In this document: one piece after another, positions 1 to 64,000 of the stretch
Position numbering within the stretch: position 1 is the stretch's first letter
Layout of the letters: every line of letters begins with the position of its first letter
Source of the DNA: a virus
IMG/VR virus record: IMGVR_UViG_3300035696_000041
Strand: one strand, 5' to 3'
DNA length: 64,000 bases
Translations under genes and position numbers: made by a program
The notes under the pieces: model-generated
Database searches by the model: none
Seen by the model: only the letters and a program-made list of their open reading frames with translations
What the model was told of the DNA's origin: nothing

Positions 1-87
1 ACACTCCGTCTCGTGCGAAGCACTTGATGGACAAGCCATCGTCAACAGGCTAAATGTCGGACCTAAACTCTGGCAAACCCATCTCCT

Positions 88-348
88 TTAGGGGATGGGT
101 AGTTGATACAAACACTCTTCCATGTTTCCCATGTTGCATTCCACGGCAGCGAGAGCCTTCTGAAAACCTCGGTAGTAGCCGAAGGTTCGGGTCTTTCTGT
201 CCGTCTTGATTTCTCCCGTGACTGGGTGGGTGGCAATCACCTTTGCCCAAATCGAAGTCAGAAACCAAATCTGCGTCGGGTCGTTTTTTCGCATTACCAT
301 ATCAATATCCTCGGTCTTCTCTCGAACCTTCTCGTTCGAAAATGGCAA
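88..348 (-). CDS. hypothetical protein
   Basis: 86-aa ORF with protein-like composition on the dominant coding strand. No recognisable motif. Confidence 0.3.
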   Translation of the reverse strand: MPFSNEKVREKTEDIDMVMRKNDPTQIWFLTSIWAKVIATHPVTGEIKTDRKTRTFGYYRGFQKALAAVECNMGNMEECLYQLPIP

Positions 349-521
349 CCCATGTGGTCATTCCCGTCTCGGGGTCGGTCTCGCCGTATCCCTTCAACGC
401 AAAGATGGATTGGAAATCAGGTTCCCCGAGAGGATGGAAGATGGGCAATCCCGTCTGTCCAATATGCATGAATACTGCCTCTTCCTTCTTCACGCCCTTG
501 TAGTAGAGGCGATACACGCCA

Positions 522-743
522 TCAGGAACTAGATGTTCCTTGGGGACTGTCTGTTGTAGCGGTTTCATTTGTCTTTCGTTTCTTCGGGCGTGGCTTGCCG
601 TATTCGCACTCGGGACAGACACATTTAGGCTCACCACTCTTCACGTTCCACGCCAGTATTCTCCACTTGGCGAACGCAATGTCTTTGGCATCAGCAAATG
701 TGGCTTTGTCACCGCACTCGATGCACTCTATGGTCCATCTCAT
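522..743 (-). CDS. hypothetical zinc-ribbon protein
   Basis: 73-aa ORF with CIECG...CVCPEC (two CxxC pairs) and a basic C-terminus. Confidence 0.35.
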   Translation of the reverse strand: MRWTIECIECGDKATFADAKDIAFAKWRILAWNVKSGEPKCVCPECEYGKPRPKKRKTNETATTDSPQGTSSS

Positions 744-798
744 TCATCCAATATAGCACATGCTGTCCAATTGTCAACTGAGTTTTTCGGGTTTCCAT

Positions 799-834
799 TT
801 GACAAACGGGCACCCCTCGTGTATATTACGGGCA
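799..834 (+). promoter_or_regulatory. sigma70-type promoter (TTGACA-17nt-TATATT), plus strand
   Basis: ttgaca at 799-804, tatatt at 822-827. Predicted TSS about 834 coincides with ATG 834-836, implying a leaderless transcript. Confidence 0.4.
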
Positions 835-1073
835 TGAAATTTCTGAAAGCTGCTTACGTTTACATCCCCCAGCAAGTGCTTTCCACCTTCATCCTCTGGG
901 ATGGCATCTTTGTCTGGTATCGGGGCTTCCTTAGCATTTGGACTGACCCGTCAAGCCGCACCACGCTTTTGAGCGTGATATTTATTGGTATGTCGTTCGG
1001 GCTTATTGTAGCCCGTGCTCAAACCAAGCCGCAGAATGAAAAAGATACTCAATTTCCTCCGATGGGTCCGTGA
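834..1073 (+). CDS. small hypothetical hydrophobic protein (MKFLKAAYVYIPQQ...)
   Basis: ATG immediately downstream of the plus-strand promoter. In-frame 3' portion of ORF 540..1073. Hydrophobic segments. Confidence 0.3.
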   Translation: MKFLKAAYVYIPQQVLSTFILWDGIFVWYRGFLSIWTDPSSRTTLLSVIFIGMSFGLIVARAQTKPQNEKDTQFPPMGP

Positions 1074-1150
1074 ATGGCTGTTCATCATCTTCATCCTTTT
1101 ACCCTTGATGCTTATCGCCCTTTCACTTTGGAAACGAGAAATGCGTGACT

Positions 1151-1426
1151 ATGATTGACGTGAACAAAATCTGCAGCATGAAGACCCTTGAGGTCGTCAA
1201 GAAACTCTTGACCGATTTCCTCGCCTTCGACAAAGCCACAATACTCAAAGTGTACGAAGACGAGTACGGTTGGGGCGAAGAGGATTATGAGGCCGACAGG
1301 GATAGTGTTACTTATCTCTTGGAGCAAGTGGAACGCCGCATGAAGTCCCTCGGAAAGCATCTTGCTAAGGGGAAGACGGATAAAAGTGCATCCCAATCGG
1401 CTGTCCCTGAATCCCAAGCCTCTTAG
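1151..1426 (+). CDS. hypothetical acidic protein
   Basis: ORF 1145..1426 with ATG at 1151. Balanced, acidic composition. Overlaps alternative minus ORF 1112..1417, so strand assignment is uncertain. Confidence 0.25.
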   Translation: MIDVNKICSMKTLEVVKKLLTDFLAFDKATILKVYEDEYGWGEEDYEADRDSVTYLLEQVERRMKSLGKHLAKGKTDKSASQSAVPESQAS

Positions 1427-2090
1427 CCAGCTTCTTCATTTCTTCCTTGTCCTTATTCTCGGGAGGAACTTGGCACCCTTCGTATATCTGCTTCGTAGTC
1501 AAGTCATAGTGGAATGACTTGTCGAAAATGCCTTCCTTGCGTACACGGTCAAGGTACTTCCTCACTGTATCCGCAGTCCCGCCATCCTTCAACATATGCT
1601 CTTTGCCGAAGGTGCAAGCCAGGATGAAGTCTGATTTGGCCACGAGAGCATTGCGAGCATGGAAGCCAAGTAGCTTGCCATACTTATTGCGGTCAATCAA
1701 ATCGGCTCCCTCGGCTTGGGCGATTTGAATATCAGAAAGGGAGTTGATTCCCGTCTTGCGTTGGAATAGCCCGTGGTAGTAGTTGGCGGTGCCGCCAGGG
1801 TTCTTGTACGGGTCTTTGTCTCCCGTGTCGTGGTAGCTTCCATTCTCCCACAGGTCGGGCAAGAAGAGACGAAGGTGCGGGGCTTTCCTATCCAAAAACA
1901 ATTTGACAGCCACATGGTCTGCCCATGCGGCCCCGCCCGAGACAAGGTGGGTGATGGGATAGTTGCTCTCATTGATTTGCTCAAGCAAACCAGTAGCAAC
2001 AAGCATCATCGCCTCAAAGTGCTGGCGAGTGAGTGCTTTCCCATCTTCCTTTCGCCCTGCCGTGCCGACAATGGCGTAAGTGATTTCCAT
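1365..2090 (-). CDS. LOG/SLOG-family Rossmann-fold nucleotide-processing protein
   Basis: N-terminal YAIVGTAGR...LVSGGAAWADHVA and C-terminal KDGGTADTV resemble the GGxGxMG and PGGxGT motifs of LOG/TIGR00730-like proteins. Confidence 0.4.
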   Translation of the reverse strand: MEITYAIVGTAGRKEDGKALTRQHFEAMMLVATGLLEQINESNYPITHLVSGGAAWADHVAVKLFLDRKAPHLRLFLPDLWENGSYHDTGDKDPYKNPGGTANYYHGLFQRKTGINSLSDIQIAQAEGADLIDRNKYGKLLGFHARNALVAKSDFILACTFGKEHMLKDGGTADTVRKYLDRVRKEGIFDKSFHYDLTTKQIYEGCQVPPENKDKEEMKKLAKRLGIQGQPIGMHFYPSSP

Positions 2091-2329
2091 TAGAATCTGA
2101 CGAGCGACACCCCGTCAGTCACCAGCCGATTGCGACTAAAGGTCTTGAACTGTCCATCCCTCTTCGAGAGGGCGTTGTCCAATTCGTATCCTTTCACATA
2201 GTCACCGTCAGCTTCGACTACACGGAGGTAGCGAACCTTCATTTTGCCAGTGGTGGAATCGGGGTACTCGAACTTCACTACGGGAGTGCGTTCGTCCTTT
2301 GGTGTATTTGGGTCTAAACTTCCAGTCAT
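2090..2329 (-). CDS. hypothetical protein
   Basis: 79-aa ORF. A promoter-like TTGACA-17-TATGAT at 2339-2370 places a TSS about 2-3 nt before its ATG. Confidence 0.4.
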   Translation of the reverse strand: MTGSLDPNTPKDERTPVVKFEYPDSTTGKMKVRYLRVVEADGDYVKGYELDNALSKRDGQFKTFSRNRLVTDGVSLVRF

Positions 2330-2370
2330 AGTGCCGACATCATATCAGAATGCCAATCTGATGTCAAGCA

Positions 2371-2514
2371 CTATTCCATCTGGTCAATGACTTTCTTGAA
2401 GATGGAATGGTCGTACCCACCGTTGCACGCCTCGAATAGGATAATAAGAAGAGGAATCACTGTGATGCAACAGAACAGTAAGAGCATCCCGATTATTACG
2501 TTTTTGCTTTTCAT
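2371..2514 (-). CDS. small membrane protein (47 aa, one TM helix)
   Basis: ATG overlaps the TGA of the upstream nadE fragment (ATGA). Hydrophobic core IIGMLLLFCCITVIPLLIILF. Below the ORF-track size cutoff. Confidence 0.3.
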   Translation of the reverse strand: MKSKNVIIGMLLLFCCITVIPLLIILFEACNGGYDHSIFKKVIDQME

Positions 2515-2944
2515 ACTTTTAACGCCTGTAGTTCAGCCAACTCTTCCTCATAGCCGCCCGTGAGGATAGGAGTGCGGCACCACGTCCTCGGGTCGAGGTT
2601 GTGGTCGTCCATATGGAACGAGAGAGCATACCGCTCACGCTTCCACTGATTGCGGCTGAATAAGCGGAAGAACTTCGTGATGCTATCAATGAGCTTATTG
2701 CGGTCGTAGTCCACTTCTCGGCTGATGGCATTGAAGATTTCCACGGGCACATAGCGGTTCTTCACCACGTAGCTTTCAATCATGTGGAGCAGCCAATAGG
2801 GCATCAGGTCGTCCTCGTCGGTCTGCTTGCATTCGGCGGGCCTTAGCTCGGCTGTCGGCTGTTGCTCATTGACGTACTTCATGGCGGGGCAAGGGCCAAT
2901 GCCTTCTGGTCCTTCCTCTTGCACCCACTTGAGGTACTCACGGA
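2511..2944 (-). pseudogene. nadE: NAD+ synthetase (NadE) C-terminal fragment, separated from its 5' part by IS insertion
   Basis: TAELRP...KQTDEDDLMPY matches the conserved C-terminal region of NAD synthetases. The first 46 nt of ORF 2511..2990 derive from the IS right end. TGA stop. Confidence 0.6.
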
Positions 2945-4265
2945 TATGAACTACCCACCCGCTAAAGCAGGTGGGGTTCCCCCCAAGCAATAGTTATGAG
3001 TTTCTATTGGGTAGTTCCTACCCATTTTGTATTCCATCTTGGGAAATGCGAAATCTACGATATTCTTCGCAGCATTCACATCTCTATCGTGTTGTGTATT
3101 ACAAGTAGGACACTTCCATTCTCTATCATCAAGTGTTAGAGAATGATTTACATATCCACAATGGGAACACATTTTACTGGATGGGTCAAATCTTCCAATC
3201 TTACGGAAGTTTTTACCATACCAATCACTTTTGTATTGGAGCATATTTACAAACTTATTCCAAGCATAATCAGCGATGCGATTATTGGTTGGTGAATAGT
3301 TTATGGTTTGTATGCCCTTCACAGACAAATCCTCAATACAAATAGTATTCACTTGGTTTTCGTGAGTGAGTTTGTATGAGAGTTTATCCAAGAAATCTTT
3401 TCGTTGTCTTGCTATTTTGGAATGGAGTTTGGTAATCTGCTCTTGCTTGGAGATATAAGCAGTAGAACCTTTAGTGAGTTGCTCCAAGTCCTGTTGGTGT
3501 TTGGTGAGTTTGTCTTGCGACTTTTTCAACACCTTTGGGTTCTCAATCTTGGTTCCATCGTTTAGAGTAATGAATGTCTTTACTCCAAAGTCCATTCCTA
3601 TTGCTTTGTTCCTCTTTGGTTCGGGTTTGGCTGGGAAATCCTTATTCACTTCCACAAGGATAGAGACATAATACTTTCCATCTCTGTCTTGGGATACGAT
3701 TGCTTGCTTCAATGTTCCTTCTGCTGGTCTATCAAAGATACACTTTATTCCTTCACGGAACTTTGGTATGACTAATCGTTTCGTCTCATAGTTCAGTTTG
3801 ATATTACTATTGGTGATGGGAACTATGAAGGATTTACGGGCATCCTTCCTTGACTTGAACTTGGGAAATCCTGCTCCACTACGAAAGAATGCGGTGTATG
3901 CTCGGTCAAGGTTTAGGATGGACTGCTGTAATGATTGAGAACCTATCTCACTCAACCATTCGTATTCGTCCTTGAGAGTGGGGAGTTGAGTTGCTAAATC
4001 CTGCCAAGTGATAGTTTTCTTGGTGGATTTGTAATGGTCTATTTTGACTTGGAGGAAGTGGTTATAGACGAAACGACAATGACCAAAATGCTTGGACAAA
4101 AGAACTTGTTGTTCCTTGTTCGGCATCAAGCGATATTTGTATGCTCTGTTATACATCCTACTAATACATATAGTTGAGTTTGAGAAAACATCAAAGTATT
4201 TTCAATGGGTCGCATTCATCCCATCCGCTAAAGCAGATGGGTTTTCTGCTTCCACCAAAGATAAA
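2945..4265 (-). mobile_element. IS200/IS605-family TnpB-only insertion element, copy 1 (1321 bp)
   Basis: Ends defined by alignment with copy 2. Subterminal hairpins cccacccgctaaagcaggtggg (RE) and cccatccgctaaagcagatggg (LE). No tnpA. Lies inside nadE. Confidence 0.75.
2951..4156 (-). CDS. tnpB: TnpB RNA-guided endonuclease (OrfB, IS605/IS1341 type)
   Basis: 401 aa. RuvC-I IGMDFGVKTF, RuvC-II CIEDL, zinc finger CSHCGY...CPTCNTQHDRDVNAAKNI. About 78 percent identical to copy 2. Confidence 0.85.
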   Translation of the reverse strand: MYNRAYKYRLMPNKEQQVLLSKHFGHCRFVYNHFLQVKIDHYKSTKKTITWQDLATQLPTLKDEYEWLSEIGSQSLQQSILNLDRAYTAFFRSGAGFPKFKSRKDARKSFIVPITNSNIKLNYETKRLVIPKFREGIKCIFDRPAEGTLKQAIVSQDRDGKYYVSILVEVNKDFPAKPEPKRNKAIGMDFGVKTFITLNDGTKIENPKVLKKSQDKLTKHQQDLEQLTKGSTAYISKQEQITKLHSKIARQRKDFLDKLSYKLTHENQVNTICIEDLSVKGIQTINYSPTNNRIADYAWNKFVNMLQYKSDWYGKNFRKIGRFDPSSKMCSHCGYVNHSLTLDDREWKCPTCNTQHDRDVNAAKNIVDFAFPKMEYKMGRNYPIETHNYCLGGTPPALAGG

Positions 4266-5624
4266 CTTACCAATCTTGAGGTATTCCTTGAACACGGGGT
4301 CAACGTCAAGGACCAAGAAGGGCACCCCGAGGGCCGCAGAGACTTGATTGGCCGATTCCCGAGTCACCTTGCCACTGTTCTCTGTCGGCTGATAGGCAGT
4401 AGTGATGAGTATCCTCGTAAGAATACGAATCTGTTCCTCTTGGTCGTAACGGTCAAAGTCACTGCAACGAGCAGCACTCGCACAGTGCGGAGCGTACTTG
4501 GCGAGGAAAGGAACTGCCCCAAGTTCTCGTACTCCCAACTCGATGCCCTTGGCACACGCATAAGTCACCATTGACGAGTCGGCACCGCCAGATAGAGAGA
4601 TTACAAAGCCCTTGGTGTGGGACTTCCGCATGTAATCCATGAGAGCAAGGCCGAGGGCACGGGTGCATTCCTCATGTTTAATGTTAATGCCGCTTTCCCA
4701 CGGCTCTTCGAGAGTATTCATATTCTTCTCGGCCACACTCGGGAAAAGGAAGTCTCCCTTGACGCATCCTTCATTATATCCTTCAAGGTTCGGTTGAAAG
4801 GATGCCGTTCTGGCAACACTCGTTTTGGTCGTATGCACGTCCACGATGGCAGAAGTAATGAGAGAATCACGATAGGTAAACCGTTTGCCTTCTGCACAGA
4901 GAGACCCACCCGAGGCAATCAAAGCACCGCCATCATAGATGGCACGTCCAGATTCGTTGCCTACGAGATTTGCATACACATAGGTTGCACCGAAGGCTCG
5001 GGAGCCATCCACGACGAAGTTCCTTCGGGTCACTATCTTGCGGAAAGCGAAGTGAGAAGCTGAGGGATTGAGATAAATATCCACTCCCTTACCCGCCAGC
5101 TTGGTGCCAGGGCGTGCCGCAACCCATGCATCCTCACAGATTTCATATCCAATCTTCACCCCATCGAAAAGGAAATGAGTATCACCAATAGGATAGTCAG
5201 TTCCATTGATGGTAATGTGCTTGACTATACCCGAGGGCCACGGCTTGAAGTGGCGAGGCTCATAGTGGATGCCATCCCCCGCCAAGTGTTGCTTGCACGT
5301 AAAGCCCCACACTTGCTTGTTGGCAACAGTAGCCACGGCGTTATAGAGAGTGTTGTCAAACATCACGGGGAGTCCAATGCACACGATGATGTCCTTGGTG
5401 TGCTCGGCAATGGCGAAAAGCTTCTTCATCGCCCGTGCGGGAACGTCGGCACAGAACAAGTCGTCCTCAAGGCCGTAGCCCGTGATGGTCATTTCGGGAA
5501 GGCACAGCACCGATATGTTCTGATTCTTGGCTTCCCAAATGGTCTGAATGATATTCTTGTGGTTATTCTTCCAGTCCCGAGGGGTCTGATTCATTACCGC
5601 AGCACCAACTTTGATTAGTTTCAT
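4266..5624 (-). pseudogene. nadE: glutamine-dependent NAD+ synthetase (nitrilase domain + PP-loop synthetase domain), 3'-truncated by IS
   Basis: N-terminal CN-hydrolase domain, then SLSGGADSS PP-loop. ORF 4191..5624 ends with 25 aa (GGSRKPICFSGWDECDPLKIL) encoded by the IS left end. Confidence 0.75.
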
Positions 5625-6025
5625 TTGGCGGGTTCTTTCTTGGATGTATAGGTATAACCGAAGACGAGATAAGAAAACCCGTTGCTTCGATTGACACCAA
5701 GCAGCACATGCTGTAGGTTTACGTCGGTTGAGCCGTGGAAGTGGTTAAGCACAGCTTCATAGAAGCGGGCAGTCTTCGGAGTAAGTTTAGCTTTCTTGGC
5801 CAACTCAAACCCCTCTTGCCATTCCTTTCCAATGAGACGGTCATCGTAGTTGTAGAATAGCCCTTCCTTGGGGGCACCAAAAACCGTAATAGCATCGCCC
5901 CTGGCCTCGGGGTCCGAGTAATGCATGAAGGTGCGTATCGGCGTATCCTTATCCGTCAACGCAAAGCGGCATGGAAATTCGTCTTCCTGGTCCCAGTACC
6001 CCAAGTTGGAATGTATGCGTTTCAC
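5621..6025 (-). CDS. hypothetical protein (between nadE and pncB)
   Basis: 134-aa ORF translationally coupled to flanking NAD genes. No recognised motif. Confidence 0.45.
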   Translation of the reverse strand: MKRIHSNLGYWDQEDEFPCRFALTDKDTPIRTFMHYSDPEARGDAITVFGAPKEGLFYNYDDRLIGKEWQEGFELAKKAKLTPKTARFYEAVLNHFHGSTDVNLQHVLLGVNRSNGFSYLVFGYTYTSKKEPAK

Positions 6026-7206
6026 TTCGTTACACTTTCTACGGGAAGGCCGAGAGTAGCCTTTACAAGGTTCACGTCTTCGAGATTGCCCGTGTGTTTA
6101 CCAGGGTCATCCGAGAGTTTCACCACACCCACAGAGCCGTTGCCGAAGTCGGCAGTAGCCAGTTTGATAACCATATTCAAGGGTTTGATGCCCTCGATGT
6201 CATTGGCGAAGTGGGTTCCGATACCACCGCACGGCTGAATGAACTTGCGGAAGTACTGGTCGAGGGCAACGTAGGTATCAGTATCCAGCCCATTGCTGAA
6301 CACGAGCCGCTTCTCTTGAGAAGGAATGCGGAGCCTCTTGTAATGGTCCACCGCTCGGATGCCTTGCTCGTAGTTCTCGCCACTGTCCACCCGCACACCA
6401 TCGAAGAGGCGGGCGTCATAGGTATCAAAATCCCGATAGAACACCTTGCTCGTGAAGGTGTCGGTCAGAGCAATACCCACATTGCCATTGAAATGAGCCG
6501 CCCAATGCTTACGCCACATTCTGTCGGCCATGAGGGGGCCATAGAGGGCAGACATTGCCATGATGCACTCGTGGGCGTAGGTGCCGCTTGGAATCACGCC
6601 GTACTTCATCGCAAAGTGCGGGTTGCTTGTGCCGAGGAAACCTTCACCATCACGCATGATTTCCACAACATTTGCTTGCACTTCGTAAGAATGGCGGCGA
6701 CGGGTGCTGAAATCAATCCAGTGGCATTTGTTTTCAGAAAGCTTCGTAGTCTTCCGTTGGATGCGAAGCTTCCAATCGCCAGAGGCGGGCTGATTAGTCA
6801 TACGGAAGTACAGTTCCGAGATAATCGCCATCAGTTTGACTTCCCAATAGATGGTGCGATACCAGTAGCCCGTGATAATGATAGTGAGAGTGCCGTTGAC
6901 TTGCTTCACTTCCACTTCCCGAGGGTCCATGCGGTAGTGCCGCAGCCATTCGATGTAGGTCGGACGCTGGTACTTGATGCTGTTCCGCATCCAATCGGCC
7001 TCGGCGTCGGTCATTTCCAGTTTGGAAAGCATTTCCAGTTGCTTCTGGAGTTCAATATCAAATCCCTTGGGGAAGGGCACCTTGCTCCGAAGGATGAACT
7101 TGTACGACACCACGGCGTTCGGAAAGTCATGGAACACGACAGACCCCATGTTGAACTTGTACAGGTCGTCGTCTAGCATTGAGCGGATGATGGGTTCGTC
7201 AATCAT
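6022..7206 (-). CDS. pncB: nicotinate phosphoribosyltransferase (NAPRTase)
   Basis: SMLDDDLYKFNM N-terminus, LTDTFT and GVRVDSGE motifs typical of PncB. Start taken at the internal ATG 7206, because the upstream 40 codons are low-complexity. Confidence 0.7.
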   Translation of the reverse strand: MIDEPIIRSMLDDDLYKFNMGSVVFHDFPNAVVSYKFILRSKVPFPKGFDIELQKQLEMLSKLEMTDAEADWMRNSIKYQRPTYIEWLRHYRMDPREVEVKQVNGTLTIIITGYWYRTIYWEVKLMAIISELYFRMTNQPASGDWKLRIQRKTTKLSENKCHWIDFSTRRRHSYEVQANVVEIMRDGEGFLGTSNPHFAMKYGVIPSGTYAHECIMAMSALYGPLMADRMWRKHWAAHFNGNVGIALTDTFTSKVFYRDFDTYDARLFDGVRVDSGENYEQGIRAVDHYKRLRIPSQEKRLVFSNGLDTDTYVALDQYFRKFIQPCGGIGTHFANDIEGIKPLNMVIKLATADFGNGSVGVVKLSDDPGKHTGNLEDVNLVKATLGLPVESVTK

Positions 7207-7210
7207 ATGC

Positions 7211-7528
7211 TTATTCGAAGGTCGGGGTTTTGGTGATGGTTTCCGTAGTGCGGGTCGTGTACTGGATTTCGCCGCACTCTTGGCAAACACGTTTCCAACG
7301 AAAATCGGTCTTGGCGGCAACGTCACACGGGCCTCGCCAGTCCACTCCCATCGTGCCAGGAGGGTCGCCAGGGATGGTGTAGCCTTTGTGGTAAATGTGG
7401 TCGGGCGTCACCGCACCCCACCGATGGTTGCACGAGCGTACAGCGGAAACTAGCTTCCGCTCGGTTTCATCCAACTCCAACCGCATTGCGGCAACCCGAA
7501 GGCGAAGGTCTTGAATGTTATGGTTCAT
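7211..7528 (-). CDS. hypothetical protein with CxxC motif
   Basis: ORF 7211..7639 trimmed to ATG 7528. Contains CQECGE. Confidence 0.35.
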   Translation of the reverse strand: MNHNIQDLRLRVAAMRLELDETERKLVSAVRSCNHRWGAVTPDHIYHKGYTIPGDPPGTMGVDWRGPCDVAAKTDFRWKRVCQECGEIQYTTRTTETITKTPTFE

Positions 7529-7832
7529 TTGTATTCCAAACTGCCTTGCTAATGAGCACGTCAACCGAGTCCTTCTCGGTCTCGAATCGGCAGTCCATTT
7601 CTCGCAAGACGTAGAGAGGTTCCCCAGCCTCGGCGGCAATCTCCTTCAAGACGGGGCCATCCTTGGTAATGTCCACGTCACCAAACCACACCTTGCCTTG
7701 GCTCTTGGTGACGATGTTGGCGTTCCAGACGCACTTGTGGCCCTTGGGAGCTATCTTGCTGCCCGAGACCATTCGGCCACAGTACAAATTGCGTTTGTCG
7801 AACAGAGGGTAGAAATTTACTGGTTCACTCAT
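7518..7832 (-). CDS. hypothetical protein
   Basis: 104-aa ORF on the coding strand. Confidence 0.4.
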   Translation of the reverse strand: MSEPVNFYPLFDKRNLYCGRMVSGSKIAPKGHKCVWNANIVTKSQGKVWFGDVDITKDGPVLKEIAAEAGEPLYVLREMDCRFETEKDSVDVLISKAVWNTNEP

Positions 7833-7862
7833 AACGTCAATATACCACGTCGTTAAAAAAAG

Positions 7863-8177
7863 TCAATACTCTTCTTCGGGGGGCATCGGCGGGGTTGTTC
7901 TCGGGGCATGAAAAGCGGTCGCTTTCAAACTCTCGCCCAAGAACTGAGCCTTGTCATGGCCGAAGGGAAGGGTCGGGAAGGTCTGATACGCAGTCCATAT
8001 CCTTTTGTCCCACTCGGGAGAGAGCAGACACTTGTCGAGGAAGGTGCGGGCACGACGATGACTCCACCTTCTCTCGTGCATGTACTTCGCAATGCGGGTC
8101 TCGACTTCGCCCTTAAGGAGAAGGTCGGAGACCACCGTAAGCATATTGAACTCTTCGATGTTGAATGGCTTGCTCAT
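7863..8177 (-). CDS. hypothetical protein
   Basis: 104-aa ORF. Confidence 0.4.
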   Translation of the reverse strand: MSKPFNIEEFNMLTVVSDLLLKGEVETRIAKYMHERRWSHRRARTFLDKCLLSPEWDKRIWTAYQTFPTLPFGHDKAQFLGESLKATAFHAPRTTPPMPPEEEY

Positions 8178-9040
8178 AGAATCCTCGCACCTTTGTACTG
8201 CCAGTCATAGTAGAGGCTCCCCTCGGGGAAGAAGATAAGTTGACGGAACTCATCTTTCCCATTGGTGTCCCGAGTGAGGCAGTTGCCCATACAAACGTTC
8301 TGCCCGTTGACATCGTAAACGTCCATCCCGTGCATCAGGTGTTGCAGCAGAGTCCCGTGGTACTTGGGATAGTTCACAATCTGGGCGAGGGCCGTTTCGT
8401 CCAAAGCGTGGGTCTTCGTCCACTCGGTCACGGCGGGGCTGTCGGTCACTTCACTTGGCATGATGTTGCGGAAGGTCAGTTGCTCCACCTTGTTTTGGCG
8501 GGCAAAGCTTATCATTTCGTCAAGCTTCACCACGCTGTCAATATAGCCCTTGAGCATCATGACGCACAGCCGCACCGAGAAGCCAATCTTGTGCAGCTTG
8601 GCGATAAGTTGAGCCAAGTCGTAGTGTTTGTCGTCGGGGGTGTAAACGGAGGCGTTCTTGGCTTCGTCATAGTGGACCACCGAAAGGGCGATAGTGGTCA
8701 AGCCGAGGGTGTACCAATGGTTCAGATAAGCATCCATTTCTTCGGTATCCTCAGCCATCCGAAGACCATTGGTCTGCATTTCAATGAGCGGGAAGTCGTA
8801 CTCTTGCAGTCCCTTGAGGGTCTCGGTAATGTTGTTCGGGTAGAGGGTTGGTTCACCCTTGCCCGTCAAGAGGACCGTGGTCGTTTCGGCCTTCTGGGCG
8901 AGCCTACAGGCGATACCGAAATTTCGCCAGTTGACCTTGGGAGGGGTGCCGAAAAGGCCCGTTTGCTTGCTGATACAGAAGGGGCACGAGGCGTTACAAG
9001 CCCGTGTCCCCACGACGATTGAGAATGTTTGGAAGTGCAT
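8174..9040 (-). CDS. radical SAM domain protein
   Basis: CNASCPFC (CxxxCxxC) cluster near the N-terminus and a GKGEPTLYP glycine-rich motif. Confidence 0.7.
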   Translation of the reverse strand: MHFQTFSIVVGTRACNASCPFCISKQTGLFGTPPKVNWRNFGIACRLAQKAETTTVLLTGKGEPTLYPNNITETLKGLQEYDFPLIEMQTNGLRMAEDTEEMDAYLNHWYTLGLTTIALSVVHYDEAKNASVYTPDDKHYDLAQLIAKLHKIGFSVRLCVMMLKGYIDSVVKLDEMISFARQNKVEQLTFRNIMPSEVTDSPAVTEWTKTHALDETALAQIVNYPKYHGTLLQHLMHGMDVYDVNGQNVCMGNCLTRDTNGKDEFRQLIFFPEGSLYYDWQYKGARIL

Positions 9041-9060
9041 AGCGTTTTTCTAATGTGCTC

Positions 9061-9092
9061 ACAATATAGCACACTTCGGGCGTTTGTCAAAC
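9061..9092 (-). promoter_or_regulatory. sigma70-type promoter with extended -10 (family member a)
   Basis: Minus-strand TTGACA-16-TGTGCTATATT upstream of the radical SAM gene. Leader about 16 nt. Confidence 0.45.
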
Positions 9093-9102
9093 TGAAAAGT
9101 AG

Positions 9103-9387
9103 CTACGGGAGCCGCAGCCTGTCAGCAAGGCGGGCAGAGGGAGAGTCATTCAATAACCGCTTGCGATTGCCCCAACATCGGTTGTTTCGGAACCACGGCT
9201 TGAAGTCTTTGCGGGTCAGTTTCCGACCTAACCGCTTCTCGAAGCACCCGATGCAAATAACGTTGTCTCGCTTCTTGACGGGCATTGTGAGCAGCCATAA
9301 ACCATCGCTCACGTAGAAATCCTCTCCCATGTCCCACGGCTTGCATCGGCAATCCGTACACTTAAGGTCGTGCATAGCCTCGGGCAA
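9103..9387 (-). CDS. hypothetical Cys-rich protein
   Basis: 94 aa with CTDCRC...CIGC. Confidence 0.4.
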   Translation of the reverse strand: MPEAMHDLKCTDCRCKPWDMGEDFYVSDGLWLLTMPVKKRDNVICIGCFEKRLGRKLTRKDFKPWFRNNRCWGNRKRLLNDSPSARLADRLRLP

Positions 9388-9625
9388 GTTTGGGGTTTGT
9401 CTGCTTCACAAGCTTGTAACCCCGCTTGCTCTTGACCAGACGACGAAGGATGGTCGTTGCCGTAGCATCACACGCAGAAGCCATGAGAGCCTTTCCCGGT
9501 CCCGGGGTGATAAGGTCAATGGTGCGTGCTGCACGATACAACTGATTCATGGACCAGTTCAGCAACTCGACATTATCCATGTCTTCGTTGCCCTTAACTA
9601 TCTTTTTCTCAAGGTATGACATCAT
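9362..9625 (-). CDS. hypothetical protein
   Basis: 87-aa ORF. Confidence 0.35.
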   Translation of the reverse strand: MMSYLEKKIVKGNEDMDNVELLNWSMNQLYRAARTIDLITPGPGKALMASACDATATTILRRLVKSKRGYKLVKQTNPKLARGYARP

Positions 9626-9834
9626 ATGATTGTTATGTGTTTGCCTTTTGGCGTTACTGGATAGACCGTTATTGAATGCTCGCCTTCATCGTTGGCCCAC
9701 TCACTCTTCAAGTAGTGGACGACACCCTTACAAAAAGCATCTATGTCTTCCTCGGATGCCTTGTAGGTATCAGTAACCACTCGGGCAATGGTTTCCTTTC
9801 CTACTACTTTCACTTCAATCGAGACTTGTTTCAT
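9622..9834 (-). CDS. hypothetical protein
   Basis: 70-aa ORF with overlapping stop/start with its neighbours. Confidence 0.35.
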   Translation of the reverse strand: MKQVSIEVKVVGKETIARVVTDTYKASEEDIDAFCKGVVHYLKSEWANDEGEHSITVYPVTPKGKHITII

Positions 9835-11558
9835 TTCCGTTTCAACTGATGAAAGCTATTCCCGTTGACAAAGAATATGCCATCGGACGTAGCAAACAAT
9901 CTCATAGTAGCATCGAATGGTGGGTCTGTCAAGGTCTCGGCTTGAGCCGCCGTGGCGAACAGTTCCAACTCATTGTCGCTTGCCAAGAGGACACACAGCC
10001 CATTGTCCATCACAGTGAAGTTGATGGTGTCGTAAGCAATGTTGTCCACCTTACGCACGTCGCAAATATCGTATGCTTTGTTGAAGATGATAATGATACG
10101 GTCGAATTGACCTTTCTTCTCACCGACAACCACCACAATGTTCCTTTCGGCCTTGGCGTCCACAATACGATAGCCGTCAAGCTGAGGGATATGCTTGCTA
10201 AAACAACTGCCAAGCTTGTAGGGCAGAGTGAGGTATATCTTGCCAAGCAAGTCTTGGATGACGCACCCATTATACATCTTGGCCGAAGTGGTCGAGACGT
10301 TCTCGACTTCCTTGACTCTGTGGACCATCTTATTGCCGAAGGCAGTGAAGCTACTCTCAACCAACTTGCCTTTGCTTATGGTGTAGAAGGCATTGTTGCG
10401 AGCGAACATTTCATTGCTCTGTGCCGTGCCCACGGGGTCGGACTGAGTAAGGATTCGGAACTCAATCTTGTTGCTCAAGGATTGCTGTGCTGTCACCAGT
10501 GTACCATCCGAAGCGGATACGAGCAATATCTTCTTGGCTGCGTGTCTGCCAATCTCTTTCGTATTGGCGTATATGTGCGTCTTAGTGGCAACGTAATATA
10601 CACCCATAATGCTCGTGACTGCGAGAATATTGTCCGCATATGCGGCAATCTGTTCCACCTTCAACTTGTCAGTGCCTTGAATAGTGATAATCTGAGTAGG
10701 CACCAGCAGCGGGGCAGAGCTATCGGGCAGAGGCGGAACACCACGTTCGCCATTGAGGAACACACGTTTGAAGTAGTCCAAGTGGCGAGCGGGAATGACC
10801 TTGAAGTCATTGACGCATGGAGGTACACCCACGCCAGGGTGGAACACGCTTATGCCGTCATCCATTTGCTTTGCCTTCTCATTGGGCTTGTATTTGGCGT
10901 GCCGCCCACGATATGGATGGATATTGGTGTAGAGCCAGAAAGCCAATACAGACCACGAGAACCAGTCAGACCCAATATCGGGATTGTAATGCATGGTCCC
11001 GCTCTTGTCATAGGTGGTCACTCGGCGGTCCCTTACCGAATCCATAATCGCAGTGGCCTTGAATGAGGGAGTTGAATAACTGTCTGTATCAATGAACCAC
11101 GGGATGACAGTGCTCGGCTTCAACTCAGCCAGAATGTTAAGTTCATTCAAATCCACCACGAGACATTGAGCGGCGTGAACATCGTTGACTACCACCTGTA
11201 TCTCTTTGACGAGGCGGTTAATCATCTGGAAGTCCACGTTGTTGTCGTCCTTGAAGGTCTTGGTGAACAGCTTAAGCAACGGCTCAACATCATCCACGTA
11301 GCGAGTAGTATAGCCGAGGGGCTTCCCGTCTTTGGGGTCGAAGATAAGTTCCTTCGGTATCACTACTTGGGGGTTAGTAATGACAGACAACTCCTTCATC
11401 TTGCCGAGAGGGAGTTGCTTGTGGGCGGGGTCGTGGTACAGTTTGTACACCATACTGCCGTTAACATAGATTTCAGCTTCCCCTCCTGCCGCCAAATATT
11501 GGGATGGTTGTAGCGTAACGACATGTTTAGTCCCACCAACTATAACCTTTTTATTCAT
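9831..11558 (-). CDS. protein kinase-like protein (eukaryotic-type kinase fold) with C-terminal domain of unknown function
   Basis: AAGGEAEIY glycine loop, VYKLY lysine, LVVDLNELNIL resembling the HRDLKPENIL catalytic loop, DTDSY in DFG position. Confidence 0.4.
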   Translation of the reverse strand: MNKKVIVGGTKHVVTLQPSQYLAAGGEAEIYVNGSMVYKLYHDPAHKQLPLGKMKELSVITNPQVVIPKELIFDPKDGKPLGYTTRYVDDVEPLLKLFTKTFKDDNNVDFQMINRLVKEIQVVVNDVHAAQCLVVDLNELNILAELKPSTVIPWFIDTDSYSTPSFKATAIMDSVRDRRVTTYDKSGTMHYNPDIGSDWFSWSVLAFWLYTNIHPYRGRHAKYKPNEKAKQMDDGISVFHPGVGVPPCVNDFKVIPARHLDYFKRVFLNGERGVPPLPDSSAPLLVPTQIITIQGTDKLKVEQIAAYADNILAVTSIMGVYYVATKTHIYANTKEIGRHAAKKILLVSASDGTLVTAQQSLSNKIEFRILTQSDPVGTAQSNEMFARNNAFYTISKGKLVESSFTAFGNKMVHRVKEVENVSTTSAKMYNGCVIQDLLGKIYLTLPYKLGSCFSKHIPQLDGYRIVDAKAERNIVVVVGEKKGQFDRIIIIFNKAYDICDVRKVDNIAYDTINFTVMDNGLCVLLASDNELELFATAAQAETLTDPPFDATMRLFATSDGIFFVNGNSFHQLKRK

Positions 11559-11562
11559 ATTT

Positions 11563-12564
11563 TTATGTTATAAGCATTTCCGATAGTATTTTTGGAATGC
11601 GATTTAACTCAGTGTATTTTATTCTCATTAACTCAATACCCCGCTTGCTTGCGTATTGGGTCTTTATAGCATCTCTCCATTGGACGCCCTCCAAATCTTT
11701 TTTTGTGGAGACGTAGTTCCCGAGTTTTCTTCCACACATAAAATGTTGATTTCCGTCATACTCAACAAGTATATTCTTTTTTGGGATGTAGAAGTCGAAC
11801 TTCAACATACGACCAGTCTTGGGGTTTCGGCAATCATCAAAACTTTTCTGAGGAATATATGCAATCTTATTCTGGTCAAAGAATGCCATTATTCTTTGTT
11901 CTCCTTTGGAGAGACGACACTTGGGGCATCCACAACTATCACGGTGTAAATGTAAATGTGGAGTTTGCCAGAACTCCCCGTGTTTTTTGCAAATTATTTG
12001 TAACTTGCGGTGCTCTCCCTCGTAGATTGTTTTTGAATAATCGTAAAGGTCTCCATGAATATGTTTTGCTTCGGTTATAAACTCCGCTTGGGATTTTCGT
12101 CTGGAGGTTGCAGTTTTTACAAACCCACATTTTAGACATCCACTCCCATTGAGATGAGTATTCGGCTTTTGCTTGTACACGCCGTGCTCTGGGCATCGTA
12201 TTATAACAGGTACGTGGGCAGAGACATATGTGGATTTGGAGTAATCATATTTGTCTCCGTGGATTTCTCTTGCCTTTTTGATGAAATCATTGGTATTGGA
12301 AGTATATTTTCCGCTGCAAAAAACACATCCACAACCTCGTAAATGCGAATTCGGCTTCTGATGAAATTCGCCGTGAATAGGACATATTATTGTTACTTTT
12401 TCCTTGTTATCTTTACCATAGATAGTTTTGCCATAATCATACTTATTGCCATGAATTACAGCCGCTCGTTGTACAAATTCAGTTGTAGTAAGTTTCTCGC
12501 TCATATACATAAATAGCGAGAAAAGTCCCAAAAACGTAATATTGTTTGTCAGTATGTATTTCAC
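11563..12564 (-). CDS. homing endonuclease-like protein: three HGxKYDYSK zinc-ribbon repeats plus C-terminal DUF559/Vsr-like nuclease
   Basis: Repeats HGNKYDYGK / HGDKYDYSK / HGDLYDYSK each with CxxC pairs. C-terminal VEYDGNQH...R motif of Vsr-like endonucleases. Confidence 0.5.
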   Translation of the reverse strand: MKYILTNNITFLGLFSLFMYMSEKLTTTEFVQRAAVIHGNKYDYGKTIYGKDNKEKVTIICPIHGEFHQKPNSHLRGCGCVFCSGKYTSNTNDFIKKAREIHGDKYDYSKSTYVSAHVPVIIRCPEHGVYKQKPNTHLNGSGCLKCGFVKTATSRRKSQAEFITEAKHIHGDLYDYSKTIYEGEHRKLQIICKKHGEFWQTPHLHLHRDSCGCPKCRLSKGEQRIMAFFDQNKIAYIPQKSFDDCRNPKTGRMLKFDFYIPKKNILVEYDGNQHFMCGRKLGNYVSTKKDLEGVQWRDAIKTQYASKRGIELMRIKYTELNRIPKILSEMLIT

Positions 12565-12860
12565 TCGACAAACCTTTCATTATCCTTCGGCCAGTTCTTT
12601 AGCCTATCCTCAGCTACATGACGCCACTTCAAGCCAATCTTGGTCTTGTACCATTTGGGACCATATTGAGACAGCAGACTCCAGAAGTGGCCAGAGCCGC
12701 TACGGGCATACCACTTCTTGAACTCCCTCGCCTCTTTGACAGTCTTGAACTGAATCGTGACTTGACGTTTGGGGTCATTTATCTCTTGGGGATGTTGTTT
12801 CATATTTTGCACCATTTTTAGGGTGTCTATTGAAGAAGTCGGCCTCTTCCACAACAGCAA
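12561..12860 (-). CDS. hypothetical basic protein
   Basis: 99-aa ORF, Lys/Trp-rich. Confidence 0.3.
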   Translation of the reverse strand: MLLWKRPTSSIDTLKMVQNMKQHPQEINDPKRQVTIQFKTVKEAREFKKWYARSGSGHFWSLLSQYGPKWYKTKIGLKWRHVAEDRLKNWPKDNERFVE

Positions 12861-13098
12861 ACCCCCATACCGTTTTGGTCTCTGGATTCCATAGGTCAGA
12901 TTTATTCTCGCCGGTCAGTTCCGCCCACTTCGATTTGGCATCTTCCAGAGAAGCTGCCTCGATTTCAATGACATCATGAAGTTCCCAACATCCTTCATAT
13001 TCCATGAGACCGCCACATTCCAATCCTATTTTATATTTCATATTATTATACTTGCAATACTTATATCGTCTGAATGTGTAGTCCCATCCTTCAAGCAT
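12775..13098 (-). CDS. hypothetical protein
   Basis: 107-aa ORF. Confidence 0.3.
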   Translation of the reverse strand: MLEGWDYTFRRYKYCKYNNMKYKIGLECGGLMEYEGCWELHDVIEIEAASLEDAKSKWAELTGENKSDLWNPETKTVWGFAVVEEADFFNRHPKNGAKYETTSPRDK

Positions 13099-13841
13099 TT
13101 CCTTTTGAAGGCGGAAATCCTTCGTAATACAAACTCTCCTTCGAGGGTCTTGTAGCCCGTGAACTCTTCAATAAGGTCTGTCCACGGAATGGATTCGTTG
13201 TTGGCTTTCCGAAAGCTATTGATGCCATCCGAGACCACGGCAATGATGTCACCAGATTCAACTTGACACGTTCCCACAAAAGGCATGAATGGCTTGGATT
13301 CACTGCCTTTGTAAGACTTATCCCCAGTATTGTGGTTATTGAAATGGGTGATTTCTTTTACATAACCATCAAACTCTTTCAGATACGCTTGCTTCCGAGG
13401 CGGGTCCAATTCGTATGACAAATAATCAGGGGCACCGCTGGTTAACTGAACATGGCTGGCAGTTACCCAACCATCCTTGGCATGTCTGATAATCACCACA
13501 CCATCGCCCCACATGGCATAATTGGCCACGCCATCCTTCACCCATGCCACGAGCAAGGTAGCATCGAGGAACTGGGGAGATAAGTATGGGAATGTATCAA
13601 TCGCCCTCTGAGCACGATTGATGGTCTTCTCGCCTAAGTTGACCCATGATAGTTCTTTCATTAAGCGTATCTCGGCCTTAGCCGCCATCGCCATACAACG
13701 GGCACCGAAGTCCACGTCGGGAGAAGCGGAGCAACCATCAGATAAGATTGCATATGCAAGTCCCGCTCCCGAATATGCGAGTGCATAATCCTCGCATACA
13801 ATGTGGTCCTTACCTATGCTGAATGTACTATTTGCGTTCAT
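13038..13841 (-). CDS. PP2C-family Ser/Thr protein phosphatase
   Basis: N-terminal ILSDGCSASP (DGxGG-like) and VVSDGI near the C-terminus, as in PP2C/SpoIIE phosphatases. Confidence 0.5.
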   Translation of the reverse strand: MNANSTFSIGKDHIVCEDYALAYSGAGLAYAILSDGCSASPDVDFGARCMAMAAKAEIRLMKELSWVNLGEKTINRAQRAIDTFPYLSPQFLDATLLVAWVKDGVANYAMWGDGVVIIRHAKDGWVTASHVQLTSGAPDYLSYELDPPRKQAYLKEFDGYVKEITHFNNHNTGDKSYKGSESKPFMPFVGTCQVESGDIIAVVSDGINSFRKANNESIPWTDLIEEFTGYKTLEGEFVLRRISAFKRKCLKDGTTHSDDISIASIII

Positions 13842-14298
13842 GTCTTAATGATTGAATGATTTGGGACGTGGAGTCAAACTGCATTACATCGGGCACGATG
13901 ACGACATCCGCCTTAAATGGGTTAACTACTTCTTCTGGTTTGAAATTGGTATTCTTAAAGAGCACCGTGGGATAGAACTTGGAGCACGCCATTTCCCAAT
14001 CGGCAAGACTGCCCATGATGAATGTTATGTCAACACATTCGAGAGCATTTACAATCATTACTCGTTGGTGCTCGGGTATGACAGGGCGTCCTGGCCCCTT
14101 GACCTTGCGTACAAAGTCATCGCAATCCACGCCTACAATGAGCACGTCGCAGAGACGCTTGCACTTCTGTAGATAGGCAAGGTGGAGATTGTGAAACAAA
14201 TCAAAGCACCCCGAAGTCAGCCCCACCACAGGGTTCTTGAAGCTGTCACTCAAGTTGACTAACTCACAATCCCTCTGACTGCGAATATCTATGAGCAT
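13828..14298 (-). CDS. cytidylyltransferase-family nucleotidyltransferase (RfaE domain II / NadM-like HxGH fold)
   Basis: GCFDLFHNLHLAYL (GxFDxxHxGH) followed by DVLIVGVDCDDFVRKVKGPGRPVIPEHQR, as in HldE domain II. Confidence 0.6.
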   Translation of the reverse strand: MLIDIRSQRDCELVNLSDSFKNPVVGLTSGCFDLFHNLHLAYLQKCKRLCDVLIVGVDCDDFVRKVKGPGRPVIPEHQRVMIVNALECVDITFIMGSLADWEMACSKFYPTVLFKNTNFKPEEVVNPFKADVVIVPDVMQFDSTSQIIQSLRHERK

Positions 14299-14614
14299 AA
14301 GGTAACTCTTTGATAAGCTTAAGGCGTTGGGCCAGATACCACATGCCGCCTTGGGCCTTGGGCCTCAGTAAGCCCACGAAATTCTGTATCTCTACGAGGC
14401 ACCACACTCGGCCTTCCATCTTAAGGTGGGGTGCTTCGGGTTTAGAACAGCAATGCCATCCGGGCCGGAAAGCGAATCGTTTGGTTCTGTATGCCTTTGC
14501 GGGCAACCAAATGTTAGGGATGATGACTTGCTTCCGATTGATGAACAACGGACCAAGCGTGCCATCCTTACGCTTACGGAATAGCTTGTAGGCTATCATT
14601 TGGAGAAAGCCCAT
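14264..14614 (-). CDS. hypothetical protein
   Basis: 116-aa ORF. Confidence 0.35.
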   Translation of the reverse strand: MGFLQMIAYKLFRKRKDGTLGPLFINRKQVIIPNIWLPAKAYRTKRFAFRPGWHCCSKPEAPHLKMEGRVWCLVEIQNFVGLLRPKAQGGMWYLAQRLKLIKELPYAHRYSQSEGL

Positions 14615-14802
14615 TTGATGCCCTCGTCTTTGTTATCAAAGACTCGGACTTTGGCATAGCTATGGGAATATCCCACATGACCCTCTTTCACAAACCGCTC
14701 GGCCTCTGCCTCAGTCGTTACGGCAACGCCGAATGGGGTGTCGGAGGAACGCATGGTGCCATCGCCATCCGCCAGTAGCACATAGACGTACTTTTCTTTC
14801 AT
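14596..14802 (-). CDS. hypothetical protein
   Basis: 68-aa ORF. Confidence 0.35.
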   Translation of the reverse strand: MKEKYVYVLLADGDGTMRSSDTPFGVAVTTEAEAERFVKEGHVGYSHSYAKVRVFDNKDEGIKWAFSK

Positions 14803-14819
14803 AACTCATTAGCATGAGG

Positions 14820-14851
14820 GAGGGCGGATTGGGACCGCCGCTCCCTCACGG
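14820..14851 (-). other. GC-rich hairpin (12-bp stem, one bulge) between vWA gene and downstream ORF
   Basis: gagggagggcgg attggga ccgccgctccctc. No U-tract, so a processing/stability element is as likely as a terminator. Confidence 0.3.
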
Positions 14852-14860
14852 GGTACTGGC

Positions 14861-15634
14861 TTAGAACTTGAACTGGCTCGGATTCAGCGGAGCCGAAGCC
14901 TTGCCCGTTCCCAGAGACGAAGACGTGCTGCTAATGGACTGCGACACGAATTCGGCGAGTTTGGCGATACGCCCTGGAGTGGCGTTGCCGATGTCCACGT
15001 ACTGGTCGAAACCAGCCTCGTCCTTAACCGTCTGTAGGTAGCTACTGAGGCTTTGGACGTTGTTGGTGACGCCTACGAGAATCGTAAGCAAACTCTCAAG
15101 GTTCTCAGCCCTACGGACTGCCAAGAGAGACTTCTTGACAACAGCAGCATCAGCGGCGAGGTCGCCACTATTGATTGAGCCACAGTTGCCCTCACCATCA
15201 GTTGCCACGACCACGATGCCGTTCACCAAGAAGTCTTGGCTAGTAAGCTGTTTGCCGTAGGTGCCCGTCGCCTGAATGGCTTCGTCGCAAGCTTCAAACA
15301 ACGCCGTGCTGCCGCCGATTTGGAGAATGTTGTCATAATCCTTTTCGACGATAGTATTCAGAAGCTTGAAGCCGTGCAACTCAGTAACCACCGAGGAAAA
15401 CTGCACGACACGAAACAGGAGGTTGTCCTTGCGAGGCGACTTTTCGCACGCTTTGAAGACGGTCTTCACGCATTGCTCAAGTTGGGTCGCAAAGCCCATG
15501 ACTGAGCTACTCGTGTCAATCACGAGAGTAGCCAGAGTGTATTCCGAGGCACCAAGGTCTTTAATCTTGGCGGCAGAGAATTTGTATCCCGAACCTGCGT
15601 TCAGGGACTCAAGGTTTTTTGATAGGAGGCTCAT
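14861..15634 (-). CDS. von Willebrand factor A (vWA) domain protein (TerY-like)
   Basis: LVIDTSSSV (DxSxS MIDAS) and downstream T and D MIDAS positions (VVATDGEG). Confidence 0.65.
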   Translation of the reverse strand: MSLLSKNLESLNAGSGYKFSAAKIKDLGASEYTLATLVIDTSSSVMGFATQLEQCVKTVFKACEKSPRKDNLLFRVVQFSSVVTELHGFKLLNTIVEKDYDNILQIGGSTALFEACDEAIQATGTYGKQLTSQDFLVNGIVVVATDGEGNCGSINSGDLAADAAVVKKSLLAVRRAENLESLLTILVGVTNNVQSLSSYLQTVKDEAGFDQYVDIGNATPGRIAKLAEFVSQSISSTSSSLGTGKASAPLNPSQFKF

Positions 15635-15659
15635 ATATAACTATGCCTTTCTTTGTTGT

Positions 15660-15684
15660 TGCCCCCGCCCGTAAGCGGGGGCGA
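15660..15684 (-). other. intercistronic GC hairpin
   Basis: gcccccgcc cgtaa gcgggggc, immediately upstream of a conserved leader shared with pncA. Confidence 0.3.
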
Positions 15685-15689
15685 GTGTG

Positions 15690-16499
15690 TTACCAATCCT
15701 TCGTGTTGGTGGTCTTCATCCCCTTCTTGACCAGTTCTCTCACGAAGTCTTGGCCAAGCTTCTCGAAGCCGCCGACATTACTCGACGTGTCTTCAAGGAG
15801 GGTGAACTTGGAGACTTGGCTATCGCCAAACTCCGCAGCCACGTCACGGATGCTGTTTGCGACACAGTGCGACAGTGCCTCACCCGTGATAAGGATTTCA
15901 TCGGCCTCAGTAAGCATATCAATGAGGGCCGTATTCAGCTTGGTGGAAGGGTCGTCGTCATCGGGCACGTCGGCCTTGACAGCCGAGTAGTGCTCCGTGA
16001 ACAGGTTCGAGCCTTTGGCCACGAAGTTGACACGATTGAAGTCGCTCTCCCACTCATAGAGTGCCTTGGCAACTTCGGGAACGATGGCGTGACCCCAAGT
16101 GCCGATTAGGCAGTGCGGGGGCCAGATGCAGAGAACGTATCGCCCGTTTTTCTTGAGGGTTTCAACGTAACTCTGGGCCTTGCCTTGCCACTTCGGATTG
16201 AATGCCCGCCACACGCCGTTCTTCACGTCATCCTCAGTAATGAGAGTGAACGGATTCGGCCTATCGCCCTTGGAGTTGACCCAGAAGGCGGGGTGTGCGA
16301 TATGCACATATTGGTGCGAATCCAACGTGCAGTGGATTTGTTCGAGACGCCCCTTGTTCTTGGAAACGAACTTCCCAAGTCGGGCCATGTCTTGGTCTGC
16401 CCCGGCGACTACCAAAGCACCCTTCTCCCCGCCCGGGCCGAGGGGGATACAGAAGTCGTTCTGTGGGTCAATGGTTATTAGGTGTACTTTTCGGCTCAT
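15690..16499 (-). CDS. pncA: nicotinamidase / isochorismatase-family cysteine hydrolase
   Basis: IDPQNDF motif at the N-terminus and catalytic ITGEALSHCV. Confidence 0.65.
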   Translation of the reverse strand: MSRKVHLITIDPQNDFCIPLGPGGEKGALVVAGADQDMARLGKFVSKNKGRLEQIHCTLDSHQYVHIAHPAFWVNSKGDRPNPFTLITEDDVKNGVWRAFNPKWQGKAQSYVETLKKNGRYVLCIWPPHCLIGTWGHAIVPEVAKALYEWESDFNRVNFVAKGSNLFTEHYSAVKADVPDDDDPSTKLNTALIDMLTEADEILITGEALSHCVANSIRDVAAEFGDSQVSKFTLLEDTSSNVGGFEKLGQDFVRELVKKGMKTTNTKDW

Positions 16500-16553
16500 A
16501 TAACTATGCCTTTCGTTGTTGTTTCTTAATCCCCGACACGGGACTAAAGTGTG

Positions 16554-17477
16554 TTATTTCAAGCGTAATATCTCTCCTTTGAAGTAGTCGTTCAACATTG
16601 AGAGCAGAGGACGGTGCATAGGCATGATGTCCCCTTCGCTTATCTCACCAAATTGTGCCCACTTGACGAACTTGATGTCGTCTCGGGCCTTCGGCTCCCC
16701 GCCGATGTACCGCATTACGTATAGGAACGTGAGAATCTTGTCTTGCTCACGGCGATACCGCCAGTCGTCCACGATGGAGCTACCGACATAGCCAACCAAC
16801 TCAAGGTCAAGGCTCGTCTCTTCCTTGCCTTCACGGCGGGCCGCATCCTCGGCACTCTTGTCTTTGGCGGGGTCAGTGAACCCACCAACAAGCTGCCAGA
16901 GGTCCGCATTGGGCTTCTGAGCCAGCAAGAGCCGCTTCTTGTCGTAGTCCACGATACCAAGGTCCACCGTCGCTTTGAACGAGGGATATTGATTCTGAAC
17001 GGCGAATACGACTCCTTCACGGAAGTCTTGCGTGTTCTTGCCTTTGATGCCTATGCGGCGGCGAACTTCACTTGCCGATATGTACTTGCTCGGCACGAGT
17101 TCTACGGTGGGGTAATGGCCCATGTAGCCATTGATGAAGCTGTCTCGACTACCGTACAGGACCACACGAAGATTGGGTCCAACGGTCTTGGCGATTTGTT
17201 TATCGAGGTTCTTGCTCCAGATTTCGTTGTGACCAACGTCGTCAATGTAGAGCACTTCGATGTCTTGATAAGCTTCCTCAATCATCGCCTTGCGGATAGC
17301 AAAGTCGAAAGGATTGTTGAATGTGCATTTCAGCGGAGAGAGTCCGAGGAATATAAGGACTCGGGGGTGAGCGGCACGTACTGTGTCCAGTATCTCTTTG
17401 TGCCCCTCATGGAGGAACGGCGATTGAAATCTCGCCACGATTACGCCAACTTCGGCGTCATTATCCGTCGTCTTCAT
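16554..17477 (-). CDS. bifunctional NMN/NaMN adenylyltransferase (NadM type) - Nudix ADP-ribose pyrophosphatase
   Basis: VIVARFQSPFLHEGH (NadM GRFQPFHxGH) then Nudix box GGFTDP...REGKEETS. Start trimmed to ATG 17477. Confidence 0.7.
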   Translation of the reverse strand: MKTTDNDAEVGVIVARFQSPFLHEGHKEILDTVRAAHPRVLIFLGLSPLKCTFNNPFDFAIRKAMIEEAYQDIEVLYIDDVGHNEIWSKNLDKQIAKTVGPNLRVVLYGSRDSFINGYMGHYPTVELVPSKYISASEVRRRIGIKGKNTQDFREGVVFAVQNQYPSFKATVDLGIVDYDKKRLLLAQKPNADLWQLVGGFTDPAKDKSAEDAARREGKEETSLDLELVGYVGSSIVDDWRYRREQDKILTFLYVMRYIGGEPKARDDIKFVKWAQFGEISEGDIMPMHRPLLSMLNDYFKGEILRLK

Positions 17478-17617
17478 AGCACCTAATCTGTATCTCGGTT
17501 TTGCTAACACAACGTAGCTTCATCAAAATCTCGGCCACGCTGACAACAATACATATTGTTGATTCTGCCAAAAGTGTAACAGAAACACTAAGTCATGTCA
17601 AGTTTTCTTTTCGGCAG

Positions 17618-17941
17618 TCAAAACCCCGCAGCCTTCAACACACTACGGAGGGCTTGCTCGGGGTCTTGTTCGGGCATTATAGCCCCCGCCGCAGCCATCA
17701 TGGCAATTAAGCGTGGACCGTATGCTTCCGAAATTCTATACACATTCCGCCAGTATGCGGAGACATCCAAGATGCTCTTTTCGCTATCCTTAACCCACTT
17801 GGGAGGCAACCAGTCCATGAGCATCATTCGCTCCATCGGCTCAATGGGCCGAGGGGCACCGACTTCACCAGTCTCTTCGTCGGCAATGAACTTGATTTCA
17901 GTATCCATATTACAAATCCTCACCAGCGGCATCCTCGGCAA
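17618..17941 (-). CDS. hypothetical protein
   Basis: 107-aa ORF. Confidence 0.35.
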   Translation of the reverse strand: MPRMPLVRICNMDTEIKFIADEETGEVGAPRPIEPMERMMLMDWLPPKWVKDSEKSILDVSAYWRNVYRISEAYGPRLIAMMAAAGAIMPEQDPEQALRSVLKAAGF

Positions 17942-18110
17942 TATTGTCGAGTTCCCTCTGCTTATCCTTCAACTCATTGACTACCCATTGCACCCGCTCC
18001 GCTTCGGTCATCGGGTACTCGACATCATCCTTTTCGATGCGAATGGTCGGAGCCAGGGCAAGGTTGAGGATGCCCTTGATTTCTTTGAGTTGTTGGGCGG
18101 CAGTAGCCAT
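17910..18110 (-). CDS. hypothetical protein
   Basis: 66-aa ORF. Confidence 0.3.
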   Translation of the reverse strand: MATAAQQLKEIKGILNLALAPTIRIEKDDVEYPMTEAERVQWVVNELKDKQRELDNIAEDAAGEDL

Positions 18111-18113
18111 AGG

Positions 18114-18302
18114 TCAATTCATGGTCGGAGTCCCACCACCCACGCCGAACACCGCAAGCAGTGTGAAAACCAAGGCGAGGATGAAGAGAACAACGAGTCC
18201 CATGCCCCATTTGTCGAACTTCTTGTCGAGGTAGGCGAGGATAGTCCCGCCGAAGAAGGCAACCCAAAGGATGCCGATGAGTAGGATTAGCATTGGATTC
18301 AT
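18114..18302 (-). CDS. small membrane protein (two TM)
   Basis: 62 aa, two hydrophobic helices. Confidence 0.45.
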   Translation of the reverse strand: MNPMLILLIGILWVAFFGGTILAYLDKKFDKWGMGLVVLFILALVFTLLAVFGVGGGTPTMN

Positions 18303-18306
18303 ATTG

Positions 18307-18627
18307 TTATCGTTGGATTCTCCACATTGAGTAACGTTTCCAGATGAAGAACTTGATGCGTCCTGGTACTTGCCATCGTATCATCACCCACCAGAACGCC
18401 GCAGCCACGAGGCCACTGAGCAGTTGTACCATGTCGGTAGGGTGAAAGGGGAAATGCCATCCGTAGAGGAAAAGGTAGAAGGGGAGGCGAACGAAGGCGA
18501 GCAAGAAGAGACACGCTATGCCGAAGCCGATGAGGTCGCCGAGGCCATTGATGCCTTTCCAATCGCCGTGATATTTCATGGCGTGAGTGACCGCCATGCC
18601 GAGGAAAACGATAATGAGTAGGTCCAT
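18307..18627 (-). CDS. membrane protein
   Basis: Multiple TM segments. Start moved to ATG 18627, 7 nt downstream of the predicted TSS. Confidence 0.45.
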   Translation of the reverse strand: MDLLIIVFLGMAVTHAMKYHGDWKGINGLGDLIGFGIACLFLLAFVRLPFYLFLYGWHFPFHPTDMVQLLSGLVAAAFWWVMIRWQVPGRIKFFIWKRYSMWRIQR

Positions 18628-18637
18628 AATTTTCAAC

Positions 18638-18670
18638 ACCAATATAGCACAGCTTTATAAAATGTCAAGC
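18638..18670 (-). promoter_or_regulatory. sigma70-type promoter (family member b) with palindromic TTTTATAAAA spacer
   Basis: Minus strand TTGACA-TTTTATAAAGCTGTGC-TATATT. Confidence 0.45.
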
Positions 18671-18672
18671 CC

Positions 18673-19035
18673 TTAGATAATGACGGGTTGATATTCATCC
18701 CGAAGTAGGTCGAAGGGTGACATGTAGCAGAGGCCAATCCTGTAGTCCGCATAGGCCACGGTACGCTTTTGATGATACAGCTTGACGAAGAGAGGGTCTT
18801 TGCTGCGATACTCGTTGTAGTACACCACGGCGTTGGTCAACCTATACTTTTCCTTCTCGGGCACAAGGAAGTTCTCCCATATGATTTGATTTGGAGAGAA
18901 TTCAACGTAGGGGCCACGCTTACCAATAACCACACGCAAGTAGCCGTAAGCGAGATAGAGACCGCCTTGAGAGTAGAACTTCAAGTCGGCCCCGTGCTCG
19001 ACGTTTATCAGCAACCTTTTCTCCCATTTACTCAT
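18673..19035 (-). CDS. hypothetical protein
   Basis: 120-aa ORF. Confidence 0.4.
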   Translation of the reverse strand: MSKWEKRLLINVEHGADLKFYSQGGLYLAYGYLRVVIGKRGPYVEFSPNQIIWENFLVPEKEKYRLTNAVVYYNEYRSKDPLFVKLYHQKRTVAYADYRIGLCYMSPFDLLRDEYQPVII

Positions 19036-19412
19036 TGGAGTGTTTTTACTATGTCTTTGGCGAGTGTAAGTAACTCGGCTTCCGAGAATGATGCCTTGGC
19101 AAGATTGGCGTGGTAATCAACAAAGCGAAGATTGGAACGGTCATTTGTCCCGCCAGAACTCAACGGTATGGTATGGTCAATAGATATATTTTCTCGGGTA
19201 AGATGTCTTCCTGTAAGAGGACATTTTAAGCATTGTCGCTTGGCTATTTTCCACAAATCGAAAGCCGAGATTTGTATTCTAAACTTATACCTCAAGGTTT
19301 TAGCGGCATAACTGAAATAACGTCTCTGCCGCTTCCGTTTTCTTTTTTGACGCCATCGTTCCCGGCATCGAGGATTCATTTTTTCACGAAGGTATTTTTG
19401 TTTATCGTAACT
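19032..19412 (-). CDS. HNH endonuclease
   Basis: CLKCPLTGRHL...IDHTIPLSSGGTNDRSNLRFVDYHANLAK HNH motif. Start trimmed to ATG 19412, because the upstream part of the ORF translates the terminator hairpin. Confidence 0.6.
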   Translation of the reverse strand, partial: SYDKQKYLREKMNPRCRERWRQKRKRKRQRRYFSYAAKTLRYKFRIQISAFDLWKIAKRQCLKCPLTGRHLTRENISIDHTIPLSSGGTNDRSNLRFVDYHANLAKASFSEAELLTLAKDIVKTLQ

Positions 19413-19423
19413 CATTAAAATAA

Positions 19424-19456
19424 AAGGGAGTGAGCCACCCGAAAGGCTCACTCCCA
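19424..19456 (-). terminator. rho-independent terminator
   Basis: On the minus strand GGGAGTGAGCC-tttcgggt-GGCTCACTCCC followed by TTTTATTTT. Lies downstream of rIIB. Confidence 0.6.
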
Positions 19457-19505
19457 ACAGTCTCGTGAACGCTAGAAAACGAGTACTGTTCTTCTTGCGA
19501 AGATG

Positions 19506-21125
19506 TTAGACGACGTGGTAGCCAGTGACATAACCACGGATGATTTCGGCGTGTTCGGGACTGTCCGCACCTTTTTCATCGCCACTGAGCCACTTGGGAC
19601 CACGACCAGAGGCACGGTCCTTCTGACCCTCGGCAAGCCCCTCGGCGTAGCGAGTGGAGTTGCTTTGGCGGGTCTCGATGTACTTAACTATATCCAAGAC
19701 CGTCGCAGAAATCGCTTTTTCTGCGTCTTCGTCGGGAATTTCAAAGCCGAATTCCTCTTCGAGAGCCATCGCCAGTTCCACCCCGTCAAGGGAATCAATA
19801 CCGAAGAAGCCACTGTCCATCCTCTCATTGGGCTTGATGTCAGCCTCATTGAGTCCAAGCTGTTCGGCCAGAAGGGCACGGACTTTGATATACGTAGGGT
19901 TATTCTCGGCGGTGACTTCGGCGTCAATGCGGGCCTTGTCCTCGGGCGAGAGGAAGTTACTCAGCACCGCACCGACCAGTTCAGCCGTAGGAGTTCCGCC
20001 CACAGCATTGGGAATCGGCTCAGTCTCGTTACAACCGCAACCACACACGTCGGTAAGGCGAGCAGAGACGCCGGGGCTTTGCAGAGGCACCACGGGGACC
20101 GGAGCCACGGGAGCATTGGGAATCGGCTCGGCCACGGGAGGCGGGCCGTCGTGCGTACCAATCGGGGGAATCTCGTCCTTGGGAGTGCATCCGCAATAGT
20201 CGAGTTTTTCACCGCAAACGTCGCAAGTGCAAGTGCAATCCTCGGAAGGTTCACCGCACTTGTCGCAGACTTCGGTATCACAATCACACTCCCCATCGGG
20301 AGCACCGCATTGATGGCAGATACCCTCGTCGTCGGGTTCGTAGTCGGTGCAGAGAGTGTCGGGCAGCGGGCCATTGTACTCGCCGATGACAGTGTACTTG
20401 CAGCAACGAAGCTTCTGACAATTGCAATCATCGGGCACGCTCACCACGTCGGCGGGGTCAATTTCGACGATGACCACACGCCTGCCCCAACCTTTTGCAT
20501 ACGCAAGGGAGCCAGCGTGCAAGCCGAAGGAGCAGCCATTGTGATAGTTATCGTCCACCGAGGAACGCTCGACTTCAATCGTGGACCCGACTTCGTTAAG
20601 CAAACGCCCGCTTTCGTCAACACGCCCTTGGAGAACGACGGTTTCCTTGTTGCCGTTGATGGACCAGAAGTCCAACGTGACTCCCTTGTAGGCGAGGAAG
20701 GTGCCACGGACAGTGAGCGGCATCCCCCGATGCTCAAGAAAGTTATACATTTCGGCGATAGCACGGGCCGAAGGATTCTTCATCTTCCGCTCGATGTAGT
20801 TGGCAATGGGCTTGTAACTCAGCCCGTCCTTCATGAACGCCAGCACCCGCTCGGCGTCAATGGTGTGAATGGGTCGGCCAGCGTAGGTCACGCCCGAGGG
20901 GCAGACGGAGAGACGGCCAACGGTGTAGGTCTCCACGGCGGTCTTCAAATCCATGAGGGCGAGTAATTCGTCGGTAGGTCCAGTAAAGGTGCTGCCCTCG
21001 TAGCCGATGCGGTTGAACACCTTGTTGATGTCTTCCCATTTCGGATGGTCGGCTCGGGCAGTCTTAAGGCCAGTATCGTCAACCACCAGGATGGTGTCTT
21101 GCGTTCGAGATATGGTTTTTATCAT
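19506..21125 (-). CDS. rIIB: rIIB-like protein fused to a C-terminal acyl carrier protein (ACP) domain via a Cys-rich linker
   Basis: [35 protein letters not shown]...CKYTVIGEY parallels T4 rIIB (CSRGLHVCS...VHPRDVVSIP...CQYEVVEDV). C-terminal [42 protein letters not shown] is a canonical ACP with DSL phosphopantetheine site. Confidence 0.7.
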
Positions 21126-21130
21126 ATGCC

Positions 21131-21163
21131 GTTATTATAACACACGTTTCGCCTTTGTCAAGG
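21131..21163 (-). promoter_or_regulatory. sigma70-type promoter (member c), leaderless for rIIB
   Basis: TTGACA-16-GTGTGTTATAAT. TSS about 21127 vs ATG 21125. Confidence 0.45.
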
Positions 21164-21587
21164 GGAGAGTTTCAAACAGAGGGACTTTCTGTTGAAACGG
21201 GTTATGCTCGTCCATCCAACCCCTGAACATTCTCTGCAACTGAGCCTCGGTAGTGGCGGTTTTACCGGGACGATGGACGAACCCAAAAGATGTACTTTCG
21301 ATTCTATACGGATGGTCTTGGAAGAACACTTCGTCGGCACAACCCGCAAATTGTTTGAGAGTCAAGTCAATGTAGTAGCCGTTCCAAGTGACGTAGCAAT
21401 GGCAGTCATTCATGTGGAAGACGGGTTTGAGACCCATTTCTTTCAACGCACGGAATACGAGATAGCTACATATTCCACATGCACCGCCCAACCTGTCTAT
21501 CTGAAAGGAAAGGTTGTTCTTAACAACGTGCTCCACGAATTCCTCTCGGATGGCAGTCACTACGTATTTGACTCTCTGAATGTTCAT
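21135..21587 (-). CDS. hypothetical protein
   Basis: 150-aa ORF between rIIA and rIIB. Confidence 0.4.
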   Translation of the reverse strand: MNIQRVKYVVTAIREEFVEHVVKNNLSFQIDRLGGACGICSYLVFRALKEMGLKPVFHMNDCHCYVTWNGYYIDLTLKQFAGCADEVFFQDHPYRIESTSFGFVHRPGKTATTEAQLQRMFRGWMDEHNPFQQKVPLFETLPLTKAKRVL

Positions 21588-23974
21588 GCGGCCACAGCCT
21601 CTTTCGGTTGTTCAACCTTGGTTGCCTCGACGGGGGTCGTATCCTTCGTCAGATATTCATAAACATCGAGGGCGTTGACGTATCGGGCAATTTTCGTCAT
21701 GTCATCTTCGTTGACGTTGTTGGCGTACTCCAACGTATTCCACGGCAGATAAGGATACGCTTTCTGAGCCTCTTCCTCGGCTTTCTCGAAGTTGATGGTG
21801 CCCTTGTGCTCGCCTCGGAGGCTAGTCCATTGGCCGATGCCATCGAAAGCGTCCTTGATTTTGACATACAAGTCAAAATTCTTGTCGCCCACGGTCTTGA
21901 TAAGCCGCAGCAAGGGGCTGTTCTTGTCCATGATTTTGGGCACCAGCATCTTGGCCGCTTCCTCACAGACCTTGGTGGTGTTCTCGTAATTCTCGGCATC
22001 CACCATAAAGTCCACGTTGACCGTGAGGTTCGGCATGGCCTCGTCAATGGCTTTCCATATCAGTTTCCAGTCGCCCGACTCCTTGGCCTGATTGAACCAC
22101 TTGCTCTCGTCGGTCTTGGCGTTAATGATATAGATGCGGTCGGCGTCAATGTCCAACTCTTCGCACACCGTTTGGAGAGCAACACACGTATCATCGGCAG
22201 AGAAAGAAGTCCAAAGTTCTTTGCCCCGAACGTGCGTCTCGGCAAACCCACGGCGGCGGCGGGTGCTCTCACCAGCGAGGATATAGTACCCACCGTCTTC
22301 GATTTCCCGAATGGGCACTTCACTTTCCATGACTTCGCCCGAGTCAAGGTCCATGTACCGCATAGGGCGGGCACCACCGCCACCGCCACCGTAGTTGCGG
22401 GTGACTTTGTTGGCATTATTCCAAGTCTTGGCCTCGGGCATGAGGTTCGACAGATAGAGAACGGGCACCGAGTCAAACTGGAGTTCCTTATAGAAAAGGT
22501 CTTTCAAAGATTGCTGGTCGAAGGTTAGCACATAGACCGTGCGATAGTGCTTGGCATGACCGTGAATAAGATAGCGAGCCGCCATTTGCTGCCCATGCTT
22601 GCGGCCAGTGTCATTGATGACGACCACGGTATGCGTGGAAGCCATTATAGGCTCGCACTTGTCGGCAGTGCAACGATTGGACTTCACACGGCTCTTCTTC
22701 TTGCGGTACGTCACCAGCACGGGGGCTTGAGGCTCATGCCCCGTATCGCATACGTCGGTCGGGCATACATTGTCGAACCGATTGATGTCGAACCAACCAG
22801 AGCCATCGAGGGTAATGCCGTTCCACGAGAAGGCACCCTTGAAAGTATTCTCAAGTGCCATCAGATTTCCATCCAGAATCTTGATACGGGTCGTGACATC
22901 ATTCAGTTCGTCTTCGCCCTTCTCCACTTCAATCAGCCCCGTGCCGAAGATGGAGTTATACATGATTTTGGCATCCCACAGATTGGCGAGGCCCACGAAT
23001 TTCTCTTGGATGGAGTCTTTGATTTTCGCAAAGATTTCCTTCACCCGATTGACCAGGGCATTGATGGTCTTGTCCGTGTACTCAAGATGCTCCCGAGAGT
23101 CAACGAAGTTGATGTCGCCCATGCCGAAGTAAAGGATAACATCGTTGGCACGAAGCAACTCGAACAGAGCACGGGTCTTGCTGTCGAGGGTCATTTTGTG
23201 ATACAAAACGTTCCAATCAATCTGATACGGAACCCAACCCATGTAGGCCACAGCCGAGGCATTCCCGTCAATCTTGGGACGCACTTCCCAACCTTCACCC
23301 TTGAGGGTCGGAGGGGTGTTACGCCATTTGGTTAGAGACCCACGGTCATCATCCGAGAGGTTCTTGATGGTGGGCATGGTGGGCCAGTTGCGGTAGAAGG
23401 CCACGGCTTCACGATGGAAGGTGTACCACGCATTCTGCTTGACGGGCACCGTAATTTCAATGCCAGCGGGTTCATCGCTCGGGCAACGGTCAACCATGAT
23501 GATGTCGGGCAGCTTGGTGGAATCACCCTTGATGCACTGATAAATAGTCTTTTCTCCGTTAATCCAAGAGGACACCGTGAAGGTATCGGCATGGGCGAAG
23601 CCAGCTTTGCAGCCATACCCGAGGACACCATTCAGCCGATTGTCGCTCCGCTTGCGAGACTCACCAAGGACGGCATAAACATCCTTAATCTCGGTCTCGG
23701 TCAAGCCAGAGCCGAAGTCACGAATTCGAAAGTTAAGGTCTTCCATCGTCGGGAGGGAGACCACAACTTGGTCAATGGGTTTGTCGGCAATGACGTGAGC
23801 ATCGGCGGCATTGGTGCTGTATTCACGCACCACCGCCAATTCTTTGCGGGTGTACATTCTGTCCGAGAGAGTCACCAAGATTCGGGCTTGGGTGTTCTCG
23901 GTCAGTCGGAAATTGGCAACGGGAGTGGTTTGCCCAATCGTATCGAGGGTCTGTAGCGTTTCGTTCGGTATCAT
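21584..23974 (-). CDS. rIIA: rIIA-like protein with N-terminal GHKL (HATPase_c) ATPase fold
   Basis: RELAVVREYSTNAADA (N-box) and IRDFGSGLT (G1 box) of the Bergerat fold. 796 aa, located upstream of rIIB as in T4. Confidence 0.7.
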   Translation of the reverse strand: MIPNETLQTLDTIGQTTPVANFRLTENTQARILVTLSDRMYTRKELAVVREYSTNAADAHVIADKPIDQVVVSLPTMEDLNFRIRDFGSGLTETEIKDVYAVLGESRKRSDNRLNGVLGYGCKAGFAHADTFTVSSWINGEKTIYQCIKGDSTKLPDIIMVDRCPSDEPAGIEITVPVKQNAWYTFHREAVAFYRNWPTMPTIKNLSDDDRGSLTKWRNTPPTLKGEGWEVRPKIDGNASAVAYMGWVPYQIDWNVLYHKMTLDSKTRALFELLRANDVILYFGMGDINFVDSREHLEYTDKTINALVNRVKEIFAKIKDSIQEKFVGLANLWDAKIMYNSIFGTGLIEVEKGEDELNDVTTRIKILDGNLMALENTFKGAFSWNGITLDGSGWFDINRFDNVCPTDVCDTGHEPQAPVLVTYRKKKSRVKSNRCTADKCEPIMASTHTVVVINDTGRKHGQQMAARYLIHGHAKHYRTVYVLTFDQQSLKDLFYKELQFDSVPVLYLSNLMPEAKTWNNANKVTRNYGGGGGGARPMRYMDLDSGEVMESEVPIREIEDGGYYILAGESTRRRRGFAETHVRGKELWTSFSADDTCVALQTVCEELDIDADRIYIINAKTDESKWFNQAKESGDWKLIWKAIDEAMPNLTVNVDFMVDAENYENTTKVCEEAAKMLVPKIMDKNSPLLRLIKTVGDKNFDLYVKIKDAFDGIGQWTSLRGEHKGTINFEKAEEEAQKAYPYLPWNTLEYANNVNEDDMTKIARYVNALDVYEYLTKDTTPVEATKVEQPKEAVAA

Positions 23975-23995
23975 AGCGTTCTGTCAGTTTCGGGA

Positions 23996-24030
23996 CTAAC
24001 CTAACACAGTTTTATAAAATGTCAAGCGGG
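23996..24030 (-). promoter_or_regulatory. sigma70-type promoter (member d) with TTTTATAAAA spacer
   Basis: TTGACA-TTTTATAAAACTGTGT-TAGGTT upstream of rIIA. Weaker -10. Confidence 0.35.
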
Positions 24031-24435
24031 CAGTTCGCCAGTCTCCGCAAAGTATTGAAGGGCAGGCAGTAGCATCTTAACTTGCTTCTGCGAAAGGTGC
24101 ATTCTGTCGGGAACCAGAACGTCGGAATCGGGGAACATGACATCGAGGGATTTTTCTTGCCATCCCCAACCACCGTTGCGGTCACGGGCGGCGTCACTAT
24201 GCCCGAGGACTCGGAAGGTATTGCCCTTATTGTTGACACCAAGCCATATTAGCTCGCCGCCCTCGCCCCCAAAGGCACTGGAGCGTTGGAGGGAGCATGA
24301 CTGCCCATTGGCATCGGTAAACTCGCCACGGAGGAAACCACGGCAAGTGGGAGTCATTTTGATGGGGTTCTCGACCTTGGCTTCGGAGGGCTTTTGGTCA
24401 TTCACGATTTTGACTGCACGGATAGCGTTTTTCAT
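24022..24435 (-). CDS. hypothetical protein
   Basis: 137-aa ORF. Promoter member e at 24441-24473 is leaderless for it. Confidence 0.4.
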   Translation of the reverse strand: MKNAIRAVKIVNDQKPSEAKVENPIKMTPTCRGFLRGEFTDANGQSCSLQRSSAFGGEGGELIWLGVNNKGNTFRVLGHSDAARDRNGGWGWQEKSLDVMFPDSDVLVPDRMHLSQKQVKMLLPALQYFAETGELPA

Positions 24436-24440
24436 ATGCC

Positions 24441-24473
24441 ACTACTGTAGCACACTTTAGTCTTTTGTCAAAT
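24441..24473 (-). promoter_or_regulatory. sigma70-type promoter (member e)
   Basis: TTGACA-16-GTGTGCTACAGT. TSS about 24437 vs ATG 24435. Confidence 0.4.
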
Positions 24474-24717
24474 GGGATTGCCAATTCCCGTCATTTTCTT
24501 TTTGCTTCCACTCAAGGTAAAGGGTGTGGTTCAGCCAACAGAAGAAGACGTTCTGGGCGGTGAGAAAAACATACACAATTGCCCACCCATAGCGGTGAAG
24601 ATGGAGCATTTGCAAAAAGCAGAGCACCATGAGGAAGGCGAGCACGGCTTGAATCCATGCCCATACGTAACGGTCTTTACCGTACGGGTGAAAGCAGAAT
24701 TGTCTTATTTTGTTCAT
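24457..24717 (-). CDS. small membrane protein, paralog 1
   Basis: FCFHPYGKDRYVWAW... shares its N-terminal motif and TM layout with the next ORF. Confidence 0.45.
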   Translation of the reverse strand: MNKIRQFCFHPYGKDRYVWAWIQAVLAFLMVLCFLQMLHLHRYGWAIVYVFLTAQNVFFCWLNHTLYLEWKQKENDGNWQSHLTKD

Positions 24718-24979
24718 GTCGTTGTACTTCTTTCCATTCGGCGTGAATCATGAAATTGGCGAGGCATGTTATGGCATTCCAGCCAAAAGCACACATATTG
24801 CTGAGGCTGACGAGGGTGCGGTCTTCAACGAAGGCCACGACGCCGCAGCATAAACATAGCAAACACATGACGCCGTGCATCCAACCCCGCCAGTACCTAT
24901 CCCTACATGTAGGGAAGAAGCAGAAGCGGAAGATGGGGTGCATTGTGCCATATCGCCAATGTCGAAAGCCACGCCACAT
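24677..24979 (-). CDS. small membrane protein, paralog 2
   Basis: FCFFPTCRDRYWRGW... is a tandem paralog of 24457..24717. Confidence 0.45.
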   Translation of the reverse strand: MWRGFRHWRYGTMHPIFRFCFFPTCRDRYWRGWMHGVMCLLCLCCGVVAFVEDRTLVSLSNMCAFGWNAITCLANFMIHAEWKEVQRHEQNKTILLSPVR

Positions 24980-24983
24980 GCAG

Positions 24984-25295
24984 TTACTCCATTCCAGAAT
25001 GCACTAGAAACAATGCGATGAGGATGCCGAGGACAATAGCCGCAGCAATCCACCATCCGATATGGAGGTCACGTTTCTGCGAGGGTTCCATTACCACCCC
25101 TTGGAGATAAAGTGGTAGGCAACGTAGCCGAGGCCAGCGAGGGCACAGAGGACGATTACCGCCCACACGCACCACAGGGCAAATCCCACCCCCCAAGAGC
25201 CGCCCGAGGGTCAGCCCTTTGTTGGTGTTCACGTCATGCTGCTTGAACAAGTCCGCAGCCGTTTTGTCGGGGTCAGAGAATAGATTGTTACTCAT
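24984..25295 (-). CDS. hypothetical protein
   Basis: Start at ATG 25295 (MSNNLF), directly at the TSS of promoter member f. C-terminal hydrophobic segment. Confidence 0.35.
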   Translation of the reverse strand: MSNNLFSDPDKTAADLFKQHDVNTNKGLTLGRLLGGGICPVVRVGGNRPLCPRWPRLRCLPLYLQGVVMEPSQKRDLHIGWWIAAAIVLGILIALFLVHSGME

Positions 25296-25298
25296 GCC

Positions 25299-25331
25299 GA
25301 CAATATAGCACACCCCGACAAATTGTCAAGG
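25299..25331 (-). promoter_or_regulatory. sigma70-type promoter (member f), leaderless
   Basis: TTGACA-16-GTGTGCTATATT. Confidence 0.45.
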
Positions 25332-25333
25332 GA

Positions 25334-25612
25334 CTATCTGTGAGGCGGGCCGTGGGGAGGGCCATGAGGGGGCGGCGGATGGATGGGATAGCCCGGGCGG
25401 TGAACTGGATACCAATACCCATGTGGACCCCAGTAGCCTACGATTATTCCACCCTCGTAAAAAGGATACCAATCGGTGTACACCACGGGAGCGGGTGCGG
25501 TGACGGGTGCGGTGACAATGACACCGGGAGGCGGTGGGCCTTGAACATAAACGGTGCGAGTTACGCAACCAGCAAGGGCTACGAGTCCGATGAGCAATAG
25601 GAGTTTTTTCAT
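25334..25612 (-). CDS. lipoprotein, Pro/Tyr/Gly-rich
   Basis: Signal peptide MKKLLLLIGLVALAGC with lipobox LAGC. Repetitive PPPHGPPHGPP tail. Confidence 0.55.
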   Translation of the reverse strand: MKKLLLLIGLVALAGCVTRTVYVQGPPPPGVIVTAPVTAPAPVVYTDWYPFYEGGIIVGYWGPHGYWYPVHRPGYPIHPPPPHGPPHGPPHR

Positions 25613-26202
25613 ACTTTTCCGTGTTCTGGAGCCTTGACTACATCAAGTCTCTCACAATCGTCCATTCGAGCACTGATACCGTCGCATAGATGCAACAGCC
25701 ATGCACAATGAGTCTTCGGTGCCACAGGGCTTCCGAATTCTCTCTTGCCGTGGTGGGCAAGAATATCATGGAGGACTACATCATGATACATATCATTCAG
25801 TTCCGAGAACTTCCCAATGATGTCGTGCCAAATGAGAGCCGAACGAGGAAGGTGGTAAATCAGCCGCTTGTGCTCTGTCCCCGCCCATTCTACGAACAGC
25901 TTGTCTTTCGGCACATAGTCATACATCTTACCCGTGTCATGGAAGAGTGCCGCCAAGTAGTATTCCCGAGGGTCCACCTTGCCGCAGAGATTCAACTGAG
26001 GGATGATATGCATACCTACATCAACTATCTCCCACGTATGTCGAGCAAGACCGCCTCTCCCGTAGTGATGCAACAGCTTGTTATGACTCCCCGACCAATC
26101 TAGGAAGTCGGGATACCGATAGAGAAGTTCGTCATAGACCGGCATGACATTCATCTTGACTGCCATGCTACGGAGTAACTCGCCATGTGTTGGTTCGCTC
26201 AT
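25609..26202 (-). CDS. HD-domain phosphohydrolase
   Basis: H...HD...D signature (LHHYGRGG, LFHDTGK). Confidence 0.55.
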   Translation of the reverse strand: MSEPTHGELLRSMAVKMNVMPVYDELLYRYPDFLDWSGSHNKLLHHYGRGGLARHTWEIVDVGMHIIPQLNLCGKVDPREYYLAALFHDTGKMYDYVPKDKLFVEWAGTEHKRLIYHLPRSALIWHDIIGKFSELNDMYHDVVLHDILAHHGKREFGSPVAPKTHCAWLLHLCDGISARMDDCERLDVVKAPEHGKV

Positions 26203-26654
26203 GTTAGGTATTTCAGTGCCATGTAGTTGATGACTAGGTGAAGGAAGTTATCATGGATGATGTAGAGCCAAATAGAGATACCAAAGAGCCGAGGCTTGTG
26301 ATAACGTTCGGTGGAACCATCGCCCGAGGGGTTATTGACATGGACACTATTGAAAGGGCTGTCATCATAATACCCCGTAGTGTTACACTTGCCATACTCG
26401 GGGTAATCCAGTTTAGGATTCAAATGCCCTCGCAGCCAGATGAACCGCTTGAGAGGCGTGTGGAACCTATCCAAAAGAAAGTGGGTTGCCCCGATGACGA
26501 GTAAGGCTTTCCACGAGGTAGTAAGTATCAGAAAGCAACTCGTGTATATGAGGACGTGGACGAGACATGGGAAAGACTTCTTGCTCTTGTTAAGAGCCAT
26601 CCAGTCAGATTGGAGAACGAAGTCACCGAAGAGATGTACCAATAGTTGTTCCAT
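26199..26654 (-). CDS. membrane protein (DUF3307-like)
   Basis: N-terminal HLFGDFVLQSDW and several TM helices. Leaderless start at promoter member g. Confidence 0.4.
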   Translation of the reverse strand: MEQLLVHLFGDFVLQSDWMALNKSKKSFPCLVHVLIYTSCFLILTTSWKALLVIGATHFLLDRFHTPLKRFIWLRGHLNPKLDYPEYGKCNTTGYYDDSPFNSVHVNNPSGDGSTERYHKPRLFGISIWLYIIHDNFLHLVINYMALKYLT

Positions 26655-26659
26655 ACTGC

Positions 26660-26693
26660 TATACTATAGCACTATGGAGCCTTCTTGTCAACC
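26660..26693 (-). promoter_or_regulatory. sigma70-type promoter (member g)
   Basis: TTGACA-17-TAGTGCTATAGT. TSS about 26656 vs ATG 26654. Confidence 0.4.
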
Positions 26694-26950
26694 TTCTTTA
26701 GCTCTATCTTTTTTGGTGGGCAGTTGACTTCAAGGTTGACTTGCTCACTCGCCCGTTGGTGGTCCATAATCTTCTGAACCAGTTCCCGCAGTTCCCTATC
26801 AATACGCTCGGGAGTGTTCCAATCGGCTTGTCCTCGGCATGGACAGCGGCACAAGTCTCCACCAAAGACGCCGGGAGGGGCAGGATGCCCCAACTCACAA
26901 GCACCGTGGTTGCCATTCTCACATGCATGACATAGGTATAGATAAACCAT
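26672..26950 (-). CDS. hypothetical Cys-rich protein
   Basis: CHACENGNHGACE...CRCPCRG. Confidence 0.35.
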   Translation of the reverse strand: MVYLYLCHACENGNHGACELGHPAPPGVFGGDLCRCPCRGQADWNTPERIDRELRELVQKIMDHQRASEQVNLEVNCPPKKIELKKVDKKAP

Positions 26951-26951
26951 A

Positions 26952-27158
26952 CTACAGAGTCTCGTTGATGAATACACCTTTCAGACGACGCCAAAAGGAC
27001 TTCCAATGGAAAGTCTTGATGTCTTCACACCGAGGGCAGTATTCCATTTGGAAGTCTTTCGTGTTCCGCAAATGAAGGTGATGTTCCCAATCGGGCTTCT
27101 GGCACTCGCATGGAGGCTCTTGGGACGGGGCAGAATGTAATAGAGAAGTGACTTGCAT
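26952..27158 (-). CDS. hypothetical Cys-rich small protein
   Basis: 68-aa ORF. Confidence 0.3.
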   Translation of the reverse strand: MQVTSLLHSAPSQEPPCECQKPDWEHHLHLRNTKDFQMEYCPRCEDIKTFHWKSFWRRLKGVFINETL

Positions 27159-27159
27159 G

Positions 27160-27429
27160 TTATCCTACCCCGTGATACAGTTTCTCACGTTCGGCCTTAT
27201 CAGCCTCGGCCTCTTTAGCTTTGCGTGCGGCCAAGTCTGCTTCAAGGACTTCAAGCCTTCGATGTATCTTACCAAGTTCCCCCATCATAAGCATATTGAA
27301 CTTCGTGATATTAGCAGTCTGAATCTCTTCCCTGTCCATGTCTCTGAATTTGAATCCAAACATATTAACCCCACGGTCCCCCGCCATAATGGCCAGTACC
27401 ACTGCCGCCTTCGGACTTATGGTCTTCAA
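27160..27429 (-). CDS. hypothetical protein with C-terminal coiled coil
   Basis: 89 aa, EVLEADLAARKAKEAEADKAEREK. Confidence 0.35.
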   Translation of the reverse strand: MKTISPKAAVVLAIMAGDRGVNMFGFKFRDMDREEIQTANITKFNMLMMGELGKIHRRLEVLEADLAARKAKEAEADKAEREKLYHGVG

Positions 27430-27577
27430 TCTTCTGCTCCAATGCCTCTATACGCTTGGCCAGAGTCTCAACGGCACTCGTAAGCTTAGTGATAGCGTCC
27501 GAATTGCTGTTGCTGGCGTCTGCCAAGTTTTGGAGACATTCACCTAACACGTTGCGTGGTCCTGTTGCGGGATTCAT
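27365..27577 (-). CDS. hypothetical protein
   Basis: 70-aa ORF. Confidence 0.3.
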   Translation of the reverse strand: MNPATGPRNVLGECLQNLADASNSNSDAITKLTSAVETLAKRIEALEQKIEDHKSEGGSGTGHYGGGPWG

Positions 27578-28038
27578 GGTTGATAGAAACAGATATAGAA
27601 GTCAATCGGAGACTGGTCAAAGACATCCCCGATGATTTCTCGGACAATACGCCACGAGGCACCGCCACGGTCACAGCCCATTAGCTTGGGGCAACCGAGG
27701 GTGGACAGACTTTTGGCCTTGGCATCGAATTCAATCTTTCGCAAGCCACGGTCCAAGGCGTCATAGCTCGTGAAGCGAGCCATAGAACCATAGTTGTACT
27801 GCCCATAGAGGTTATAGATGTACTTATCATCCTTGACCGAATGGGCGACAGAGAACGTGCCAAGACGCTTTGAATCGCCTTTGGCACCCGACCTTACGTC
27901 AGCCTCATAGGCTTCGGGATACTTTTCACGGATGGAGCGGGCAACGCCCGACCCCATCGTGTGCATACAATTGGCTTGGTGGATAATACCCTGTAGTGGA
28001 TATTCCAACAGGTTAGCATCAATGTCGTGTACCATATG
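27574..28038 (-). CDS. macro domain protein (ADP-ribose binding/processing)
   Basis: IIHQANCMHTMGSGVARSIREKYPEAY fits the macro-domain N-terminal motif (vNaAN...GgGva.ai). Start trimmed to ATG 28038. Confidence 0.6.
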   Translation of the reverse strand, partial: HMVHDIDANLLEYPLQGIIHQANCMHTMGSGVARSIREKYPEAYEADVRSGAKGDSKRLGTFSVAHSVKDDKYIYNLYGQYNYGSMARFTSYDALDRGLRKIEFDAKAKSLSTLGCPKLMGCDRGGASWRIVREIIGDVFDQSPIDFYICFYQP

Positions 28039-28039
28039 C

Positions 28040-28417
28040 TTATGCGGTTGGGACCAACTTGACGGTGACGCCGATAGCCTCGAACTTCTCCATTGCGGTC
28101 TTGGCCACAGGATACTCGGCTCCCTTGATGACAACGGAGTCGGGCGTCTCAGCGAGTCGCTTGCCCTCGGCAAGGCCCACATTGGTCAACTCACGAATGA
28201 GTTTGATTGCGGGAATCTTGGCTTGGTTGACCGACACCAGTACGACATCATACGGGCAGTCGGACTGCTCGATTTGTTTCACGAACTTGTCAGCGGGTTC
28301 CAAAAGAGGATGCACGGTTTCAGTGATGCCCCACTTGTCACGGAGTTCTTTGGTGAGAGCAATCAGTTCGGTCATCTTGAGGTTGCTCAGAGCCTCAACC
28401 ATTTCTGTAACGTTCAT
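28040..28417 (-). CDS. rplL: ribosomal protein bL12 (L7/L12) homologue
   Basis: N-terminal dimerisation helix EMVEALSNLKMTELIALTKELRDKWG. C-terminal domain DVVLVSVNQAKIPAIKLIRELTNVGLAEGKRLAETPDSVVIKGAEYPVAKTAMEKFEAIGVTVKLV parallels [38 protein letters not shown]...EAGAEVEVK. Confidence 0.65.
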   Translation of the reverse strand: MNVTEMVEALSNLKMTELIALTKELRDKWGITETVHPLLEPADKFVKQIEQSDCPYDVVLVSVNQAKIPAIKLIRELTNVGLAEGKRLAETPDSVVIKGAEYPVAKTAMEKFEAIGVTVKLVPTA

Positions 28418-28421
28418 AACT

Positions 28422-28709
28422 TTAACTAAGCCAAGTTTGCTTGGTTCGGAGGATTTTATATGGATTGTACATGCTGACAACGAACCATCCACCACGGGAT
28501 GATAGCACACCACCATATCGGTATGCGTGTAACTCTTCGTCATCCGCTACTCGGAAATCGGGGCCGAGGGCTTCTCGGCTATGCTCGGGAGGATTCTTGT
28601 CAATGCTCGTGAGCAATAACTGTTCGATGGTGGTCCCTTTGTCCCACATTCGTTTGCGGTCTTCGTCAGTCCAAATGACAAACCCATACTTATCTTCGTT
28701 AGTCTCCAT
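28422..28709 (-). CDS. hypothetical protein
   Basis: 95-aa ORF. Confidence 0.35.
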   Translation of the reverse strand: METNEDKYGFVIWTDEDRKRMWDKGTTIEQLLLTSIDKNPPEHSREALGPDFRVADDEELHAYRYGGVLSSRGGWFVVSMYNPYKILRTKQTWLS

Positions 28710-28941
28710 CTGGTTTACTCACTTCCATTGGTTTTGCTTGAAAGCTGATACACCGACCATCTTCACCAATCTTACAGATGGAGGGAGTTATGCACTTCTT
28801 ATTCTGATTGAAGCGACAGCCTACGGCTTGGCAGTCAACGTCTTCCCAGTCCCGAGAGACGGGAAAGCCGTAAGGGCGTCTCCCGTAATCCATTAGTCCA
28901 TGCACCATATCTTCGTTCATAGTCTGTATTTGCTGCCCCAT
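28699..28941 (-). CDS. hypothetical Cys-rich protein
   Basis: 80-aa ORF. Confidence 0.3.
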   Translation of the reverse strand: MGQQIQTMNEDMVHGLMDYGRRPYGFPVSRDWEDVDCQAVGCRFNQNKKCITPSICKIGEDGRCISFQAKPMEVSKPDGD

Positions 28942-29261
28942 CGTTTGGACACCACATTGAACTTCTCTATTATAGCATCTTCCAAGTCAATGTCAAGGTT
29001 GTCTGCTAACAAACTGAGATAGGTCATGATGCCCGATATTTCGTAGGCCAAGTCCTTCTTCGGTATCTTGTCTCCACGGCTTATCTTCTTGAGGAAATTG
29101 CACAGTTCGCCCACTTCGCCCGAGAGAGCACACCCCCACTCCATCGGACTCCAATTGAGGGAGTGTTTAACATCGGACTTTGAGCGTGCCACATTGGTTC
29201 TGTGAAAACAGTCAAAGGTCAATGGCTTGCTGCACTTTACTTTTTTCATACTTTCAACCAC
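28917..29261 (-). CDS. MazG-like nucleotide pyrophosphohydrolase
   Basis: EWGCALSGEVGEL...DLAYEISGIMTYLSLLADNLDIDLEDAIIEKF matches the MazG EExxE/metal-binding helix pair. Confidence 0.55.
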   Translation of the reverse strand: MVESMKKVKCSKPLTFDCFHRTNVARSKSDVKHSLNWSPMEWGCALSGEVGELCNFLKKISRGDKIPKKDLAYEISGIMTYLSLLADNLDIDLEDAIIEKFNVVSKRWGSKYRL

Positions 29262-29686
29262 TTGAACTTGTCAGTTGGAACTTTGTAGAAGTATTCGCCG
29301 TCTCTTACATACTTGTTCTTATTCAGATGCAAGTTGTCATCGTTGATATATGGCTTCACGTCTTCGCCACGAACAATTCCGATATGGGAGAAGTCCCTTG
29401 AGAGAATGATATACTGAGCCTTACCATCCACAAGAAACTTTGCCTTTCTTTCCGGAACGTTAATGTCGGCGAACGGCCATTCTACGCCTTCCCATGACAA
29501 TCGGTGTTCCACTTCGACTTGTAATGTCCCATCGGGAGAGATAAGGTCAATCCCAAACTGATTAGGATTCTCCCTAAGAATAATGGGAGGCGTTTGCTTC
29601 TTAAAGTATTCGATTACTACTCTCCTTGACTGTGGGTCATTGCTGCTATGTAATGATTTACTAAACGGCTTTCGTTCTCCGAACAT
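29246..29686 (-). CDS. hypothetical protein (possible PD-(D/E)xK-like nuclease)
   Basis: GIDLISPDGTLQVEVEHR resembles a D...ExK core. Weak. Confidence 0.3.
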   Translation of the reverse strand: MFGERKPFSKSLHSSNDPQSRRVVIEYFKKQTPPIILRENPNQFGIDLISPDGTLQVEVEHRLSWEGVEWPFADINVPERKAKFLVDGKAQYIILSRDFSHIGIVRGEDVKPYINDDNLHLNKNKYVRDGEYFYKVPTDKFKWLKV

Positions 29687-29690
29687 GTGA

Positions 29691-30368
29691 TTACGTCTCC
29701 TTGTTAAGGAGCATCAATACTTTCTTCACGATGGCATCTTTGCCCTCGGGAGTCCCTTCAAACGTTTCAAAGGGAACTTGATGCTTCCAAAGCATATCGG
29801 CGATAAGCAAATCTAGCTCTTGTGACTCTTCAAAGTCATGATTACGACCCTTTGGGTTGAATGCTTTCCTACGCTTAAGGAAGGCATTATAAGTCCACAT
29901 TTTGTTGTGTTCTTCCACCGCAAGCTTTTCGAGGGTTGGTCGTTTCTCACCGTCATAGACGGGAGTCAAGAGGATAGGGCTGTCGGTAATAATACACTCA
30001 ACTTGCCCTATCAGCCGAAAAATTCGATGATACTGTTTGCCAAAAAGATAGATTTGGTCTTGGAAGGTTCGGTGTCGTTCTTCCCAACACAAATCCTTGG
30101 CGTACTCAGCCGCTAGTTCGCAGTTGACCCCTCGGGTCTTCAACTCGAAGAAGACTCCCGCAGCCGTGGTGCTTTTACCGGCACCGGGGCCAGCAAAGAG
30201 GTTCACCACCAAAGTCTTTGGGTCTCCCTTGGCAGTCAGCTTATCCGATAGCTCATGACGAATGACTTCGGTTTGACAGTCGGAATACCTATCCGATAGT
30301 TCTGTATGGTCGGGCATACAGCACGAATGAGTCTCACATGGAGCCGAGGATGATTGATTGTTACACAT
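29691..30368 (-). CDS. P-loop kinase-like protein (AAA_28 / NadR ribosylnicotinamide-kinase-domain-like)
   Basis: Walker A FAGPGAGKST followed by ELAAEYAKD, resembling the AAA_28 family signature. Confidence 0.4.
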   Translation of the reverse strand: MCNNQSSSAPCETHSCCMPDHTELSDRYSDCQTEVIRHELSDKLTAKGDPKTLVVNLFAGPGAGKSTTAAGVFFELKTRGVNCELAAEYAKDLCWEERHRTFQDQIYLFGKQYHRIFRLIGQVECIITDSPILLTPVYDGEKRPTLEKLAVEEHNKMWTYNAFLKRRKAFNPKGRNHDFEESQELDLLIADMLWKHQVPFETFEGTPEGKDAIVKKVLMLLNKET

Positions 30369-30885
30369 AACGTTTCAGGTCTTGTTTGACGGCCTTAGAA
30401 AGCATGGCCCGTATTTCTTTGCTTGGTTTGATTTTGCGTTTGATTTTCTTGGAGCAATCTTCGCAGAGAGTAGTAATCCATCCCTCGGTGCGGCCCACAT
30501 ACAGATGACCACCTTTGCCGCATAGTTCGCAAAAGTGTGTGGAAAGTGATTCGGCCATTGCTACACAGCCTCGGCAGAATTCATCACCGCCTTGGGAGTA
30601 AATGCGAAGGGCACCGAACTTCTCTTTGACTTGAAGAGCCACAAACTGTGAAATGATTTCTTTGGATGGCTTCTTCTTGTCAGCGAAATATGTCCTATGA
30701 TTCCAATCAATATGTTGCTGGATTTGATAACACAGCGAGTTGATGATAGGAAACCAACCGTTGCCGCACTCGAACCCACGGCCCATGCATGACTCACGGG
30801 GAGACTTAGAACGTTCAATGAAAATGCGAGGATAAGACTCGCAGAGATAGTTGTCTAAAATCTTGTTCATAGCATTGGGTAACAC
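30361..30885 (-). CDS. hypothetical Cys-rich protein
   Basis: 174 aa with several CxxC pairs. Confidence 0.4.
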   Translation of the reverse strand: MLPNAMNKILDNYLCESYPRIFIERSKSPRESCMGRGFECGNGWFPIINSLCYQIQQHIDWNHRTYFADKKKPSKEIISQFVALQVKEKFGALRIYSQGGDEFCRGCVAMAESLSTHFCELCGKGGHLYVGRTEGWITTLCEDCSKKIKRKIKPSKEIRAMLSKAVKQDLKRYV

Positions 30886-31151
30886 TTCTTACAGTAAAGA
30901 ATACCTTTCTGTCCACCGACAGATTGGATGCCGATGTATCCACGCCCATAGCACTTCTTGCAGTTGGCCTTTGGGGGATAGGGCACCTTGAAAGGAACGT
31001 CAAGCCGACTTCCGGAAAGGTCAGTGGTAACGGCTTTCATCACTTGGGGACCACGGAGGGGAGGGGGCTTGCCAGTGACATCATTGATTAGGACGTATTC
31101 GGACTTGGGAGCCTCTTTCTTTGGCTGTTGCGGAACGTATTCGATTTCCAT
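30867..31151 (-). CDS. hypothetical protein with C-terminal zinc ribbon
   Basis: CKKCYGRG...CKKCY. Confidence 0.4.
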   Translation of the reverse strand: MEIEYVPQQPKKEAPKSEYVLINDVTGKPPPLRGPQVMKAVTTDLSGSRLDVPFKVPYPPKANCKKCYGRGYIGIQSVGGQKGILYCKKCYPML

Positions 31152-31200
31152 ATAGTGTAAGTATCTTTGAGGGAAACGAAAAACCCTTCATGGTAGTTGT

Positions 31201-31232
31201 TATACTACCACGAGGGGCCGAAACAGTCAACT
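31201..31232 (-). promoter_or_regulatory. sigma70-type promoter (member l)
   Basis: TTGACT-17-CGTGGTAGTAT. Confidence 0.35.
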
Positions 31233-31245
31233 AATTATAACCCCT

Positions 31246-32451
31246 TTACTTGGCGACTGGGGTGGGGGCCACGACCGCCCGAATGGCACCCATGAAGTTA
31301 TCCGACAAAATCGTGGGATTGAAGTTGTTCGGGAGATAACCTTGGATGTTCTGATAGCCAGACGAAAGTGCCTTGGCGACTTCGACAGTCACATAAGCAT
31401 TCGTTCCAGCAGTCATGTAGGATTGAAGCAACAATTGCTTGGCAGCAGCCTCGGCCTTACCAACGGCCAAGATACCCTCGGCTTCGGCGGTCATACCGAG
31501 TTTCTTGCCTTCGCCTTGCAATTCGGCTTGTTTCTTGGAGGCTTCGGCGGCGACTTCGACTTGCGTAGCAGCAGCCTTGGCGGCAATGGTGACTTGCTGT
31601 GCAGCAGCCTCAGCAGCCACGGTGACTTGCTCGGCAGCAGCTTTGGCCTTGATGACGACCAACTTGGCATCCCGTTCGCCAGCGACGACTTGGGTATTCA
31701 AATCGGCTTGGGCCTTGGACTTGGCGACCAGAGCATCGGCCTCGGCGGCTTTCTGTTCCTCAATAGCACGTTGCTGTGATTGAATGGCGGTGGTTTTCTT
31801 GCTAATCTGCTCCATGTATTGCGGGTCAAGCCCGATATGCTCAATCACGAAGTTCTCAACAATGACACCACGTTCACGAAGTTCCTTGCCTTCAACGGCA
31901 TCGGAGCCAGCGAGGGCATTCTGAATGGAAGATTGCAGCTTGACCAAGCCTTCACCCGAGTAAGCCTCAATGGCCTTCATACGGGTAGCTTCATCCTTGA
32001 CGACACGCATAACCACGGGGCGAAGGATTTTCTCTTCAATGTGACCTGGGTTGGAAATGTCACCACGGACGGTCTTATGAATGGAAACCAACTTGGCGGG
32101 GTCAATACGCCATCGGAGGTTCATGCTAATCTTCATGTCCTGACCTTCGGAGGACTGGACGAGATAGGCATCCTTTTCACGGCCCGCCGACATTTTCTCC
32201 TGGGCCATAGGCTTGTCGTTCATTACGTACACTTGGCTAGAAGCGTCGTACTTATAGACTGTTTGCGACCATCCCGGGAACAGGAAGTAGGTCTTGGGCT
32301 GCATGATGTCGGCTTCAACACCATGAGACCACGTTTCCTTGATACCGAGTTGACTACCTTCGATTGTCACGACCTTGAACGAGGTAAGCGTCAAGACGAG
32401 TGCCACGATAAGGACGATGGCACTAATGATTAACTTGAATGGATTATTCAT
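31246..32451 (-). CDS. SPFH/Band-7 (flotillin/prohibitin-like) membrane protein with Ala/Gln/Glu-rich coiled-coil tail
   Basis: N-terminal TM helix, SPFH core (VENFVIEHIGLDPQY), long AEQ repeat region. Start trimmed to ATG 32451. Confidence 0.6.
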   Translation of the reverse strand: MNNPFKLIISAIVLIVALVLTLTSFKVVTIEGSQLGIKETWSHGVEADIMQPKTYFLFPGWSQTVYKYDASSQVYVMNDKPMAQEKMSAGREKDAYLVQSSEGQDMKISMNLRWRIDPAKLVSIHKTVRGDISNPGHIEEKILRPVVMRVVKDEATRMKAIEAYSGEGLVKLQSSIQNALAGSDAVEGKELRERGVIVENFVIEHIGLDPQYMEQISKKTTAIQSQQRAIEEQKAAEADALVAKSKAQADLNTQVVAGERDAKLVVIKAKAAAEQVTVAAEAAAQQVTIAAKAAATQVEVAAEASKKQAELQGEGKKLGMTAEAEGILAVGKAEAAAKQLLLQSYMTAGTNAYVTVEVAKALSSGYQNIQGYLPNNFNPTILSDNFMGAIRAVVAPTPVAK

Positions 32452-32536
32452 ACTTGTTTGTGTGTTTGTTGACTGTCTGTTTCTTTCTGCTTGTTGTCTT
32501 TCCTCATAGGCTCCGTCGCCAATGAAAAAGCTTGGG

Positions 32537-32785
32537 TTAGAACTTTGGTTCTTCTTTCGTGGGGGCATTTGGTGCCTCACTTTCTTGTGCGGGAGGTTCT
32601 GGGGTTTTCTTCACCACGGCACGAATGGTGGAGAGGGTCCAATACGCCAGCCATGCTAGGCCAGCGAATAGGACAACGATTTCGACGCCTTCCATCATGG
32701 GAGCCTTGACCCTCAAAGTAACGAGGAACAAGATTGCCCAAACGGCACCGATGGACAGGAGAACTTTCAATTTCTTGTCTTGCAT
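32537..32785 (-). CDS. small membrane protein (possible NfeD-like partner of SPFH protein)
   Basis: Two TM helices. Immediately upstream of the SPFH gene. Confidence 0.35.
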   Translation of the reverse strand: MQDKKLKVLLSIGAVWAILFLVTLRVKAPMMEGVEIVVLFAGLAWLAYWTLSTIRAVVKKTPEPPAQESEAPNAPTKEEPKF

Positions 32786-32787
32786 AA

Positions 32788-33528
32788 CTATCCCTTTTCT
32801 ACAGGAGCCTCGGGACGATGGTGGTCCATCACCACGATTGGCTTTTTATCCATCACCGCTTTGATTTCGGCGAAGGTCCACGGGGCTTTATGCCCGTCCC
32901 ACCCCACGTCCAGAATCTTTCCGGGCGTCTCGGCGAGACTGTACTCGCACCCATAGTGCGAGTGGCCGCAGAGCATCCAAGCACCATGCTGCATTTCCTC
33001 CCATACGTGAATGGGAAAGTGGTCCAACACGCAGAACTGTCCATTAAGGATAAGTTTCACACGGTCGCCAAGATACAACATGTTCTTGTACTTGAAAGGA
33101 TACGTTTCCACTTGGATAGGTTCAATGTAATTGGCACCCATTGCCTTGCGGAAGATAGCCTTCTCGTGAGGGTTGTTGTGATTACCCCACAAGCACCACA
33201 ACTGACAGTTGAATCAGGCCAGATAAGCATTGAATTGCTCAACCGTGGTGTTAAGGCAAAAGTCTCCCAGCATGAATACGATGTCGTTAGGTCCGTACAC
33301 CGCATTCACTTTGTTGATGATGTCGTCGTCGTGCTCTTGCACGCTCTTGTATCCACGGGCTTCCCACAGAGGCACAGCCCACTTGGGGTTATGGCCCAAG
33401 TGTGGGTCCGATATGATACCGACTTTTTGCTTTTCGCTTTCTCGAATGTTTATTAACATATGCTTTCTTTTCTTTCTTCTTCTTACAACGGGGCTGAGAC
33501 TAAGAACTCCCAACACCGAGGCGTACAA
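32788..33528 (-). pseudogene. calcineurin-like metallophosphoesterase interrupted by an in-frame TGA
   Basis: ISDPHLGHN (motif I), MLGDFCLN (motif II), GNHN (motif III), CGHSH, spanning two ORFs (33214..33528 and 32788..33201) in the same frame and separated only by TGA at 33211-33213. Confidence 0.5.
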
Positions 33529-34075
33529 ATTCTTTCACGACACCGAGGGTCTTCAACGTGTCCACTCGGCAATCATGGTCCTCGCCAGCGACCTTCAACT
33601 TGAAGTAATCGTCATGGAGAGCCTGAATGCTTCCGTCACCATTCTCGGGCATCTTGCCGTAAATGCGAAGGATTTGGAGCCATACGGACGTGTCAACGTA
33701 GTGATACGTGCAGAACTGCTCCCATGAACCTTGCGAGCAAAGACGACCGATGACGTGCTCAATGTCGCCCTTGACTCCATGCCCTACGGGGGTCATTCGC
33801 CCAAGCTTCTGGTACATCCGTTGGATGAACTGAAAGAAGGGCGTCTTGGCGTCCTTGTAGGCGATTGCCCGCTTGTCGTGCTCGGCAAGGTTAATCTTGT
33901 TCACGGACATGCCTTGCCCGTTCACGATGTAGGTGCCATCGTCGGGCTTGACTTCGAGATACAAATCTCCGACCTTTTGGAATCGGGAATCTGTAGCGAG
34001 GAAATAGGCCGTTAGCAGAGAGTACTTCAACTCCCTACCGCCCATTTCGCAGTCCATGAAAAGATATGCAATCAT
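33500..34075 (-). CDS. DEDDh 3'-5' exonuclease (DnaQ-like)
   Basis: Exo I FMDCEMGG and Exo III HDCRVDTLKTL. Start at ATG 34075, 4 nt downstream of the predicted TSS. Confidence 0.55.
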   Translation of the reverse strand: MIAYLFMDCEMGGRELKYSLLTAYFLATDSRFQKVGDLYLEVKPDDGTYIVNGQGMSVNKINLAEHDKRAIAYKDAKTPFFQFIQRMYQKLGRMTPVGHGVKGDIEHVIGRLCSQGSWEQFCTYHYVDTSVWLQILRIYGKMPENGDGSIQALHDDYFKLKVAGEDHDCRVDTLKTLGVVKEFVRLGVGSS

Positions 34076-34083
34076 TGTGAAGC

Positions 34084-34116
34084 CAATATAGCACAGCCTC
34101 TTACAGAAGTCAAGTA
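34084..34116 (-). promoter_or_regulatory. sigma70-type promoter (member h), leaderless
   Basis: TTGACT-17-TGTGCTATATT. Confidence 0.45.
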
Positions 34117-34592
34117 CCTTTAATGTAGCGGCTAAGATGACGCCGTTTCCACCACGCCAACACCTTGCCCGATTGGCGGGTATCACTGCCAGAAGCGGCT
34201 TCATCTATGATGTTTACGCTTTCTCCTTTGGCAACATGCTTGAGCGTCAATGTGCCTAGCTTTACAAACATGCAAGGCTTTTGTATCCACCCCTCTTGCG
34301 TCACCGAACAATCGAACACCCCATGAGCCTCGGTTGCCTTTGTCTTTCGGTAGGTGCGGTAGATAACATACTTATCTCCAGGGCAATAAGGCACGGCAGT
34401 TAGGCAGTGCTCGACCGAAGGTGCTACGCATGTGCGAGGAACGTCGGGTTCAGTACAAGCACGATTGAACCCCTTGGAGTTGTCCCACGGCTTTAGGTAC
34501 ACCTGTTTGTCGGTTAGGGTTGAGGAAATATGATACCAATATCTCGGCGATGCGAAGATAGACCTCTTGCGTGACTGTCTCTGCTTAGTCAT
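34110..34592 (-). CDS. hypothetical protein
   Basis: 160-aa ORF. Confidence 0.4.
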   Translation of the reverse strand: MTKQRQSRKRSIFASPRYWYHISSTLTDKQVYLKPWDNSKGFNRACTEPDVPRTCVAPSVEHCLTAVPYCPGDKYVIYRTYRKTKATEAHGVFDCSVTQEGWIQKPCMFVKLGTLTLKHVAKGESVNIIDEAASGSDTRQSGKVLAWWKRRHLSRYIKGT

Positions 34593-34606
34593 AAGTCGTC
34601 TAGCTA

Positions 34607-35080
34607 TTACTGGTAGAGAGGCAAATCGCTTACCAGTTCAGCTTGGTCAGAACTACCATCGGCTACCAGTAAGTAGCCACAAGTAAGTTCCTTCCGAAAA
34701 AGCATTACTCGATTGTCTTCCTTCACAATCATCGGAGCCGTCAACTTCCTCGGGGGAATGAGGGCGGCAATCTCCGTGGTCGTATTGAAGGGGTATGTGG
34801 GGTCATAGACGCAACCAAAAGGCACCGTGCCGTCACGCATCTGTGCTCGGCGAATGCGATAGATAAGCGTATCCTTATCAACAGCAAGAACGATGGTGGT
34901 GCCGAAGGAATCTTGACATTGGTGTTTCCAATCCACCACACCCCGATTGAGACCCCACTGGGCATCCAATAGGTTAGCAGCGTGTGCCGCTTGGGCCATA
35001 GCCTTGCCTGGATTCAGAGACGGAAGGTCATTCCGCATCAGAATGTAAAACTTATACTCAATCTTCGGATTCTTTCTCAT
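34607..35080 (-). CDS. peptidyl-tRNA hydrolase, PTH2 family
   Basis: YILMRNDLPSLNPGKAMAQAAHAAN matches the PTH2 core. Confidence 0.6.
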   Translation of the reverse strand: MRKNPKIEYKFYILMRNDLPSLNPGKAMAQAAHAANLLDAQWGLNRGVVDWKHQCQDSFGTTIVLAVDKDTLIYRIRRAQMRDGTVPFGCVYDPTYPFNTTTEIAALIPPRKLTAPMIVKEDNRVMLFRKELTCGYLLVADGSSDQAELVSDLPLYQ

Positions 35081-35196
35081 ACGTCACCGTACACTTCGTG
35101 CCCTTGCGGTTAATACTCACCATCTTGTAGCCGGGTCTTGATAGACCGCACAATGCTGCCACAGCCCCTTGCTCGGGGTGCATGGTGAACACTTCC

Positions 35197-35484
35197 TTAA
35201 GAATCTTTTTCTTCGCTCTCGTCTTTTTCTTCGCCATTGTAATAGTTGTGTGTGCTCATGTTAATGACGCCCGTCCACGGCCAGTCGCCATTCCACCACG
35301 CCACGATTGAAAAACATACGATGGCGATGGCGGCAACGAGTGGCCAACCTTGGAGGCCCATTTTTGCGAGTGAATCGAGTTCAAACATATTGCTACCTTC
35401 TCTGAATGCCCTTGCGGTCTCCAACCATGCAGTTGAAGGGGTTGATTTGCCCGTGGTTCGGAATGCCTTTGCCCGTGAACCCAC
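35197..35484 (-). CDS. hypothetical membrane protein
   Basis: 95 aa with a central TM helix. Overlaps the ligase 3' end, so uncertain. Confidence 0.25.
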   Translation of the reverse strand: MGSRAKAFRTTGKSTPSTAWLETARAFREGSNMFELDSLAKMGLQGWPLVAAIAIVCFSIVAWWNGDWPWTGVINMSTHNYYNGEEKDESEEKDS

Positions 35485-36634
35485 AATAGGTCATGGTGAC
35501 AGTCTGCCCGACCCACTTGTCTTGCTCACCCAAAATCTGCTTCACCGTCTCGAAGTCACCTTTCATGGTTGCCTCGAACTTCTGTCCCTTGCTGTCTTGC
35601 ACCGAGACCGTCTTGGCAGTGCCGCCCCAGTTACCAGAGCCAGGGTCCACGAAACCGAGGATAAGCACTTCCATGTCGTCGAACGGCTTAAGCTTAATCA
35701 AGTCGTCGGTTCGCTCGTGCTGATAAGGAGCATCGGCATTGCGAAGGATGGCACCCTCGTACCCGTCCTCGATGAAGTCCTCGAACAGCCGCTTGGCTTC
35801 CTCGATGGTGTAGGCCATCAGATATGGCACGGGGACGATGTACTTAATGCCAGTGAGAAACTTGTGGAGGGCATCCCGCCGCTCTCGGCATGGGGTGTTC
35901 TCAGTGATTTCCACACCGTCAACGGTGAAGCCGTAGGCGTCGTACACGTAGTACTTGACAATCCTCTCGCTCTTGGCCAACAGTTCGGGGGTCAATTCCT
36001 TTAGGGAAGTCTTGCGAACGATTTTGATTAGCTCGTTCAGCTTGTGCCGATAGTCGTGGTTGTACAGTTCCCCGTCCAACACGAGTTTAGGAAACGTTTG
36101 GAACATAGACTCAAGGGTCTGCCAAATGTGGGGGGCCGAAAGGATTGGCTCGCCTTCACGGGTGTACGGCCCCATCGTGGAAACCACTTGCCGCATACCG
36201 TTGTACTTGCGGTCCACCATGACGGGCAAGCGAACCTTCGGGGTGCGGTCTTCAATGTGAGTGTAGGCTTTCCCGTCCTTGTCCTTCTTGGTCTTCTCGC
36301 TAATCAGAGGATAGGCGAGCATGGGCTTGATGAAGCGGTAGCCTTTGTCAATCTCCTTGATGTCTTCCCAGTAGCCGCCCGTTTTCAGCTTGTCCTTCCA
36401 CTTGGACATAGCCTCGGCCTCGGCTTGCTGTTCAGGAGTCGTTTGGTGCTTCTTGCCGACGTTCTTGGACTCGCAGACGGTCCATTTGGACGTGACCTTG
36501 TTGCCCCCTTGCTGCCCCGTAATCATCCGATACTTGTTGCCCTCGACTTCGACGTTCCATTCGAGGACAGTCTTGCCATCACTGGCTCGGGCGTACAGGG
36601 TCGGCAGGTCAAACTTGAATAGGGAGTTGCTCAT
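35393..36634 (-). CDS. ATP-dependent DNA ligase
   Basis: Motif I VDRKYNGMR (KxDG), motif III LVLDGELY, motif IV EGAILRN, motif V DLIKLK. Confidence 0.7.
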   Translation of the reverse strand: MSNSLFKFDLPTLYARASDGKTVLEWNVEVEGNKYRMITGQQGGNKVTSKWTVCESKNVGKKHQTTPEQQAEAEAMSKWKDKLKTGGYWEDIKEIDKGYRFIKPMLAYPLISEKTKKDKDGKAYTHIEDRTPKVRLPVMVDRKYNGMRQVVSTMGPYTREGEPILSAPHIWQTLESMFQTFPKLVLDGELYNHDYRHKLNELIKIVRKTSLKELTPELLAKSERIVKYYVYDAYGFTVDGVEITENTPCRERRDALHKFLTGIKYIVPVPYLMAYTIEEAKRLFEDFIEDGYEGAILRNADAPYQHERTDDLIKLKPFDDMEVLILGFVDPGSGNWGGTAKTVSVQDSKGQKFEATMKGDFETVKQILGEQDKWVGQTVTMTYCGFTGKGIPNHGQINPFNCMVGDRKGIQRR

Positions 36635-36635
36635 A

Positions 36636-36827
36636 TTAGCGAACGAGGGTCTCGAAGGTGTGGTTTTCGGTAACGCTCCCGCAAGTCACCGTCATGGTGT
36701 CATATGGAAGGTCGGCTTCACGGTTAATCATTGCCATTGCCAAGTCCACGGCTCCCTTTTCAGAATCCGCCGCCCCGAAGTACTCGGTTGGTTCAACTTC
36801 AAACGTAATGACGATTTTTCGTTTCAT
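36636..36827 (-). CDS. hypothetical protein
   Basis: Start at ATG 36827, coinciding with the predicted TSS. Confidence 0.35.
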   Translation of the reverse strand: MKRKIVITFEVEPTEYFGAADSEKGAVDLAMAMINREADLPYDTMTVTCGSVTENHTFETLVR

Positions 36828-36831
36828 GAGC

Positions 36832-36863
36832 CTACTATAACACACCTTGGGCAGTTGTCAAGA
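36832..36863 (-). promoter_or_regulatory. sigma70-type promoter (member i), leaderless
   Basis: TTGACA-16-GTGTGTTATAGT. Confidence 0.45.
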
Positions 36864-37355
36864 GGGCTTGTGTAGCGACTTCACAAGTTCTGCAAACCCA
36901 GGTGCCGCAGTATCTTCCGTATTGCCCTTTTTCCGCATCCGCTTGTAAATGTCGTCCACCCATTCGAGGAATTCCTGCTCATCATTGTAGGCGGCGAACA
37001 CCGAGGCGTATTGCTGTAGCTCTTTCTGCTCCATCCAAATCCAAACAGCCACTTCAATGTGAAGAGTCGGGGAGATTTGATAGATAATGCGTTGGAGTCC
37101 ATCCTCGGGTTTCATTGGAGCGTTGTAAGCCACGCACTTGTCTTTCAACTCTTTCACAAGCTTTTTGCAGTCCACAGCGAACCCGATGCGATTAAGCTTG
37201 ATTTTCTCCATGTCCCGAAGCCACTTGCCGCTCGGGAGAAATGCGAACCGCTTGAGGTACTCATTGAATGAATCCACATTGAATGAGTGGCTCAGATGCG
37301 GAAGGATGTCCTTCCGCCAGAATTCATATACGGTATTTAGGTGGTCGTAGTTCAT
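36858..37355 (-). CDS. hypothetical protein
   Basis: 165-aa ORF. Confidence 0.4.
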   Translation of the reverse strand: MNYDHLNTVYEFWRKDILPHLSHSFNVDSFNEYLKRFAFLPSGKWLRDMEKIKLNRIGFAVDCKKLVKELKDKCVAYNAPMKPEDGLQRIIYQISPTLHIEVAVWIWMEQKELQQYASVFAAYNDEQEFLEWVDDIYKRMRKKGNTEDTAAPGFAELVKSLHKPS

Positions 37356-37564
37356 ACAAGTTGGGATGGGACTAAGAGTTTGAATCTTCCATACTCTGTG
37401 GGTCTAAGAACCCATTGGTCGGTATCCATACAGAGTTTGATACCCTTAACCTTCTCGGTGGCAAGTTCTTTCTTGCGGGCAGCGATTTCTCTCTTGAGGA
37501 ACCCGATAGTCAGTTCGTTAAGGTCATCCACATCAATATGTTTGCAGTAGTATTCGACACTCAT
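37352..37564 (-). CDS. hypothetical protein
   Basis: 70-aa ORF, coupled to its neighbours. Confidence 0.3.
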   Translation of the reverse strand: MSVEYYCKHIDVDDLNELTIGFLKREIAARKKELATEKVKGIKLCMDTDQWVLRPTEYGRFKLLVPSQLV

Positions 37565-37758
37565 AGGCGTTGGTTCTTCTTGACTTGGAAATGACGTTTG
37601 GCTCCCTCGGGGAGTTGGTCGAACAAAGCCAGCATATTCGTCTTGGTCTTTAGTTCGGTCGGATACGTCTGAAAGGTGAATAGCTTCAACACTTCCATTA
37701 CTTCGTCGGGAGTGGCTCCAGGCTTTGGGTCGAAGATTAGTATTCTATCGGTGTTCAT
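37561..37758 (-). CDS. hypothetical protein
   Basis: 65-aa ORF. Confidence 0.3.
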   Translation of the reverse strand: MNTDRILIFDPKPGATPDEVMEVLKLFTFQTYPTELKTKTNMLALFDQLPEGAKRHFQVKKNQRL

Positions 37759-38024
37759 TTTCGGTAGTGGGCGGTTGAATCACAGCGGCAACGAAAGGTA
37801 TCACCGCTATGGTCGGATTGACCGATGACTGTTTTGTGATGAATAGGGCATACAAACCAATGATGACCATTCGGACAAAATTGGTCTGAAAGCGGACAAC
37901 GACATCCCCCAACAGACTCCGCACCACAAGTGGGGCAAACCCTATGCAATTCCCAATTGGGCTTGAAGTCGGGTTGGGGTTCGCTGTCTATCAAAACAGC
38001 CAAGCATCTTTCTTCGGCATTCAT
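37755..38024 (-). CDS. hypothetical zinc-ribbon protein
   Basis: CPTCGAE...CRCP...CPNGHHWFVCP. Leaderless at promoter member m. Confidence 0.4.
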   Translation of the reverse strand: MNAEERCLAVLIDSEPQPDFKPNWELHRVCPTCGAESVGGCRCPLSDQFCPNGHHWFVCPIHHKTVIGQSDHSGDTFRCRCDSTAHYRK

Positions 38025-38030
38025 AGCATT

Positions 38031-38061
38031 ATACTACCACAGCCACTACCGTAAGTCAAGC
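38031..38061 (-). promoter_or_regulatory. sigma70-type promoter (member m), leaderless
   Basis: TTGACT-17-TGTGGTAGTAT. TSS about 38024, which is the ATG. Confidence 0.4.
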
Positions 38062-38065
38062 GATT

Positions 38066-39373
38066 TTACACCGCAACATCGGCCTTGATGGCGGGATGCG
38101 GCTCGTATCCGATAAGCTTGATGTCGTCGTACTTGAAGTCGAAAAGGTTCTTCACTTCGGGGTTCAACCACAACTTTGGTAGGAGTTTGGGTTTCCGTGC
38201 CATCTGGAGTTTCACTTGGTCCTGATGATTCTTGTAGATATGCAAGTCCCCATAGGTATGAGTGAATGTCCCAGGCACCATACCCGATACATGAGCAACC
38301 ATCGCCAACAGCAAGGCATAGGAAGTGATATTGAAAGGAACACCGAGGAAAGTGTCGCACGAACGCTGATACAGCAGCAGGTTCAGGCGGCGTCTCGGGA
38401 TGGAGAGTTTATCCAAGTCGTCGTCACCCAAACGAAGCAGATTCGCCTTGGGGTCTCTTTCCTCACCAATTTCAATTCTTTCTTGCCATGTGAGTTCTTG
38501 CGTATTGAAATGGAAGAGGCAGTGGCATGGCGGCAGAGCACAATGGTCAACCCAATAAGGATGCCAAGCTGAGACAATCATTCGGCGGTCAAGTGGGTTG
38601 CTCTTGAGTTTGTCGAGCACCTTCTTGAGTTGGTCCACCGTTCCTCTCACGCCAATCTTGGCACCATTGAATCCATATTGGTCCTCATCGGCTTCCTCGC
38701 CATAATAGGGGAAGGCTCTCCACATACCGCCATAGGTGCCTTCGCCAAGGTTCCCCCAACGCTCCGCAAACCCAACCTCGTTCTTGATTCTTCCAATGAA
38801 CTGTTCCATCGTTGGCACGGTCTCTTTGGTAAATCCATGACACATGCAATTCCCATCGGGATGCTGCATCACTTCCTTCTTGTACTTGGCATAGGCCCAC
38901 TCGTCCCAAATATGAACATCATTGTCCACGAGGTATTTGATATTGGTGTCCCCACGGATGAACCACAGCAATTCGTGAACGATGCCTTTGAACCACACCT
39001 TCTTGGTGGTAAGAATAGGGAAAGCATCGAGGTTCACGTCAAACTTGGCTTGGGCACCGAAGACGGCAAGCGTATCCACGCCAGTCCTATTGCCCGTCCA
39101 TCGGCCTTCGTTAAGGATAAGTTGGAGCAAGCAGAAGTACTCGTCGTCAACGTGATTGGAATAGGCCACAACCTCTTCACACGGGATATTCGGGTGTGCG
39201 GGGCATCCACAGTTGACGCAGACTTCGTTACACTTTCCGTCTTTGTGCTTGGGGGCGTCTATGTCGGGATAGGGCTGAAAGCAATGTTCACAGACTTTCG
39301 TTAGGTTCGAGGGGGTTGTCATCAGATTTATCATATTACCATCGGTCTGGGTCGTCGTAAGGCTCTTGAGCAA
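38066..39373 (-). CDS. thyA: thymidylate synthase family protein (ThyA or dUMP/dCMP hydroxymethylase) with N-terminal Cys-rich extension
   Basis: RTGVDT, FPILTTKKV, ELLWFIRGDTN, GTVDQLKKVLDKLKSNPLDRRMIVSAWHP, ALPPCH catalytic Cys, YQRSCDTFLGVPFNITSYALLLAMVAHV. Extra 60-aa N-terminus with 8 Cys and a roughly 30-aa insertion. Confidence 0.7.
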   Translation of the reverse strand: MLKSLTTTQTDGNMINLMTTPSNLTKVCEHCFQPYPDIDAPKHKDGKCNEVCVNCGCPAHPNIPCEEVVAYSNHVDDEYFCLLQLILNEGRWTGNRTGVDTLAVFGAQAKFDVNLDAFPILTTKKVWFKGIVHELLWFIRGDTNIKYLVDNDVHIWDEWAYAKYKKEVMQHPDGNCMCHGFTKETVPTMEQFIGRIKNEVGFAERWGNLGEGTYGGMWRAFPYYGEEADEDQYGFNGAKIGVRGTVDQLKKVLDKLKSNPLDRRMIVSAWHPYWVDHCALPPCHCLFHFNTQELTWQERIEIGEERDPKANLLRLGDDDLDKLSIPRRRLNLLLYQRSCDTFLGVPFNITSYALLLAMVAHVSGMVPGTFTHTYGDLHIYKNHQDQVKLQMARKPKLLPKLWLNPEVKNLFDFKYDDIKLIGYEPHPAIKADVAV

Positions 39374-39737
39374 ATTCGGATGCTTTAAGATAACCTACGG
39401 CAGTCACGTTCCATCCATGTTCCCAAAGTCGTATCTTCTCTGGGTCCGTGTAGGGGCATGATTGTTTGGGTTTTCGTTGTTTGTATGCTTCGGCTCCCTC
39501 AATGGATATTGGGTCGGCCTTGTAATCTGAATCGTCAAACAGACGTTCAAAAAGTTTCATCAAATCATCCCGCTTTTTCTCGGGGCGTTCTGTACCGCAA
39601 TCGCACCACGGGCATACATCAGTTCCGCCCATGCTCGCATCCTTCACGGGGTATCCGCAAATCCTACAGGGAGCCGTCTCGTCGTACTCAACCGAGAACG
39701 GTTTCCCATCCATTCCTGTATAGGTAGCCGTTTTCAT
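39336..39737 (-). CDS. hypothetical Cys-rich protein
   Basis: CRICGYP...CPWCDCG. Start trimmed to ATG 39737. Confidence 0.35.
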   Translation of the reverse strand: MKTATYTGMDGKPFSVEYDETAPCRICGYPVKDASMGGTDVCPWCDCGTERPEKKRDDLMKLFERLFDDSDYKADPISIEGAEAYKQRKPKQSCPYTDPEKIRLWEHGWNVTAVGYLKASEFAQEPYDDPDRW

Positions 39738-40234
39738 ATACCTGGTAACTGTCGAGTGTAACTGGCCACAATGTAGTCCTTTTCCTCTTTGACTATTTGC
39801 CACTTGGGAAATAGGTGTTCAAAATCTGGCATGTACACGTCGCCCTCGTATTCATCGGCAAGGTGAGTGACAACTACCTGATGTATCCACGGCATCAAGG
39901 ATTTATACACCTTTGCCCCACCGCATACCCATATCAAACTCCATTGAGATTGCCATCCCAAATCTTGATTGAAGATGTCGAATAGCATCTGCTTGCTAAC
40001 GTAACGACAGAGTGTCCCCGAGGGCATGGCTTGGAGTTGTGGGTCTTCCGTAAGGATATAGGTAAACCTTCCTGGGAGCGGCTTACCAATGGATAAGAAG
40101 GTGCTGCGGCCCATTACCAGTGGGCACCCCATCGTCACCTTCTTAAAGAACTGAAAGTCCTCGGGGATATGCCACGGTATCTTGCCATTACAGCCGATGA
40201 CCCTATTCGGGTCCATTGCTACTATTGCTCTCAT
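39734..40234 (-). CDS. folA: dihydrofolate reductase
   Basis: IVAMDPNRVIGCNGKIPWHIPEDFQFFKKVTMGCPLVMGRSTF...LPGRFTYILT. Confidence 0.7.
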   Translation of the reverse strand: MRAIVAMDPNRVIGCNGKIPWHIPEDFQFFKKVTMGCPLVMGRSTFLSIGKPLPGRFTYILTEDPQLQAMPSGTLCRYVSKQMLFDIFNQDLGWQSQWSLIWVCGGAKVYKSLMPWIHQVVVTHLADEYEGDVYMPDFEHLFPKWQIVKEEKDYIVASYTRQLPGI

Positions 40235-40397
40235 TATCTTTAGGAGGTTTGGGATAATCCATCACATCAGCCACGAGTTCATCCACCGTCACACCATCAA
40301 TATCGGCTAAATACTCCAGAAATGAGTTTGCAACTCGTAAGTTACCCATTTGGACGTATTCGCCTCTTTCGTATTCTTTTCGGACTTCTTCTTTCAT
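40203..40397 (-). CDS. hypothetical protein
   Basis: 64-aa ORF. Confidence 0.3.
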   Translation of the reverse strand: MKEEVRKEYERGEYVQMGNLRVANSFLEYLADIDGVTVDELVADVMDYPKPPKDNESNSSNGPE

Positions 40398-40729
40398 GCG
40401 TATATTTGTGGGAACTTATCCCTTAAGTCAGCATAGGCTGTATGGTCCCGCCATAGGATAGCATTGGATGCCATTGTAGCATATGGTTCGACACAATGAG
40501 CCGAGACGAATTCGAGGAAAGCCAGTTCCTTGGTGGATAGCCCGCCATCCCCAGTCACCTTGAAGTTAATCAAGGCATCCACGATATTGCGAGCCTCATA
40601 CTTATCCTTGGCTCGGGCGATGATTTGTTCATCGCCCTCTGGCCCCTTCCAAATGGCTACTTCCTTGCCGCTCCATCCTTCCTCGATGTAGCACCAGTAG
40701 TTGTCATTGCCATACTTTTTCGAGTTCAT
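40394..40729 (-). CDS. hypothetical protein
   Basis: 111-aa ORF. Confidence 0.35.
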   Translation of the reverse strand: MNSKKYGNDNYWCYIEEGWSGKEVAIWKGPEGDEQIIARAKDKYEARNIVDALINFKVTGDGGLSTKELAFLEFVSAHCVEPYATMASNAILWRDHTAYADLRDKFPQIYA

Positions 40730-41034
40730 AGTTTGGAGACGAGGGTGACTTTCATTATCTTCCCCGTCATTTCGTTTACTTCGAGGTCGAACTCGACTTC
40801 GTAAAAGAAATTGCGAAGTTCACGGGCCAGTTTTTCCAATGACGCCTTTGAGAAGTGGGGCACCACACGTTTCAACTCTTCGAGGTTCTCACACTCGGTA
40901 GAGTATGAGCCGTGGGCATACCACTTCATTGTTGTCATGTTACTCTTCTCCAGCGGCTCGGTCGTAGTACCGCCCTCGGGTCTCGGGGTCAAGGTCGAAG
41001 AAGTCTTGGCCAGTTTCTTCACGGGCTTTGTCAT
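40726..41034 (-). CDS. hypothetical protein
   Basis: 102-aa ORF. Confidence 0.35.
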   Translation of the reverse strand: MTKPVKKLAKTSSTLTPRPEGGTTTEPLEKSNMTTMKWYAHGSYSTECENLEELKRVVPHFSKASLEKLARELRNFFYEVEFDLEVNEMTGKIMKVTLVSKL

Positions 41035-41152
41035 ACCAATAGGCTCTTTCCTCGGGGTCTAAATCGAAAACCCCACGATTGGTTGTGTAGTAGTTGTCGT
41101 CGTCTCTCATATCAAAAGATACTTTTCTCGCACCAGTTGAATGACATCCCAA
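40940..41152 (-). CDS. hypothetical acidic protein
   Basis: 70-aa ORF. Overlaps the previous ORF in another frame, so uncertain. Confidence 0.25.
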   Translation of the reverse strand: MGCHSTGARKVSFDMRDDDNYYTTNRGVFDLDPEERAYWYDKAREETGQDFFDLDPETRGRYYDRAAGEE

Positions 41153-41715
41153 GCATCATCCAAAGCCTCATGCGTCACGACTTCGGGCAGCTTGGCTCGT
41201 CTTTTGCACTCCTTCAAGTCGGGCGGTACTCGGTCGTTGCGAGGGTCAAAGTACATCATGCCAGGGTCAACTACTCGGTGGTGAAACTTCGGCATGAACG
41301 GAAATTGTTTGAGGAAAGGAAGGTCAAACCCCGCCGCATTCTTACCCGCTACAACGAGGACTGGTTGCTGATTGAGAAAGCTGCCCGATGGCCACATATG
41401 CTGATACTTAAAGAGCCACTGCTTGAAATGTGGCCACAAGTAATTGGGGGCCGTGAGCGTTCTGTCATAGTCATACATTCCAGCCACGCCCTCGGCCTTC
41501 TTAAGTTCAAGTATCTTCTGGAAGATATGGGCATTCATGGCCAGAGCATAAGGCTCTCCCCGATAGTTATCCTTCCAGACGTACCTATGGAAAGTCGGGA
41601 GTTGGTTTCTTGGGAGCAGTTTCTCCGTGTCTTCGAGGAAGGCACCCACTTCAAGAACATCACAGGTTGCGGGGTCCAGTCCAGTAGTTTCAATGTCGAG
41701 GGATAGATATATCAT
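41107..41715 (-). CDS. DEDDh 3'-5' exonuclease (oligoribonuclease / T4 DexA-like)
   Basis: Exo I LSLDIETTGLDP and Exo III THEALDDAWDVIQL. Confidence 0.55.
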   Translation of the reverse strand: MIYLSLDIETTGLDPATCDVLEVGAFLEDTEKLLPRNQLPTFHRYVWKDNYRGEPYALAMNAHIFQKILELKKAEGVAGMYDYDRTLTAPNYLWPHFKQWLFKYQHMWPSGSFLNQQPVLVVAGKNAAGFDLPFLKQFPFMPKFHHRVVDPGMMYFDPRNDRVPPDLKECKRRAKLPEVVTHEALDDAWDVIQLVREKYLLI

Positions 41716-41963
41716 TCCAGTCCTTTCCAGAGGTCGGGTTCTTCGTTATGAAATTTCATACATTGCTCCATGAACCTTCCTCTGTTCTTAAGCTTGCTCT
41801 TGCAAGCGAGAGTATTTGTGGCCCACCCCAAGAGTAGGTCAACGTCCATTCGCCAAGCGGCACCGCCGTAGTATTCTAGCAAGTCGTCAATAAGAGACCA
41901 CCGACCATTCTTCATCAAAAGGTCGGCAGTGTCATACAACTCGTCTAGTTCCTTGTCGGTCAT
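41712..41963 (-). CDS. hypothetical protein
   Basis: 83-aa ORF. Confidence 0.35.
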   Translation of the reverse strand: MTDKELDELYDTADLLMKNGRWSLIDDLLEYYGGAAWRMDVDLLLGWATNTLACKSKLKNRGRFMEQCMKFHNEEPDLWKGLE

Positions 41964-42262
41964 TTACTCAAGCGTCCCCATATCCATCCCACTGCCACGA
42001 AGGCGAGAATGATGAAGCCGAACTTCAGTACGCCTAATGCCATCCACGCATGGGCGAGTCCCTTGAACAAGACCCATACCAAGACAAGGCAGACTAACAG
42101 TGCGATGATGATATTACGATGCATAAGTCGGGACCATCGCCAACAGTTTCTCTTTGTCCTCAGTGAATTTCCAAGCACCCTTGGAAACCCAACGAGTACG
42201 CTGAACCACTTCGGGGACGACTTTGAAAATCTTCTCGTCGCCCTTCCAAGTAACGGGACCAT
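41960..42262 (-). CDS. hypothetical membrane protein
   Basis: 100 aa, two TM helices. Confidence 0.35.
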   Translation of the reverse strand: MVPLLGRATRRFSKSSPKWFSVLVGFPRVLGNSLRTKRNCWRWSRLMHRNIIIALLVCLVLVWVLFKGLAHAWMALGVLKFGFIILAFVAVGWIWGRLSK

Positions 42263-42902
42263 CGTAAGACTCCTTCACAATAAGCCTACCATTCTTGGCC
42301 CCATCGGGGAAGTCGGTTGCCCAGTTAACGCCCTTGTCGTGCAGCATTTCGTGCATCTGAGGCGTGCTCTTGCCTTGCAACTCCTTGTGAGAGAAATTGG
42401 CTTGAGCAACCATAGACACCGAGTTGCGGGCACAGTCTTGGTTACGCCAGATGAAGTAGTTCATCACTTCAATTCTGTCGGGGATGGTGAACACACGAGC
42501 ATCAAAGTATGCAAGTGGAATAGCATTCACTGGCCCAAGTCTCAACAGACGGTTGTAGTTGAAGTGGGCCGTGATAATAGAAGCAGCCACAGAAGTAATC
42601 TTCTGGGAGTTGCCGTCAAACCATGCCGAAGTCTGAGGCGTAGCGAAATCCGTCAAAAGGATAGAGATTTCGTCGGACTGAGTGTAGGCGAATACGGCAC
42701 CCTGAATTTCAGGAAGCATATTGATGATGGACAGGTCGAAGTCCTCGAACAACTCGTTATCGAAGGGTTTCTTGAGTCCACGGGTGTACGTATGGAAATG
42801 ACATCCATCAAGACGGAGTATTGTGTATGTTCGGCGGGGAAGATAGTATCTGGTCCTATCTTCATACTGATTCTTCATGCGGTCCCCGAGGTCGTCTTTC
42901 AT
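42114..42902 (-). CDS. Thg1-like protein (tRNA-His guanylyltransferase / 3'-5' nucleotide polymerase family)
   Basis: RMKNQYE...YLPRRTYTILRLDGCHFHTYTRGLKKPFD and AYTQSDEISILL match the Thg1 palm-domain motifs. Confidence 0.6.
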   Translation of the reverse strand: MKDDLGDRMKNQYEDRTRYYLPRRTYTILRLDGCHFHTYTRGLKKPFDNELFEDFDLSIINMLPEIQGAVFAYTQSDEISILLTDFATPQTSAWFDGNSQKITSVAASIITAHFNYNRLLRLGPVNAIPLAYFDARVFTIPDRIEVMNYFIWRNQDCARNSVSMVAQANFSHKELQGKSTPQMHEMLHDKGVNWATDFPDGAKNGRLIVKESYDGPVTWKGDEKIFKVVPEVVQRTRWVSKGAWKFTEDKEKLLAMVPTYAS

Positions 42903-43095
42903 AACGCTTTATGTGATACTTGATAAGGTTGTACTCAACCCCATATTTCTTATGTAATGCCCACATACTATCACCTTTCAAGTAATCTGTCAAGACTTGA
43001 GTTTGGATTTTTGAGGAACGTCGGCGTTGATTAGGGGTTAGGTAACGTTTGTCGGGGTGCTCGGCGAGTCTGTCTTCGAGGATGTAGGGTCGCAT
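42862..43095 (-). CDS. hypothetical protein (possible HTH)
   Basis: 77 aa. LTDYLKGDSMWALHKKYGVEYNLIKYHIKRY is helix-turn-helix-like. Confidence 0.3.
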   Translation of the reverse strand: MRPYILEDRLAEHPDKRYLTPNQRRRSSKIQTQVLTDYLKGDSMWALHKKYGVEYNLIKYHIKRYERRPRGPHEESV

Positions 43096-43316
43096 GTGCT
43101 TCCTTTCCTGAGAATTTCGTATAGTAATGCTCGTTCTTCGTACTGTTGGTGAGTGAGAGCGACGAACCGATAAATCATACCACGGATTTCTCCATAGTAA
43201 TCACTATCAAAGGTGGATTCGCTGAGAGCATCTTCAATCTCTCTGGCTAACTCGTCGGTCTGTCGTTTGGCAATTCGTGCTACTTCGTCCAGTCTGGTTC
43301 GTTCGTCTTGTGTCAT
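43038..43316 (-). CDS. hypothetical protein
   Basis: 92-aa ORF. Confidence 0.3.
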   Translation of the reverse strand: MTQDERTRLDEVARIAKRQTDELAREIEDALSESTFDSDYYGEIRGMIYRFVALTHQQYEERALLYEILRKGSTCDPTSSKTDSPSTPTNVT

Positions 43317-43570
43317 TTCAGTTCCTTTAGTTCATCGGCGACATTAAGAACAGCCACGGCAACAAGGGCACGAATGGCTTCTTTGTCGGCACGGTAAAAT
43401 GTATAGTGGGACTTTCGAAGCTTTGGGTGACGGCTCTTATGCACCCAAACATCCCCCGTCTCCAAATCCACGAAGGCCCATTTTCTGGGGCACTTCGAGT
43501 CAATGGTCATCTTGACGCTCGCCGGGGCGTCCTTCACCTTCTGGCCGTTCTTGAGGGTCCGAGTTTTCAT
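43313..43570 (-). CDS. hypothetical protein
   Basis: 85-aa ORF. Confidence 0.35.
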   Translation of the reverse strand: MKTRTLKNGQKVKDAPASVKMTIDSKCPRKWAFVDLETGDVWVHKSRHPKLRKSHYTFYRADKEAIRALVAVAVLNVADELKELK

Positions 43571-43817
43571 ACGGGGTATAATACCATTTCTCTAGGTCTT
43601 CTGTAAAGAAGAAAAATGACCCCCAATGTTCGGTCCAGACCAGCAGCAGCAAAAAGTTACCAAAGTACTCCCGCTCCATGATGGCGTTCTCGAATTTCAA
43701 CTCGGTGCCATCTTGATGCTTAACGATGACCCGCCCCTTGAAATCCATGCACTGGAGTTTGCTATCCTTTTCCTCAAGGTAGGTGCGGGCGTCGAGTTTG
43801 ACTTGTGCGAGGCTCAT
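43500..43817 (-). CDS. hypothetical protein
   Basis: 105-aa ORF. Confidence 0.3.
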   Translation of the reverse strand: MSLAQVKLDARTYLEEKDSKLQCMDFKGRVIVKHQDGTELKFENAIMEREYFGNFLLLLVWTEHWGSFFFFTEDLEKWYYTPYENSDPQERPEGEGRPGERQDDH

Positions 43818-44773
43818 ATGCTACGTGCTCTCCCGCCCAAGAACCACCACCCCTTGCCGAAGACAGAGGTTGGCGGCTTGACGGGCTTAGACGGTGGGGC
43901 CGCACGAGTGGGGCGGGGCTTGGAAGGCATAATCCGAATAGGCACCGACTTGCCAACATAGTCCTCTCGGAAAGCCTGAAAGGCATTGACGGCCCGAGAC
44001 AGCAACTCTTCCTTGAGGCACAATTCATCACAGAGCATGAAGTTCTTGTACCCGATGTCAGTGAGCCATGCCAACTCATTCCAGTCCGCACATGACGGCA
44101 CGGCGTCTTGGATGGTCGAGAGCAGCAGCCGAGAACCACAGACGGTCTCTGGGTCACGGTCAACGAGCAGCTTGGTAGCGGCAAGAATCTCATGGGGTCT
44201 GTCGAGTTCGACATACATATCCCCACGGGCGAGAACGAGGCGGGTGTTCGGGGTCTTGACGAAGTGATTGCGGACGTACTCCAACCCCTTCTTGTCTTCA
44301 ATCTTGAGTGCCACTTCGGCATCGTCGCCCACAAGCTTGCGGAATTCGTCCACGTCTTGCTGGCTTTGCACGTATGACAAGAACCAGTGCGTGAAGCCAG
44401 CGGCTCTCACTTTCTGTATCTTTTCCAGTTCGATGGGAGTGAACTGTTCGCCGAACACTTGGAGGCTCGAATCCCGAATATGAAGAGACTCCCCTGGCTT
44501 GACCAAGAACTTCGGCCCACCGAGGAACTTGAGTCGTTTCCCATCTTCCAACACTTCATGGAGCAACGCCACGTCGGCCCCCGCCTTGAATAGCACGGGG
44601 GTCGGCGTGTCCACTTGGATGGCGTGATTCAGCCGAATGTCCAAGTAGTTGTCGTTCTTAATCCACTCCGTTACACGAAGCTGACGCCCCTTAATGTCGT
44701 AGTAGAGGGGCATTTCAATATTCATGTGACTAATCTTGTCGAGTTCCTCGTCCAACTCTGTGGTACTCATCAT
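43814..44773 (-). CDS. pyruvate-kinase-like / HpcH-type TIM-barrel protein (tentative)
   Basis: KIEDKKGLEYVRNHFVKTPNTRLVLARGDMYVELD resembles the KIEn..G...vARGDLgvE segment of PK/HpcH barrels. Start trimmed to ATG 44773. Confidence 0.3.
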   Translation of the reverse strand: MMSTTELDEELDKISHMNIEMPLYYDIKGRQLRVTEWIKNDNYLDIRLNHAIQVDTPTPVLFKAGADVALLHEVLEDGKRLKFLGGPKFLVKPGESLHIRDSSLQVFGEQFTPIELEKIQKVRAAGFTHWFLSYVQSQQDVDEFRKLVGDDAEVALKIEDKKGLEYVRNHFVKTPNTRLVLARGDMYVELDRPHEILAATKLLVDRDPETVCGSRLLLSTIQDAVPSCADWNELAWLTDIGYKNFMLCDELCLKEELLSRAVNAFQAFREDYVGKSVPIRIMPSKPRPTRAAPPSKPVKPPTSVFGKGWWFLGGRARSI

Positions 44774-44907
44774 CGCCGAATTTAAGCGGATTGAGGACAG
44801 GCGGCGGTCACGAGAGAACCGAGGAAAGTGAGGGAAACTCGGCCACAAGGTAACTGACAGATTCACGTCTAGCATAGAATTGATGTCCGTATAACGGAGT
44901 GAAATGT

Positions 44908-45951
44908 TTAGATGAGGGGCTTCATGGTCTTGGGACCAGTCTTGCCCTTGCTGTCGGTTCCGTCCGTCAGCTTCTTCATGCTTTTACGCATGACCGATTT
45001 GCCGGTGCCGCCTTTCGTGGCATCACGGGCAGCGTCGGGGATTTGATGGATGGTCACAAGCGACTTGTAAACCATGTCCACCTTGGCCTGACCACCCTTG
45101 TCGGCCAGTTGGCGGTCTTCCAACTCTTGCTCGAAATAAGCAATGCGGCCCGTTTCCTTGGCGAGGATGCCGAAGATAACGTCCACCACACGGTCAGCCG
45201 AGGGCAGAACCGCAATGTGGTCTTCACCCACCAACTCGGACCAGTGACGGAAGGTCGAGCGGTCGTCGTCCGAAATGTTGTTGGACCATCCGCTTCCCGC
45301 ACCGTAGGACTTCTGGATGAAATAGACAGACATCTTGTCTTGGAGTGCCTTGAAGATGTCCTTGGTAGGCATAGCCTTCTCCAACTTGACGTTGCAGTAG
45401 GTCTCGGCCATGTCCTTGCTGACAACGTTGTAGGTCTTCTCGTCACCAATAAAGATGATGATAGGCTTGATGGCCTTCGGCATCTTGACGTTCTTGAGGG
45501 CGTACAGAGCCGCCAACTCATAGGTCTCTGTGCCTTGCCCGCCGCCGTTGCCCTCGATGATTAGCTCTTCGAGGCGTTTCTTCAAATCAAGCCCCTTGGC
45601 GAAGGGACGGAATTGCAACGGGTAGGTTTCGCCGTTGTGGGCGTCCCCGATGGCAGCGAAGCAGAATTCGGCGTCCTCGCCGAGGTACTCCTTGGTCTCA
45701 TGCTCCAAATAGGGCAGCTTGGAGAACATGATTTTGGGCCACTCACCCATGCTCCCCGTTTGGTCCACCACGACGATAAGCGGCGAGGTACTGTTGGTAC
45801 TGACGCTATCGGGGATAAGGTCTTTGGCCACTTTGCCAGCCGCCGTAGCATCTGCGTAGCTGCGGCCAGCGTGAGAATCGTATGCACGGCGAGCACTTGA
45901 GAAATCGTGCCCTACCCATACGCCAGGACTATAATCACCACTTTCACTCAT
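44908..45951 (-). CDS. von Willebrand factor A (vWA) domain protein
   Basis: LIVVVDQTGSMG MIDAS motif. Located immediately downstream of the J-domain kinase. Confidence 0.6.
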   Translation of the reverse strand: MSESGDYSPGVWVGHDFSSARRAYDSHAGRSYADATAAGKVAKDLIPDSVSTNSTSPLIVVVDQTGSMGEWPKIMFSKLPYLEHETKEYLGEDAEFCFAAIGDAHNGETYPLQFRPFAKGLDLKKRLEELIIEGNGGGQGTETYELAALYALKNVKMPKAIKPIIIFIGDEKTYNVVSKDMAETYCNVKLEKAMPTKDIFKALQDKMSVYFIQKSYGAGSGWSNNISDDDRSTFRHWSELVGEDHIAVLPSADRVVDVIFGILAKETGRIAYFEQELEDRQLADKGGQAKVDMVYKSLVTIHQIPDAARDATKGGTGKSVMRKSMKKLTDGTDSKGKTGPKTMKPLI

Positions 45952-45985
45952 ATGTTTTGTTTCTGTTTGTTGGTTTAACTGTTAA

Positions 45986-47026
45986 TCAATGCTGACGATG
46001 TACGACGGGTTTCTTTCCGAAAATGGGCTTCATACCAGAAGCCGTTCGCCCGAACACCTTTCGCCGCACTTCCGAAATCATATCCCCAAGGTCATCTTCA
46101 ATCTTTCCGTATTGGGGTCGGCTGTTCACGTCACGGGCAATGAGCCTTTTGATGAAGTCGCAAATCTCGTCGGGAACGTCTTGCGGAATCATCTTGCGTT
46201 GAACATGCTCATGCCCGCCCGAGAGAGCGTACAACATGGTCATCCCGAGGCTGTAATAGTCGGACTCTGGCACCAGGGGCTTGTTGGCGGCTTCCTCGGG
46301 CGGGGCATAGTAGGGAGTGAATCCCTTGCTTTGGGTCGTGTGAGTTGGCTTGACGAGAGAAAGACCAAAGTCCACCAGCACGGCCATGTGCTTGTCCTCT
46401 TGAACGATGATGTTCTGAGGCTTCAAGTCCCCGTGGATGACGCCGTTGCGATGGATATAGTTAAGACCGTTGATGACCCGCTCCATAATCCACATGACGG
46501 ACTCGGGTTCCATCGGCCCATCCAACTTCTCTATGGTTTTTTCGAGAGTGAGGCCAGGGATGTAGCTCATGACGAGAAGCACTCGGCCATCGTCGAGTTG
46601 AATAAGGTCACGCATGGCGGGGAGGGCGTAGTGTCTCAAGTCCCACAGCACTTTGCATTCGTCCACGAGAATCCCGGTGTCGTCGAGGGTGACATTGGAG
46701 CAGTCCTTTATGCATACCAATTCCCCGACCACCTTATGCTCGGCCTTGTAGGTGCGGCCAAACCCGCCCTCGGCAATCTGTTCCAGAAGCTTGTACTGGC
46801 CGATGGTCTTGCCCACGTCCACGTCACGGGTGCGGTCGTAGCGACGACGTTCGGAGGGGTCAGAAATTAGGGTGTATGCCTCGTTGATTTCGGTTGCTCT
46901 CACCCCATCTGTGCTTGCCCCAGTATCGGGATGAACTTCCTTCATCAGTGCCTTGTAGGCGGCTTCGATGACTGCGGTTCGGGCACGGGGATGAACTTCG
47001 AGGACTTGATAAGCGTCACGTTTCAT
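45986..47026 (-). CDS. DnaJ (J-domain) - Hanks-type Ser/Thr protein kinase fusion
   Basis: J domain DAYQVLEVHPRARTAVIEAAYKALMKEVHPD (HPD tripeptide). Kinase IAEGGFGRTYKA, HGDLKPQNII, DFG, PYYAPPE. Start at ATG 47026, one nt after the predicted TSS. Confidence 0.7.
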   Translation of the reverse strand: MKRDAYQVLEVHPRARTAVIEAAYKALMKEVHPDTGASTDGVRATEINEAYTLISDPSERRRYDRTRDVDVGKTIGQYKLLEQIAEGGFGRTYKAEHKVVGELVCIKDCSNVTLDDTGILVDECKVLWDLRHYALPAMRDLIQLDDGRVLLVMSYIPGLTLEKTIEKLDGPMEPESVMWIMERVINGLNYIHRNGVIHGDLKPQNIIVQEDKHMAVLVDFGLSLVKPTHTTQSKGFTPYYAPPEEAANKPLVPESDYYSLGMTMLYALSGGHEHVQRKMIPQDVPDEICDFIKRLIARDVNSRPQYGKIEDDLGDMISEVRRKVFGRTASGMKPIFGKKPVVHRQH

Positions 47027-47031
47027 TTTGC

Positions 47032-47064
47032 TCAATATAGCACGGAGGTTAGCGTTCGTCAAGA
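47032..47064 (-). promoter_or_regulatory. sigma70-type promoter (member j), leaderless
   Basis: TTGACG-17-CGTGCTATATT. Confidence 0.45.
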
Positions 47065-47117
47065 TGTTTCTATAAAAAGAACGCCACCCCGAAGGGTGGC
47101 GTCCTGTGAGCACACCA

Positions 47118-47690
47118 TCAGAAGGCGATACCGATACCGAAGTCGAATCGCAGTGGGTTGCCCTTGGCCGTGGTCCAACCATCGGCGGCGGTGTGGGTCA
47201 ACAAGTCGTAGTTGATGCCAGCGTAGATGAAGGCATTGCCTTTGGTGTAGTATTCCAGTTCAATCTCGGGGCCAGTACGCCATCCGAGGGAGGAACGGTC
47301 ATACACCGCACCAGCAGACCAACCCGTGTCGAGGTACAGCTTGTCCTTGATAAGCGACCACGCCCAAGCGGCGTCGAGGTCCGTAGCACCTTCCAAGGCC
47401 GGGGACCATCCCAACTCCTGGGAGATACCGAACCAGATGGGCTGCTTCAACGGCTGGAACGAGTAGGTCAAATCGAATGCAAACTCGGTATGTCCCGATT
47501 TCGGATTCGTGAGGCCACTGCCGCCGAACGTCAACTCCATAGGAGTGCCCGTTTCAGCGGGGGCATTGGTCAAACTGAGCGACGGCGAATTGGTGCCGAA
47601 GAGAGTGCTTGAGGCAGTGTTCGTATCTGCGGCGTAGGCGGCGAAGCCCACGAGAACCACTGCGAATAAGGATAGAAGTGTTTTCTTCAT
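47118..47690 (-). CDS. outer-membrane beta-barrel protein (OmpX/Ail/Lom-like)
   Basis: Signal peptide MKKTLLSLFAVVLVGFAAYA, alternating amphipathic strands, aromatic girdle residues and a C-terminal ...FGIGIAF ending in Phe. Confidence 0.5.
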   Translation of the reverse strand: MKKTLLSLFAVVLVGFAAYAADTNTASSTLFGTNSPSLSLTNAPAETGTPMELTFGGSGLTNPKSGHTEFAFDLTYSFQPLKQPIWFGISQELGWSPALEGATDLDAAWAWSLIKDKLYLDTGWSAGAVYDRSSLGWRTGPEIELEYYTKGNAFIYAGINYDLLTHTAADGWTTAKGNPLRFDFGIGIAF

Positions 47691-47735
47691 GTGTTTCTGT
47701 GTATTTACTGAGTTGATGGTGTACTGCGGTGCCGA

Positions 47736-48785
47736 TTAGTCGGCGTTCATCGGCACGACAGCCGAGAAGATGATGACCTTGGACAGAGCCATGACTTGCT
47801 GTTTGGTAAGGTTATTACCCGTCAAATCAATCTCCACATGCGAGGCCAAAGTGGTGTCACCACGGAGTTGGTCCTTGTACTTCATCGTGCCCGACAGCGA
47901 GGGGATGCTCGTATCAGTCGAGAAGAAGGATGACTCGTCGGCGGCGGGGGCGAATGCGGCGTTCTCCGAGGGAGGCGGCTCATTCACACGCACGTCAAAC
48001 TGATACTCGCCACTGCCACGGGTAGGCTCAAGCCATCGGATGGTGCCAGTAACGGTGTCCCGCTTCGAGCCATAGACCAACGACACGTTGTTGAAGAACC
48101 AGCAGTTCTTGTCATAGTCGTAGAGCATTTCGCCCGTGACTGTGACAGCACCGTAGGTCTGAACTGGGCCAGCACCGAGAACAGTGTTGTTATAGCTCAT
48201 TTTGTCATACTTTTTCAGCACGACAGTCTGGGGTTTGCCGCCGACAGAACGAGTGATGCTAATGGCGTTGCCCTTGAAGGTGTCGAGCCAGTTGGCGGGA
48301 CGATTCATAGGCTTGCCATTGACGGTGCCCGTGAACTTGCTGGAGAAGCCAGCGGCTTGGCCCCGAGGCAGCACGTCAACCGAGAGGTCTCCATTGTCAT
48401 AGCTATACACGCCATCCGAGGCAATGGGCACGCTGCCCTTGAGTTTGCCCACGTTGAGACTCTGGGCGGGGTTCTTGGGGTTCACCACGTCGAGGTCAAG
48501 GTCATAGGACACACGACGACTCTGCGTCACGCCCTTGCTGAACATGCCCTCGATGATTTGAGGGCGGTCAGTGATGGTGCCGTGGAACAGAGCCGAGTTG
48601 CAGACATTGACGTTGACCGAGTACTGGTCAACTACGCCCTTGATGGCCCGCTCCGATTGGCGGGAGTTGTACTTGATGTCCAACGTTCCCTTGATGAACG
48701 TCGGAGGGTTGGTGCCTGGGGTTTGGCCGAACGATGGCAGAGCCAACGAAGCGACCAGTGCGAGGATTGTAACGAACTGTTTCAT
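47736..48785 (-). CDS. secreted protein of unknown function
   Basis: Signal peptide MKQFVTILALVASLALPSFGQ at internal ATG 48785. The upstream 40 codons of the ORF are Arg/Ser-rich and probably untranslated. Confidence 0.45.
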   Translation of the reverse strand: MKQFVTILALVASLALPSFGQTPGTNPPTFIKGTLDIKYNSRQSERAIKGVVDQYSVNVNVCNSALFHGTITDRPQIIEGMFSKGVTQSRRVSYDLDLDVVNPKNPAQSLNVGKLKGSVPIASDGVYSYDNGDLSVDVLPRGQAAGFSSKFTGTVNGKPMNRPANWLDTFKGNAISITRSVGGKPQTVVLKKYDKMSYNNTVLGAGPVQTYGAVTVTGEMLYDYDKNCWFFNNVSLVYGSKRDTVTGTIRWLEPTRGSGEYQFDVRVNEPPPSENAAFAPAADESSFFSTDTSIPSLSGTMKYKDQLRGDTTLASHVEIDLTGNNLTKQQVMALSKVIIFSAVVPMNAD

Positions 48786-48838
48786 ACTGCTTTTCACTTT
48801 CTTGTTTGATTGTTGATGTTGACTACTACGACGGACAC

Positions 48839-48973
48839 TTATTGCTGAGGTTGGACTTCCGTAGTCCCGTCTTGCGAAGGGGCGGCGGTATCCGTGCGGC
48901 CACACCCGCCGAACACGTAGGCGATGATAAGGATAGCCAGCACGACACAGAAGGCTTTGATTTTGAAACTCAT
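48839..48973 (-). CDS. small lipoprotein (44 aa)
   Basis: MSFKIKAFCVVLAILIIAYVFGGC with lipobox FGGC. Below the ORF-track cutoff. Confidence 0.3.
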   Translation of the reverse strand: MSFKIKAFCVVLAILIIAYVFGGCGRTDTAAPSQDGTTEVQPQQ

Positions 48974-49009
48974 ATGCTTATTCGATGTTGATGGTTTGTG
49001 GTTGGCGGT

Positions 49010-49792
49010 TTAGGACACGGCAATCTTCTGACGTTCACTCTGCACGGGTGTAGCGGTCACGTCAATGACACTCGACACGGGCGGCAGCGACTTGGCTTGC
49101 TTTGCTTGCAGTTGACGCTTTTCCTTCTCGTCGTCCATGAGGGCGATGTCCAGGTCGGCGAAGGACTCGTTCAACTTGGTCTGAACGCTGTCGAGGGCGG
49201 TCTCGATGCAAATCTTGTCGAAGGTATCTCCCGCCAGTTCGCCAGCGGCTTCGTTCATGGCCATAGCGGCACAAGCCATCTTCCATTTCTTCTCCGTGCG
49301 GGCAATGGTCTCGGCGAACTGGGCGAGCATGTCTTGGGCTTGCTGATACTTTTGCTTCCGCAATTCGAGAAGCTGCTTCATCTTGTTGAGTTGCTCGACG
49401 TAGGTCTGGGCGTCTTCAAGCCCTTCCTTGACGTAGCCCTTCACTTGGTCGGCGAAAGCCATGACTTGGGCGGCGAACTTGGCGATATTGGCACGGTAGT
49501 CTTGGAGGGCGTGCTCTTTCTTGATGTACTCGTTCTGCAACGTCTCGCAAGGGTTCTTCATGGCCTCGGCCTTGATAGCTTTCAGCCGCCAGTTGGCGAC
49601 CTTGAGGGCGAAGTACTGCGTGAAGTTGATGCCGACGAAACCGAGTCCGGCAGCGACAGCAAGGCCGATAATCCCACCGATGGCTTGGAGGACAAAGGGG
49701 GCGACGAGGAAACCGACGACTCCTACCCCAAGGACTTTGAGGATGGTCTCGGTGCGTTGTTTACGTTGTTCTGGAGTTAATTGTGTGCTCAT
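49010..49792 (-). CDS. membrane protein with long coiled-coil domain
   Basis: Two N-terminal TM helices followed by heptad-rich QYQQAQDMLAQFAET... region. Confidence 0.45.
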   Translation of the reverse strand: MSTQLTPEQRKQRTETILKVLGVGVVGFLVAPFVLQAIGGIIGLAVAAGLGFVGINFTQYFALKVANWRLKAIKAEAMKNPCETLQNEYIKKEHALQDYRANIAKFAAQVMAFADQVKGYVKEGLEDAQTYVEQLNKMKQLLELRKQKYQQAQDMLAQFAETIARTEKKWKMACAAMAMNEAAGELAGDTFDKICIETALDSVQTKLNESFADLDIALMDDEKEKRQLQAKQAKSLPPVSSVIDVTATPVQSERQKIAVS

Positions 49793-49811
49793 AATTTTTG
49801 AACTGTTGCGA

Positions 49812-49843
49812 ACAATCTACCACACTTTTATAAAATGTCAAGG
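49812..49843 (-). promoter_or_regulatory. sigma70-type promoter (member k) with TTTTATAAAA spacer
   Basis: TTGACA-TTTTATAAAAGTGTGG-TAGATT. Confidence 0.4.
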
Positions 49844-49861
49844 GGAGACTGTTCTTTTTGG

Positions 49862-50419
49862 CTAAGTCTTGATGACGTAGGTGTTGAGGAACAGCTTGCG
49901 ACGGACAACCCATACGTCGGTTGGGTCGGTGCGGTTCTGGCAAATGAAGTCGCCTCCATTGCCCCATTGAATGTTCTTACCGAGTTGAGGATAGTCTTCG
50001 GTGCCCCACTGCCCTTCAATGGCGAAAGACCCCATGTTGTACATTCGGTCATCGGGGTAAGGTTGGGTTGCATTGGTGCCGTGAAGAGAGGCAAGAAGCT
50101 CCTTGGTGACTTCGAGGCAATTCACCGCATTGTCGGGTTTCGGCGTGCAGACCATCCATCCGTCCTTGTCAATCTCGGTCACGTCGTACTTCTGGAGCAG
50201 CTTCTTTTGGGTTTGTTGCCAAGCGTCTCCCGCCCCGCCGATACAGACGATGGAGCCATCGCCAAGAGGTTCCCGTCCTTCGAGGGTATCCAGCAAGAAC
50301 TTGCTGGCCACTTGACGGTCAACGAGAAGGGTAATGAGAGGTTTCGCCTTGAGAGGCTGAGTTTTGCTGGCGATTCGCCAGCCCGTGAGAAAGCCAGTGA
50401 TAATTTTCATGGTGAGCAC
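49862..50419 (-). CDS. hypothetical protein
   Basis: 185 aa. IVCIGGAGDAW and WGNGGDFICQN glycine-rich motifs of unknown affiliation. Confidence 0.4.
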   Translation of the reverse strand: MLTMKIITGFLTGWRIASKTQPLKAKPLITLLVDRQVASKFLLDTLEGREPLGDGSIVCIGGAGDAWQQTQKKLLQKYDVTEIDKDGWMVCTPKPDNAVNCLEVTKELLASLHGTNATQPYPDDRMYNMGSFAIEGQWGTEDYPQLGKNIQWGNGGDFICQNRTDPTDVWVVRRKLFLNTYVIKT

Positions 50420-50434
50420 TATAACCCATCACTC

Positions 50435-50659
50435 TCAGTTTGTCAAGTCCCCCGTTTCAATTCTCTCGGGATACTTTCCTGACTGCACCCAAGTATATGA
50501 AGGCATGTAGGTCTCGGTGCTTTGAGCGGCAAGCCAAGCGGCATTCCATTCGTCACGCTCGTCTTGATTGGGATAGTCGGGACAATCGTTGAGAGTTTTG
50601 CCATTGAAATAGCCATCCCAACCATCGTCGTAAATCTTCTTGCGTGCTTCGTCTGTCAT
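50435..50659 (-). CDS. hypothetical protein
   Basis: 74-aa ORF. Confidence 0.3.
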   Translation of the reverse strand: MTDEARKKIYDDGWDGYFNGKTLNDCPDYPNQDERDEWNAAWLAAQSTETYMPSYTWVQSGKYPERIETGDLTN

Positions 50660-50834
50660 ATGGCCTCCTTGTTTTGTATCTTAAATCACGGACTAACTTC
50701 ACTGCTTCTTCCCGAGTGTAGCAGTGATACCACAAGTAGTGTTCGGCTTGCTTGAACGAATGAGCCTTCTGTGTGACATAGTAGCTCTGAGTGTACCACC
50801 CGTGGTTATACAGGTAGTTTGACAACTCAAACAT
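50553..50834 (-). CDS. hypothetical protein
   Basis: 93-aa ORF. Overlaps the previous ORF, so uncertain. Confidence 0.25.
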   Translation of the reverse strand: MFELSNYLYNHGWYTQSYYVTQKAHSFKQAEHYLWYHCYTREEAVKLVRDLRYKTRRPYDRRSTQEDLRRWLGWLFQWQNSQRLSRLSQSRRA

Positions 50835-50883
50835 GAACCGAGTGAAGTGTGCCGAGGGACAGTAGGAAGACTCAAGCGGGTTC

Positions 50884-51138
50884 TTATTCCTCGAAGTTGA
50901 TGTATGGATACTTATTCATTGCGGAGAATGTCTCCAAATCCATCACTTTCTTAACTTCGGCGGCACATGCAGAAACAGGAACAAGTTTGATAACTTTGTC
51001 TTGGTGACATAGTTGATAAAACCCATCCTTCGGCTGACCATCAAGATGGTCGCACAGATTGACAGGAGGGTCGGAAGCAACACGCTTAATCCGCTTGCCT
51101 TGCTTCAAGGCTTCAATGGCTTCATTCGTTTTCATCAA
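50884..51138 (-). CDS. hypothetical protein
   Basis: 84-aa ORF. Confidence 0.3.
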   Translation of the reverse strand: MMKTNEAIEALKQGKRIKRVASDPPVNLCDHLDGQPKDGFYQLCHQDKVIKLVPVSACAAEVKKVMDLETFSAMNKYPYINFEE

Positions 51139-51379
51139 ACTTATCCATGAACCCGTCGTAGCCTTCGGGCTTCGGCATTTCGCCCTTCTCCACCATCACC
51201 TTGACTGCCGAGGATGCCCCGAGGGCGATGGCTTCATGTCCTTCCAACGGGATGTAGCCAGTAAAGCAGAGCAAGTCATACTTTTTCCTTCCGTTCTCTC
51301 CCGTGATTATCATGATTTCCATGTCGTCCATATCGGGCGGCAACTTGCGAAGGGCTTTTTTTAACTGACCTAAGTTCAT
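51122..51379 (-). CDS. hypothetical protein
   Basis: 85-aa ORF. Confidence 0.3.
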   Translation of the reverse strand: MNLGQLKKALRKLPPDMDDMEIMIITGENGRKKYDLLCFTGYIPLEGHEAIALGASSAVKVMVEKGEMPKPEGYDGFMDKFDENE

Positions 51380-51383
51380 ACGC

Positions 51384-52043
51384 TTATTTTTTGCGTTTGT
51401 TGATGATGTCTATTAACTGTTGGGAAACGCTGTCGGGAATGACGATTTTCAATCCGCCCCTTTTCTTGGGAGGAAGGGTAATACAATCCCCCTTCTTGAT
51501 TTCTTTCTCGGCTTCCTTGATACGTTCCAGAATGAAGTTAGTCTTTTCCGCTACCTTTTCCTCGGTCCACCCGTCGAAGGTCAGTTCCCACAAAATGCGG
51601 GCAAAAGCCTCTTCGTTAGAACACCCCGACTCATTGATGACAGGAGTATCAATCAGCTTGCTCCATCGGATACCCATGATAGAGAAGTAGCGATTGTACT
51701 TGTTGAGATTGACATTGTATTTGCCCTTGGGGACTTTCAATCCACGTCCACCACCCCAAGGCTTGGTTCCCTTGGGCGGGGCGACATAGCGAGGGTTCAG
51801 CAAACAAACGTCAATGAATTCTTCCTTGGACAGAGGGTCGGTGCTGTTTCGGACAAGGATGGACATTGGGTATGCTTTTACCTTGGGCTTCCCCATCAAC
51901 TCTTTGACCACTCGGCTGTAGTTGAATACGGTCTGAGCCAACTCGGGGCGGTCTTCTTTGCACGCATAACCACGGTCACGTTCGTTAATCAGAGCGTACA
52001 CCGTGTCAAGGTCAACGGCCATTAGTAGTTGTCGAAGTGTCAT
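51384..52043 (-). CDS. hypothetical protein
   Basis: 219-aa ORF. Confidence 0.4.
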   Translation of the reverse strand: MTLRQLLMAVDLDTVYALINERDRGYACKEDRPELAQTVFNYSRVVKELMGKPKVKAYPMSILVRNSTDPLSKEEFIDVCLLNPRYVAPPKGTKPWGGGRGLKVPKGKYNVNLNKYNRYFSIMGIRWSKLIDTPVINESGCSNEEAFARILWELTFDGWTEEKVAEKTNFILERIKEAEKEIKKGDCITLPPKKRGGLKIVIPDSVSQQLIDIINKRKK

Positions 52044-52246
52044 TTGATTTCATCTGCGAAATGCAGAAACTCGTATGCGATGTCGTTCACGTCTTGGCCC
52101 TTGTAGCGGTCCTTGACGGCATCTTTGTATTTTTTCTCGGCTTCGCCGGGACTATTGGCATTCACAAGTTTGCCAACGACTTCTTGTCGAGGGGCCGATA
52201 TGTTCAAAAATCGGCGGGTCACTCGGGCTTCAATGAAGAATAGCAT
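52040..52246 (-). CDS. hypothetical protein
   Basis: 68-aa ORF. Confidence 0.3.
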   Translation of the reverse strand: MLFFIEARVTRRFLNISAPRQEVVGKLVNANSPGEAEKKYKDAVKDRYKGQDVNDIAYEFLHFADEIK

Positions 52247-52257
52247 AGTATCGGGTA

Positions 52258-52626
52258 TTATACTTGTTCTGAGCCTGATGTCAAGCCCTTTTGTTTCTTT
52301 CTCTCACCATCTATAAACCTCATTGCAGGGATGAGACTTTCGAAAGCATTTCGATACACCCGATACCTATATACAATCAGGTTTTTCGTCAGAGATTTGA
52401 TGAAGGGGTCTTTAAGCTTCATCAAGTCCACCCGCTTGAGGGCTTGCTCTCGGAGCAGTTCCATACAGGTGGTGACAGTCTCGGGGTCTTTGGCACCCGT
52501 GATGTTGAACAGTTTGCTTGTGTAACTACCAAGCAGTCGAGAAACTCGACGACTTGCCCACGGGGTTTCTTCCAAAGCGGCTTCAAGCTTCTCGCACGCT
52601 TTGGTCTTTCCGAATGTGTATTTCAT
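52258..52626 (-). CDS. hypothetical protein
   Basis: 122-aa ORF. Confidence 0.35.
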   Translation of the reverse strand: MKYTFGKTKACEKLEAALEETPWASRRVSRLLGSYTSKLFNITGAKDPETVTTCMELLREQALKRVDLMKLKDPFIKSLTKNLIVYRYRVYRNAFESLIPAMRFIDGERKKQKGLTSGSEQV

Positions 52627-53018
52627 TTCTCTTGCTCGCTAATGCTCTTCCAATGGTTGATATACCGTTTAGCGAGTTCTTTGTCTCGCCGAGGCAGTCC
52701 TTGCACGTCTCGGACGAGACAATCAAGAATGAGGCCACTTACGTCATCGGCATGTTCAATGCCGTAATTCTCTTTGAACCACCGCACCATGATACTATCC
52801 TTATCCCACAATGACCACTCATTGCGGAGCATCATGCCCACGGTGAAGTGGACCTTGGCGGCGTCGAAATCGTCCTTCTTGATTTCCTCGAAGTCGGCGG
52901 GAGTCAGACCCTCTTTCAAGGTCTTTACTGCTTCTTCAAGGTTGATGGGAACCATATCAGGGTTGATTTTCATATGGTAATTCGTGCTGCTTGGGGAAGA
53001 ACTCATGTCCTTCCACAA
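52623..53018 (-). CDS. hypothetical protein
   Basis: 131-aa ORF. Confidence 0.35.
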   Translation of the reverse strand: MWKDMSSSPSSTNYHMKINPDMVPINLEEAVKTLKEGLTPADFEEIKKDDFDAAKVHFTVGMMLRNEWSLWDKDSIMVRWFKENYGIEHADDVSGLILDCLVRDVQGLPRRDKELAKRYINHWKSISEQEK

Positions 53019-53706
53019 TAGGTTTGAACTGAAACTCGTGGCGTAGCTTGTGAATGCGAAGAGGCGTCTTCAAGACATAACGCTCGTTCTCTTCTCGATG
53101 CAAGAGATAGTATCCACAATTCTTGGGGTTTCCCCAACTCTCGAATTCCTCTACGGAACTGTGGAACCATCGCATGATAAACAACCGCATGGTCATGCCG
53201 TGGGTGACGATGACAACGTTGCGAGGGAAATCCTTCTTCTTGAAATCACGGTGCAGAGTATTGAGGAAGTCACTCACACGGTCAAACACGTCGGCACAAC
53301 TTTCACCCCCATCACGAAAACGATAGTAAAAGTGGCCATAACTATCCCGATACTCTTCGACCTTTTCGATGAACCCCACGTCCCCCCGGGTGTCCATATT
53401 CTGTCCCCACTCTTGCTCACGAAGCCGTGGGTCTTCGTAGAACTTGTATAGGTCGGGGTCGGGAATGGGAAACGACTTGCGGATGCCCATGTAGGTTTGG
53501 CGGGTACGCCAGAAGGGAGAGACGTAGAATTGGACAGACTCTTCGGGTCCAATGATAGTTTTCAGTTCCTTGCCAACGTCTTCGGCTTGCTGTTCTCCCT
53601 TGGGAGTGAGAGTAAGAGCGTAGTCGGGAATGTCCTTATATACACTTTTGTCAGCATTCCCGATTGACTGACCGTGACGAACAACGAATATCCTATCGGG
53701 TTTCAT
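52957..53706 (-). CDS. histidine phosphatase superfamily protein (phosphoglycerate-mutase-like)
   Basis: VVRHGQSIGN (RHG catalytic motif) near the N-terminus, second His in VTHGMTMRL. Confidence 0.55.
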   Translation of the reverse strand: MKPDRIFVVRHGQSIGNADKSVYKDIPDYALTLTPKGEQQAEDVGKELKTIIGPEESVQFYVSPFWRTRQTYMGIRKSFPIPDPDLYKFYEDPRLREQEWGQNMDTRGDVGFIEKVEEYRDSYGHFYYRFRDGGESCADVFDRVSDFLNTLHRDFKKKDFPRNVVIVTHGMTMRLFIMRWFHSSVEEFESWGNPKNCGYYLLHREENERYVLKTPLRIHKLRHEFQFKPIVEGHEFFPKQHELPYENQP

Positions 53707-54107
53707 ATCCTTTCCACTGTAATCTTGAAGCCAAGTTCGGGAAATACTATTGACTTGGGTTCTGCCTTCGGCTTGGGGTTCCAGTCAACAAGGGTTTCTT
53801 TATACTCAATCCCAAGTTCCTTTCGGAGTTTTTCCGCTTCTTTTCGTAATTCTTCGAGGGCATACTCTCTCTGAATTGTGGATTGATATTCTCGTGCCAT
53901 ACTGGCTTGAGTGAAGGTGTATCCCCCTACATTCAGAAAGAAGGTGAAGTAGCCCAGAATTCCCGCTTTGTCGGAGCGACTTTCGTAAAGTGTAATCTTA
54001 TTCATGATTTGGGTTTGCTCTTGAAGAGGTTTGATACGAAGGCCACAATGATTACTCCCACCGAAAACACGCCCCACCCGATGAACATTGCGGCAATGTA
54101 TTCCCAC
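53703..54107 (-). CDS. hypothetical protein
   Basis: 134-aa ORF. Confidence 0.35.
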   Translation of the reverse strand: MGIHCRNVHRVGRVFGGSNHCGLRIKPLQEQTQIMNKITLYESRSDKAGILGYFTFFLNVGGYTFTQASMAREYQSTIQREYALEELRKEAEKLRKELGIEYKETLVDWNPKPKAEPKSIVFPELGFKITVERI

Positions 54108-54278
54108 ACACTAAAGGTTTCAGCCATAACTATTTAGATATTCGACTATCGTTTGAACGTGACAGCGGTGCGTCTTACACTTCGGGTTATCGCAAGCTGG
54201 TAGGCACCGACACCAGCACCCGAGTCTCTTACCTTTTAACGCTAGTACTCTAGCATGAAAATCGGGGTCTTGCAACTT

Positions 54279-55598
54279 TTTATCTCTGTGGGAGCAGAAA
54301 ACCCACGCACCTTTAGGTCGTGGGATGAATGCGACCCATTGAAAATAGTTAATCGTTTTCTCAAAGTGAATGATATGTATCTTGTAGAATGTATAACGTT
54401 GCTTACAAATACAGAATATATCCGACCAAGGAACAAGAAGTCCTTTTGTCTAAACATTTCGGACATTGCCGATGGATATACAATCATTTTCTTGAAGTAA
54501 AGATTAAGCATTACAAAGAAACCAAGAAAACATTGAACTGGCAGGATATGGCAACTGAACTACCAAAATTGAAAGAAGAATATGAATGGTTGAGTGAGAT
54601 TGGAAGTCAATCTCTCCAACAATCTATTCTCAACTTGGATAGAGCATACACTTCCTTTTTCCGTTCCAATGCTGGATTTCCCAAATTTAAGTCAAAGAAG
54701 TATGCTCGTAAGTCGTTCATTGTTCCAATGACAAATAACAACATTAAACTGAACTATGAGACAAAACGATTAGTCATACCGAAGTTTCGTAAAGGAATAA
54801 AGTGTGTATTTGACCGACCGGCAGATGGAATCTTGAAGCAAGCAATTGTATCACAAGATAGAGACGGAAGATATTATGCTTCCGTTCTCGTAGAAGTTGA
54901 AAAAGAACTTCCAAAGAAACCAAACCCAAAGAAAGATAAAGCAATCGGCATAGATTTTGGAGTTAAGACATTTTTGACATTGAATGATGGAACAAAGATA
55001 AAAAGTCCTAAATACCTTAAACAATCTGAACAGAAACTTACCAAACACCAACAGGATTTAGAAACTCTCACCAAAGGTTCCACTGCTCATATCTCCAAAC
55101 AAGAACAGATTACCAAACTTCATAGTAAAATAGCAAGACAACGAAAAGATTTCTTGGATAAACTCTCATACAGATTAACGAACGATAACCAAGTTCAATC
55201 CATCTGTATTGAGGATTTAACCATTCGGGGAATGCAGAAAGACAACTATTCACCAACTAATAAACTCATAGGAGATTATGCTTGGGGGAAGTTTGTAAAT
55301 ATGCTCCAATATAAAAGCGACTGGTATGGTAAAAACTTCCTAAAAATAGGTAGGTTTGAACCATCCAGTAAGACGTGTTCTCATTGTGGATATGTAAATC
55401 ATTCTCTCACATTAAATGATAGAGAATGGACTTGTCCAGATTGTAATGAAAAACACGATAGAGATGTGAATGCTGCCAAGAATATCTTGGATTTCTCATT
55501 TCCAAAGACAACGTTTAATACGGGTAGGAACTACCCGATAGAAACTCATAACTATTGCGGTGGAAACCCACCTGCTTTAGCGGGTGGGTAGTTCATAG
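54279..55598 (+). mobile_element. IS200/IS605-family TnpB-only insertion element, copy 2 (1320 bp)
   Basis: Left end tttatctctgtgggagcagaaaaccca and right end cccacctgctttagcgggtgggtagttcata both align with copy 1. Opposite orientation. Confidence 0.75.
54389..55591 (+). CDS. tnpB: TnpB RNA-guided endonuclease (OrfB)
   Basis: 400 aa, full RuvC-I/II/III and zinc finger (CSHCGY...CPDCNEKHDRDVNAAKNI). Collinear with copy 1. Confidence 0.85.
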   Translation: MYNVAYKYRIYPTKEQEVLLSKHFGHCRWIYNHFLEVKIKHYKETKKTLNWQDMATELPKLKEEYEWLSEIGSQSLQQSILNLDRAYTSFFRSNAGFPKFKSKKYARKSFIVPMTNNNIKLNYETKRLVIPKFRKGIKCVFDRPADGILKQAIVSQDRDGRYYASVLVEVEKELPKKPNPKKDKAIGIDFGVKTFLTLNDGTKIKSPKYLKQSEQKLTKHQQDLETLTKGSTAHISKQEQITKLHSKIARQRKDFLDKLSYRLTNDNQVQSICIEDLTIRGMQKDNYSPTNKLIGDYAWGKFVNMLQYKSDWYGKNFLKIGRFEPSSKTCSHCGYVNHSLTLNDREWTCPDCNEKHDRDVNAAKNILDFSFPKTTFNTGRNYPIETHNYCGGNPPALAGG

Positions 55599-55744
55599 AA
55601 GTAGGGCTTGAATCTTTCGCAAGCCTCATCCCGAGTGATGCCGAGGCGATTGTGGTCGAAGGGGTTTCCGAAAATAGAAGAACGGTCACAGACAACATCG
55701 GGCTTGTGGCACCGCATGTTGACTATGACCGTTTGCGATTCCAC
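55577..55744 (-). pseudogene. DUF4326-like protein, 3'-truncated by the IS right end
   Basis: IVNMRCHKPDVVCDRSSIFGNPF...ACERFKPYF matches the DUF4326 core (dvyIgR...GNPF). The last six codons (YELPTR-stop) are IS-derived. Start position uncertain. Confidence 0.3.
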
Positions 55745-55752
55745 AGGGCTGT

Positions 55753-55947
55753 TTAGCGGGAGCCAACCGGAAGAACCATCATCTTGGACTTCAACACGTA
55801 GTTTCTCAGCGTGGCGAGGTCTTGCCGCAAAGGGCGACGGTTCATGGTGTAACGGGTGAACGTGAAGCCACCGTAGGGGCTGGTCGTCCAACGTCCGTTT
55901 GAGCGGTAGAAGATGCCGTACCTCACGGCTTGTTTCTTGTTTGGCAT
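55753..55947 (-). CDS. hypothetical protein
   Basis: 64-aa ORF. Alternative frame to the long ORF 55577..56020. Confidence 0.25.
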   Translation of the reverse strand: MPNKKQAVRYGIFYRSNGRWTTSPYGGFTFTRYTMNRRPLRQDLATLRNYVLKSKMMVLPVGSR

Positions 55948-56085
55948 AACTTGTTTGTTCTTTTCGTTTTACATACACAACTCCACAGGGGAGTATCTTA
56001 CGCAGCTTATAATTTACCACAGATGCCCTTGGGTGTCAATAACAAAAAAGCCCCGCCGAAGCGGGGCTGTGCAAAACGGGTCTTG

Positions 56086-57621
56086 TTAGACCTGAACACG
56101 CTCATAGCGAGGCGTGTTAACCGTCTCATACACGATGCTGAGAGGGTCGAAGGTGATTGCGGACATCAAGGACTTCAAGATGCTAGGAGAGCATCCCGAG
56201 ACCATGCACGTTCCCGTGTCGTCGGAACGAATCGGGAAGTTTTCGTTACGGGCCGCAACGTTCCACCAAACCACACGAGGCAGTTGGTAGCCAGCGGCTT
56301 CGTACTTGTCCTTCATGACTTGGAAGTTCGTCTTGTCGTTGCGGTACGACGCTGAGTCGAACTCCATGTCCGAGATTACATACAGAACTTGCGGCATGTC
56401 GCTCTGAGCGACCTTGTTCTGGCGAGCCGTGTTCAGAATCATGTCGAACGCACTCTGGAGGTTGGTGGTGCCACCCCAGTTGTTCTTGTCCATGTTCTGG
56501 TACTTCTCGTACAGGTTCTGGCCCTTCAAACGCTGGAACGTTGGGGACTCGGAGAAGTTCATCCACAAGTCCTTGAAAGGGCCGACGTTACGCTCTGCGA
56601 AGTAAATCGCAAGCGACACGGCGACAAAGATGTTCGGAACACCCGAGAACATTGAGCCAGAGCAGTCAGCGATGACGATACCCTTGTGCTCGTTCTTGCC
56701 CATCCAGTTAGGCATGGACTTCCACTGCAAGTCGGCTTGCAGAATTTCTTGCGGCGAAGGGGTTGCCCCACCGTACGGAGTCTTCACGAGTGAACGGAAG
56801 ATTTCGTATGGATATACCACCGTGGCGTTCATCTTGGCTTCGCCCTTCTTGACAGACTCCAGGTAAGCCGCATAGCGGGTTTGGTCGTGCTTGCCGAACG
56901 CCTTGCGGTAGTTCAGCGATGCCTTGGAAGGCACACGCTCAAAGTCAATGTGCGACCAGTCGCCCGAGCACATCTTGACTTCAAGCACATCAATGTGCTT
57001 ACGCAGTGCGGACAGAATCTTGCGGTAACGCTTTGGCGTCAATTCCAGAGCCTCACGAGTCTTGCGAGCAAGACGCACGGACTCCTTGGACGAAGTGTTC
57101 TCGGACTTGAGCCACTTGGCCAAGAGCGAGACGGACTCACCCGCCTTCATGTTCTTGATGTCGGCCTTCAACTGCTTGGCGAAGAGGGCGAACACTTCGG
57201 CCTCAAGTGGGGTTCCCACGAGGGCGTACAGGTCGTCCCAACGGCCATAGAAGGCTACGTTTTCGAGGTTCTTGCGGGCAACATCTGTGTAGTGCTGGCC
57301 GAGCCAGTTGAAAATGTTGCGGAAAGTCTGACGCTCTCCCTGACCTTCACGCACGTCACGGAAGTAGAAGAGAATCTTGGTTGCCAACAGACGGTCCTCG
57401 GCAAAGGCACGAGAGAACAGGTTGACAGTATCTTGCGGAGCACGCTGACGGAGGGCACCGCCCTGGCCGAACCAGTCGAGGACTGAGGACAGGGTGCTCT
57501 TGTTGGTGATTGCCCCCTTCTCGGTGTACGCAACGTTGGACACGTTGGTCATGGCCGTAACGAAAGCGTTAGGCTGAGGGACAAACTGGGTACGGTTGGT
57601 CTTGCGAGTCACGTTCTTCAT
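56086..57621 (-). CDS. vWA-domain protein, Ro60/TROVE-like (DUF2828-like)
   Basis: 511 aa. C-terminal IVIADCSGSM MIDAS motif. N-terminal helical region of Ro60-like length and architecture. Confidence 0.45.
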   Translation of the reverse strand: MKNVTRKTNRTQFVPQPNAFVTAMTNVSNVAYTEKGAITNKSTLSSVLDWFGQGGALRQRAPQDTVNLFSRAFAEDRLLATKILFYFRDVREGQGERQTFRNIFNWLGQHYTDVARKNLENVAFYGRWDDLYALVGTPLEAEVFALFAKQLKADIKNMKAGESVSLLAKWLKSENTSSKESVRLARKTREALELTPKRYRKILSALRKHIDVLEVKMCSGDWSHIDFERVPSKASLNYRKAFGKHDQTRYAAYLESVKKGEAKMNATVVYPYEIFRSLVKTPYGGATPSPQEILQADLQWKSMPNWMGKNEHKGIVIADCSGSMFSGVPNIFVAVSLAIYFAERNVGPFKDLWMNFSESPTFQRLKGQNLYEKYQNMDKNNWGGTTNLQSAFDMILNTARQNKVAQSDMPQVLYVISDMEFDSASYRNDKTNFQVMKDKYEAAGYQLPRVVWWNVAARNENFPIRSDDTGTCMVSGCSPSILKSLMSAITFDPLSIVYETVNTPRYERVQV

Positions 57622-58878
57622 ATGAACTTCCTTTCTTTTTGTTGTCGGGTTATAGTGCTAGATTCCTACGTGCATTCGTATGCTTTTCGAATCTATCAAC
57701 AAATTGAGCTAGATGCATGTCTTTTTACAGTTGGACTTCTGGGTCTTTTTTAACGACGGAACCAACGTCTGCCTTATTGGTTTTGTTGCAGTTACGCATC
57801 TAAATTGCTTAGTAGGTTGCGTGTTGCTTGTCGGAATCTTTACGGGGTGTAGTCCCCAACCGAAAGGTCAATTCTCACGCTGCTTATTAGCCTACCAAAA
57901 TTGAGCTAGGTCCAGACGTTTACTGTACATCCTCAGAGCACTTTAGTATTTCTCCGAACTGAATCGGTGGATTTGTGCCAGCATATCCGTTCTTTTTTCA
58001 TGGTTAGATGAATTTGTTTTTGTTGCTGTACGGACCTAAATTGAGCAGTCAGCTTATCGGGCAATTATCCCGCTTTCACCACATGCATGTGGTGCGTGTT
58101 AGTTACACTATCACTGACTGTGGCGAGCCGCCGACTCCATCCGCTAGGATGAACAAGCTGCGAACCCATCGAGGGGGTGCATCTAAGATGCCATCGCCGA
58201 AATCGTATGTCAAAAGAACAAGTGGGCGGTATCCGATATAACCGAGTCTCATTGCTTACAGATTAGGCGGCGGGGCACCGAAAACTCCCCTGACGACGAG
58301 ATGTCAGCTTTACTGTTAGCTCAGTAGCGTGTTAACGAGTGCTCGTCTCGGGTGCTAACAAATTCCTAACAGTCACCACTCTGGAGCCGTTCTCCGTAGC
58401 TCACACGGTAGCCTTCTCTAACGGGGGCTAGTCGTTTTGCCACAGTATTTCAAATGGTTATACGTGGCCGTTTCTCGTTTTGCTTTAATTTGTTTGTCTT
58501 GCTGTTACGACATCTCAAATCCCCAACGGGCAGATACCCGAAGGGAAAGCTTACGATACTTCAAAGAGCAATCTGACAACTGAAAACATAGGGGAAGTCT
58601 CGGCCAGCACTTAATCCCCGACTTGGCGGCGTCTGTGTAATGTCGGGCTAGATTCCCATTCACAACTTCCCTAATGGGACTATGTTTTCAATTGTCAAAA
58701 GAACAACGAGATGGGATTTTGCTGTAAAAGCGTATGCTGTTACCATCTCAAATTTCAAATTGTGCGACTACTTTACCACACCCGAGCAACCTTGTCAACA
58801 ACTTTGTTCACTTTTTTCGGCTGCATTCCGATGGGTTTTTCATCGTGGGCACAACAATACCATAGGCGATGAAACTTG
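57622..58878. other. ORF-poor region with repeated AAATTGAGC(T)AG motifs; candidate ncRNA locus
   Basis: No ORF above 106 aa on either strand. Motif copies at about 57702, 57899 and 58039. Adjacent to the Ro60-like gene. Confidence 0.3.
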
Positions 58879-59277
58879 TCAAGAGGGATTTTTATTCTCC
58901 CAATGTGTAACTACTTTCTTACACATTTCGACAAATTCTTCGACGGGTTTATCTTTCTTCATCAGATTTATCCATCGGGTACAAAATACCACATTTCCAT
59001 GAACATACCCCAACTTACTGTTTACCCTATCCAATGATACGGTGTTTTCCTTTCCCGATTCCATTGTCAGGGGTGTGCCCGTATAAGCACAAACAAGGGG
59101 TAGCTTCCGAACGTCATCCGTCGTTAGAGAAAATTCTAAATGTCGTTCTTTGGCATGAGACCTCCACGCACTCATTCTATAATGAAAGGTCGAACGCTTT
59201 TTCTTCATATAGTCAGGATTAGCTTTACGCCACTCCCGACAACGTTCCTTATCATCAGCGTACTTTTTTGCTGGCAT
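58879..59277 (-). CDS. HNH homing endonuclease-like protein
   Basis: SLDRVNSKLGYVHGNVVFCTRWINLMK His-Me finger motif. SD AGGAG 5 nt upstream of the ATG. Confidence 0.5.
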   Translation of the reverse strand: MPAKKYADDKERCREWRKANPDYMKKKRSTFHYRMSAWRSHAKERHLEFSLTTDDVRKLPLVCAYTGTPLTMESGKENTVSLDRVNSKLGYVHGNVVFCTRWINLMKKDKPVEEFVEMCKKVVTHWENKNPS

Positions 59278-59346
59278 ATCTCCTAACCTTGAAAAACATC
59301 CCGCAGTGTCATTTTACGAGATGACAACTTGGTTAGGAGTTTTTTG
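59278..59346 (+). terminator. stem-loop followed by T-run (plus-strand orientation)
   Basis: tctcctaacc...ggttaggag with inner hairpin gtcat-tttacgag-atgac, followed by ttttttg. Confidence 0.3.
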
Positions 59347-59450
59347 CTGCAGGATAAAATCAGATTACATCTCTCCTAACCGAACATAAATAATTTCTCA
59401 TATATGAAAAACGAAAAAATCTTCAACTTTTTCAACAGGAATATAATAAA

Positions 59451-60311
59451 TTGCCTAATATCCCATCATCTGTCATACTCGGTGCGATGATTACTCTTCT
59501 CCATGCGGACGTATTGAAGGCCGATTTTTCCAGCTTTCCACCAATCAATCTGGTCGTGACATCCCCACCGTACAACGTGGGCATCGAGTACGATACCCAC
59601 AAGGACACGATGACGTACCCAGAGTACTTGAAGTGGTGCCATCAGTGGATTAAGAGGCTCTACCTCAAGATGCCCGACGATGGGAGATTGTGTATCAATA
59701 TTCCCTTTTCCGTAACCCCCGAGCATATCAACACCAAGAAAGGTGCGGAGGACATTAACTATCCCGTCGTTGCCGACTACACCCGCATTTGCGAGACGAT
59801 GGGATTCAAGTACTGGCGAACGCTCGTGTGGGACAAGAACCATTCCAACAAGACGTGTTGGGGTTCGTGGCGGTCAGCTTCGGCTCCCTTCATGCGTGAC
59901 CCCTCGGAAGCCATCATCATCTTCTACAAGAAGCAATGGAAACGATTGACCAAGGGTACTTCCACAATCAGCGGCCCCGAGTTTATGTCGTGGACCAAGA
60001 ACGTGTGGAAGATGCATCCCGAAACGAAATCGGAGCATCCCGCAGCTTTCCCGATTGAACTTCCGAATAGGTGTATCAAACTGTTCTCTTACCAAGAAGA
60101 CCTTGTGCTTGACCCATTCATGGGGTCGGGTACTACAGGGGAATCAGCCGTAAGACTGGAACGAAGTTTTGTGGGAGTCGAGAAAAGTGATGCTTATTTC
60201 GGCGGGGCCAAAGAGAGGGTCGAGGAAGCAGAGTTGCAAACCGCTCTCGCTAAACAAATTATGCCTCGGGCACCCGTTGACCCGAAGGAGGATGCTGCCG
60301 AGGCATTCTGA
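59451..60311 (+). CDS. DNA methyltransferase, beta class (N4-cytosine or N6-adenine)
   Basis: Motif IV VVTSPPYNVG precedes motif I LDPFMGSGTTG. Confidence 0.7.
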   Translation: MPNIPSSVILGAMITLLHADVLKADFSSFPPINLVVTSPPYNVGIEYDTHKDTMTYPEYLKWCHQWIKRLYLKMPDDGRLCINIPFSVTPEHINTKKGAEDINYPVVADYTRICETMGFKYWRTLVWDKNHSNKTCWGSWRSASAPFMRDPSEAIIIFYKKQWKRLTKGTSTISGPEFMSWTKNVWKMHPETKSEHPAAFPIELPNRCIKLFSYQEDLVLDPFMGSGTTGESAVRLERSFVGVEKSDAYFGGAKERVEEAELQTALAKQIMPRAPVDPKEDAAEAF

Positions 60312-60360
60312 TTTCGTTTGCGTATCGTAGCGTTGGACGATACGCTGTGCAAACGCTTTC

Positions 60361-61392
60361 TTACAGTCTGAGAAGGTCTTCCCAAACCTCGCTGGCCTCT
60401 TCATTCCATTCAGCCAGCCCGTGTTTGTTTACCTTTTGATGGTTGTGCTTGCGACCGCTCCACGCACTTTCAAGATGCTTAACGATGTCGTTGAAATCCG
60501 TTGGATTGGCTTGATAGTCTTTATCCAGCCACCCAATCTCGGGAGACCCAACGATAGGAATGTTTACATACACAAAGTCGGCTGAGACAATGTTGAATGT
60601 TTCGGAGAAGGATACTTGCATACCCAAGTCCATCGTAGCCACAAGCTTGAGGAAGTCATCGTGCTCCACCCAAGGATGAGTCACGAGTTGATGTTTTGAA
60701 TTCTCGAAAAGAGCCTTCAAATTTCGATATACACTTTCACCGTGGGTCTCGACCCGAGTGAAATTGATATGGAACCTCAGTATCTTGTTATGATTATCGG
60801 CAAACGAAATTGCCGCCATCGCTTGAATGAGTTGGTCTTTCAGAGGGCGAATCGCACCGAAGCACCCGATGTCAACGAAGGGGCTGCTGTCAGCCTTGAC
60901 AATGGGTTCGGGTGCCGCAGTTGTGGGCTGATAAATGTTGGGGGCATATACTGGGTTAACCCAGAACGTGCCATACAAGTCATTTTCCATTCTCTCGGAA
61001 TTGCACGAGAGGAAAAAGTTGCGGTACTTCAGTTGAAGTGCCATATACTTACGTATCCATTCAATGGCAATGCCTTCATTGGCGATAAAGGGTACATTGC
61101 TGTGCAGACGTACATACCACTTTCTCTGCTTGTGTAAGGGGATAAGTTCGTCGAACTTCGACGGCACAACCCATAGAGCTTCAATGAAGACGTGGGTTGG
61201 ATTATAGGCAGTCACGGCTGCGTCAATGGCGTTATTGTCTTGGACTTCCACGGTTTTTGCTTCAACGCCCATGCGATTCAATGCATTGCAGAGGAAACGG
61301 CATGAGTTGAGAAGCCCGTAGGATTCGCCATAGCAGGCGGGCCTCTGCTTGCAAACGAATAGGACTCGTTTCTTGTTAGTGTTATTGCTCAT
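60361..61392 (-). CDS. putative glycosyltransferase (GT-B-like; possibly DNA glycosyltransferase)
   Basis: N-terminal KRVLFVCKQRP...GVEAKTVEV Rossmann start and mid-protein FVDIGCFGAIRP loosely parallel T4 beta-glucosyltransferase. Weak. Confidence 0.3.
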   Translation of the reverse strand: MSNNTNKKRVLFVCKQRPACYGESYGLLNSCRFLCNALNRMGVEAKTVEVQDNNAIDAAVTAYNPTHVFIEALWVVPSKFDELIPLHKQRKWYVRLHSNVPFIANEGIAIEWIRKYMALQLKYRNFFLSCNSERMENDLYGTFWVNPVYAPNIYQPTTAAPEPIVKADSSPFVDIGCFGAIRPLKDQLIQAMAAISFADNHNKILRFHINFTRVETHGESVYRNLKALFENSKHQLVTHPWVEHDDFLKLVATMDLGMQVSFSETFNIVSADFVYVNIPIVGSPEIGWLDKDYQANPTDFNDIVKHLESAWSGRKHNHQKVNKHGLAEWNEEASEVWEDLLRL

Positions 61393-61466
61393 ACACCCAT
61401 AAATATGAGTCTTTATTGCCAAAGAAATGACAATCGGGTGAAAGAGAAAAAAACTTCGAAAAGATG

Positions 61467-61495
61467 TTGACAGCGTATTTTGACTGTGGTAATAT
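61467..61495 (+). promoter_or_regulatory. sigma70 consensus promoter TTGACA-17-GTGGTAATAT (plus strand)
   Basis: Marks the strand switch. Same extended -10 family as the minus-strand promoters. Confidence 0.5.
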
Positions 61496-61526
61496 GTGGC
61501 AAATTCGAACAACCAAAAGGAACAAC

Positions 61527-61973
61527 ATGAATCTCGCACAAGCACTCAAACAGAAAAACCGCCTCGCTGGAGAACTCGTCCGTCAGCAACAGATTTTGCA
61601 GCGTGAAAACGCCCGCCGCAACGACTCCGTGTCCGAAGTGGACCGTGAGGAAGTGTGGGAGAAGATTCTCTCCCTCTCCGATGAACTCGGGAAACTCAAG
61701 GGGAAAATCACCCAGGCCAACGTCAACATTTATCCCGCCCTCGAACGCATGGCCGAACTCAAGGCCCGCATTGCCTTCGTGCAAGGGTTGCAGAAGCGTG
61801 AAGGCGAGGAAATCATCCCGCTCCACGGCGACCGTGAGCCGCTGAAATACGAATGGGATTCCTATTTCAATCAGGAAAAGACCGACGCTCTTGTCGCCGA
61901 GTTGCAAGAGCAAATCAACGACCTTCAAGACGAAGTGGACGAGTACAACGCCACTACGCAAATCGAAGACTAA
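61527..61973 (+). CDS. hypothetical coiled-coil protein
   Basis: ORF 61464..61973 trimmed to ATG 61527, downstream of the promoter with AAAGGAA SD-like sequence. Confidence 0.45.
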   Translation: MNLAQALKQKNRLAGELVRQQQILQRENARRNDSVSEVDREEVWEKILSLSDELGKLKGKITQANVNIYPALERMAELKARIAFVQGLQKREGEEIIPLHGDREPLKYEWDSYFNQEKTDALVAELQEQINDLQDEVDEYNATTQIED

Positions 61974-62182
61974 TGCGGTTCGTCAAAGCCATACTTATTG
62001 GTGGAGGACGGCTGTTAGCATTCACATGCATTACTGCCGTCCTCATTCCTTACTACCTCGTTGTCATGTGCGTCAATGTAGCACTGGATGCCTCGGGGGA
62101 ACACGAAAGAGCCAATAAGTGGTTTGAATGTGGGTCCAAAGTCATGGACTTCACTGCCGCCAAGTGCGGTTTAGAATACTAA
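61973..62182 (+). CDS. small membrane protein
   Basis: ATG overlaps the preceding TAA (TAATG). ILIGGGRLLAFTCITAVLIPYYLVVMCVNVAL TM segment. Confidence 0.4.
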   Translation: MRFVKAILIGGGRLLAFTCITAVLIPYYLVVMCVNVALDASGEHERANKWFECGSKVMDFTAAKCGLEY

Positions 62183-62420
62183 TTTATGGAGCAGTTGCCG
62201 AGACGATGGTAGGTAACTGTGCGGTGCGACTGGTCCCCTCTGGGGATACTTGAATTACGAGAAAGAGAAAGATAAACGAGGTTAAATTTTCGACAATTTC
62301 CTCGGTTCAAACCTAAAGTCTCAAGTTCTCAAAAATCAAGAATCAAGCCGCAAGACTCAAAACTCTTCTGCACCAAATGGAAGCCGAGAGTAGTTGAGGC
62401 AACTGTCTCCACCTTCTTCA

Positions 62421-62588
62421 ATGAAAACCCGCCGCAGCCATAGCGAACGACCTTGCCGCCGCAAGCGTGCCCACAACTACGAGAATTGCTACTACTGCTG
62501 GCGTGCCCACCAAATGGACAAGCGATACGCTTGGATTCGCCCCGAGGAACGCCTTCTCGCCGATTACATCCTTCGCAAGATTGACTAA
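62421..62588 (+). CDS. hypothetical basic Cys-containing protein
   Basis: Part of ORF 62394..62588 from MKTRRS. Confidence 0.3.
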   Translation: MKTRRSHSERPCRRKRAHNYENCYYCWRAHQMDKRYAWIRPEERLLADYILRKID

Positions 62589-62591
62589 CTT

Positions 62592-63884
62592 ATGGCTACC
62601 CTCGTAAAAGAAGTCCGCTTGATTATGGCCGAGAATGGGATTGACCCCAAAACTGGCCTGCCCCGCAACAACTACAAGTACTGGAACGCCAAGCTATTCG
62701 ACGATGGCAATTGGAGTGCCGAATGGGGGCGGGTTGGTTGCGAAACCCCCGACAGCGGAACTTGGAACGAGTCCAACAAGACGTTAGACTCGGTGGTTCG
62801 CTCCAAACTCAAGAAGGGCTACACCCACCAAAAGACCATCGGCGAGGCCGTTGCTTCTCCTGGTTCTGGCACCGTGGTCAAGAACACCGACCTTCACGCT
62901 ATCGCCAAGGCCCAAATTCTCAAGACTTCAAGCCCGACGTTGGACCGCCTCATTAAGCGGTTCGTGGACGCCAACGTCCACAAGATTACGACGAGCACCC
63001 AAATCACGTACAACAGCACCACGGGCTTGTTCACTACGCCTCTCGGCATTGTGACGATGGAAGGTCTGACCGATGCCCGTGACTTACTCGCCAAGTTGGC
63101 CCCCCGTGTCCGCTCCCGCAAGTTTGGTCCCGAGACCGACACCATTTTGTGTCAGTATCTCCGCATCATCCCCCAAGCCCTCGGCATGAAGCGGTACACC
63201 ACCGAGACCGTCATTCCCGACGACAACGCCTTGCAGAAGCAGAACGACTTGATTGACTCCCTCGAATCGAGCTACCAAGCCATGACTTCGGCCCCCAAGG
63301 CTCCGACCACCGCTGGTCAGACGCCCGCCGAGACTGTTTTCAAGGTGGACTTGGATGTTCTTAATGACCCCGCCGAGCGTCGTCGTTTGGAACAGTACTT
63401 CGAGAACAGCAAGAAACGCCAACACGGCTATGACAACGTGCGGGTGCGTGAAATCTTCAAAGTCACCATCCACGACATGGCCCGAGTTTTCGAATCCAAG
63501 ACCACTCCCATCAAGGAAGTGTTCCACGGCACGTCTCAAGCCAACTGCTTAAGCATCCTCAAGTCTGGCTTGAAGGTCAGCCCTCCGAGCACCGCAGCCA
63601 TTGCGGGCAAAATGTTCGGCAACGGCATCTACGGGGCCATCAACAGCACCAAGTCCCTTGGCTATACCTATGGCCGTTGGGGGCAAGGTGGAGTGGGCGA
63701 CTCGGGTTGGCTGTTCATATGCGACTTCGCAATGGGCCGCATCTACTCGACTCAATCCTCATGCGACAAGCCCTCGGGGTACGACTCCGTGTGGGCCAAG
63801 GCGGGATACAGCCTCAACAACGATGAGTTGATTGTGTATCGTAACTCGCAAGTCACCATTCGTTACTTACTGGAGTGCAAATAA
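62592..63884 (+). CDS. poly(ADP-ribose) polymerase-like ADP-ribosyltransferase with N-terminal WGR domain
   Basis: WGR motif WNAKLFDDGNWSAEWGRVG. Catalytic H-Y-E: VFHGTSQANCLSILKSGLKV, GNGIYGAINSTKSLGY, NNDELIVYRNSQVTIRYLLEC (compare human PARP1 NEYIVYDIAQVNLKYLL). Confidence 0.7.
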   Translation: MATLVKEVRLIMAENGIDPKTGLPRNNYKYWNAKLFDDGNWSAEWGRVGCETPDSGTWNESNKTLDSVVRSKLKKGYTHQKTIGEAVASPGSGTVVKNTDLHAIAKAQILKTSSPTLDRLIKRFVDANVHKITTSTQITYNSTTGLFTTPLGIVTMEGLTDARDLLAKLAPRVRSRKFGPETDTILCQYLRIIPQALGMKRYTTETVIPDDNALQKQNDLIDSLESSYQAMTSAPKAPTTAGQTPAETVFKVDLDVLNDPAERRRLEQYFENSKKRQHGYDNVRVREIFKVTIHDMARVFESKTTPIKEVFHGTSQANCLSILKSGLKVSPPSTAAIAGKMFGNGIYGAINSTKSLGYTYGRWGQGGVGDSGWLFICDFAMGRIYSTQSSCDKPSGYDSVWAKAGYSLNNDELIVYRNSQVTIRYLLECK

Positions 63885-63885
63885 C

Positions 63886-64000
63886 ATGCATACCCTCGGA
63901 CTGTATTTCGTTATCATTGGGATTCTCGGCTTCTTTTTGGGAATCGGCATCCACTGTTATGGATGGTCGAAACGTGATGCTGGATGGCTCACGGCGGGGC
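63886..64000 (+). CDS. membrane protein, 5' partial at window end
   Basis: MHTLGLYFVIIGILGFFLGIGIHCYGW. Runs off the window. Confidence 0.3.
   Translation, partial: MHTLGLYFVIIGILGFFLGIGIHCYGWSKRDAGWLTAG

What the first reader, a model, noticed from the sequence alone, without database searches (positions are those of the whole stretch)
9831..15634. Possible TerY-P-like triad (kinase-like, PP2C phosphatase, vWA) interleaved with NAD genes and invaded by a homing endonuclease
Within 6 kb on one strand lie a kinase-fold protein (VVDLNELNIL catalytic-loop mimic), a PP2C-like phosphatase and a TerY-like vWA protein. vWA plus PP2C plus kinase triads are known from bacterial stress and conflict loci, but not, to my knowledge, as phage cargo.

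The vWA gene is the last cistron of a NadM-Nudix, PncA, vWA operon, with conserved intercistronic leaders. A 333-aa homing endonuclease-like ORF (three KYDYSK zinc-ribbon repeats plus Vsr-like nuclease) sits between the kinase and the phosphatase, and may be a selfish insertion.
Basis: inference. Interest (0 to 1): 0.6.

Follow-up and report, generated by a model that had tools for sequence, protein, structure and literature searches.

The report
Phage kinase–phosphatase–vWA module with nicotinamidase
A jumbo phage carries its own version of a bacterial three-protein phosphorylation switch (TerY-type vWA protein, PP2C phosphatase, Ser/Thr kinase), always sitting beside a nicotinamide-recycling enzyme; this four-gene set is conserved across hundreds of huge phages and appears undescribed.

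Summary
The 575-aa protein is a Ser/Thr kinase domain joined to a 7-bladed beta-propeller (AlphaFold2 pLDDT 87; Foldseek hits LRRK2 and Hanks kinases). Its profile aligns specifically with E. coli YegI and shares YegI's unusual catalytic loop and DxDS motif. The 267-aa protein is a PP2C (Pfam PP2C_2; model pLDDT 89; top 50 PDB hits all PP2C). The 257-aa protein is a TerY-type vWA with a full MIDAS site and the TerY C-terminal serine tail.

The main correction is that the PncA-like nicotinamidase is a fourth core member, not merely a neighbour. Among 67 distinct related huge-phage loci (22-87% kinase identity), PP2C is present in 64, vWA in 61 and PncA in 58. Forty-nine keep the order PncA-vWA-PP2C-kinase, often with overlapping genes, and three permuted loci keep all four adjacent. 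Other NAD genes lie within 9 kb in 36 of 67 loci.

The endonuclease is a sporadic, low-GC insertion immediately upstream of the kinase gene.

Most likely function (inferred): a reversible serine-phosphorylation switch coupled to nicotinamide salvage during infection.

Novelty: new variant of a known kind (TerY-P triad).

The parts
17573..17601 (-). Sigma-70-like promoter candidate (TTGACA-17-TACACT with TG) upstream of NadM-Nudix. Probable start of the transcription unit.
   Evidence: This is a consensus match only. The total number of promoter-like sites in the region (18) is not clearly above the shuffle expectation (12.3 +/- 3.5).
16554..17510 (-). NadM-type NMN/NaMN adenylyltransferase fused to a Nudix domain. 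It is a frequent but not constant neighbour of the module.
   Evidence: Pfam NUDIX 2.1e-14 and CTP_transf_like 1.4e-4. NCBIfam bifunctional NMNAT/Nudix models. The family is present in 22 of 67 related loci.
15690..16499 (-). PncA-like nicotinamidase, the fourth core member of the module.
   Evidence: The family profile's best PDB sequence matches are nicotinamidases, led by yeast Pnc1 (2h0r, 4e-18). D11/K162/C212 and D60/H62/H129 are conserved in >=97% of 60 sequences. The gene is adjacent to vWA in 58 of 67 loci.
15635..15689 (-). PncA-vWA intercistronic leader: a hairpin (-20.6 kcal/mol), then an A-rich spacer, then AAAGGCATAGTTAT before the ATG. A twin of this leader lies at 16500-16553.
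   Evidence: The exact motif is not found in any related locus.
14861..15634 (-). TerY-type vWA protein with a complete MIDAS site (D40-x-S-x-S44, T110, D146) and a conserved Ser-rich C-terminal tail ending in Phe.
   Evidence: Pfam VWA 3.5e-7. hhalign against TerY2 Prob 91.4, TerY1 80.5 and YegL 82.5, against 19 for the ViaA control. Residue conservation.
14803..14860 (-). GC-rich hairpin after vWA (-28.7 kcal/mol, z -6.0) with no U-tract, so it is not a canonical terminator.
13828..14802 (-). Variable accessory genes between vWA and PP2C: a 68-aa ORF (14596-14802), a 116-aa ORF matching phrog_12224 (14264-14614), and an RfaE-domain-II-like nucleotidyltransferase (13828-14298).
   Evidence: The nucleotidyltransferase family occurs in only 4 of 67 loci at this position.
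13038..13841 (-). PP2C-family Ser/Thr phosphatase.
   Evidence: Pfam PP2C_2 1.4e-12. AF2 model pLDDT 89, pTM 0.87. All top 50 Foldseek PDB hits are PP2C/PPM phosphatases. D18, D35, D113, D205, D258 and D259 are conserved in >=98% of 63 sequences.
12561..12860 (-). 99-aa accessory ORF between PP2C and the endonuclease.
   Evidence: A homologue of 77% amino-acid identity lies at the same position in L010.
11563..12564 (-). Free-standing homing-endonuclease-like gene with three zinc-ribbon repeats plus a C-terminal nuclease-like region. The probable true start is the ATG at 12504. It is a selfish insertion immediately 5' of the kinase gene.
   Evidence: phrog_559 at 3.8e-64, phrog_9084 'homing endonuclease', and Pfam DUF4379/DUF723. 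GC is 0.39, against 0.47-0.55 for the neighbours. The gene is present at this site only in the window, L011, L012, L015/L023 and L021. It is absent there in closer relatives L001 (87%) and L010 (78%), and in L002 (68%).
9831..11558 (-). YegI-type Ser/Thr kinase domain (residues 1-278), a disordered linker (279-292), and a 7-bladed beta-propeller (299-575).
   Evidence: AF2 pLDDT 86.8. Foldseek hits: LRRK2 kinase-WD40 at 4e-10, plus PknS, CDPK1, PK-1 and CK1. BFVD top hit is a phage 'serine/threonine protein kinase' at 4.5e-31. hhalign against YegI gives Prob 91.8 over 239 columns. G25, G26, K39, D136, N141, D157, S160, D198, W199 and R272 are conserved in 96-100% of 68 sequences.
9622..9834 (-). 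70-aa ORF whose ATG overlaps the kinase stop codon (ATGA).
   Evidence: Homologues lie at the same position in L001 and L010.
9101..9119 (-). Terminator-like hairpin, the probable end of the unit. The next promoter-like site is at 9090-9063.
6022..7326 (-). PncB nicotinate phosphoribosyltransferase (associated NAD salvage gene).
   Evidence: NCBIfam NF003704 at 4.5e-121. Present in 20 of 67 loci.
4191..5624 (-). NadE glutamine-dependent NAD synthetase (associated NAD salvage gene).
   Evidence: Pfam CN_hydrolase and NAD_synthase. The family is present in 22 of 67 loci.

Best explanation
The region encodes a phage version of the bacterial TerY-P phosphorylation triad, extended by a nicotinamidase into a conserved four-gene module. 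The conserved order is PncA-like nicotinamidase, TerY-type vWA protein, PP2C phosphatase, then a YegI-type Ser/Thr kinase fused to a beta-propeller.

Shown:
- All four proteins keep their catalytic or metal-binding residues.
- The kinase and the vWA protein are specifically related to YegI and to TerY/YegL.
- The four genes stay together on one strand across very divergent huge phages.

Inferred mechanism:
- The kinase uses its fast-evolving propeller to dock a partner or sense a signal.
- It then phosphorylates serines. The most likely targets are its own activation-segment S160 and the invariant Ser cluster (S231/S233/S235/S238) in the C-terminal tail of the vWA protein.
- The PP2C removes these phosphates.
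- The vWA protein holds a client through its MIDAS site. The best candidate client is the nicotinamidase encoded immediately upstream.
- The output would be control of the first step of nicotinamide -> nicotinate -> NaMN -> NaAD -> NAD+. In this window the remaining steps are supplied by PncB, NadM-Nudix and NadE.
- The phage would thereby rebuild NAD+ when it is cleaved during infection.

The endonuclease gene between PP2C and the kinase is an unrelated selfish insertion.

My probabilities for the separate steps:
- A real, homologous and functional triad: about 0.85.
- The nicotinamidase functionally coupled to it: about 0.6.
- The vWA tail as the phospho-acceptor: about 0.35.
For: Kinase:
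- AF2 model and fold matches.
- The family profile aligns to YegI with Prob 91.8, E 7.5e-7, over 239 columns. A canonical Hanks kinase gives only 19.7 over 26 columns.
- It shares YegI's non-canonical catalytic loop and a DxDS motif in place of DFG. In YegI, K39, D141 and S162 (the paper's numbering) are essential.
- Distant family members hit Pfam Pkinase at 2e-7.

PP2C.

vWA: with the ViaA control.

Nicotinamidase.

Linkage:
- Of 67 distinct loci, 64 have PP2C, 61 have vWA and 58 have PncA. Forty-nine keep the same order and 19 are compact.
- Permuted orders that keep all four adjacent occur in L034, L062 and L086.
- No other gene family is present in more than 22 loci.
- Of 50,697 GenBank phage records, the kinase and vWA match only three uncultured huge phages and PP2C two of those; the third's PP2C was found only with the family profile.
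- Divergence of the four proteins is correlated (r 0.57-0.77).

NAD context: recurrent neighbours are NAD synthase, NadM-Nudix, PncB, another nucleotidyltransferase, a second NAPRTase family and PARP.

Against: - No experiment bears on substrates, partners or phenotype.
- The PP2C shows no specific affinity to PphC beyond shared Pfam family membership.
- PADLOC TerY-P models do not match. The E. coli triad does not match them either, so this is uninformative.
- 31 of 67 loci have no other NAD biosynthesis gene within 9 kb.
- Linkage of PncA to the triad could reflect co-regulation without any physical or regulatory coupling.
- Loci were retrieved through the kinase, so co-occurrence is conditional on its presence.
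- ORF coordinates in related loci come from a simple longest-ORF caller.
Confidence: 0.5

Rival explanations
1. Host-takeover kinase/phosphatase pair. The kinase phosphorylates host proteins (transcription, translation, RNA decay or defence proteins) early in infection, in the manner of T7 Gp0.7 (my own knowledge). The PP2C limits or reverses this, or erases host defence-kinase marks. The vWA protein is an adaptor. The nicotinamidase is merely co-transcribed.
For: The module lies in an operon behind a sigma-70-like promoter in a region with rIIA/rIIB and other early-type genes. The propeller has no residue conserved at >=93%, as expected for a target-binding domain tracking varied host proteins. 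31 of 67 loci lack other NAD genes nearby.
Against: PncA is the most conserved of the four proteins. It stays adjacent even in permuted loci, which simple co-transcription does not easily explain. The recurrent neighbours are predominantly NAD-metabolic.
Confidence: 0.2
2. Phage-borne defence or superinfection-exclusion system. Like the stand-alone TerY-P-like defence modules reported by Gao et al. 2020 (as cited in PMC11090510), the module would sense a competing phage and abort or block its replication, protecting the resident jumbo phage's infection.
For: The kinase and the vWA protein are homologous to components of a triad with a reported antiphage function. The sensor-like propeller evolves fast. 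Mobile elements cluster around the module.
Against: The module is not sporadic. It is found at 22-87% kinase identity with correlated divergence of all four proteins, and the kinase family has about 980 clusters at E<=1e-30 with constant architecture. It has no nuclease or other toxic effector. It matches no PADLOC model. A nicotinamidase is an unlikely defence effector.
Confidence: 0.15
3. No functional unit. The genes are neighbours only because gene order is inherited within one phage lineage.
For: Divergence of the four proteins is correlated, as vertical co-inheritance alone would also give. All loci were found through the kinase.
Against: Adjacency persists down to 22-30% identity, in genomes ranging from AT-rich (L008) to GC-rich (L007), while the flanks are not conserved. 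Genes overlap in compact operons such as L047 and L057. Permutations keep all four adjacent. The same vWA-PP2C-kinase order is found in the IncHI2 ter cluster, and the same three genes cluster at the E. coli yeg locus.
Confidence: 0.05

Closest known systems
E. coli YegL-PphC-YegI (vWA, PP2C, Ser/Thr kinase) locus
   Same: The three protein types are clustered at one locus: yegL and pphC overlap, and yegI lies on the same strand. The phage kinase profile aligns best to YegI. It shares the lysine, a VxDxNxxN-type catalytic loop lacking HRD, and a DxD-Ser motif in place of DFG. The vWA protein aligns to YegL through to the Ser-rich tail. Both phosphatases belong to Pfam PP2C_2.
   Different: YegI has a membrane-spanning C-terminal half and no propeller. 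There is no nicotinamidase in the E. coli locus. The PP2C shows no specific profile similarity to PphC. The E. coli locus is chromosomal and bacterial, not phage.
TerY-P triad of the tellurite-resistance (ter) cluster, for example on IncHI2 plasmids
   Same: The gene order is TerY vWA, then PP2C, then kinase. The phage vWA protein matches TerY2 (Prob 91.4) and TerY1 (80.5), including the [FW]VSxS[IV]S tail.
   Different: The ter kinase and PP2C are much larger and only marginally similar (Prob 21 and 3.8). The ter triad sits with TerD-family, PRTase and ATP-grasp genes rather than with PncA.
TerY-P defence modules (Gao et al. 2020) and TerY-P in type II/III-A CoCoNuT systems
   Same: The same three-component plan, as described in PMC11090510.
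   Different: Those kinases carry a C-terminal OB fold or zinc ribbon. Here the kinase carries a 7-bladed propeller. Those systems are host-encoded defences. PADLOC models do not match the phage proteins.
Phage NAD+ reconstitution pathways NARP1, NARP2 and NARP3
   Same: These are phage-encoded enzymes that rebuild NAD+ from its breakdown products or precursors to escape NAD+-depleting immunity. NadM-Nudix is the NMNAT type used in NARP2.
   Different: None of these pathways uses a nicotinamidase or PncB/NadE, and none has a kinase/phosphatase/vWA component. Preiss-Handler gene clusters and pncA in jumbo phages have been noted bioinformatically (PMC11662467), but without the triad.
Deinococcus radiodurans DRA0331-0334 operon (vWA, Ser/Thr kinase, FHA, PP2C)
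   Same: It is a bacterial operon that combines vWA, a Ser/Thr kinase and PP2C as a signalling module (abstract listed).
   Different: It contains an FHA protein. I did not compare it at the sequence level. It is not phage-encoded and has no nicotinamidase.
LRRK2 (kinase followed by a WD40 propeller)
   Same: It is the best structural match to the whole 575-aa model because it has the same kinase-then-propeller layout.
   Different: Identity is only 10-12% and TM-scores are low (0.3). This is an architectural analogy, not evidence of family membership.

Membership tests
TerY-P triad | A TerY-type vWA protein with a MIDAS site and the TerY C-terminal Ser-rich segment | tested here: met
   MIDAS residues D40, S44, T110 and D146 are conserved in 98-100% of sequences. 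hhalign gives Prob 91.4 to TerY2, 80.5 to TerY1 and 82.5 to YegL, with the tail aligned, against 19 over 54 columns for the generic vWA protein ViaA.
TerY-P triad | A PP2C-family phosphatase encoded beside the vWA gene | tested here: met
   Pfam PP2C_2 at 48 bits against a cutoff of 24. PP2C fold confirmed. Present in 64 of 67 loci.
TerY-P triad | A Ser/Thr protein kinase encoded beside the phosphatase, in the order vWA-PP2C-kinase | tested here: met
   Kinase fold and motifs. The order is kept in 49 of 67 loci and is the same as in the IncHI2 ter cluster.
TerY-P triad | Kinase fused at its C-terminus to a zinc ribbon (ter/CoCoNuT type) or an OB fold (defence type) | tested here: not met
   The C-terminal domain is a 28-strand, 7-bladed beta-propeller. 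The definition is taken from PMC11090510.
TerY-P triad | Match to the PADLOC TerY-P profile HMMs | tested here: inconclusive
   There are no hits at E<=1. The bona fide E. coli YegI and PphC also give no TerY-P hits, and YegL gives only 0.032.
TerY-P triad | Tellurite-resistance or antiphage phenotype | not testable with these tools
   This needs experiments.
YegI-type eukaryotic-like Ser/Thr kinase | Hanks-type fold with the catalytic Lys, the catalytic Asp in a loop lacking HRD, and DxD-Ser in place of DFG | tested here: met
   K39, D136-x-N138-x-x-N141 and D157-T-D159-S160 align to YegI K39, D141 and DSD-S162 in the paper's numbering. These residues are conserved in 96-100% of 68 sequences, apart from D159, which is invariant only among the 46 closer relatives.
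YegI-type eukaryotic-like Ser/Thr kinase | Membrane-integrated C-terminal region | tested here: not met
   The model shows a soluble all-beta propeller after a disordered linker. [quoted passage not shown]
PP2C / PPM phosphatases (Pfam PF13672, PP2C_2) | Score above the family threshold, the PP2C fold, and conserved metal-binding aspartates | tested here: met
   D18, D35, D205, D258 and D259 are conserved in >=98%. D35 aligns with the essential D46 of PphC.
Nicotinamidase (PncA / Pnc1) | The Asp-Lys-Cys catalytic triad and the Asp/His/His metal site | tested here: met
   D11, K162, C212 and D60, H62, H129 are conserved. They align to the corresponding motifs of yeast Pnc1.
Nicotinamidase (PncA / Pnc1) | Score above curated family thresholds for the window protein itself | tested here: not met
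   Pfam Isochorismatase scores 20.9 bits against a cutoff of 27. NCBIfam PRK11609 scores 27 against 174. The family profile, however, hits nicotinamidases at 4e-18, and the L008 orthologue passes the Pfam cutoff.
Free-standing homing endonuclease | Sporadic presence at one intergenic site among close relatives, with a composition that differs from the neighbours | tested here: met
   PHROG families are annotated as HNH or homing endonuclease. Pfam recognises only the zinc-ribbon repeats. There are no PDB sequence matches.
NARP1/2/3 phage NAD+ reconstitution pathways | The pathway-defining enzyme pairs: Adps+Namat, Nampt+Nmnat, or PnuC+NadR | not tested
   Only NadM-Nudix (an Nmnat type) was identified in the region. 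The route encoded here is PncA/PncB/NadM/NadE. I did not search the rest of the window for Nampt, Adps or Namat.

The most novel reading that the evidence does not exclude
The four genes form a phosphorylation-gated entry into a fourth, Preiss-Handler-type phage route for rebuilding NAD+. The propeller-kinase would sense NAD+ cleavage or an active host NADase defence. Through the TerY-type vWA adaptor and the PP2C reset, it would switch the nicotinamidase on. Nicotinamide would then be funnelled back to NAD+ by PncB, NadM and NadE, which may be phage- or host-encoded. This would be the first regulated, signal-responsive counter-defence metabolic module in a virus. It would also give the first functional read-out for any TerY-P-type triad.
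Probability: 0.25. Interest if true: 0.85.

Novelty: new variant of a known kind. Interest (0 to 1): 0.7.

Why it matters
TerY-P triads are widespread in bacteria. They occur in ter clusters, CoCoNuT systems, stand-alone defence modules and the E. coli yeg locus. I found no described mechanism, substrate or signal for any of them.

This window shows a large, phage-specific branch. The kinase family alone has about 980 clusters (at 50% identity) at E<=1e-30. In this branch the triad is welded to an enzyme with a known reaction, nicotinamidase, and often sits among NAD+ salvage genes. That gives a concrete, assayable output for a triad whose function is otherwise opaque.

It also suggests that huge phages regulate NAD+ salvage by Ser/Thr phosphorylation. 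NAD+ is currently a central battleground between phages and bacterial immunity (NARP1-3).

Finally, the repeated invasion of the module's intergenic gaps by homing endonucleases marks it as a conserved target shared among co-infecting relatives.

Tried and rejected
- Megablast of the region against 50,697 GenBank phage records gave no match.
- Pfam, PHROGs, PADLOC and NCBIfam gave nothing for the 575-aa protein. Its family profile also gave nothing against PDB sequences. The kinase identity therefore rests on structure and profile-profile comparison.
- I first read the PADLOC negative as evidence against TerY-P. I dropped that reading after the E. coli triad itself failed to match.
- Profile comparison of the PP2C with PphC and with the ter-plasmid PP2C was weak or null. 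No specific PP2C orthology is claimed.
- The GTDB genome scan found only 7 MAG contigs and no isolate genome. No host could be named.
- The AlphaFold-database fold library was unavailable.
I repeated it with database homologues.
- The Anantharaman et al. 2012 paper is not held. Its definition of the triad is taken second-hand from PMC11090510.
- The endonuclease gave no meaningful PDB sequence match.
- Rfam found nothing in the window.
- The leader motif is not conserved in relatives. It is a within-genome duplication, not a family feature.
- I considered apparent gene fusions in L065 and L075. I rejected them as overlapping long ORFs in different frames produced by my simple ORF caller.

Full report
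**What is in the window**

On the minus strand, between about 17600 and 9100, lies a run of closely spaced or overlapping genes, in this order:
- NadM-Nudix (16554-17510)
- PncA-like (15690-16499)
- a vWA protein (14861-15634)
- two small ORFs
- an RfaE-domain-II-like nucleotidyltransferase (13828-14298)
- a PP2C (13038-13841)
- a 99-aa ORF
- an endonuclease-like ORF (11563-12564)
- the 575-aa ORF (9831-11558)
- three small ORFs

A sigma-70-like promoter candidate sits at 17601-17573. The next terminator-like hairpin on this strand is at 9119-9101, directly before another strong promoter-like site. The most economical reading is therefore one unit of about 8.5 kb. This rests on consensus matches only.

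PncB (6022-7326) and NadE (4191-5624) follow downstream.

The window is phage DNA. It carries rIIA and rIIB homologues, a DNA ligase, a thymidylate synthase and transposase/TnpB genes. The relatives lie on contigs of up to 619 kb.

**The 575-aa protein is a kinase fused to a propeller**

No family library recognised it, and neither did a profile search of PDB sequences. A database search found 372 relatives (E <= 0.001); the 120 listed are 58-100% identical and nearly all about 574 aa.

With an alignment of 46 of them, AlphaFold2 gave a confident model (pLDDT 86.8) with three parts:
- an N-terminal domain (1-278) with canonical protein-kinase topology
- a disordered linker (279-292)
- 28 beta-strands (299-575), which corresponds to a 7-bladed propeller

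Foldseek against the PDB put LRRK2 (kinase plus WD40) first at 4e-10. Hanks-type kinases matched the N-domain (PknS, CDPK1, a granulovirus PK-1, CK1). Many WD40/BamB propellers matched the C-domain. In the viral structure library the top hit is a 550-aa phage protein annotated as a serine/threonine kinase. It aligns over its full length at 4.5e-31.

The family profile aligns to E. coli YegI with Prob 91.8 and E 7.5e-7 over 239 columns. By contrast, a canonical Hanks kinase gives 19.7 over 26 columns, and the ter-plasmid kinase gives 21.

The alignment pairs these residues:
- K39 with the YegI lysine
- VVD136-L-N-E-L-N141 with YegI's VGDVNQNS loop
- D157-T-D159-S160 with YegI's DSD-S

In YegI, K39, D141 and S162 (paper numbering; +2 in the RefSeq translation) are each required for autophosphorylation. 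YegI is an active Ser/Thr kinase despite lacking HRD and DFG.

Across 68 family members with a median of 32% identity to the window protein, the following are 96-100% conserved: G25, G26, K39, D136, N138, N141, D157, S160, T163, D198-W199-x-S201, H214-P215 and R272. No propeller residue reaches 93%.

Three very distant members hit Pfam Pkinase directly (2e-7, 1.7e-6 and 0.026).

The family has about 980 clusters (at 50% identity) at E <= 1e-30. The best 150 are almost all 550-590 aa with full-length matches.

**The 267-aa protein is a PP2C**

Pfam PP2C_2 scores 48 bits against a cutoff of 24. All 120 listed database relatives carry the same Pfam family. The AlphaFold2 model has pLDDT 89 and pTM 0.87. 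All 50 top Foldseek PDB hits are PP2C/PPM phosphatases, including PstP, RsbX-type, TAP38, Stp1, PPM1K, ABI1, tPphA and SpoIIE.

D18, D35-G36, G112-D113-G114, D205-G206 and D258-D259 are conserved in at least 98% of 63 sequences. D35 aligns with D46 of E. coli PphC, whose mutation abolishes activity.

Beyond shared Pfam membership, no specific relationship to PphC or to the ter-plasmid PP2C could be shown.

**The 257-aa protein is a TerY-type vWA**

Pfam VWA gives 3.5e-7. The MIDAS residues D40-x-S-x-S44, T110 and D146 are 98-100% conserved.

I recovered bona fide TerY proteins from an IncHI2 ter cluster. That cluster reads TerY1, TerX, TerY2, TerY3, PP2C, kinase.

Profile comparisons of the phage vWA family gave:

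| Target | Prob | E-value | Aligned columns |
|---|---|---|---|
| TerY2 | 91.4 | 9e-7 | 182 |
| TerY1 | 80.5 | 1.3e-5 | 180 |
| YegL | 82.5 | 9.8e-6 | 173 |
| ViaA (generic vWA control) | 19 | 1.2e-3 | 54 |

The three TerY/YegL alignments run into the C-terminal segment. There the phage consensus LAKLAxFVSxSISSxSQALGTGxxSQxLTF matches TerY's FFKWVSASIS/VSS.

S231, S233, S235 and S238 are at least 94% conserved. The last residue is Phe in 46 of 63 sequences and Ile, Leu or Val in 14 more.

**A four-gene module**

In close relatives the three genes keep their order with or without the intervening genes. In three uncultured huge phages at only 27-32% kinase identity the same genes recur. One of them (LR756500, AT-rich) has PncA-like, vWA, PP2C and kinase contiguous, with PP2C and kinase overlapping.

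An IMG/VR scan returned 78 loci. I searched their ORFs with profiles of the window families. Among the 67 loci with distinct kinase sequences:
- 64 carry PP2C, 61 carry vWA and 58 carry the PncA-like gene within 9 kb.
- 49 keep exactly the order PncA-vWA-PP2C-kinase on one strand.
- 19 have less than 400 nt of other DNA among the four genes.

Three loci are permuted but keep all four adjacent:
- L034: vWA-PP2C-kinase-PncA
- L062: PP2C-kinase-PncA-vWA
- L086: PncA-vWA-kinase-PP2C

Clustering all ORFs of these loci showed that no other real family is present in more than 22 loci. Divergences of the four proteins are correlated, with r between 0.57 and 0.77 over 56 loci.

Of 50,697 GenBank phage records, the kinase and the vWA protein match only the same three uncultured huge phages, and PP2C matches two of them by tblastn; the third's PP2C was detected with the family profile and Pfam. 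A scan of one genome per GTDB species found only seven MAG contigs.

The PncA-like family profile has nicotinamidases as its best PDB sequence matches, led by yeast Pnc1 at 4e-18. It keeps the D-K-C triad and the D/H/H metal site. It is the most conserved of the four proteins.

**NAD context**

The recurrent neighbours are:
- NAD synthase (22 loci)
- NadM-Nudix (22)
- PncB (20)
- another nucleotidyltransferase (10)
- a calcineurin-like phosphoesterase (9)
- a second NAPRTase family (6)
- PARP (6)
- a nucleoside deoxyribosyltransferase-like protein (6)

Thirty-six of 67 loci have at least one further NAD biosynthesis gene within 9 kb. The window itself encodes the whole deamidated route from nicotinamide: PncA, PncB, NadM and NadE.

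**The endonuclease**

The ORF has three HG[ND][KL]YDY[GS]K...C-x-x-HG...C-x-x-C repeats. It matches DUF4379 and DUF723. It also matches phrog_559 (3.8e-64) and other endonuclease PHROGs.

Its GC content is 0.39, against 0.47-0.55 for its neighbours.

An orthologue lies at the same place, immediately 5' of the kinase start codon, in L011, L012, L015/L023 and L021. It is absent there in relatives L001 (87% kinase identity), L010 (78%) and L002 (68%).

Other homing endonuclease genes occupy other gaps of the module in relatives. Examples are a LAGLIDADG gene between PncA and vWA in L002, and DUF723-type genes in L012 and L015.

This is the pattern of a free-standing homing endonuclease. Its nuclease class could not be verified.

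**Leaders**

The junctions before PncA and vWA share TAACACAC, then a hairpin, then AACAAC..AAAGGCATAGTTAT before the ATG. The 14-mer occurs exactly twice in the window. The hairpins are stable, at -11.3 and -20.6 kcal/mol. A third hairpin of -28.7 kcal/mol follows vWA, without a U-tract.

The motif is absent from all related loci. It is therefore a feature of this genome, not of the module.

**How it most likely works**

Shown:
- four intact enzyme or adaptor proteins
- homology of the kinase to YegI and of the vWA protein to TerY/YegL
- tight and ancient linkage of the four genes

Established elsewhere: PphC dephosphorylates YegI.

Inferred: the kinase autophosphorylates on S160 and phosphorylates the Ser cluster of the vWA tail. 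The propeller docks a partner. One candidate ligand is the invariant hydrophobic C-terminus of the vWA tail. The PP2C resets the switch. The vWA MIDAS site holds a client, possibly the nicotinamidase. The output would be control of nicotinamide salvage towards NAD+ when NAD+ is being cleaved.

The rivals are given with probabilities in their own sections: host takeover by phosphorylation, a phage-borne defence system, and mere inherited synteny.

**Known or new**

The triad plan is known. It occurs in ter clusters, the E. coli yeg locus, CoCoNuT-associated systems and stand-alone TerY-P defence modules.

I found no description of such a triad as conserved phage cargo, of a propeller-fused TerY-P kinase, or of a nicotinamidase-linked triad. 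I checked:
- searches of the held literature
- a systematic survey of viral NAD+/ADP-ribose systems
- the huge-phage paper
- two papers on jumbo/megaphage gene content, one specifically on NAD+ genes
- the NARP1-3 papers

The library is incomplete, so prior description cannot be excluded.

**Limits**

There is no experimental evidence. The host is unknown. Loci were ascertained through the kinase. ORFs in related loci were called with a simple longest-ORF rule. The promoter and terminator calls are pattern matches only.

Noticed in passing
window 45986-47182 (-): A second, unrelated Ser/Thr kinase-like gene (phrog_2361 'serine-threonine kinase', 1e-34) lies about 35 kb from the module. The phage therefore encodes at least two kinases.
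   Followed up: no
window 19506-21125 (-) and 21584-23974 (-): These are rIIB and rIIA homologues. The rIIB-like protein carries a C-terminal phosphopantetheine-attachment (acyl carrier protein) domain at residues 414-483, which is an unusual fusion.
   Followed up: no
window 2951-4156 (-) and 54389-55591 (+): A TnpB/IS605 OrfB-type gene (Cas12f1-like TNB, OrfB_IS605, HTH_OrfB_IS605) and a second transposase (phrog_506, 7e-117). These are mobile elements inside a phage genome.
   Followed up: no
window 8174-9040 (-): A radical-SAM protein with weak MoaA-like hits and a weak viperin-family hit (1.8e-5). It sits directly behind a near-perfect sigma-70 promoter match (TTGACA-16-TATATT at 9090-9063). 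It lies between the module and PncB, and recurs in L011 and L012.
   Followed up: partly
window 38066-39373 (-): In this thymidylate synthase, the Pfam match spans residues 78-435 for a 266-position model. The protein therefore has an N-terminal extension of about 77 aa and about 90 residues of insertion.
   Followed up: no
window 13828-14298 (-): An RfaE-domain-II-like nucleotidyltransferase lies between vWA and PP2C (TIGR02199 at 2.5e-26, well below the equivalog cutoff). In this NAD context it could be a NaMN/NMN adenylyltransferase rather than a heptose enzyme. It occurs at this position in only 4 of 67 loci.
   Followed up: partly
window 13038-13841 (-): The source's own gene call for the PP2C on the original 65,485-bp contig is 218 aa (P0121, 82% coverage). 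Relatives support the full 267-aa ORF.
   Followed up: yes
L003/L004 12788-18701: In relatives at 60% kinase identity, the module is followed by PncB, a calcineurin-like phosphoesterase, a histidine phosphatase, a Macro-domain protein and a WGR-PARP protein. This is a broader NAD+/ADP-ribose island.
   Followed up: partly
L002 6416-7231 (-); L012 6296-7216 and 8015-9004; L015 5426-6532 and 8230-8967; L007 5045-6823: Several different intergenic gaps of the module are occupied by homing-endonuclease-like genes (LAGLIDADG or DUF723 type) in different relatives. In L007 the gap holds an unexamined 592-aa ORF. The module appears to be a hot spot for such insertions.
   Followed up: partly
window 14803-14860, 15635-15689, 16500-16553 (-): Each intercistronic gap begins with a stable hairpin directly after the stop codon (-28.7, -20.6 and -11.3 kcal/mol) and lacks a U-tract. 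These could be RNA-processing or stability elements, or partial terminators. Rfam has no match.
   Followed up: partly
L039 1037-2459; L058 3774-5578; L081 13368-14126: Some loci carry a second vWA paralogue. In L039 the extra copy lacks the conserved Ser-rich tail.
   Followed up: no
L006 14834-16405: The 595-kb phage LR756511 also encodes a canonical Hanks-type kinase (GEGGMGTVYKA...) about 4 kb downstream of its propeller-kinase.
   Followed up: no
window 32784-32797 (-): A one-mismatch copy of the leader motif (AAAGGGATAGTTAT) lies about 200 nt upstream of the SPFH/Band-7 gene (31246-32580).
   Followed up: no

Follow-up and report, generated by a model that had tools for sequence, protein, structure and literature searches.

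A phage-encoded bL12 with predicted N-terminal helices, an atypical conserved linker and a C-terminal factor-binding domain

We analysed the locus of a bL12 (L7/L12) gene in a 64,000-nt stretch of viral DNA, called the window below. The gene lies on the minus strand behind two small ORFs and a promoter, and a macro domain gene follows it directly. The features of the locus are listed here in the order in which they stand on that strand.

28969..28996, minus strand: sigma-70 promoter, TTGACA-16 nt-(TG)TATAAT, 12/12 consensus, with an extended -10
28699..28941, minus strand: orf80, Cys-rich, the first gene past the promoter, with a weak DUF1540 match only
28422..28709, minus strand: orf95, without a Pfam match, its stop 4 nt ahead of the bL12 ATG
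28040..28417, minus strand: bL12 (L7/L12) gene, 125 aa plus stop (ORF, Pfam PF00542 and PF16320, PDB, AlphaFold/Foldseek)
28328..28417, minus strand: predicted N-terminal dimerisation/bL10-binding domain, residues 1-30, with helices 3-11 and 15-28 (PF16320, 1dd4_C, predicted helices)
28253..28327, minus strand: atypical linker, residues 31-55, a conserved motif (31-51) followed by four hypervariable residues (52-55)
28043..28252, minus strand: C-terminal factor-binding domain, residues 56-125, beta-alpha-alpha-beta-alpha-beta (PF00542, 1ctf, helix 4/5 residues)
27574..28035, minus strand: DarG-like macro domain gene (predicted), 153 aa, starting 4 nt past the bL12 stop

The bL12 ORF runs from an ATG at 28417 to a TAA at 28040-28042. 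The interval given for the gene by the sequence-only reading is exactly this ORF, and we add the minus strand, since no strand had been stated. A 167-aa ORF from 28543 was tried as an alternative start and rejected; it overlaps the upstream gene (28422..28709) and is used by no relative. Because the relatives are all 120-128 aa long and begin with MNV.E, 28543 is not the true start. Two antisense ORFs on the plus strand (27932..28429 and 28059..28502) were also considered and rejected. The GC content and codon usage of the bL12 gene match those of the rest of the phage, its codon score lying 1.6 sd above the gene mean. No rplJ gene stands beside it; its neighbours are phage ORFs and the macro gene, and rplJ is likewise absent at every related locus. 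A position other than downstream of rplJ is what one expects of a viral copy.

Performing Pfam searches with the single sequence, we obtained 47.7 bits for the C-terminal domain family Ribosomal_L12 (PF00542; cut-off 25.9) and 24.5 bits for Ribosomal_L12_N (PF16320; cut-off 25), the latter 0.5 bit short. Both families were matched by 26/26 members of the phage bL12 family, with a best PF16320 E value of 2e-10. The full-length L7/L12 of Thermotoga maritima (1dd3) was matched at E 2e-14 by the single sequence and at E 1e-20 by the family profile, which also matched the isolated T. maritima N-terminal fragments 1dd4_C (E 1.6e-4) and 1dd3_C (E 2.9e-4). In the AlphaFold model, two helices at the N terminus are followed by a linker of low confidence and then by a beta-alpha-alpha-beta-alpha-beta domain. 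When laid on the E. coli C-terminal domain (1ctf), the modelled C-terminal domain superposed at 0.9 A rmsd with a target-normalised TM of 0.92. The earlier claim that the ORF holds both bL12 domains is thus borne out by Pfam, by the full-length 1dd3 match and by the AlphaFold model. The N-terminal segment qualifies as a predicted dimerisation/bL10-binding domain. In summary, the ORF is confirmed as a phage-encoded bL12 with N-terminal helices, a linker and a C-terminal factor-binding domain.

We then compared the factor-binding surface. In E. coli we take this helix 4/5 surface to consist of K65, V66, I69, K70, R73, G79, L80, E82 and K84. Each of these has its counterpart in the alignment with the phage protein: K67 (K65), I68 (V66), I71 (I69), K72 (K70), R75 (R73), G81 (G79), L82 (L80), E84 (E82) and K86 (K84). 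Five of the phage residues (K67, K72, G81, L82 and K86) are invariant across the phage bL12 family, and the helix 4/5 positions vary little or not at all among the phage family, its distant relatives, E. coli and T. maritima. Loss of the C-terminal residues that bind EF-G and EF-Tu had been named in the sequence-only reading as evidence that would speak against it. We ran this check and found all contact residues kept; because the helix 4/5 residues are conserved, no such loss is seen.

The linker is where the phage protein departs from its cellular counterparts. Its motif (residues 31-51) reads T-E-x-V-H-P-x-x-E-P-A-D-K-F-V-x-x-[IV]-E, with the core VHPxxEPADKFV. In comparison with a cellular set at matched overall divergence (50-75%), the linker of the phage family has a fixed length of 24-25 aa versus 25-32 aa. 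We counted the phage length as still within the cellular range. The fraction of Ala, Gly and Pro is 0.17 in the window protein and 0.12-0.25 in the phage family, versus a median of 0.58 over 124 other retrieved full-length bL12-like proteins. Thus, the phage protein does not have the Ala/Gly/Pro-rich, length-variable hinge typical of cellular bL12. Ala/Gly-rich hinge composition is needed for stalk mobility. Against the same matched cellular set, pairwise identity in the linker core (residues 31-51) was 0.69 in the phage family versus 0.46, while the segment directly before the C-terminal domain showed 0.16 versus 0.93, the cellular value reflecting the EEKTE motif. Within the phage family, pairwise identity is 0.76-0.80 for the N-terminal domain and 0.65 for the C-terminal domain, so the linker core is about as conserved as both folded domains. 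Judged from these alignments, the pattern of linker conservation is inverted relative to cellular bL12. AlphaFold gives the linker a pLDDT <55; when run on a viral-only alignment, it places just a short low-confidence helix at residues 43-51. We read the linker as a conserved motif that is predicted to be mostly unstructured.

The window is phage DNA; 83/106 of its candidate genes lie on the minus strand. It carries rIIA, an rIIB fused to an acyl carrier domain, homing endonucleases and TnpB-like transposases, as well as genes for thymidylate synthase, DHFR, DNA ligase, a TROVE-like protein and a Band-7 protein. We found no structural genes within the window, and searches of it for tRNA, tmRNA, Rfam families and translation factors returned none. 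A sub-threshold RMF-like match in 39336..39737 was set aside, since searching PDB sequences did not back it up. When 20 kb of the window was compared with 50,697 phage records by megablast, there were no hits, and in a tblastn search with rIIA the homologues from cultured phages were all at <=30% identity, giving no host inference. The bL12 gene lies on a bona fide viral genome, that of a phage of at least 200 kb.

Searching protein databases, we found at least 25 related metagenomic proteins, 24 of them clusters at 56-94% identity and a 25th being P0262. When all 1.84 billion representative proteins were scanned, the whole phage bL12 family formed one 50% cluster, and every other full-length bL12 among these representatives was at most 44% identical to the window protein. 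The nearest full-length relatives (P0046, P0048, P0063, P0066, P0074 and P0177) have the REKWGI motif and a non-Ala linker. The best-scoring named cellular proteins were Chloroflexota bL12 with ordinary Ala-rich hinges. Certain library matches with several repeats (among them a kinase fusion and a lipoprotein in which the bL12 C-terminal domain occurs six times) were rejected as orthologues; their scores are high because the repeats inflate them.

The gene recurs in the same order on contigs of 25, 34, 89 and 200 kb from independent samples (the 200-kb contig is Ga0556608_0000093, JGI 3300055024), the shared order being ligase, PTH2-like, Band-7, bL12, macro, DUF3307, HD, rIIA and rIIB. Elsewhere the surroundings differ. 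In L006 the bL12 gene follows an RNA ligase gene and precedes a DprA/YAcAr-like gene, in L015 it follows Cpn10, in L005 it stands amid small ORFs, and in L010 and L014 RtcB lies upstream of the genes for P0024 and P0262, two divergent members of the family. The lineage has so far been seen in five gene neighbourhoods, all phage-like and none with rplJ, and it may be confined to such contexts. Other collections were also searched. No PHROGs family matched bL12, and no genuine relative was returned by tblastn of bL12 against the 50,697 phage records. Two 'Bacteriophage sp.' matches in that search proved to be bacterial nusG-rplK-rplA-rplJ-rplL fragments misfiled as phage. Scanning IMG/VR, GTDB genomes and JGI metagenomes with N-terminal peptide and hinge DNA patterns, we found no relatives.

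We also checked selection on the gene. Pairwise dN/dS values (Nei-Gojobori, seven gene sequences) ranged from 0.08 to 0.24, and synonymous sites were close to saturated. For the N-terminal domain, pN was 0.01-0.25 versus a pS of 0.37-0.88, and the same comparison indicates that the N-terminal domain, the linker and the C-terminal domain are each constrained. The bL12 gene is under purifying selection.

The perfect sigma-70 promoter stands about 550 nt upstream of bL12 and probably drives orf80, orf95, bL12 and the macro gene together. Near-consensus promoters lie 50-1172 nt upstream of bL12 on seven related contigs (L001, L003, L007, L008, L009, L010 and L011), and orf95 is not conserved as the bL12 neighbour in every relative. 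A related extended -10 motif, GTGCTATATTG, has 9 copies in the window, every one of them on the gene strand, whereas 0.15 occurrences are expected by chance. Because of the sigma-70 promoter and the recurrent GTGCTATATTG motif, we infer that bL12 is likely transcribed early by the host RNA polymerase. Shine-Dalgarno motifs are sparse, being missing at 69/106 starts in the window.

The macro domain gene had been proposed as the neighbour of bL12, and so it is, at 27574..28035. Its protein matches Pfam Macro (29.6 bits), phrog_335 (E 9e-42) and the PADLOC DarG model (E 4.3e-14 over residues 1-153), and its best PDB matches are 5m31 and 5m3i, which we take to be DarG macrodomains. The gene therefore appears to belong to the DarG (TARG1-like) macrodomain group. 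DarG strips ADP-ribose from DNA. The window further encodes a protein with a PARP catalytic domain, an NAPRTase, an NAD synthetase and an NMNAT-NUDIX fusion, and the macro gene fits this NAD/ADP-ribose set better than it fits bL12 and the ribosome.

The sequence-only reading had joined bL12 to two other genes in a translation-maintenance module, which might counter defences aimed at tRNA or the ribosome.

34607..35080, minus strand: PTH2-like peptidyl-tRNA hydrolase (PF01981 24.4 bits, cut-off 23; 1q7s, human Bit1/PTH2, E 0.006)
42114..42902, minus strand: Thg1-like protein, 3'-5' polymerase for tRNA 5'-end repair (PF04446 92 bits; 4kgk, the Bacillus thuringiensis TLP, E 3e-55)

Both genes exist, but they are distant from bL12 and in separate transcription units, with PTH2 6.2 kb and Thg1 13.7 kb upstream of it. 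DNA ligase, thymidylate synthase, DHFR and the Band-7 protein are encoded in between, and separate consensus promoters stand at 28996, 31230, 34113 and 35264, the one at 34113 falling between PTH2 and bL12. The three genes co-occur in syntenic relatives only. Because PTH2 and Thg1 are far away, behind other promoters and unrelated genes, they form no module with bL12; the set is neither contiguous nor co-transcribed nor linked across lineages independent of synteny, and the module as proposed does not stand. What the PTH2-like and Thg1-like genes share with bL12 is only a theme. The position of the bL12 lineage just downstream of RtcB (L010 and L014) or RNA ligase (L006) on non-syntenic phage contigs hints, weakly but independently, at a link to RNA/translation repair. 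A counter-defence role for the bL12 gene is speculation.

The window protein was also set against known systems. It resembles cellular bL12 (E. coli RplL, 1ctf and 1rqu; T. maritima, 1dd3) in its length of about 125 aa, its three-part architecture and its helix 4/5 residues. It differs in its low identity to solved proteins (21-36%), in standing outside an rplJ-rplL operon, in its fixed-length conserved linker that is not Ala/Gly/Pro-rich and in the hypervariable stretch that replaces EEKTE. Mizuno et al. 2019 described virus-encoded proteins with bL12 domains, for example in Ralstonia phage RSB3 and Salmonella phage FSL SP-076 (PMC6375957). Those homologues from cultivated phages are short C-terminal-domain proteins or domains within polypeptides of up to 724 aa, in genomes <80 kb (PMC6375957). 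Like them, the window protein is a homologue of the C-terminal domain with its factor residues kept, evolves under purifying selection and has a proposed role on host ribosomes (PMC6375957); unlike them, it stands alone, is full length with an N-terminal domain and comes from a phage of at least 200 kb.

In the part of Al-Shayeb et al. 2020 that we draw on, rpL7/L12 is named among huge-phage genes and is proposed to maintain elongation efficiency (PMC7162821). Our case is like the huge phages as described there in being a large uncultured phage with L7/L12 and other translation-related genes (PMC7162821). Going by that description only, it is unlike them in that tRNA genes and translation factors are absent from the window and that a linker motif is not mentioned in the portion concerned (PMC7162821). 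The parallel with phage bS21 (pelagiphage HTVC008M and huge phages) lies in a small, peripheral, exchangeable ribosomal protein, in large aquatic or uncultured phages and in lineage-specific changes. The two differ in that bS21 belongs to the other subunit and acts in initiation, while bL12 serves GTPase factor recruitment. Reports of phage bL12 genes date from 2019 and 2020, so the window gene is not the first of its sort. What is notable here is the full length, a lineage confined to viral contexts so far and the conserved linker.

How might such a protein act? bL12 is a multi-copy, salt-extractable stalk protein that is readily exchanged. Among ribosomal proteins, viruses preferentially carry exchangeable ones, and mass spectrometry has picked up a phage bL12-domain protein in 70S ribosomes of E. 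coli (PMC6375957). We favour, with moderate confidence, a functional virus-adapted stalk protein that is made early, dimerises and exchanges onto host bL10, with a linker that retunes the stalk or docks a partner. Host RNA polymerase would transcribe bL12 early from the consensus sigma-70 promoter; the product would dimerise through its N-terminal domain and swap with host bL12 on the C-terminal helix of bL10 in host ribosomes. There the C-terminal domain surface would recruit and activate IF2, EF-Tu, EF-G and RF3. Because the factor-recruiting surface is retained, the phage-modified ribosomes would, under this proposal, go on translating. The change from a variable, Ala-rich tether to a fixed-length conserved motif may retune stalk reach and dynamics or may offer a docking site, and either effect would benefit the phage. 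Some observations weigh against this stalk model. A tagged viral bL12 was unusable for affinity-purifying ribosomes (PMC6375957), a hinge lacking Ala/Gly richness together with the loss of EEKTE could impair normal stalk function, and the single-sequence N-terminal Pfam score falls 0.5 bit under the curated cut-off.

Free phage bL12 dimers might instead act as an off-ribosome decoy that soaks up stalk-docking nucleases, toxins or regulatory GTPases and so protects the ribosomes. The C-terminal factor-binding face is the best-conserved part of the protein, the linker is atypical, and capture of the stalk by a defence effector does exist, as a structural match shows (PDB 8phj, cA4-bound Cami1 on a 70S ribosome with L7/L12). 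The phage also has other probable counter-defence genes, namely the DarG-like macro domain and NAD salvage enzymes. However, conservation is highest in the N-terminal domain, which resembles the bL10-binding domains of cellular proteins; a pure decoy would have no need of this. In addition, no stalk-binding defence system is known for the host. We hold this decoy role unlikely. A decoy might still require dimerisation through the N-terminal domain. A slightly poorer prospect is an extraribosomal or phage-specific adaptor, in which the linker motif would bind to a partner from the phage or the host, for example a phage factor, RNA polymerase or an RNA-repair enzyme. Here the bL12 scaffold would serve a task other than general factor recruitment. 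A linker that is conserved like the folded domains yet predicted to be largely disordered resembles short binding motifs, and on three contigs without synteny RtcB or an RNA ligase stands ahead of the gene; but no partner is identified, the neighbouring genes vary by lineage and all canonical factor-contact residues are kept, which points to ordinary stalk function. A dominant-negative shut-off of the host, with phage bL12 taking bL10 sites or heterodimerising and the altered linker slowing host translation, seems improbable to us. It would account for the atypical hinge composition and the missing EEKTE segment, and viral bS21 strongly lowered in vitro translation in a published assay (PMC6375957). 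The phage, however, must make its own proteins on these very ribosomes, purifying selection acts on the factor-binding residues, which are not degraded, and the linker length stays within the cellular range.

The two remaining explanations concern the surroundings of the gene. In a bL12-macro functional pair, the macro protein would clear the stalk or the GTPase-associated centre of ADP-ribose and bL12 would replace damaged copies. The 4-nt spacing in one predicted transcription unit, the PARP-like ADP-ribosyltransferase that the phage also encodes and the direct adjacency of the two genes in L001, L002, L003, L004, L007 and L011 agree with such a pair. Yet these contigs are all syntenic relatives, so the adjacency is not independent evidence. 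In L008 and L009 the two genes stand apart, with one or two inserted ORFs separating them, and the macro gene is not adjacent to the distant viral bL12 in L005, L006, L010 and L014 (L015 is uninformative here, as its contig ends at the bL12 gene). Moreover, the macro domain matches DarG, whose substrate is ADP-ribose on DNA. We regard the pair as slightly more improbable than the shut-off. The last explanation is an artefact: a phage contig might have taken in a bacterial rplL fragment through mis-assembly, or the gene might be a host gene that was captured recently and is decaying. The two mislabelled records show that such contamination does happen. In our case, rplJ and rpoB are not adjacent, the same phage synteny recurs in independent assemblies from several samples, the identity to any other bL12 is at most 44%, purifying selection is strong and codon usage is phage-like. 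An assembly chimera or contamination is refuted by the synteny, the low identity, the selection and the codon usage; likewise, contamination and recent capture are excluded because of the phage synteny, the dN/dS values, the GC content and codon usage and the absence of rplJ from any adjacent position. We give an artefact next to no credence.

Returning to the stalk protein that we favour, a bolder version would make the conserved linker motif, REKWGI-x-E-x-V-H-P-x-x-E-P-A-D-K-F-V, a docking or regulatory element in a virus-specific bL12 lineage, so that ribosomes with the phage stalk behave differently. We put this forward tentatively, as an idea with a minor chance of being right. If true, the altered ribosomes might give preference to phage translation, withstand host effectors directed at the stalk or bring in a phage partner, and phage-specialised ribosomes would be built via the stalk instead of bS21.

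Virus-encoded ribosomal proteins bear on the extent to which a phage reshapes the translation machinery of its host. The phage bL12 homologues documented so far are mostly C-terminal domains on their own, whose attachment to the ribosome is uncertain. The window bL12 has the predicted parts for both bL10 seating and GTPase recruitment and is apparently made early, which offers a cleaner test case for hybrid ribosomes. Its conserved linker offers mutagenesis a specific target. If the linker is unimportant, the gene would be just another auxiliary gene for translation carried by a large phage; if it matters, a parasite can tune the dynamics or docking of the ribosomal stalk.

Analysing the gene content of the window, we find six genes that look like a phage system for NAD+ regeneration, ADP-ribosylation and its reversal:

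62592..63884 (+), PARP catalytic-domain protein (also matches WGR, weakly)
6022..7326 (-), NAPRTase
4191..5624 (-), glutamine-dependent NAD synthetase
16554..17477 (-), NMNAT-like/NUDIX fusion
15690..16499 (-), isochorismatase-like protein (possibly a nicotinamidase; weak match)
27574..28035 (-), DarG-like macro domain

The window also encodes a kinase, a phosphatase, VWA and TROVE proteins, an rIIB fusion and two oppositely oriented TnpB-like genes:

45986..47182 (-), Ser/Thr kinase resembling the PD-T4-6/mad6 defence kinases
13038..13841 (-), PP2C phosphatase
14861..15634 (-), VWA protein
56086..57621 (-), TROVE/DUF2828 (Ro-like) RNA-binding protein
19506..21125 (-), rIIB fused to a C-terminal phosphopantetheine-binding (acyl carrier) domain
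2951..4156 (-), TnpB-like gene, phrog_506 'transposase', about 400 aa
54389..55591 (+), TnpB-like gene, phrog_506 'transposase', about 400 aa

The rIIB-acyl carrier fusion is kept in the syntenic relatives L001, L002, L003 and L008. On the plus strand, an ORF at 5971..7176 is overlapped by the minus-strand NAPRTase ORF and for that reason is probably spurious.

We also checked a candidate ribosome modulation factor:

39336..39737 (-), 133-aa protein with a Cys-rich N-terminal segment

Its match to ribosome modulation factor, which includes the CPY...W..GW pattern, scored 24.6 bits and thus remained below the cut-off of 27.9. A PDB sequence search did not support this identity.

Outside the window, viral-type bL12 has different neighbours on non-syntenic, phage-like contigs. 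RtcB lies upstream of it in L010 (2065..3237) and L014 (5823..6971), while bL12 directly follows an RNA ligase in L006 (179..760) and Cpn10 in L015 (692..967). Two bL12 matches in the phage collection, L012 (MT838961.1) and L013 (MT837033.1), are filed as 'UNVERIFIED Bacteriophage sp.' and come from human faecal viromes. We rejected both as phage sequences; they are fragments of the bacterial nusG-rplK-rplA-rplJ-rplL operon, that is, contamination of the collection by cellular DNA. Tandem bL12 C-terminal domains occur in some cellular proteins, among them P0025 (803 aa) and P0027 (538 aa), one of them lipoprotein-like with six repeats and the other a Ser/Thr kinase with three. These two head the phmmer list only because the scores of their repeats sum.

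Searching for repeated motifs, we find GTGCTAYAKTR, mostly as GTGCTATATTG, nine times in the window against 0.15 expected, and all nine copies are on the gene strand:

749..759, 9062..9072, 18640..18650, 24443..24453, 25301..25311 (-), first five sites
26662..26672, 34084..34094, 47033..47043, 62074..62084 (-), last four sites

Since the motif includes an extended -10 element (TGnTATATT), these sites are probably early or middle promoters of the phage. A Shine-Dalgarno-like motif was missing at 69 of the 106 candidate starts in the window, the start codons being chosen mechanically. The promoters are canonical sigma-70, whereas Shine-Dalgarno-like motifs are scarce, a combination that may help to narrow down the candidate hosts.

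What the first reader, a model, noticed from the sequence alone, without database searches (positions are those of the whole stretch)
54279..55744. Second, divergent TnpB element of identical length truncates a DUF4326-like gene; two potentially active RNA-guided nucleases in one phage
Copy 2 (54279..55598, plus orientation) and copy 1 (2945..4265, minus orientation) are each about 1320 bp. They share LE and RE hairpins. Their tnpB genes are about 78 percent identical, with all RuvC and zinc-finger residues intact.

Copy 2 replaces the 3' end of a DUF4326-like ORF: ...GNPFDHNRLGITRDEACERFKPYF followed by 6 IS-derived codons.

Neither element carries tnpA, so mobilisation in trans or TnpB-assisted homing is implied. 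The right-flank sequences that would form the omegaRNA guides differ: tccgtgagtacctcaa for copy 1 and gaagtagggcttgaat for copy 2.

TnpB-family elements in virulent-phage accessory regions are of interest as miniature programmable nucleases and as markers of phage-phage competition.
Basis: partly seen in the sequence, partly recalled or inferred. Interest (0 to 1): 0.65.

Follow-up and report, generated by a model that had tools for sequence, protein, structure and literature searches.

The report
Two TnpB-only insertion sequences in phage
A T4-like phage genome carries two separately acquired, transposase-less IS200/IS605 insertion sequences, each encoding an intact TnpB RNA-guided nuclease and each knocking out a phage accessory gene; this is a well-documented example of a known kind of element, not a new system.

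Summary
The window contains two IS200/IS605-type elements that carry tnpB but no tnpA. Copy 2 is 54284..55596 (+). Copy 1 is 2946..4260 (-). They are 78% identical in DNA and 81% in protein. Both keep the RuvC Asp-Glu-Asp triad, the zinc finger, hairpins at both ends and a conserved structured 3' end of the omegaRNA type.

Seventeen or more independent insertions in related contigs fix the boundaries. The element always follows 5'-TTTAT, the inferred TAM, and ends in ...GGGTAGTTCAT.

Copy 2 does not replace the 3' end of the DUF4326 gene. It is a clean insertion, antisense to the gene, that splits it. A related phage has the intact gene with TTTAT at the same position.

Copy 1 also disrupts a gene, a glutamine-dependent NAD synthetase, and 214 bp of that gene are missing. 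Intact relatives read TTTAT followed by 15 of the 16 bases of copy 1's guide.

Each copy is closer (about 94% protein identity) to elements in other phage contigs than to its partner. dN/dS is about 0.1. No tnpA occurs in the window or in about 70 phage-like loci.

TnpB homologues occur in 426 catalogued phage genomes. I rate this a new member of a known kind, of modest interest.

The parts
54279..54283 (+). TTTAT target motif (inferred TAM) immediately 5' of the left end of copy 2. It belongs to the DUF4326 gene, not to the element.
   Evidence: TTTAT precedes the left end in at least 17 independent insertions. The intact homologue in L021 reads GCAACTTTTTAT|AAAAAT at the same position.
54284..55596 (+). 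Copy 2: a non-autonomous IS200/IS605 element (tnpB only), 1313 bp, 37% G+C against 50% for the window.
   Evidence: Alignment of the two copies; ends defined by relatives; base composition.
54302..54324 (+). Copy 2 left-end subterminal hairpin, CCCACGCACC-TTTA-GGTCGTGGG.
   Evidence: DNA fold z = -3.5. There are compensatory differences from copy 1 and from relatives.
54389..55591 (+). Copy 2 tnpB, 400 aa, intact.
   Evidence: Pfam domains. Match to ISDra2 TnpB structure 8BF8 with E = 3.7e-67 over residues 3-367, with Asp188/Glu274/Asp357 aligned to the catalytic triad. dN/dS about 0.1.
55521..55596 (+). Copy 2 conserved 3' RNA/DNA structure. It comprises a stem-loop GGGTAGG-AAC-CTACCC (55521..55537), a linker, and the terminal right-end hairpin CCCACCTGC-TTTA-GCGGGTGGG (55567..55588) closed by GAA..TTC. 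It ends in TAGTTCAT. This is the likely 3' part of the omegaRNA scaffold; the 5' limit of the scaffold was not determined.
   Evidence: The 240-nt 3' region has an RNA fold z = -6.6. Compensatory changes occur in both stems across 16-20 relatives.
55597..55612 (+). Right flank of copy 2, AGAAGTAGGGCTTGAA, the predicted omegaRNA guide and target sequence.
   Evidence: This is the first base after the conserved ...TTCAT end. In the window the only match to TTTAT plus this guide is this occupied site, which reads TTCAT.
55597..55717 (-). DUF4326 gene, N-terminal part (MRCHKPDV...ERFKPYF plus the first base of the Tyr codon).
   Evidence: Pfam DUF4326 profile positions 4-46. 77% identity to the intact homologue in L021, which begins at the same Met.
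54120..54283 (-). DUF4326 gene, C-terminal part ((Y)KKLQDPDF...LNSYG plus the stop codon).
   Evidence: Pfam DUF4326 profile positions 50-82. Rejoining the halves across the element gives ...KPYFYKKLQDPDF..., which aligns without a gap to ...EEYFYKKLRDVEF... of L021.
4261..4265 (-). TTTAT target motif (inferred TAM) 5' of the left end of copy 1.
   Evidence: Same evidence as for copy 2. Intact nadE relatives carry ...AAAGTTTAT|ATCCGTGAG.
2946..4260 (-). Copy 1: a non-autonomous IS200/IS605 element, 1315 bp, 40% G+C. Left-end hairpin 4220..4241; stem-loop about 3008..3024; right-end hairpin 2954..2975.
2951..4156 (-). Copy 1 tnpB, 401 aa, intact.
   Evidence: Its closest relative is P0024 at 94%.
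2930..2945 (-). Right flank of copy 1, ATCCGTGAGTACCTCA, the predicted guide.
   Evidence: Intact nadE genes in L077 and L078 read TTTAT + ATCCGTGAGTATCTCA, a 15 of 16 match.
4261..5624 (-). nadE (glutamine-dependent NAD synthetase) N-terminal part, corresponding to residues 1-456 of the intact homologues.
   Evidence: Pfam CN_hydrolase and NAD_synthase. 70% identity to L008 residues 1-456.
2511..2945 (-). nadE C-terminal part, corresponding to residues 524-669 of the intact homologues. The 214 bp between the two parts are absent from the window.
   Evidence: 80% identity to L008 residues 524-669. No match to residues 457-523 anywhere in the window. The size of the gap was measured against L077 and L078.

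Best explanation
The feature is two independently acquired, non-autonomous insertion sequences of the IS200/IS605 family. They are of the tnpB-only type, called the IS1341 group in ISfinder. They belong to a lineage that circulates mainly in phage genomes.

Shown here:
- Each element inserted immediately 3' of a TTTAT motif without duplicating the target.
- Copy 2 is a clean insertion, antisense, inside a DUF4326 gene.
- Copy 1 sits in sense orientation at the conserved TTTAT|ATCCGTGAG site of nadE. In addition, 214 bp of nadE just upstream of that TTTAT are missing, with AAG microhomology at the junction. nadE would therefore stay dead even if the element excised precisely.

Inferred from characterised relatives (ISDra2; ISGst2, whose TnpB2 also uses a TTTAT TAM):
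- Each tnpB transcript is processed into an omegaRNA. Its scaffold overlaps the 3' end of tnpB and the right end of the element, and its roughly 16-nt guide is the adjacent phage sequence.
- TnpB loaded with this RNA cuts any DNA reading TTTAT followed by the guide, that is, the same locus without the element.
- The occupied locus is spared because the right end reads TTCAT instead of TTTAT.
- Cutting an empty allele, followed by recombinational repair from an occupied copy, restores or spreads the element. The empty allele could arise by excision or belong to a co-infecting related phage.
- Jumps to new sites need a Y1 (HUH) TnpA supplied in trans. The most likely source is an autonomous element in the host cell. 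The left-end hairpin, which TnpB does not need, is conserved and covaries across the lineage.
For: Identity and integrity: (ISDra2 TnpB 8BF8, E = 3.7e-67, catalytic triad aligned). dN/dS is 0.06-0.12 in seven pairwise comparisons.

Ends and target: TTTAT precedes the left end in at least 17 distinct insertions, and a ...TA[GA]TTCA[TC] end is conserved.

Empty sites: L021 has an intact DUF4326 gene with TTTAT at the junction and no duplication. L008-L015, L077 and L078 have intact nadE genes with TTTAT|ATCCGTGA.

Deletion.

Structured 3' end: z = -6.6 for both copies. There are compensatory changes in both 3' stems. For the terminal hairpin, 86.5% of cells are paired against 78% in shuffles, with 0 of 500 shuffles reaching the observed value and lower values for all slid controls.

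Independent acquisition: each copy is about 94% identical to elements elsewhere and 81% to its partner. dS between the two copies is 1.23. The nearest relatives sit in other gene contexts. Element G+C is 37-40% against 50% for the window.

No tnpA: tblastn with the Y1 TnpA of L023 hits all 6 bacterial or archaeal loci, but neither the window nor about 70 viral or metagenomic loci. The neighbourhoods of relatives are phage-like.

Self-sparing: the only in-window matches to TAM plus guide are the occupied sites, which read TTCAT. TnpB2 cleavage is reported as highly sensitive to TAM mutations.
Against: There is no expression or cleavage data. omegaRNA processing, guide length and TAM use are inferred from relatives that are only 40-45% identical.

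No Rfam family matches. Only the two 3'-most hairpins are supported by covariation. The terminal hairpin is also what a TnpA would recognise, so it does not by itself prove an RNA role.

No TnpA source has been identified, and the host is unknown.

No perfect empty target for either guide was found in IMG/VR. The best for copy 1 is 15 of 16. The one known relative of the copy 2 site is poorly matched.

The window is probably a metagenomic assembly. Collapse of two tandem copies could in principle mimic the nadE deletion, although that would require an unsupported TTTAT at the upstream site.
Confidence: 0.82

Rival explanations
1. The elements act as phage-borne RNA-guided homing endonucleases. 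The lineage persists and spreads among phages mainly without TnpA. During co-infection, TnpB-omegaRNA cuts the element-free allele of a related phage. Recombinational repair then copies the element across, or the cut simply disables the competitor. This would be analogous to the Seg and Mob free-standing endonucleases of T4, and corresponds to the 'transposon non-restorative homing' proposed in a 2026 review.
For: Related phages carry TTTAT plus 15 of the 16 bases of copy 1's guide in an intact nadE. Relatives above 60% identity were seen only in phage-like contexts, and never with tnpA. In the species-representative genome collection the best match was 46% identical. tnpB is under purifying selection. 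One sublineage (L040-L049) has lost the left-end hairpin but keeps an intact tnpB and 3' structure, with the identical protein in 27 contigs. The host phage has T4-like genes (rIIA, rIIB), and T4-type phages recombine heavily (general knowledge). The concept is stated in PMC13565253.
Against: The closest relatives of both copies lie at different, unrelated sites. At least 17 distinct TTTAT sites are used, which requires transposition, not homing. The left-end hairpin is conserved with covariation in most members. Miniature derivatives made of left end plus right end exist (L065, L066, L073), and both features point to TnpA-dependent mobility. No case of the same insertion shared by divergent phage backgrounds was demonstrated. 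The genome scan used exact peptide words, so it could miss bacterial relatives.
Confidence: 0.3
2. The elements are inert passengers. They were acquired by chance from host DNA, are no longer expressed or active, and merely mark two inactivated accessory genes.
For: Both insertions destroy genes. nadE has lost 214 bp in addition. No sigma-70-like promoter was found in the left end of copy 2. There are no expression data.
Against: Both ORFs are full length, with all catalytic and zinc-binding residues. dN/dS is about 0.1 even between copies with saturated synonymous divergence. Both ends and the 3' structure are intact. The promoter scan covers only one promoter type, and phage promoters may differ.
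Confidence: 0.1
3. The elements are intron-like (IStron-type) and are spliced out of the host transcripts, so that nadE and the DUF4326 gene remain functional.
For: Copy 1 lies in the same sense as nadE. IStrons that combine a group I intron with an IS200/IS605 element are known (general knowledge, and mentioned).
Against: No group I intron or any other Rfam family was found at the gathering threshold or at relaxed thresholds. The left end is only about 105 nt long. Copy 2 is antisense to its host gene. nadE lacks 214 bp (3n+1), including the SE..GY.T.DGD motif region, so no splice could restore it.
Confidence: 0.02

Closest known systems
ISDra2 TnpB / omegaRNA (Deinococcus radiodurans; PDB 8BF8, 8EXA, 8H1J)
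   Same: The proteins align end to end (residues 3-367 against 4-369, E = 3.7e-67), with the same domain order and the RuvC Asp-Glu-Asp triad in place. Both elements insert 3' of a 5-nt motif and have subterminal hairpins at both ends.
   Different: ISDra2 carries its own tnpA and targets TTGAT (general knowledge). The window elements have no tnpA and target TTTAT. Here the tnpB reading frame runs through the right-end hairpin, with its stop codon lying five bases before the last base of the element. The omegaRNA of the window elements is inferred, not observed.
ISGst2 TnpB2 of Geobacillus stearothermophilus (Meers et al. 2023, preprint 10.1101/2023.03.14.532601)
   Same: Same family and the same 5'-TTTAT-3' motif. 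[quoted passage not shown]
   Different: ISGst2 is a bacterial chromosomal element in a genome that also encodes TnpA. Sequence identity to the window proteins was not measured here. Geobacillus virus E3, a phage carrying a homologue, is 39.6% identical.
tnpB-only IS200/IS605 elements (IS1341 group) already annotated in phage genomes, for example Microcystis phage Mic1, Clostridium phage c-st, Streptococcus thermophilus phages and cyanophage A-1(L)
   Same: These are TnpB genes without tnpA inside phage genomes. 426 INPHARED records have a homologue, and 384 of them cover at least 80% of the protein. The tnpB of A-1(L) is discussed.
   Different: All catalogued phage homologues are at most 41% identical. 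The close relatives (60-94%) are known only from metagenomic contigs. The A-1(L) copy is identical to copies in its host, whereas no bacterial copy of this lineage was found.
Free-standing homing endonucleases of T4-like phages (Seg, Mob)
   Same: This is a functional analogy only. They are selfish nuclease genes in accessory regions of recombination-proficient virulent phages, and they could cut the element-free allele of a co-infecting relative.
   Different: They are unrelated proteins that recognise DNA through the protein, not through a guide RNA. Homing has not been demonstrated for the window elements.

Membership tests
IS200/IS605 family insertion sequence | Subterminal imperfect-palindrome hairpins at both the left and right ends, and no terminal inverted repeats. 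| tested here: met
   The left-end and right-end hairpins, with a shared CTTTAG loop, fold with z = -2.8 to -4.0 as DNA. They are conserved with compensatory changes in relatives.
IS200/IS605 family insertion sequence | Insertion 3' of a fixed 4-5-nt target, without target-site duplication. | tested here: met
   TTTAT precedes the left end in at least 17 insertions. The empty site in L021 shows that nothing was duplicated or lost at copy 2.
IS200/IS605 family insertion sequence | A Y1 (HUH) transposase TnpA encoded in the element. This is required for an autonomous member but not for the tnpB-only IS1341 group. | tested here: not met
   There is no TnpA-like ORF in either element or anywhere in the 64-kb window. 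The elements are therefore filed as non-autonomous members of the IS1341 group.
TnpB RNA-guided nuclease (OMEGA system) | TnpB domain architecture with an intact RuvC Asp-Glu-Asp triad and a zinc-ribbon. | tested here: met
TnpB RNA-guided nuclease (OMEGA system) | A structured non-coding RNA scaffold that overlaps the 3' end of tnpB and the right end of the element. | tested here: inconclusive
   There is a strong predicted structure (z = -6.6) and covariation in the two 3'-most stems. However, no curated model matches, the upstream part of the scaffold is unresolved, and the RNA itself has not been observed.
TnpB RNA-guided nuclease (OMEGA system) | The guide equals the right flank, and the empty site reads TAM plus guide. 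| tested here: met
   Removing each element in silico gives TTTAT+flank. Intact nadE relatives read TTTAT + 15/16 of the copy 1 flank. L021 has TTTAT at the copy 2 position.
TnpB RNA-guided nuclease (OMEGA system) | RNA-guided, TAM-dependent DNA cleavage. | not testable with these tools
   This needs interference or in vitro cleavage assays.
IStron (group I intron fused to an IS200/IS605 element) | A group I intron ribozyme at the 5' end, and sense orientation in the host gene. | tested here: not met
   There is no Rfam hit. The left end is about 105 nt. Copy 2 is antisense to its host gene.
TldR (nuclease-dead, domesticated TnpB-like repressors) | Loss of the RuvC catalytic residues and loss of the transposon ends. 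| tested here: not met
   The catalytic triad is intact and both ends are intact.

The most novel reading that the evidence does not exclude
This TnpB-only lineage may be phage-resident. In that reading it is maintained chiefly by RNA-guided homing between co-infecting phages, acting as an RNA-programmed counterpart of the T4 Seg/Mob endonucleases, with TnpA-dependent transposition only occasional. The nadE junction, with its TAM retained and a microhomology deletion just upstream, would then be the scar of imprecise repair after such a homing event into a diverged recipient.
Probability: 0.25. Interest if true: 0.65.

Novelty: new member of a known kind. Interest (0 to 1): 0.35.

Why it matters
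The pair gives a cleanly documented natural example of TnpB elements in a virulent-type phage. The ends, the target motif (TTTAT), both empty sites and both predicted guides are all defined from sequence alone. That makes the two nucleases directly testable as compact programmable enzymes.

The survey also shows a sizeable family (60-94% identical) seen here only in phage-like contigs and never next to a transposase. This is the natural setting in which the recently proposed 'non-restorative homing' of TnpB elements between co-infecting genomes could be tested.

For annotating this phage, the result means that nadE and the DUF4326 gene are pseudogenes created by insertion sequences, not short or novel genes.

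Tried and rejected
- **Finding the source phage.** Megablast of both loci against INPHARED found nothing. The left edge of the window is not in IMG/VR.
- **Rfam.** The whole window at gathering thresholds and the copy 2 3' end at E <= 10 gave no relevant family. There are no tRNAs.
- **First boundary model.** Ends at TTTATCT|...TTCATA| restored nadE in frame. I dropped this model once relatives showed that the element ends at ...TTCAT and that nadE carries a 214-bp deletion. With the correct ends only the DUF4326 gene is restored in frame.
- **KEYLKI / REYLKW as a target duplication.** Rejected. These are two different parts of nadE, 71 codons apart in intact homologues.
- **A native TTTAT at the upstream nadE site** (two insertions plus recombination, or assembly collapse). 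Judged unlikely. All ten relatives read K-[QEVI]-[IMV]-K there, with no TTTAT. It cannot be excluded.
- **Exact TAM+guide searches in IMG/VR.** Both gave zero hits.
- **GTDB species-representative genomes.** The best hit was 46% identical, so no host was identified.
- **Relatives of the ORF cut by the hairpin at window 64..108.** None were found.
- **Whole 3' alignment (A2).** MAFFT misaligned the terminal hairpin, because the close relatives carry a 24-nt insertion. I re-did the terminal 35 nt separately.
- **Inversion between the two copies** was considered but not tested.
Full report
**What is in the sequence.** The window holds two full-length tnpB ORFs: 54389..55591 on the + strand (400 aa) and 2951..4156 on the - strand (401 aa). 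The surrounding DNA aligns over about 1320 nt at 78.1% identity, and the proteins are 81% identical. Both proteins carry the Pfam domains HTH_OrfB_IS605, OrfB_IS605 and Cas12f1-like_TNB. They align end to end with the solved ISDra2 TnpB structure (8BF8, E = 3.7e-67). Asp188, Glu274 and Asp357 fall on the catalytic Asp191, Glu278 and Asp361, and the CxxC...CxxC zinc-binding motif is present. The elements have 37-40% G+C in a window of 50%.

**Exact ends and target motif.** Close relatives (60-94% protein identity) came from IMG/VR, from the large protein collection and from a DNA-pattern scan. In every complete copy the conserved sequence begins directly after 5'-TTTAT and ends at ...GGGTA[G/A]TTCA[T/C]. 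TTTAT precedes the left end in at least 17 different flanking contexts, and the base before it is not conserved. Copy 2 is therefore 54284..55596, with TTTAT at 54279..54283. Copy 1 is 2946..4260, with TTTAT at 4261..4265 on the - strand. The right flanks, which in this family give the omegaRNA guide, are AGAAGTAGGGCTTGAA (copy 2) and ATCCGTGAGTACCTCA (copy 1). TTTAT is the experimentally established TAM of a characterised family member, ISGst2 TnpB2.

**Copy 2 splits the DUF4326 gene and does not truncate it.** The - strand ORF ending ...ERFKPYF matches DUF4326 profile positions 4-46. A second - strand ORF on the other side of the element (54120..54275) matches positions 50-82. Removing 54284..55596 joins them in frame as ...KPYF-Y-KKLQDPDF.... 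A related phage contig (L021) has an uninterrupted homologue. It is 77% identical over 93 residues, lies next to the same neighbouring 511-aa gene, and reads ...EEYFYKKLRDVEF... with no gap. On the element's strand its DNA reads GCAACTTTTTAT|AAAAAT. This is a simple insertion with no duplication and no loss, antisense to the gene.

**Copy 1 disrupts nadE, and 214 bp of nadE are missing.** The 477-aa ORF at 4191..5624 (-) is the N-terminal part of a glutamine-dependent NAD synthetase (CN_hydrolase plus the start of NAD_synthase). The ORF at 2511..2990 (-) contains its C-terminus. Ten intact homologues from phage-like contigs (59-77% identical, 669-686 aa) contain about 67-71 further residues between the two parts. 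That stretch includes the conserved SE..GY.T.DGD region. Nothing resembling it occurs elsewhere in the window. In seven of these homologues the codons Lys-[Ile/Val]-Tyr|Ile-Arg-Glu are spelled ...TTTAT|AT[CT]CG.... The two syntenic metagenome contigs read CCGAAAGTTTAT|ATCCGTGAGTATCTCA, which is TTTAT followed by 15 of the 16 bases of copy 1's right flank.

The simplest history is an insertion at that TTTAT, plus loss of the 214 bp (3n+1) between ATTGGTAAR and the TTTAT, with AAG present at both edges. Alternatives exist: two insertions followed by recombination, assembly collapse of two copies, or a native TTTAT at the upstream site. All need a Lys-Phe-Ile spelling at the upstream site that none of the relatives has. 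Either way nadE is a pseudogene.

**Ends, hairpins and the 3' structure.** The left ends carry a hairpin (copy 2: CCCACGCACC-TTTA-GGTCGTGGG; copy 1: CCCATCTGC-TTTA-GCGGATGGG). The right ends carry CCCACCTGC-TTTA-GCGGGTGGG followed by TAGTTCAT. These fold as DNA with z = -2.8 to -4.0. As RNA, the last 240 nt of each copy plus its flank fold with z = -6.6, and none of 200 shuffles is as stable. Across 16-20 distinct relatives, two 3' elements keep their shape while changing sequence:
- The first is a stem-loop GGGYAGG-AAY-YNRYCCC, in which two pairs each show five sequences changed on both sides.
- The second is the terminal hairpin, closed by GAA..TTC, with at least seven different stem sequences.
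- On a separate alignment of the terminal 35 nt, 86.5% of cells pair against 78% in shuffles. None of 500 shuffles reaches the observed pairing or covariation score, and all slid controls are lower.

No Rfam family matches. I read this as the 3' part of an omegaRNA scaffold. There are two caveats. The terminal hairpin is also the expected TnpA binding site, and the upstream part of the scaffold could not be resolved because it lies in coding sequence.

**Origin and mobility.** Copy 1's best relative is 94% identical (P0024) and copy 2's is 93.5% (P0001), against 81% between the two copies. Synonymous divergence between the copies is saturated (dS = 1.23), while dN/dS is 0.06-0.12 in every comparison. 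The nearest relatives lie in unrelated gene contexts. The two copies were therefore acquired separately, from a pool of elements whose protein is under purifying selection.

All neighbourhoods inspected for relatives look phage-like. They include DNA polymerase B, clamp loader, Thy1, GP88 and long runs of small ORFs. Another contig, of 303 kb, also carries two members. A Y1 transposase taken from a 46%-identical bacterial relative finds a counterpart next to all six bacterial or archaeal loci. It finds none in the window or in about 70 viral and metagenomic loci. The best hit in the species-representative genome collection is only 46% identical, though that scan depends on exact peptide words.

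Most members keep the left-end hairpin, and miniature left-end-plus-right-end derivatives exist (L065, L066, L073). Together with the many distinct target sites, this implies transposition by a TnpA supplied in trans.

**Mechanism, shown and inferred.** Shown here are the anatomy, the target motif, the empty sites, the independent origin, the purifying selection and the absence of tnpA. The following steps are inferred from ISDra2 and ISGst2:
- The tnpB transcript yields an omegaRNA whose guide is the right flank.
- TnpB with this RNA cuts TTTAT+guide, which is the same locus lacking the element.
- Recombinational repair from an occupied copy restores the element.

In the window, the only matches to TAM+guide are the occupied sites themselves, where the right end supplies TTCAT instead of TTTAT. 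Given the reported TAM sensitivity, that single base would plausibly protect the phage's own genome.

The same chemistry could also cut the nadE of related co-infecting phages (15 of 16 guide match). This is the 'non-restorative homing' idea already stated in a 2026 review. I could not demonstrate it, and the diversity of insertion sites argues that it is not the only mode of spread.

**Comparison with what is known, and verdict.** TnpB-only IS200/IS605 elements in phage genomes are common. In INPHARED, 426 records have a homologue, though none above 41% identity, and a cyanophage example has been studied experimentally. The elements here meet every sequence-level criterion for the family except carrying tnpA, which places them in the non-autonomous group. 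They fail the tests for IStrons and for nuclease-dead TldR-like derivatives.

The finding is a new member of a known kind. Its value lies in two ready-to-test compact nucleases with a defined TAM and defined guides, a corrected annotation of two phage pseudogenes, and a pointer to a possibly phage-resident TnpB lineage. I score interest at 0.35.

Noticed in passing
window 64..108 (+): There is a third hairpin of the element type, AAACCCATCTCC-TTTA-GGGGATGGG followed by TAGTTGAT. It is 85% identical to the right end of copy 2, and its stem is identical to the left-end hairpin of L001 and L050. It cuts off the C-terminus of the - strand ORF 88..348 (...EECLY|QLPIP*), much as copy 2 cuts the DUF4326 gene. 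The 60 nt to its left do not resemble the elements, and the window starts there. It could be a solitary remnant or the right end of a different element lying upstream of the window.
   Followed up: partly
L065 (-) around 4900..5170; L066 1..130; L073 (-) around 3030..3215: These loci contain miniature derivatives of the family. They consist of TTTAT, the left-end hairpin and the last 60-150 nt with the right end, with tnpB deleted (MITE- or PATE-like). L065 is the second family member on the 303-kb contig IMGVR_UViG_3300037042_006844, which also holds a full copy (L003/L056).
   Followed up: partly
L040-L049 (gene at 3001..4200 in L040); also L002/L067: In one sublineage the identical 399-aa TnpB occurs in 27 contigs from different samples. 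It has lost the whole left-end hairpin but keeps an intact ORF and the 3' structure. About 120 nt upstream of tnpB, the left flank contains ATGTGGTTATTTCATAATGC, which resembles the right flank TATGTGGTTGTTTTTTGATGC. In L002 the left-end hairpin is also missing, and the junction is again at TTTTTTAT|.
   Followed up: no
L034, L036, L038 (left flanks): The same element with the same right flank has three different sequences to the left of TTTAT in contigs from one sample series. This could reflect upstream deletions like the one at nadE, recombination between insertions, or chimeric assembly across a repeat.
   Followed up: no
L031, L032 (1307 bp); L053 (1326 bp): Whole metagenomic contigs consist of nothing but one element. 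Assemblers produce this when a sequence is repeated in several contexts in the sample.
   Followed up: no
L010 5600..5645 (contig end): In this nadE homologue the codons Trp-Val-Val-Asp are spelled TGGGTAGTTGAT. This equals the tail of the hairpin at window 75..105. The contig ends 35 nt later. It may be coincidence.
   Followed up: no
window 19506..21125 (-): The rIIB-like ORF (539 aa) also matches an acyl-carrier-protein family over residues 401-485 (PHROG 5934, E = 3e-15), which suggests a fusion or a missed gene boundary. rIIA lies next to it at 21584..23974 (-).
   Followed up: no
window 56086..57621 (-): A 511-aa gene lies next to the DUF4326 gene. It is conserved at 71-75% in two other viral contigs (L021, L022) and was used here only as a synteny anchor. 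Its function was not examined.
   Followed up: no
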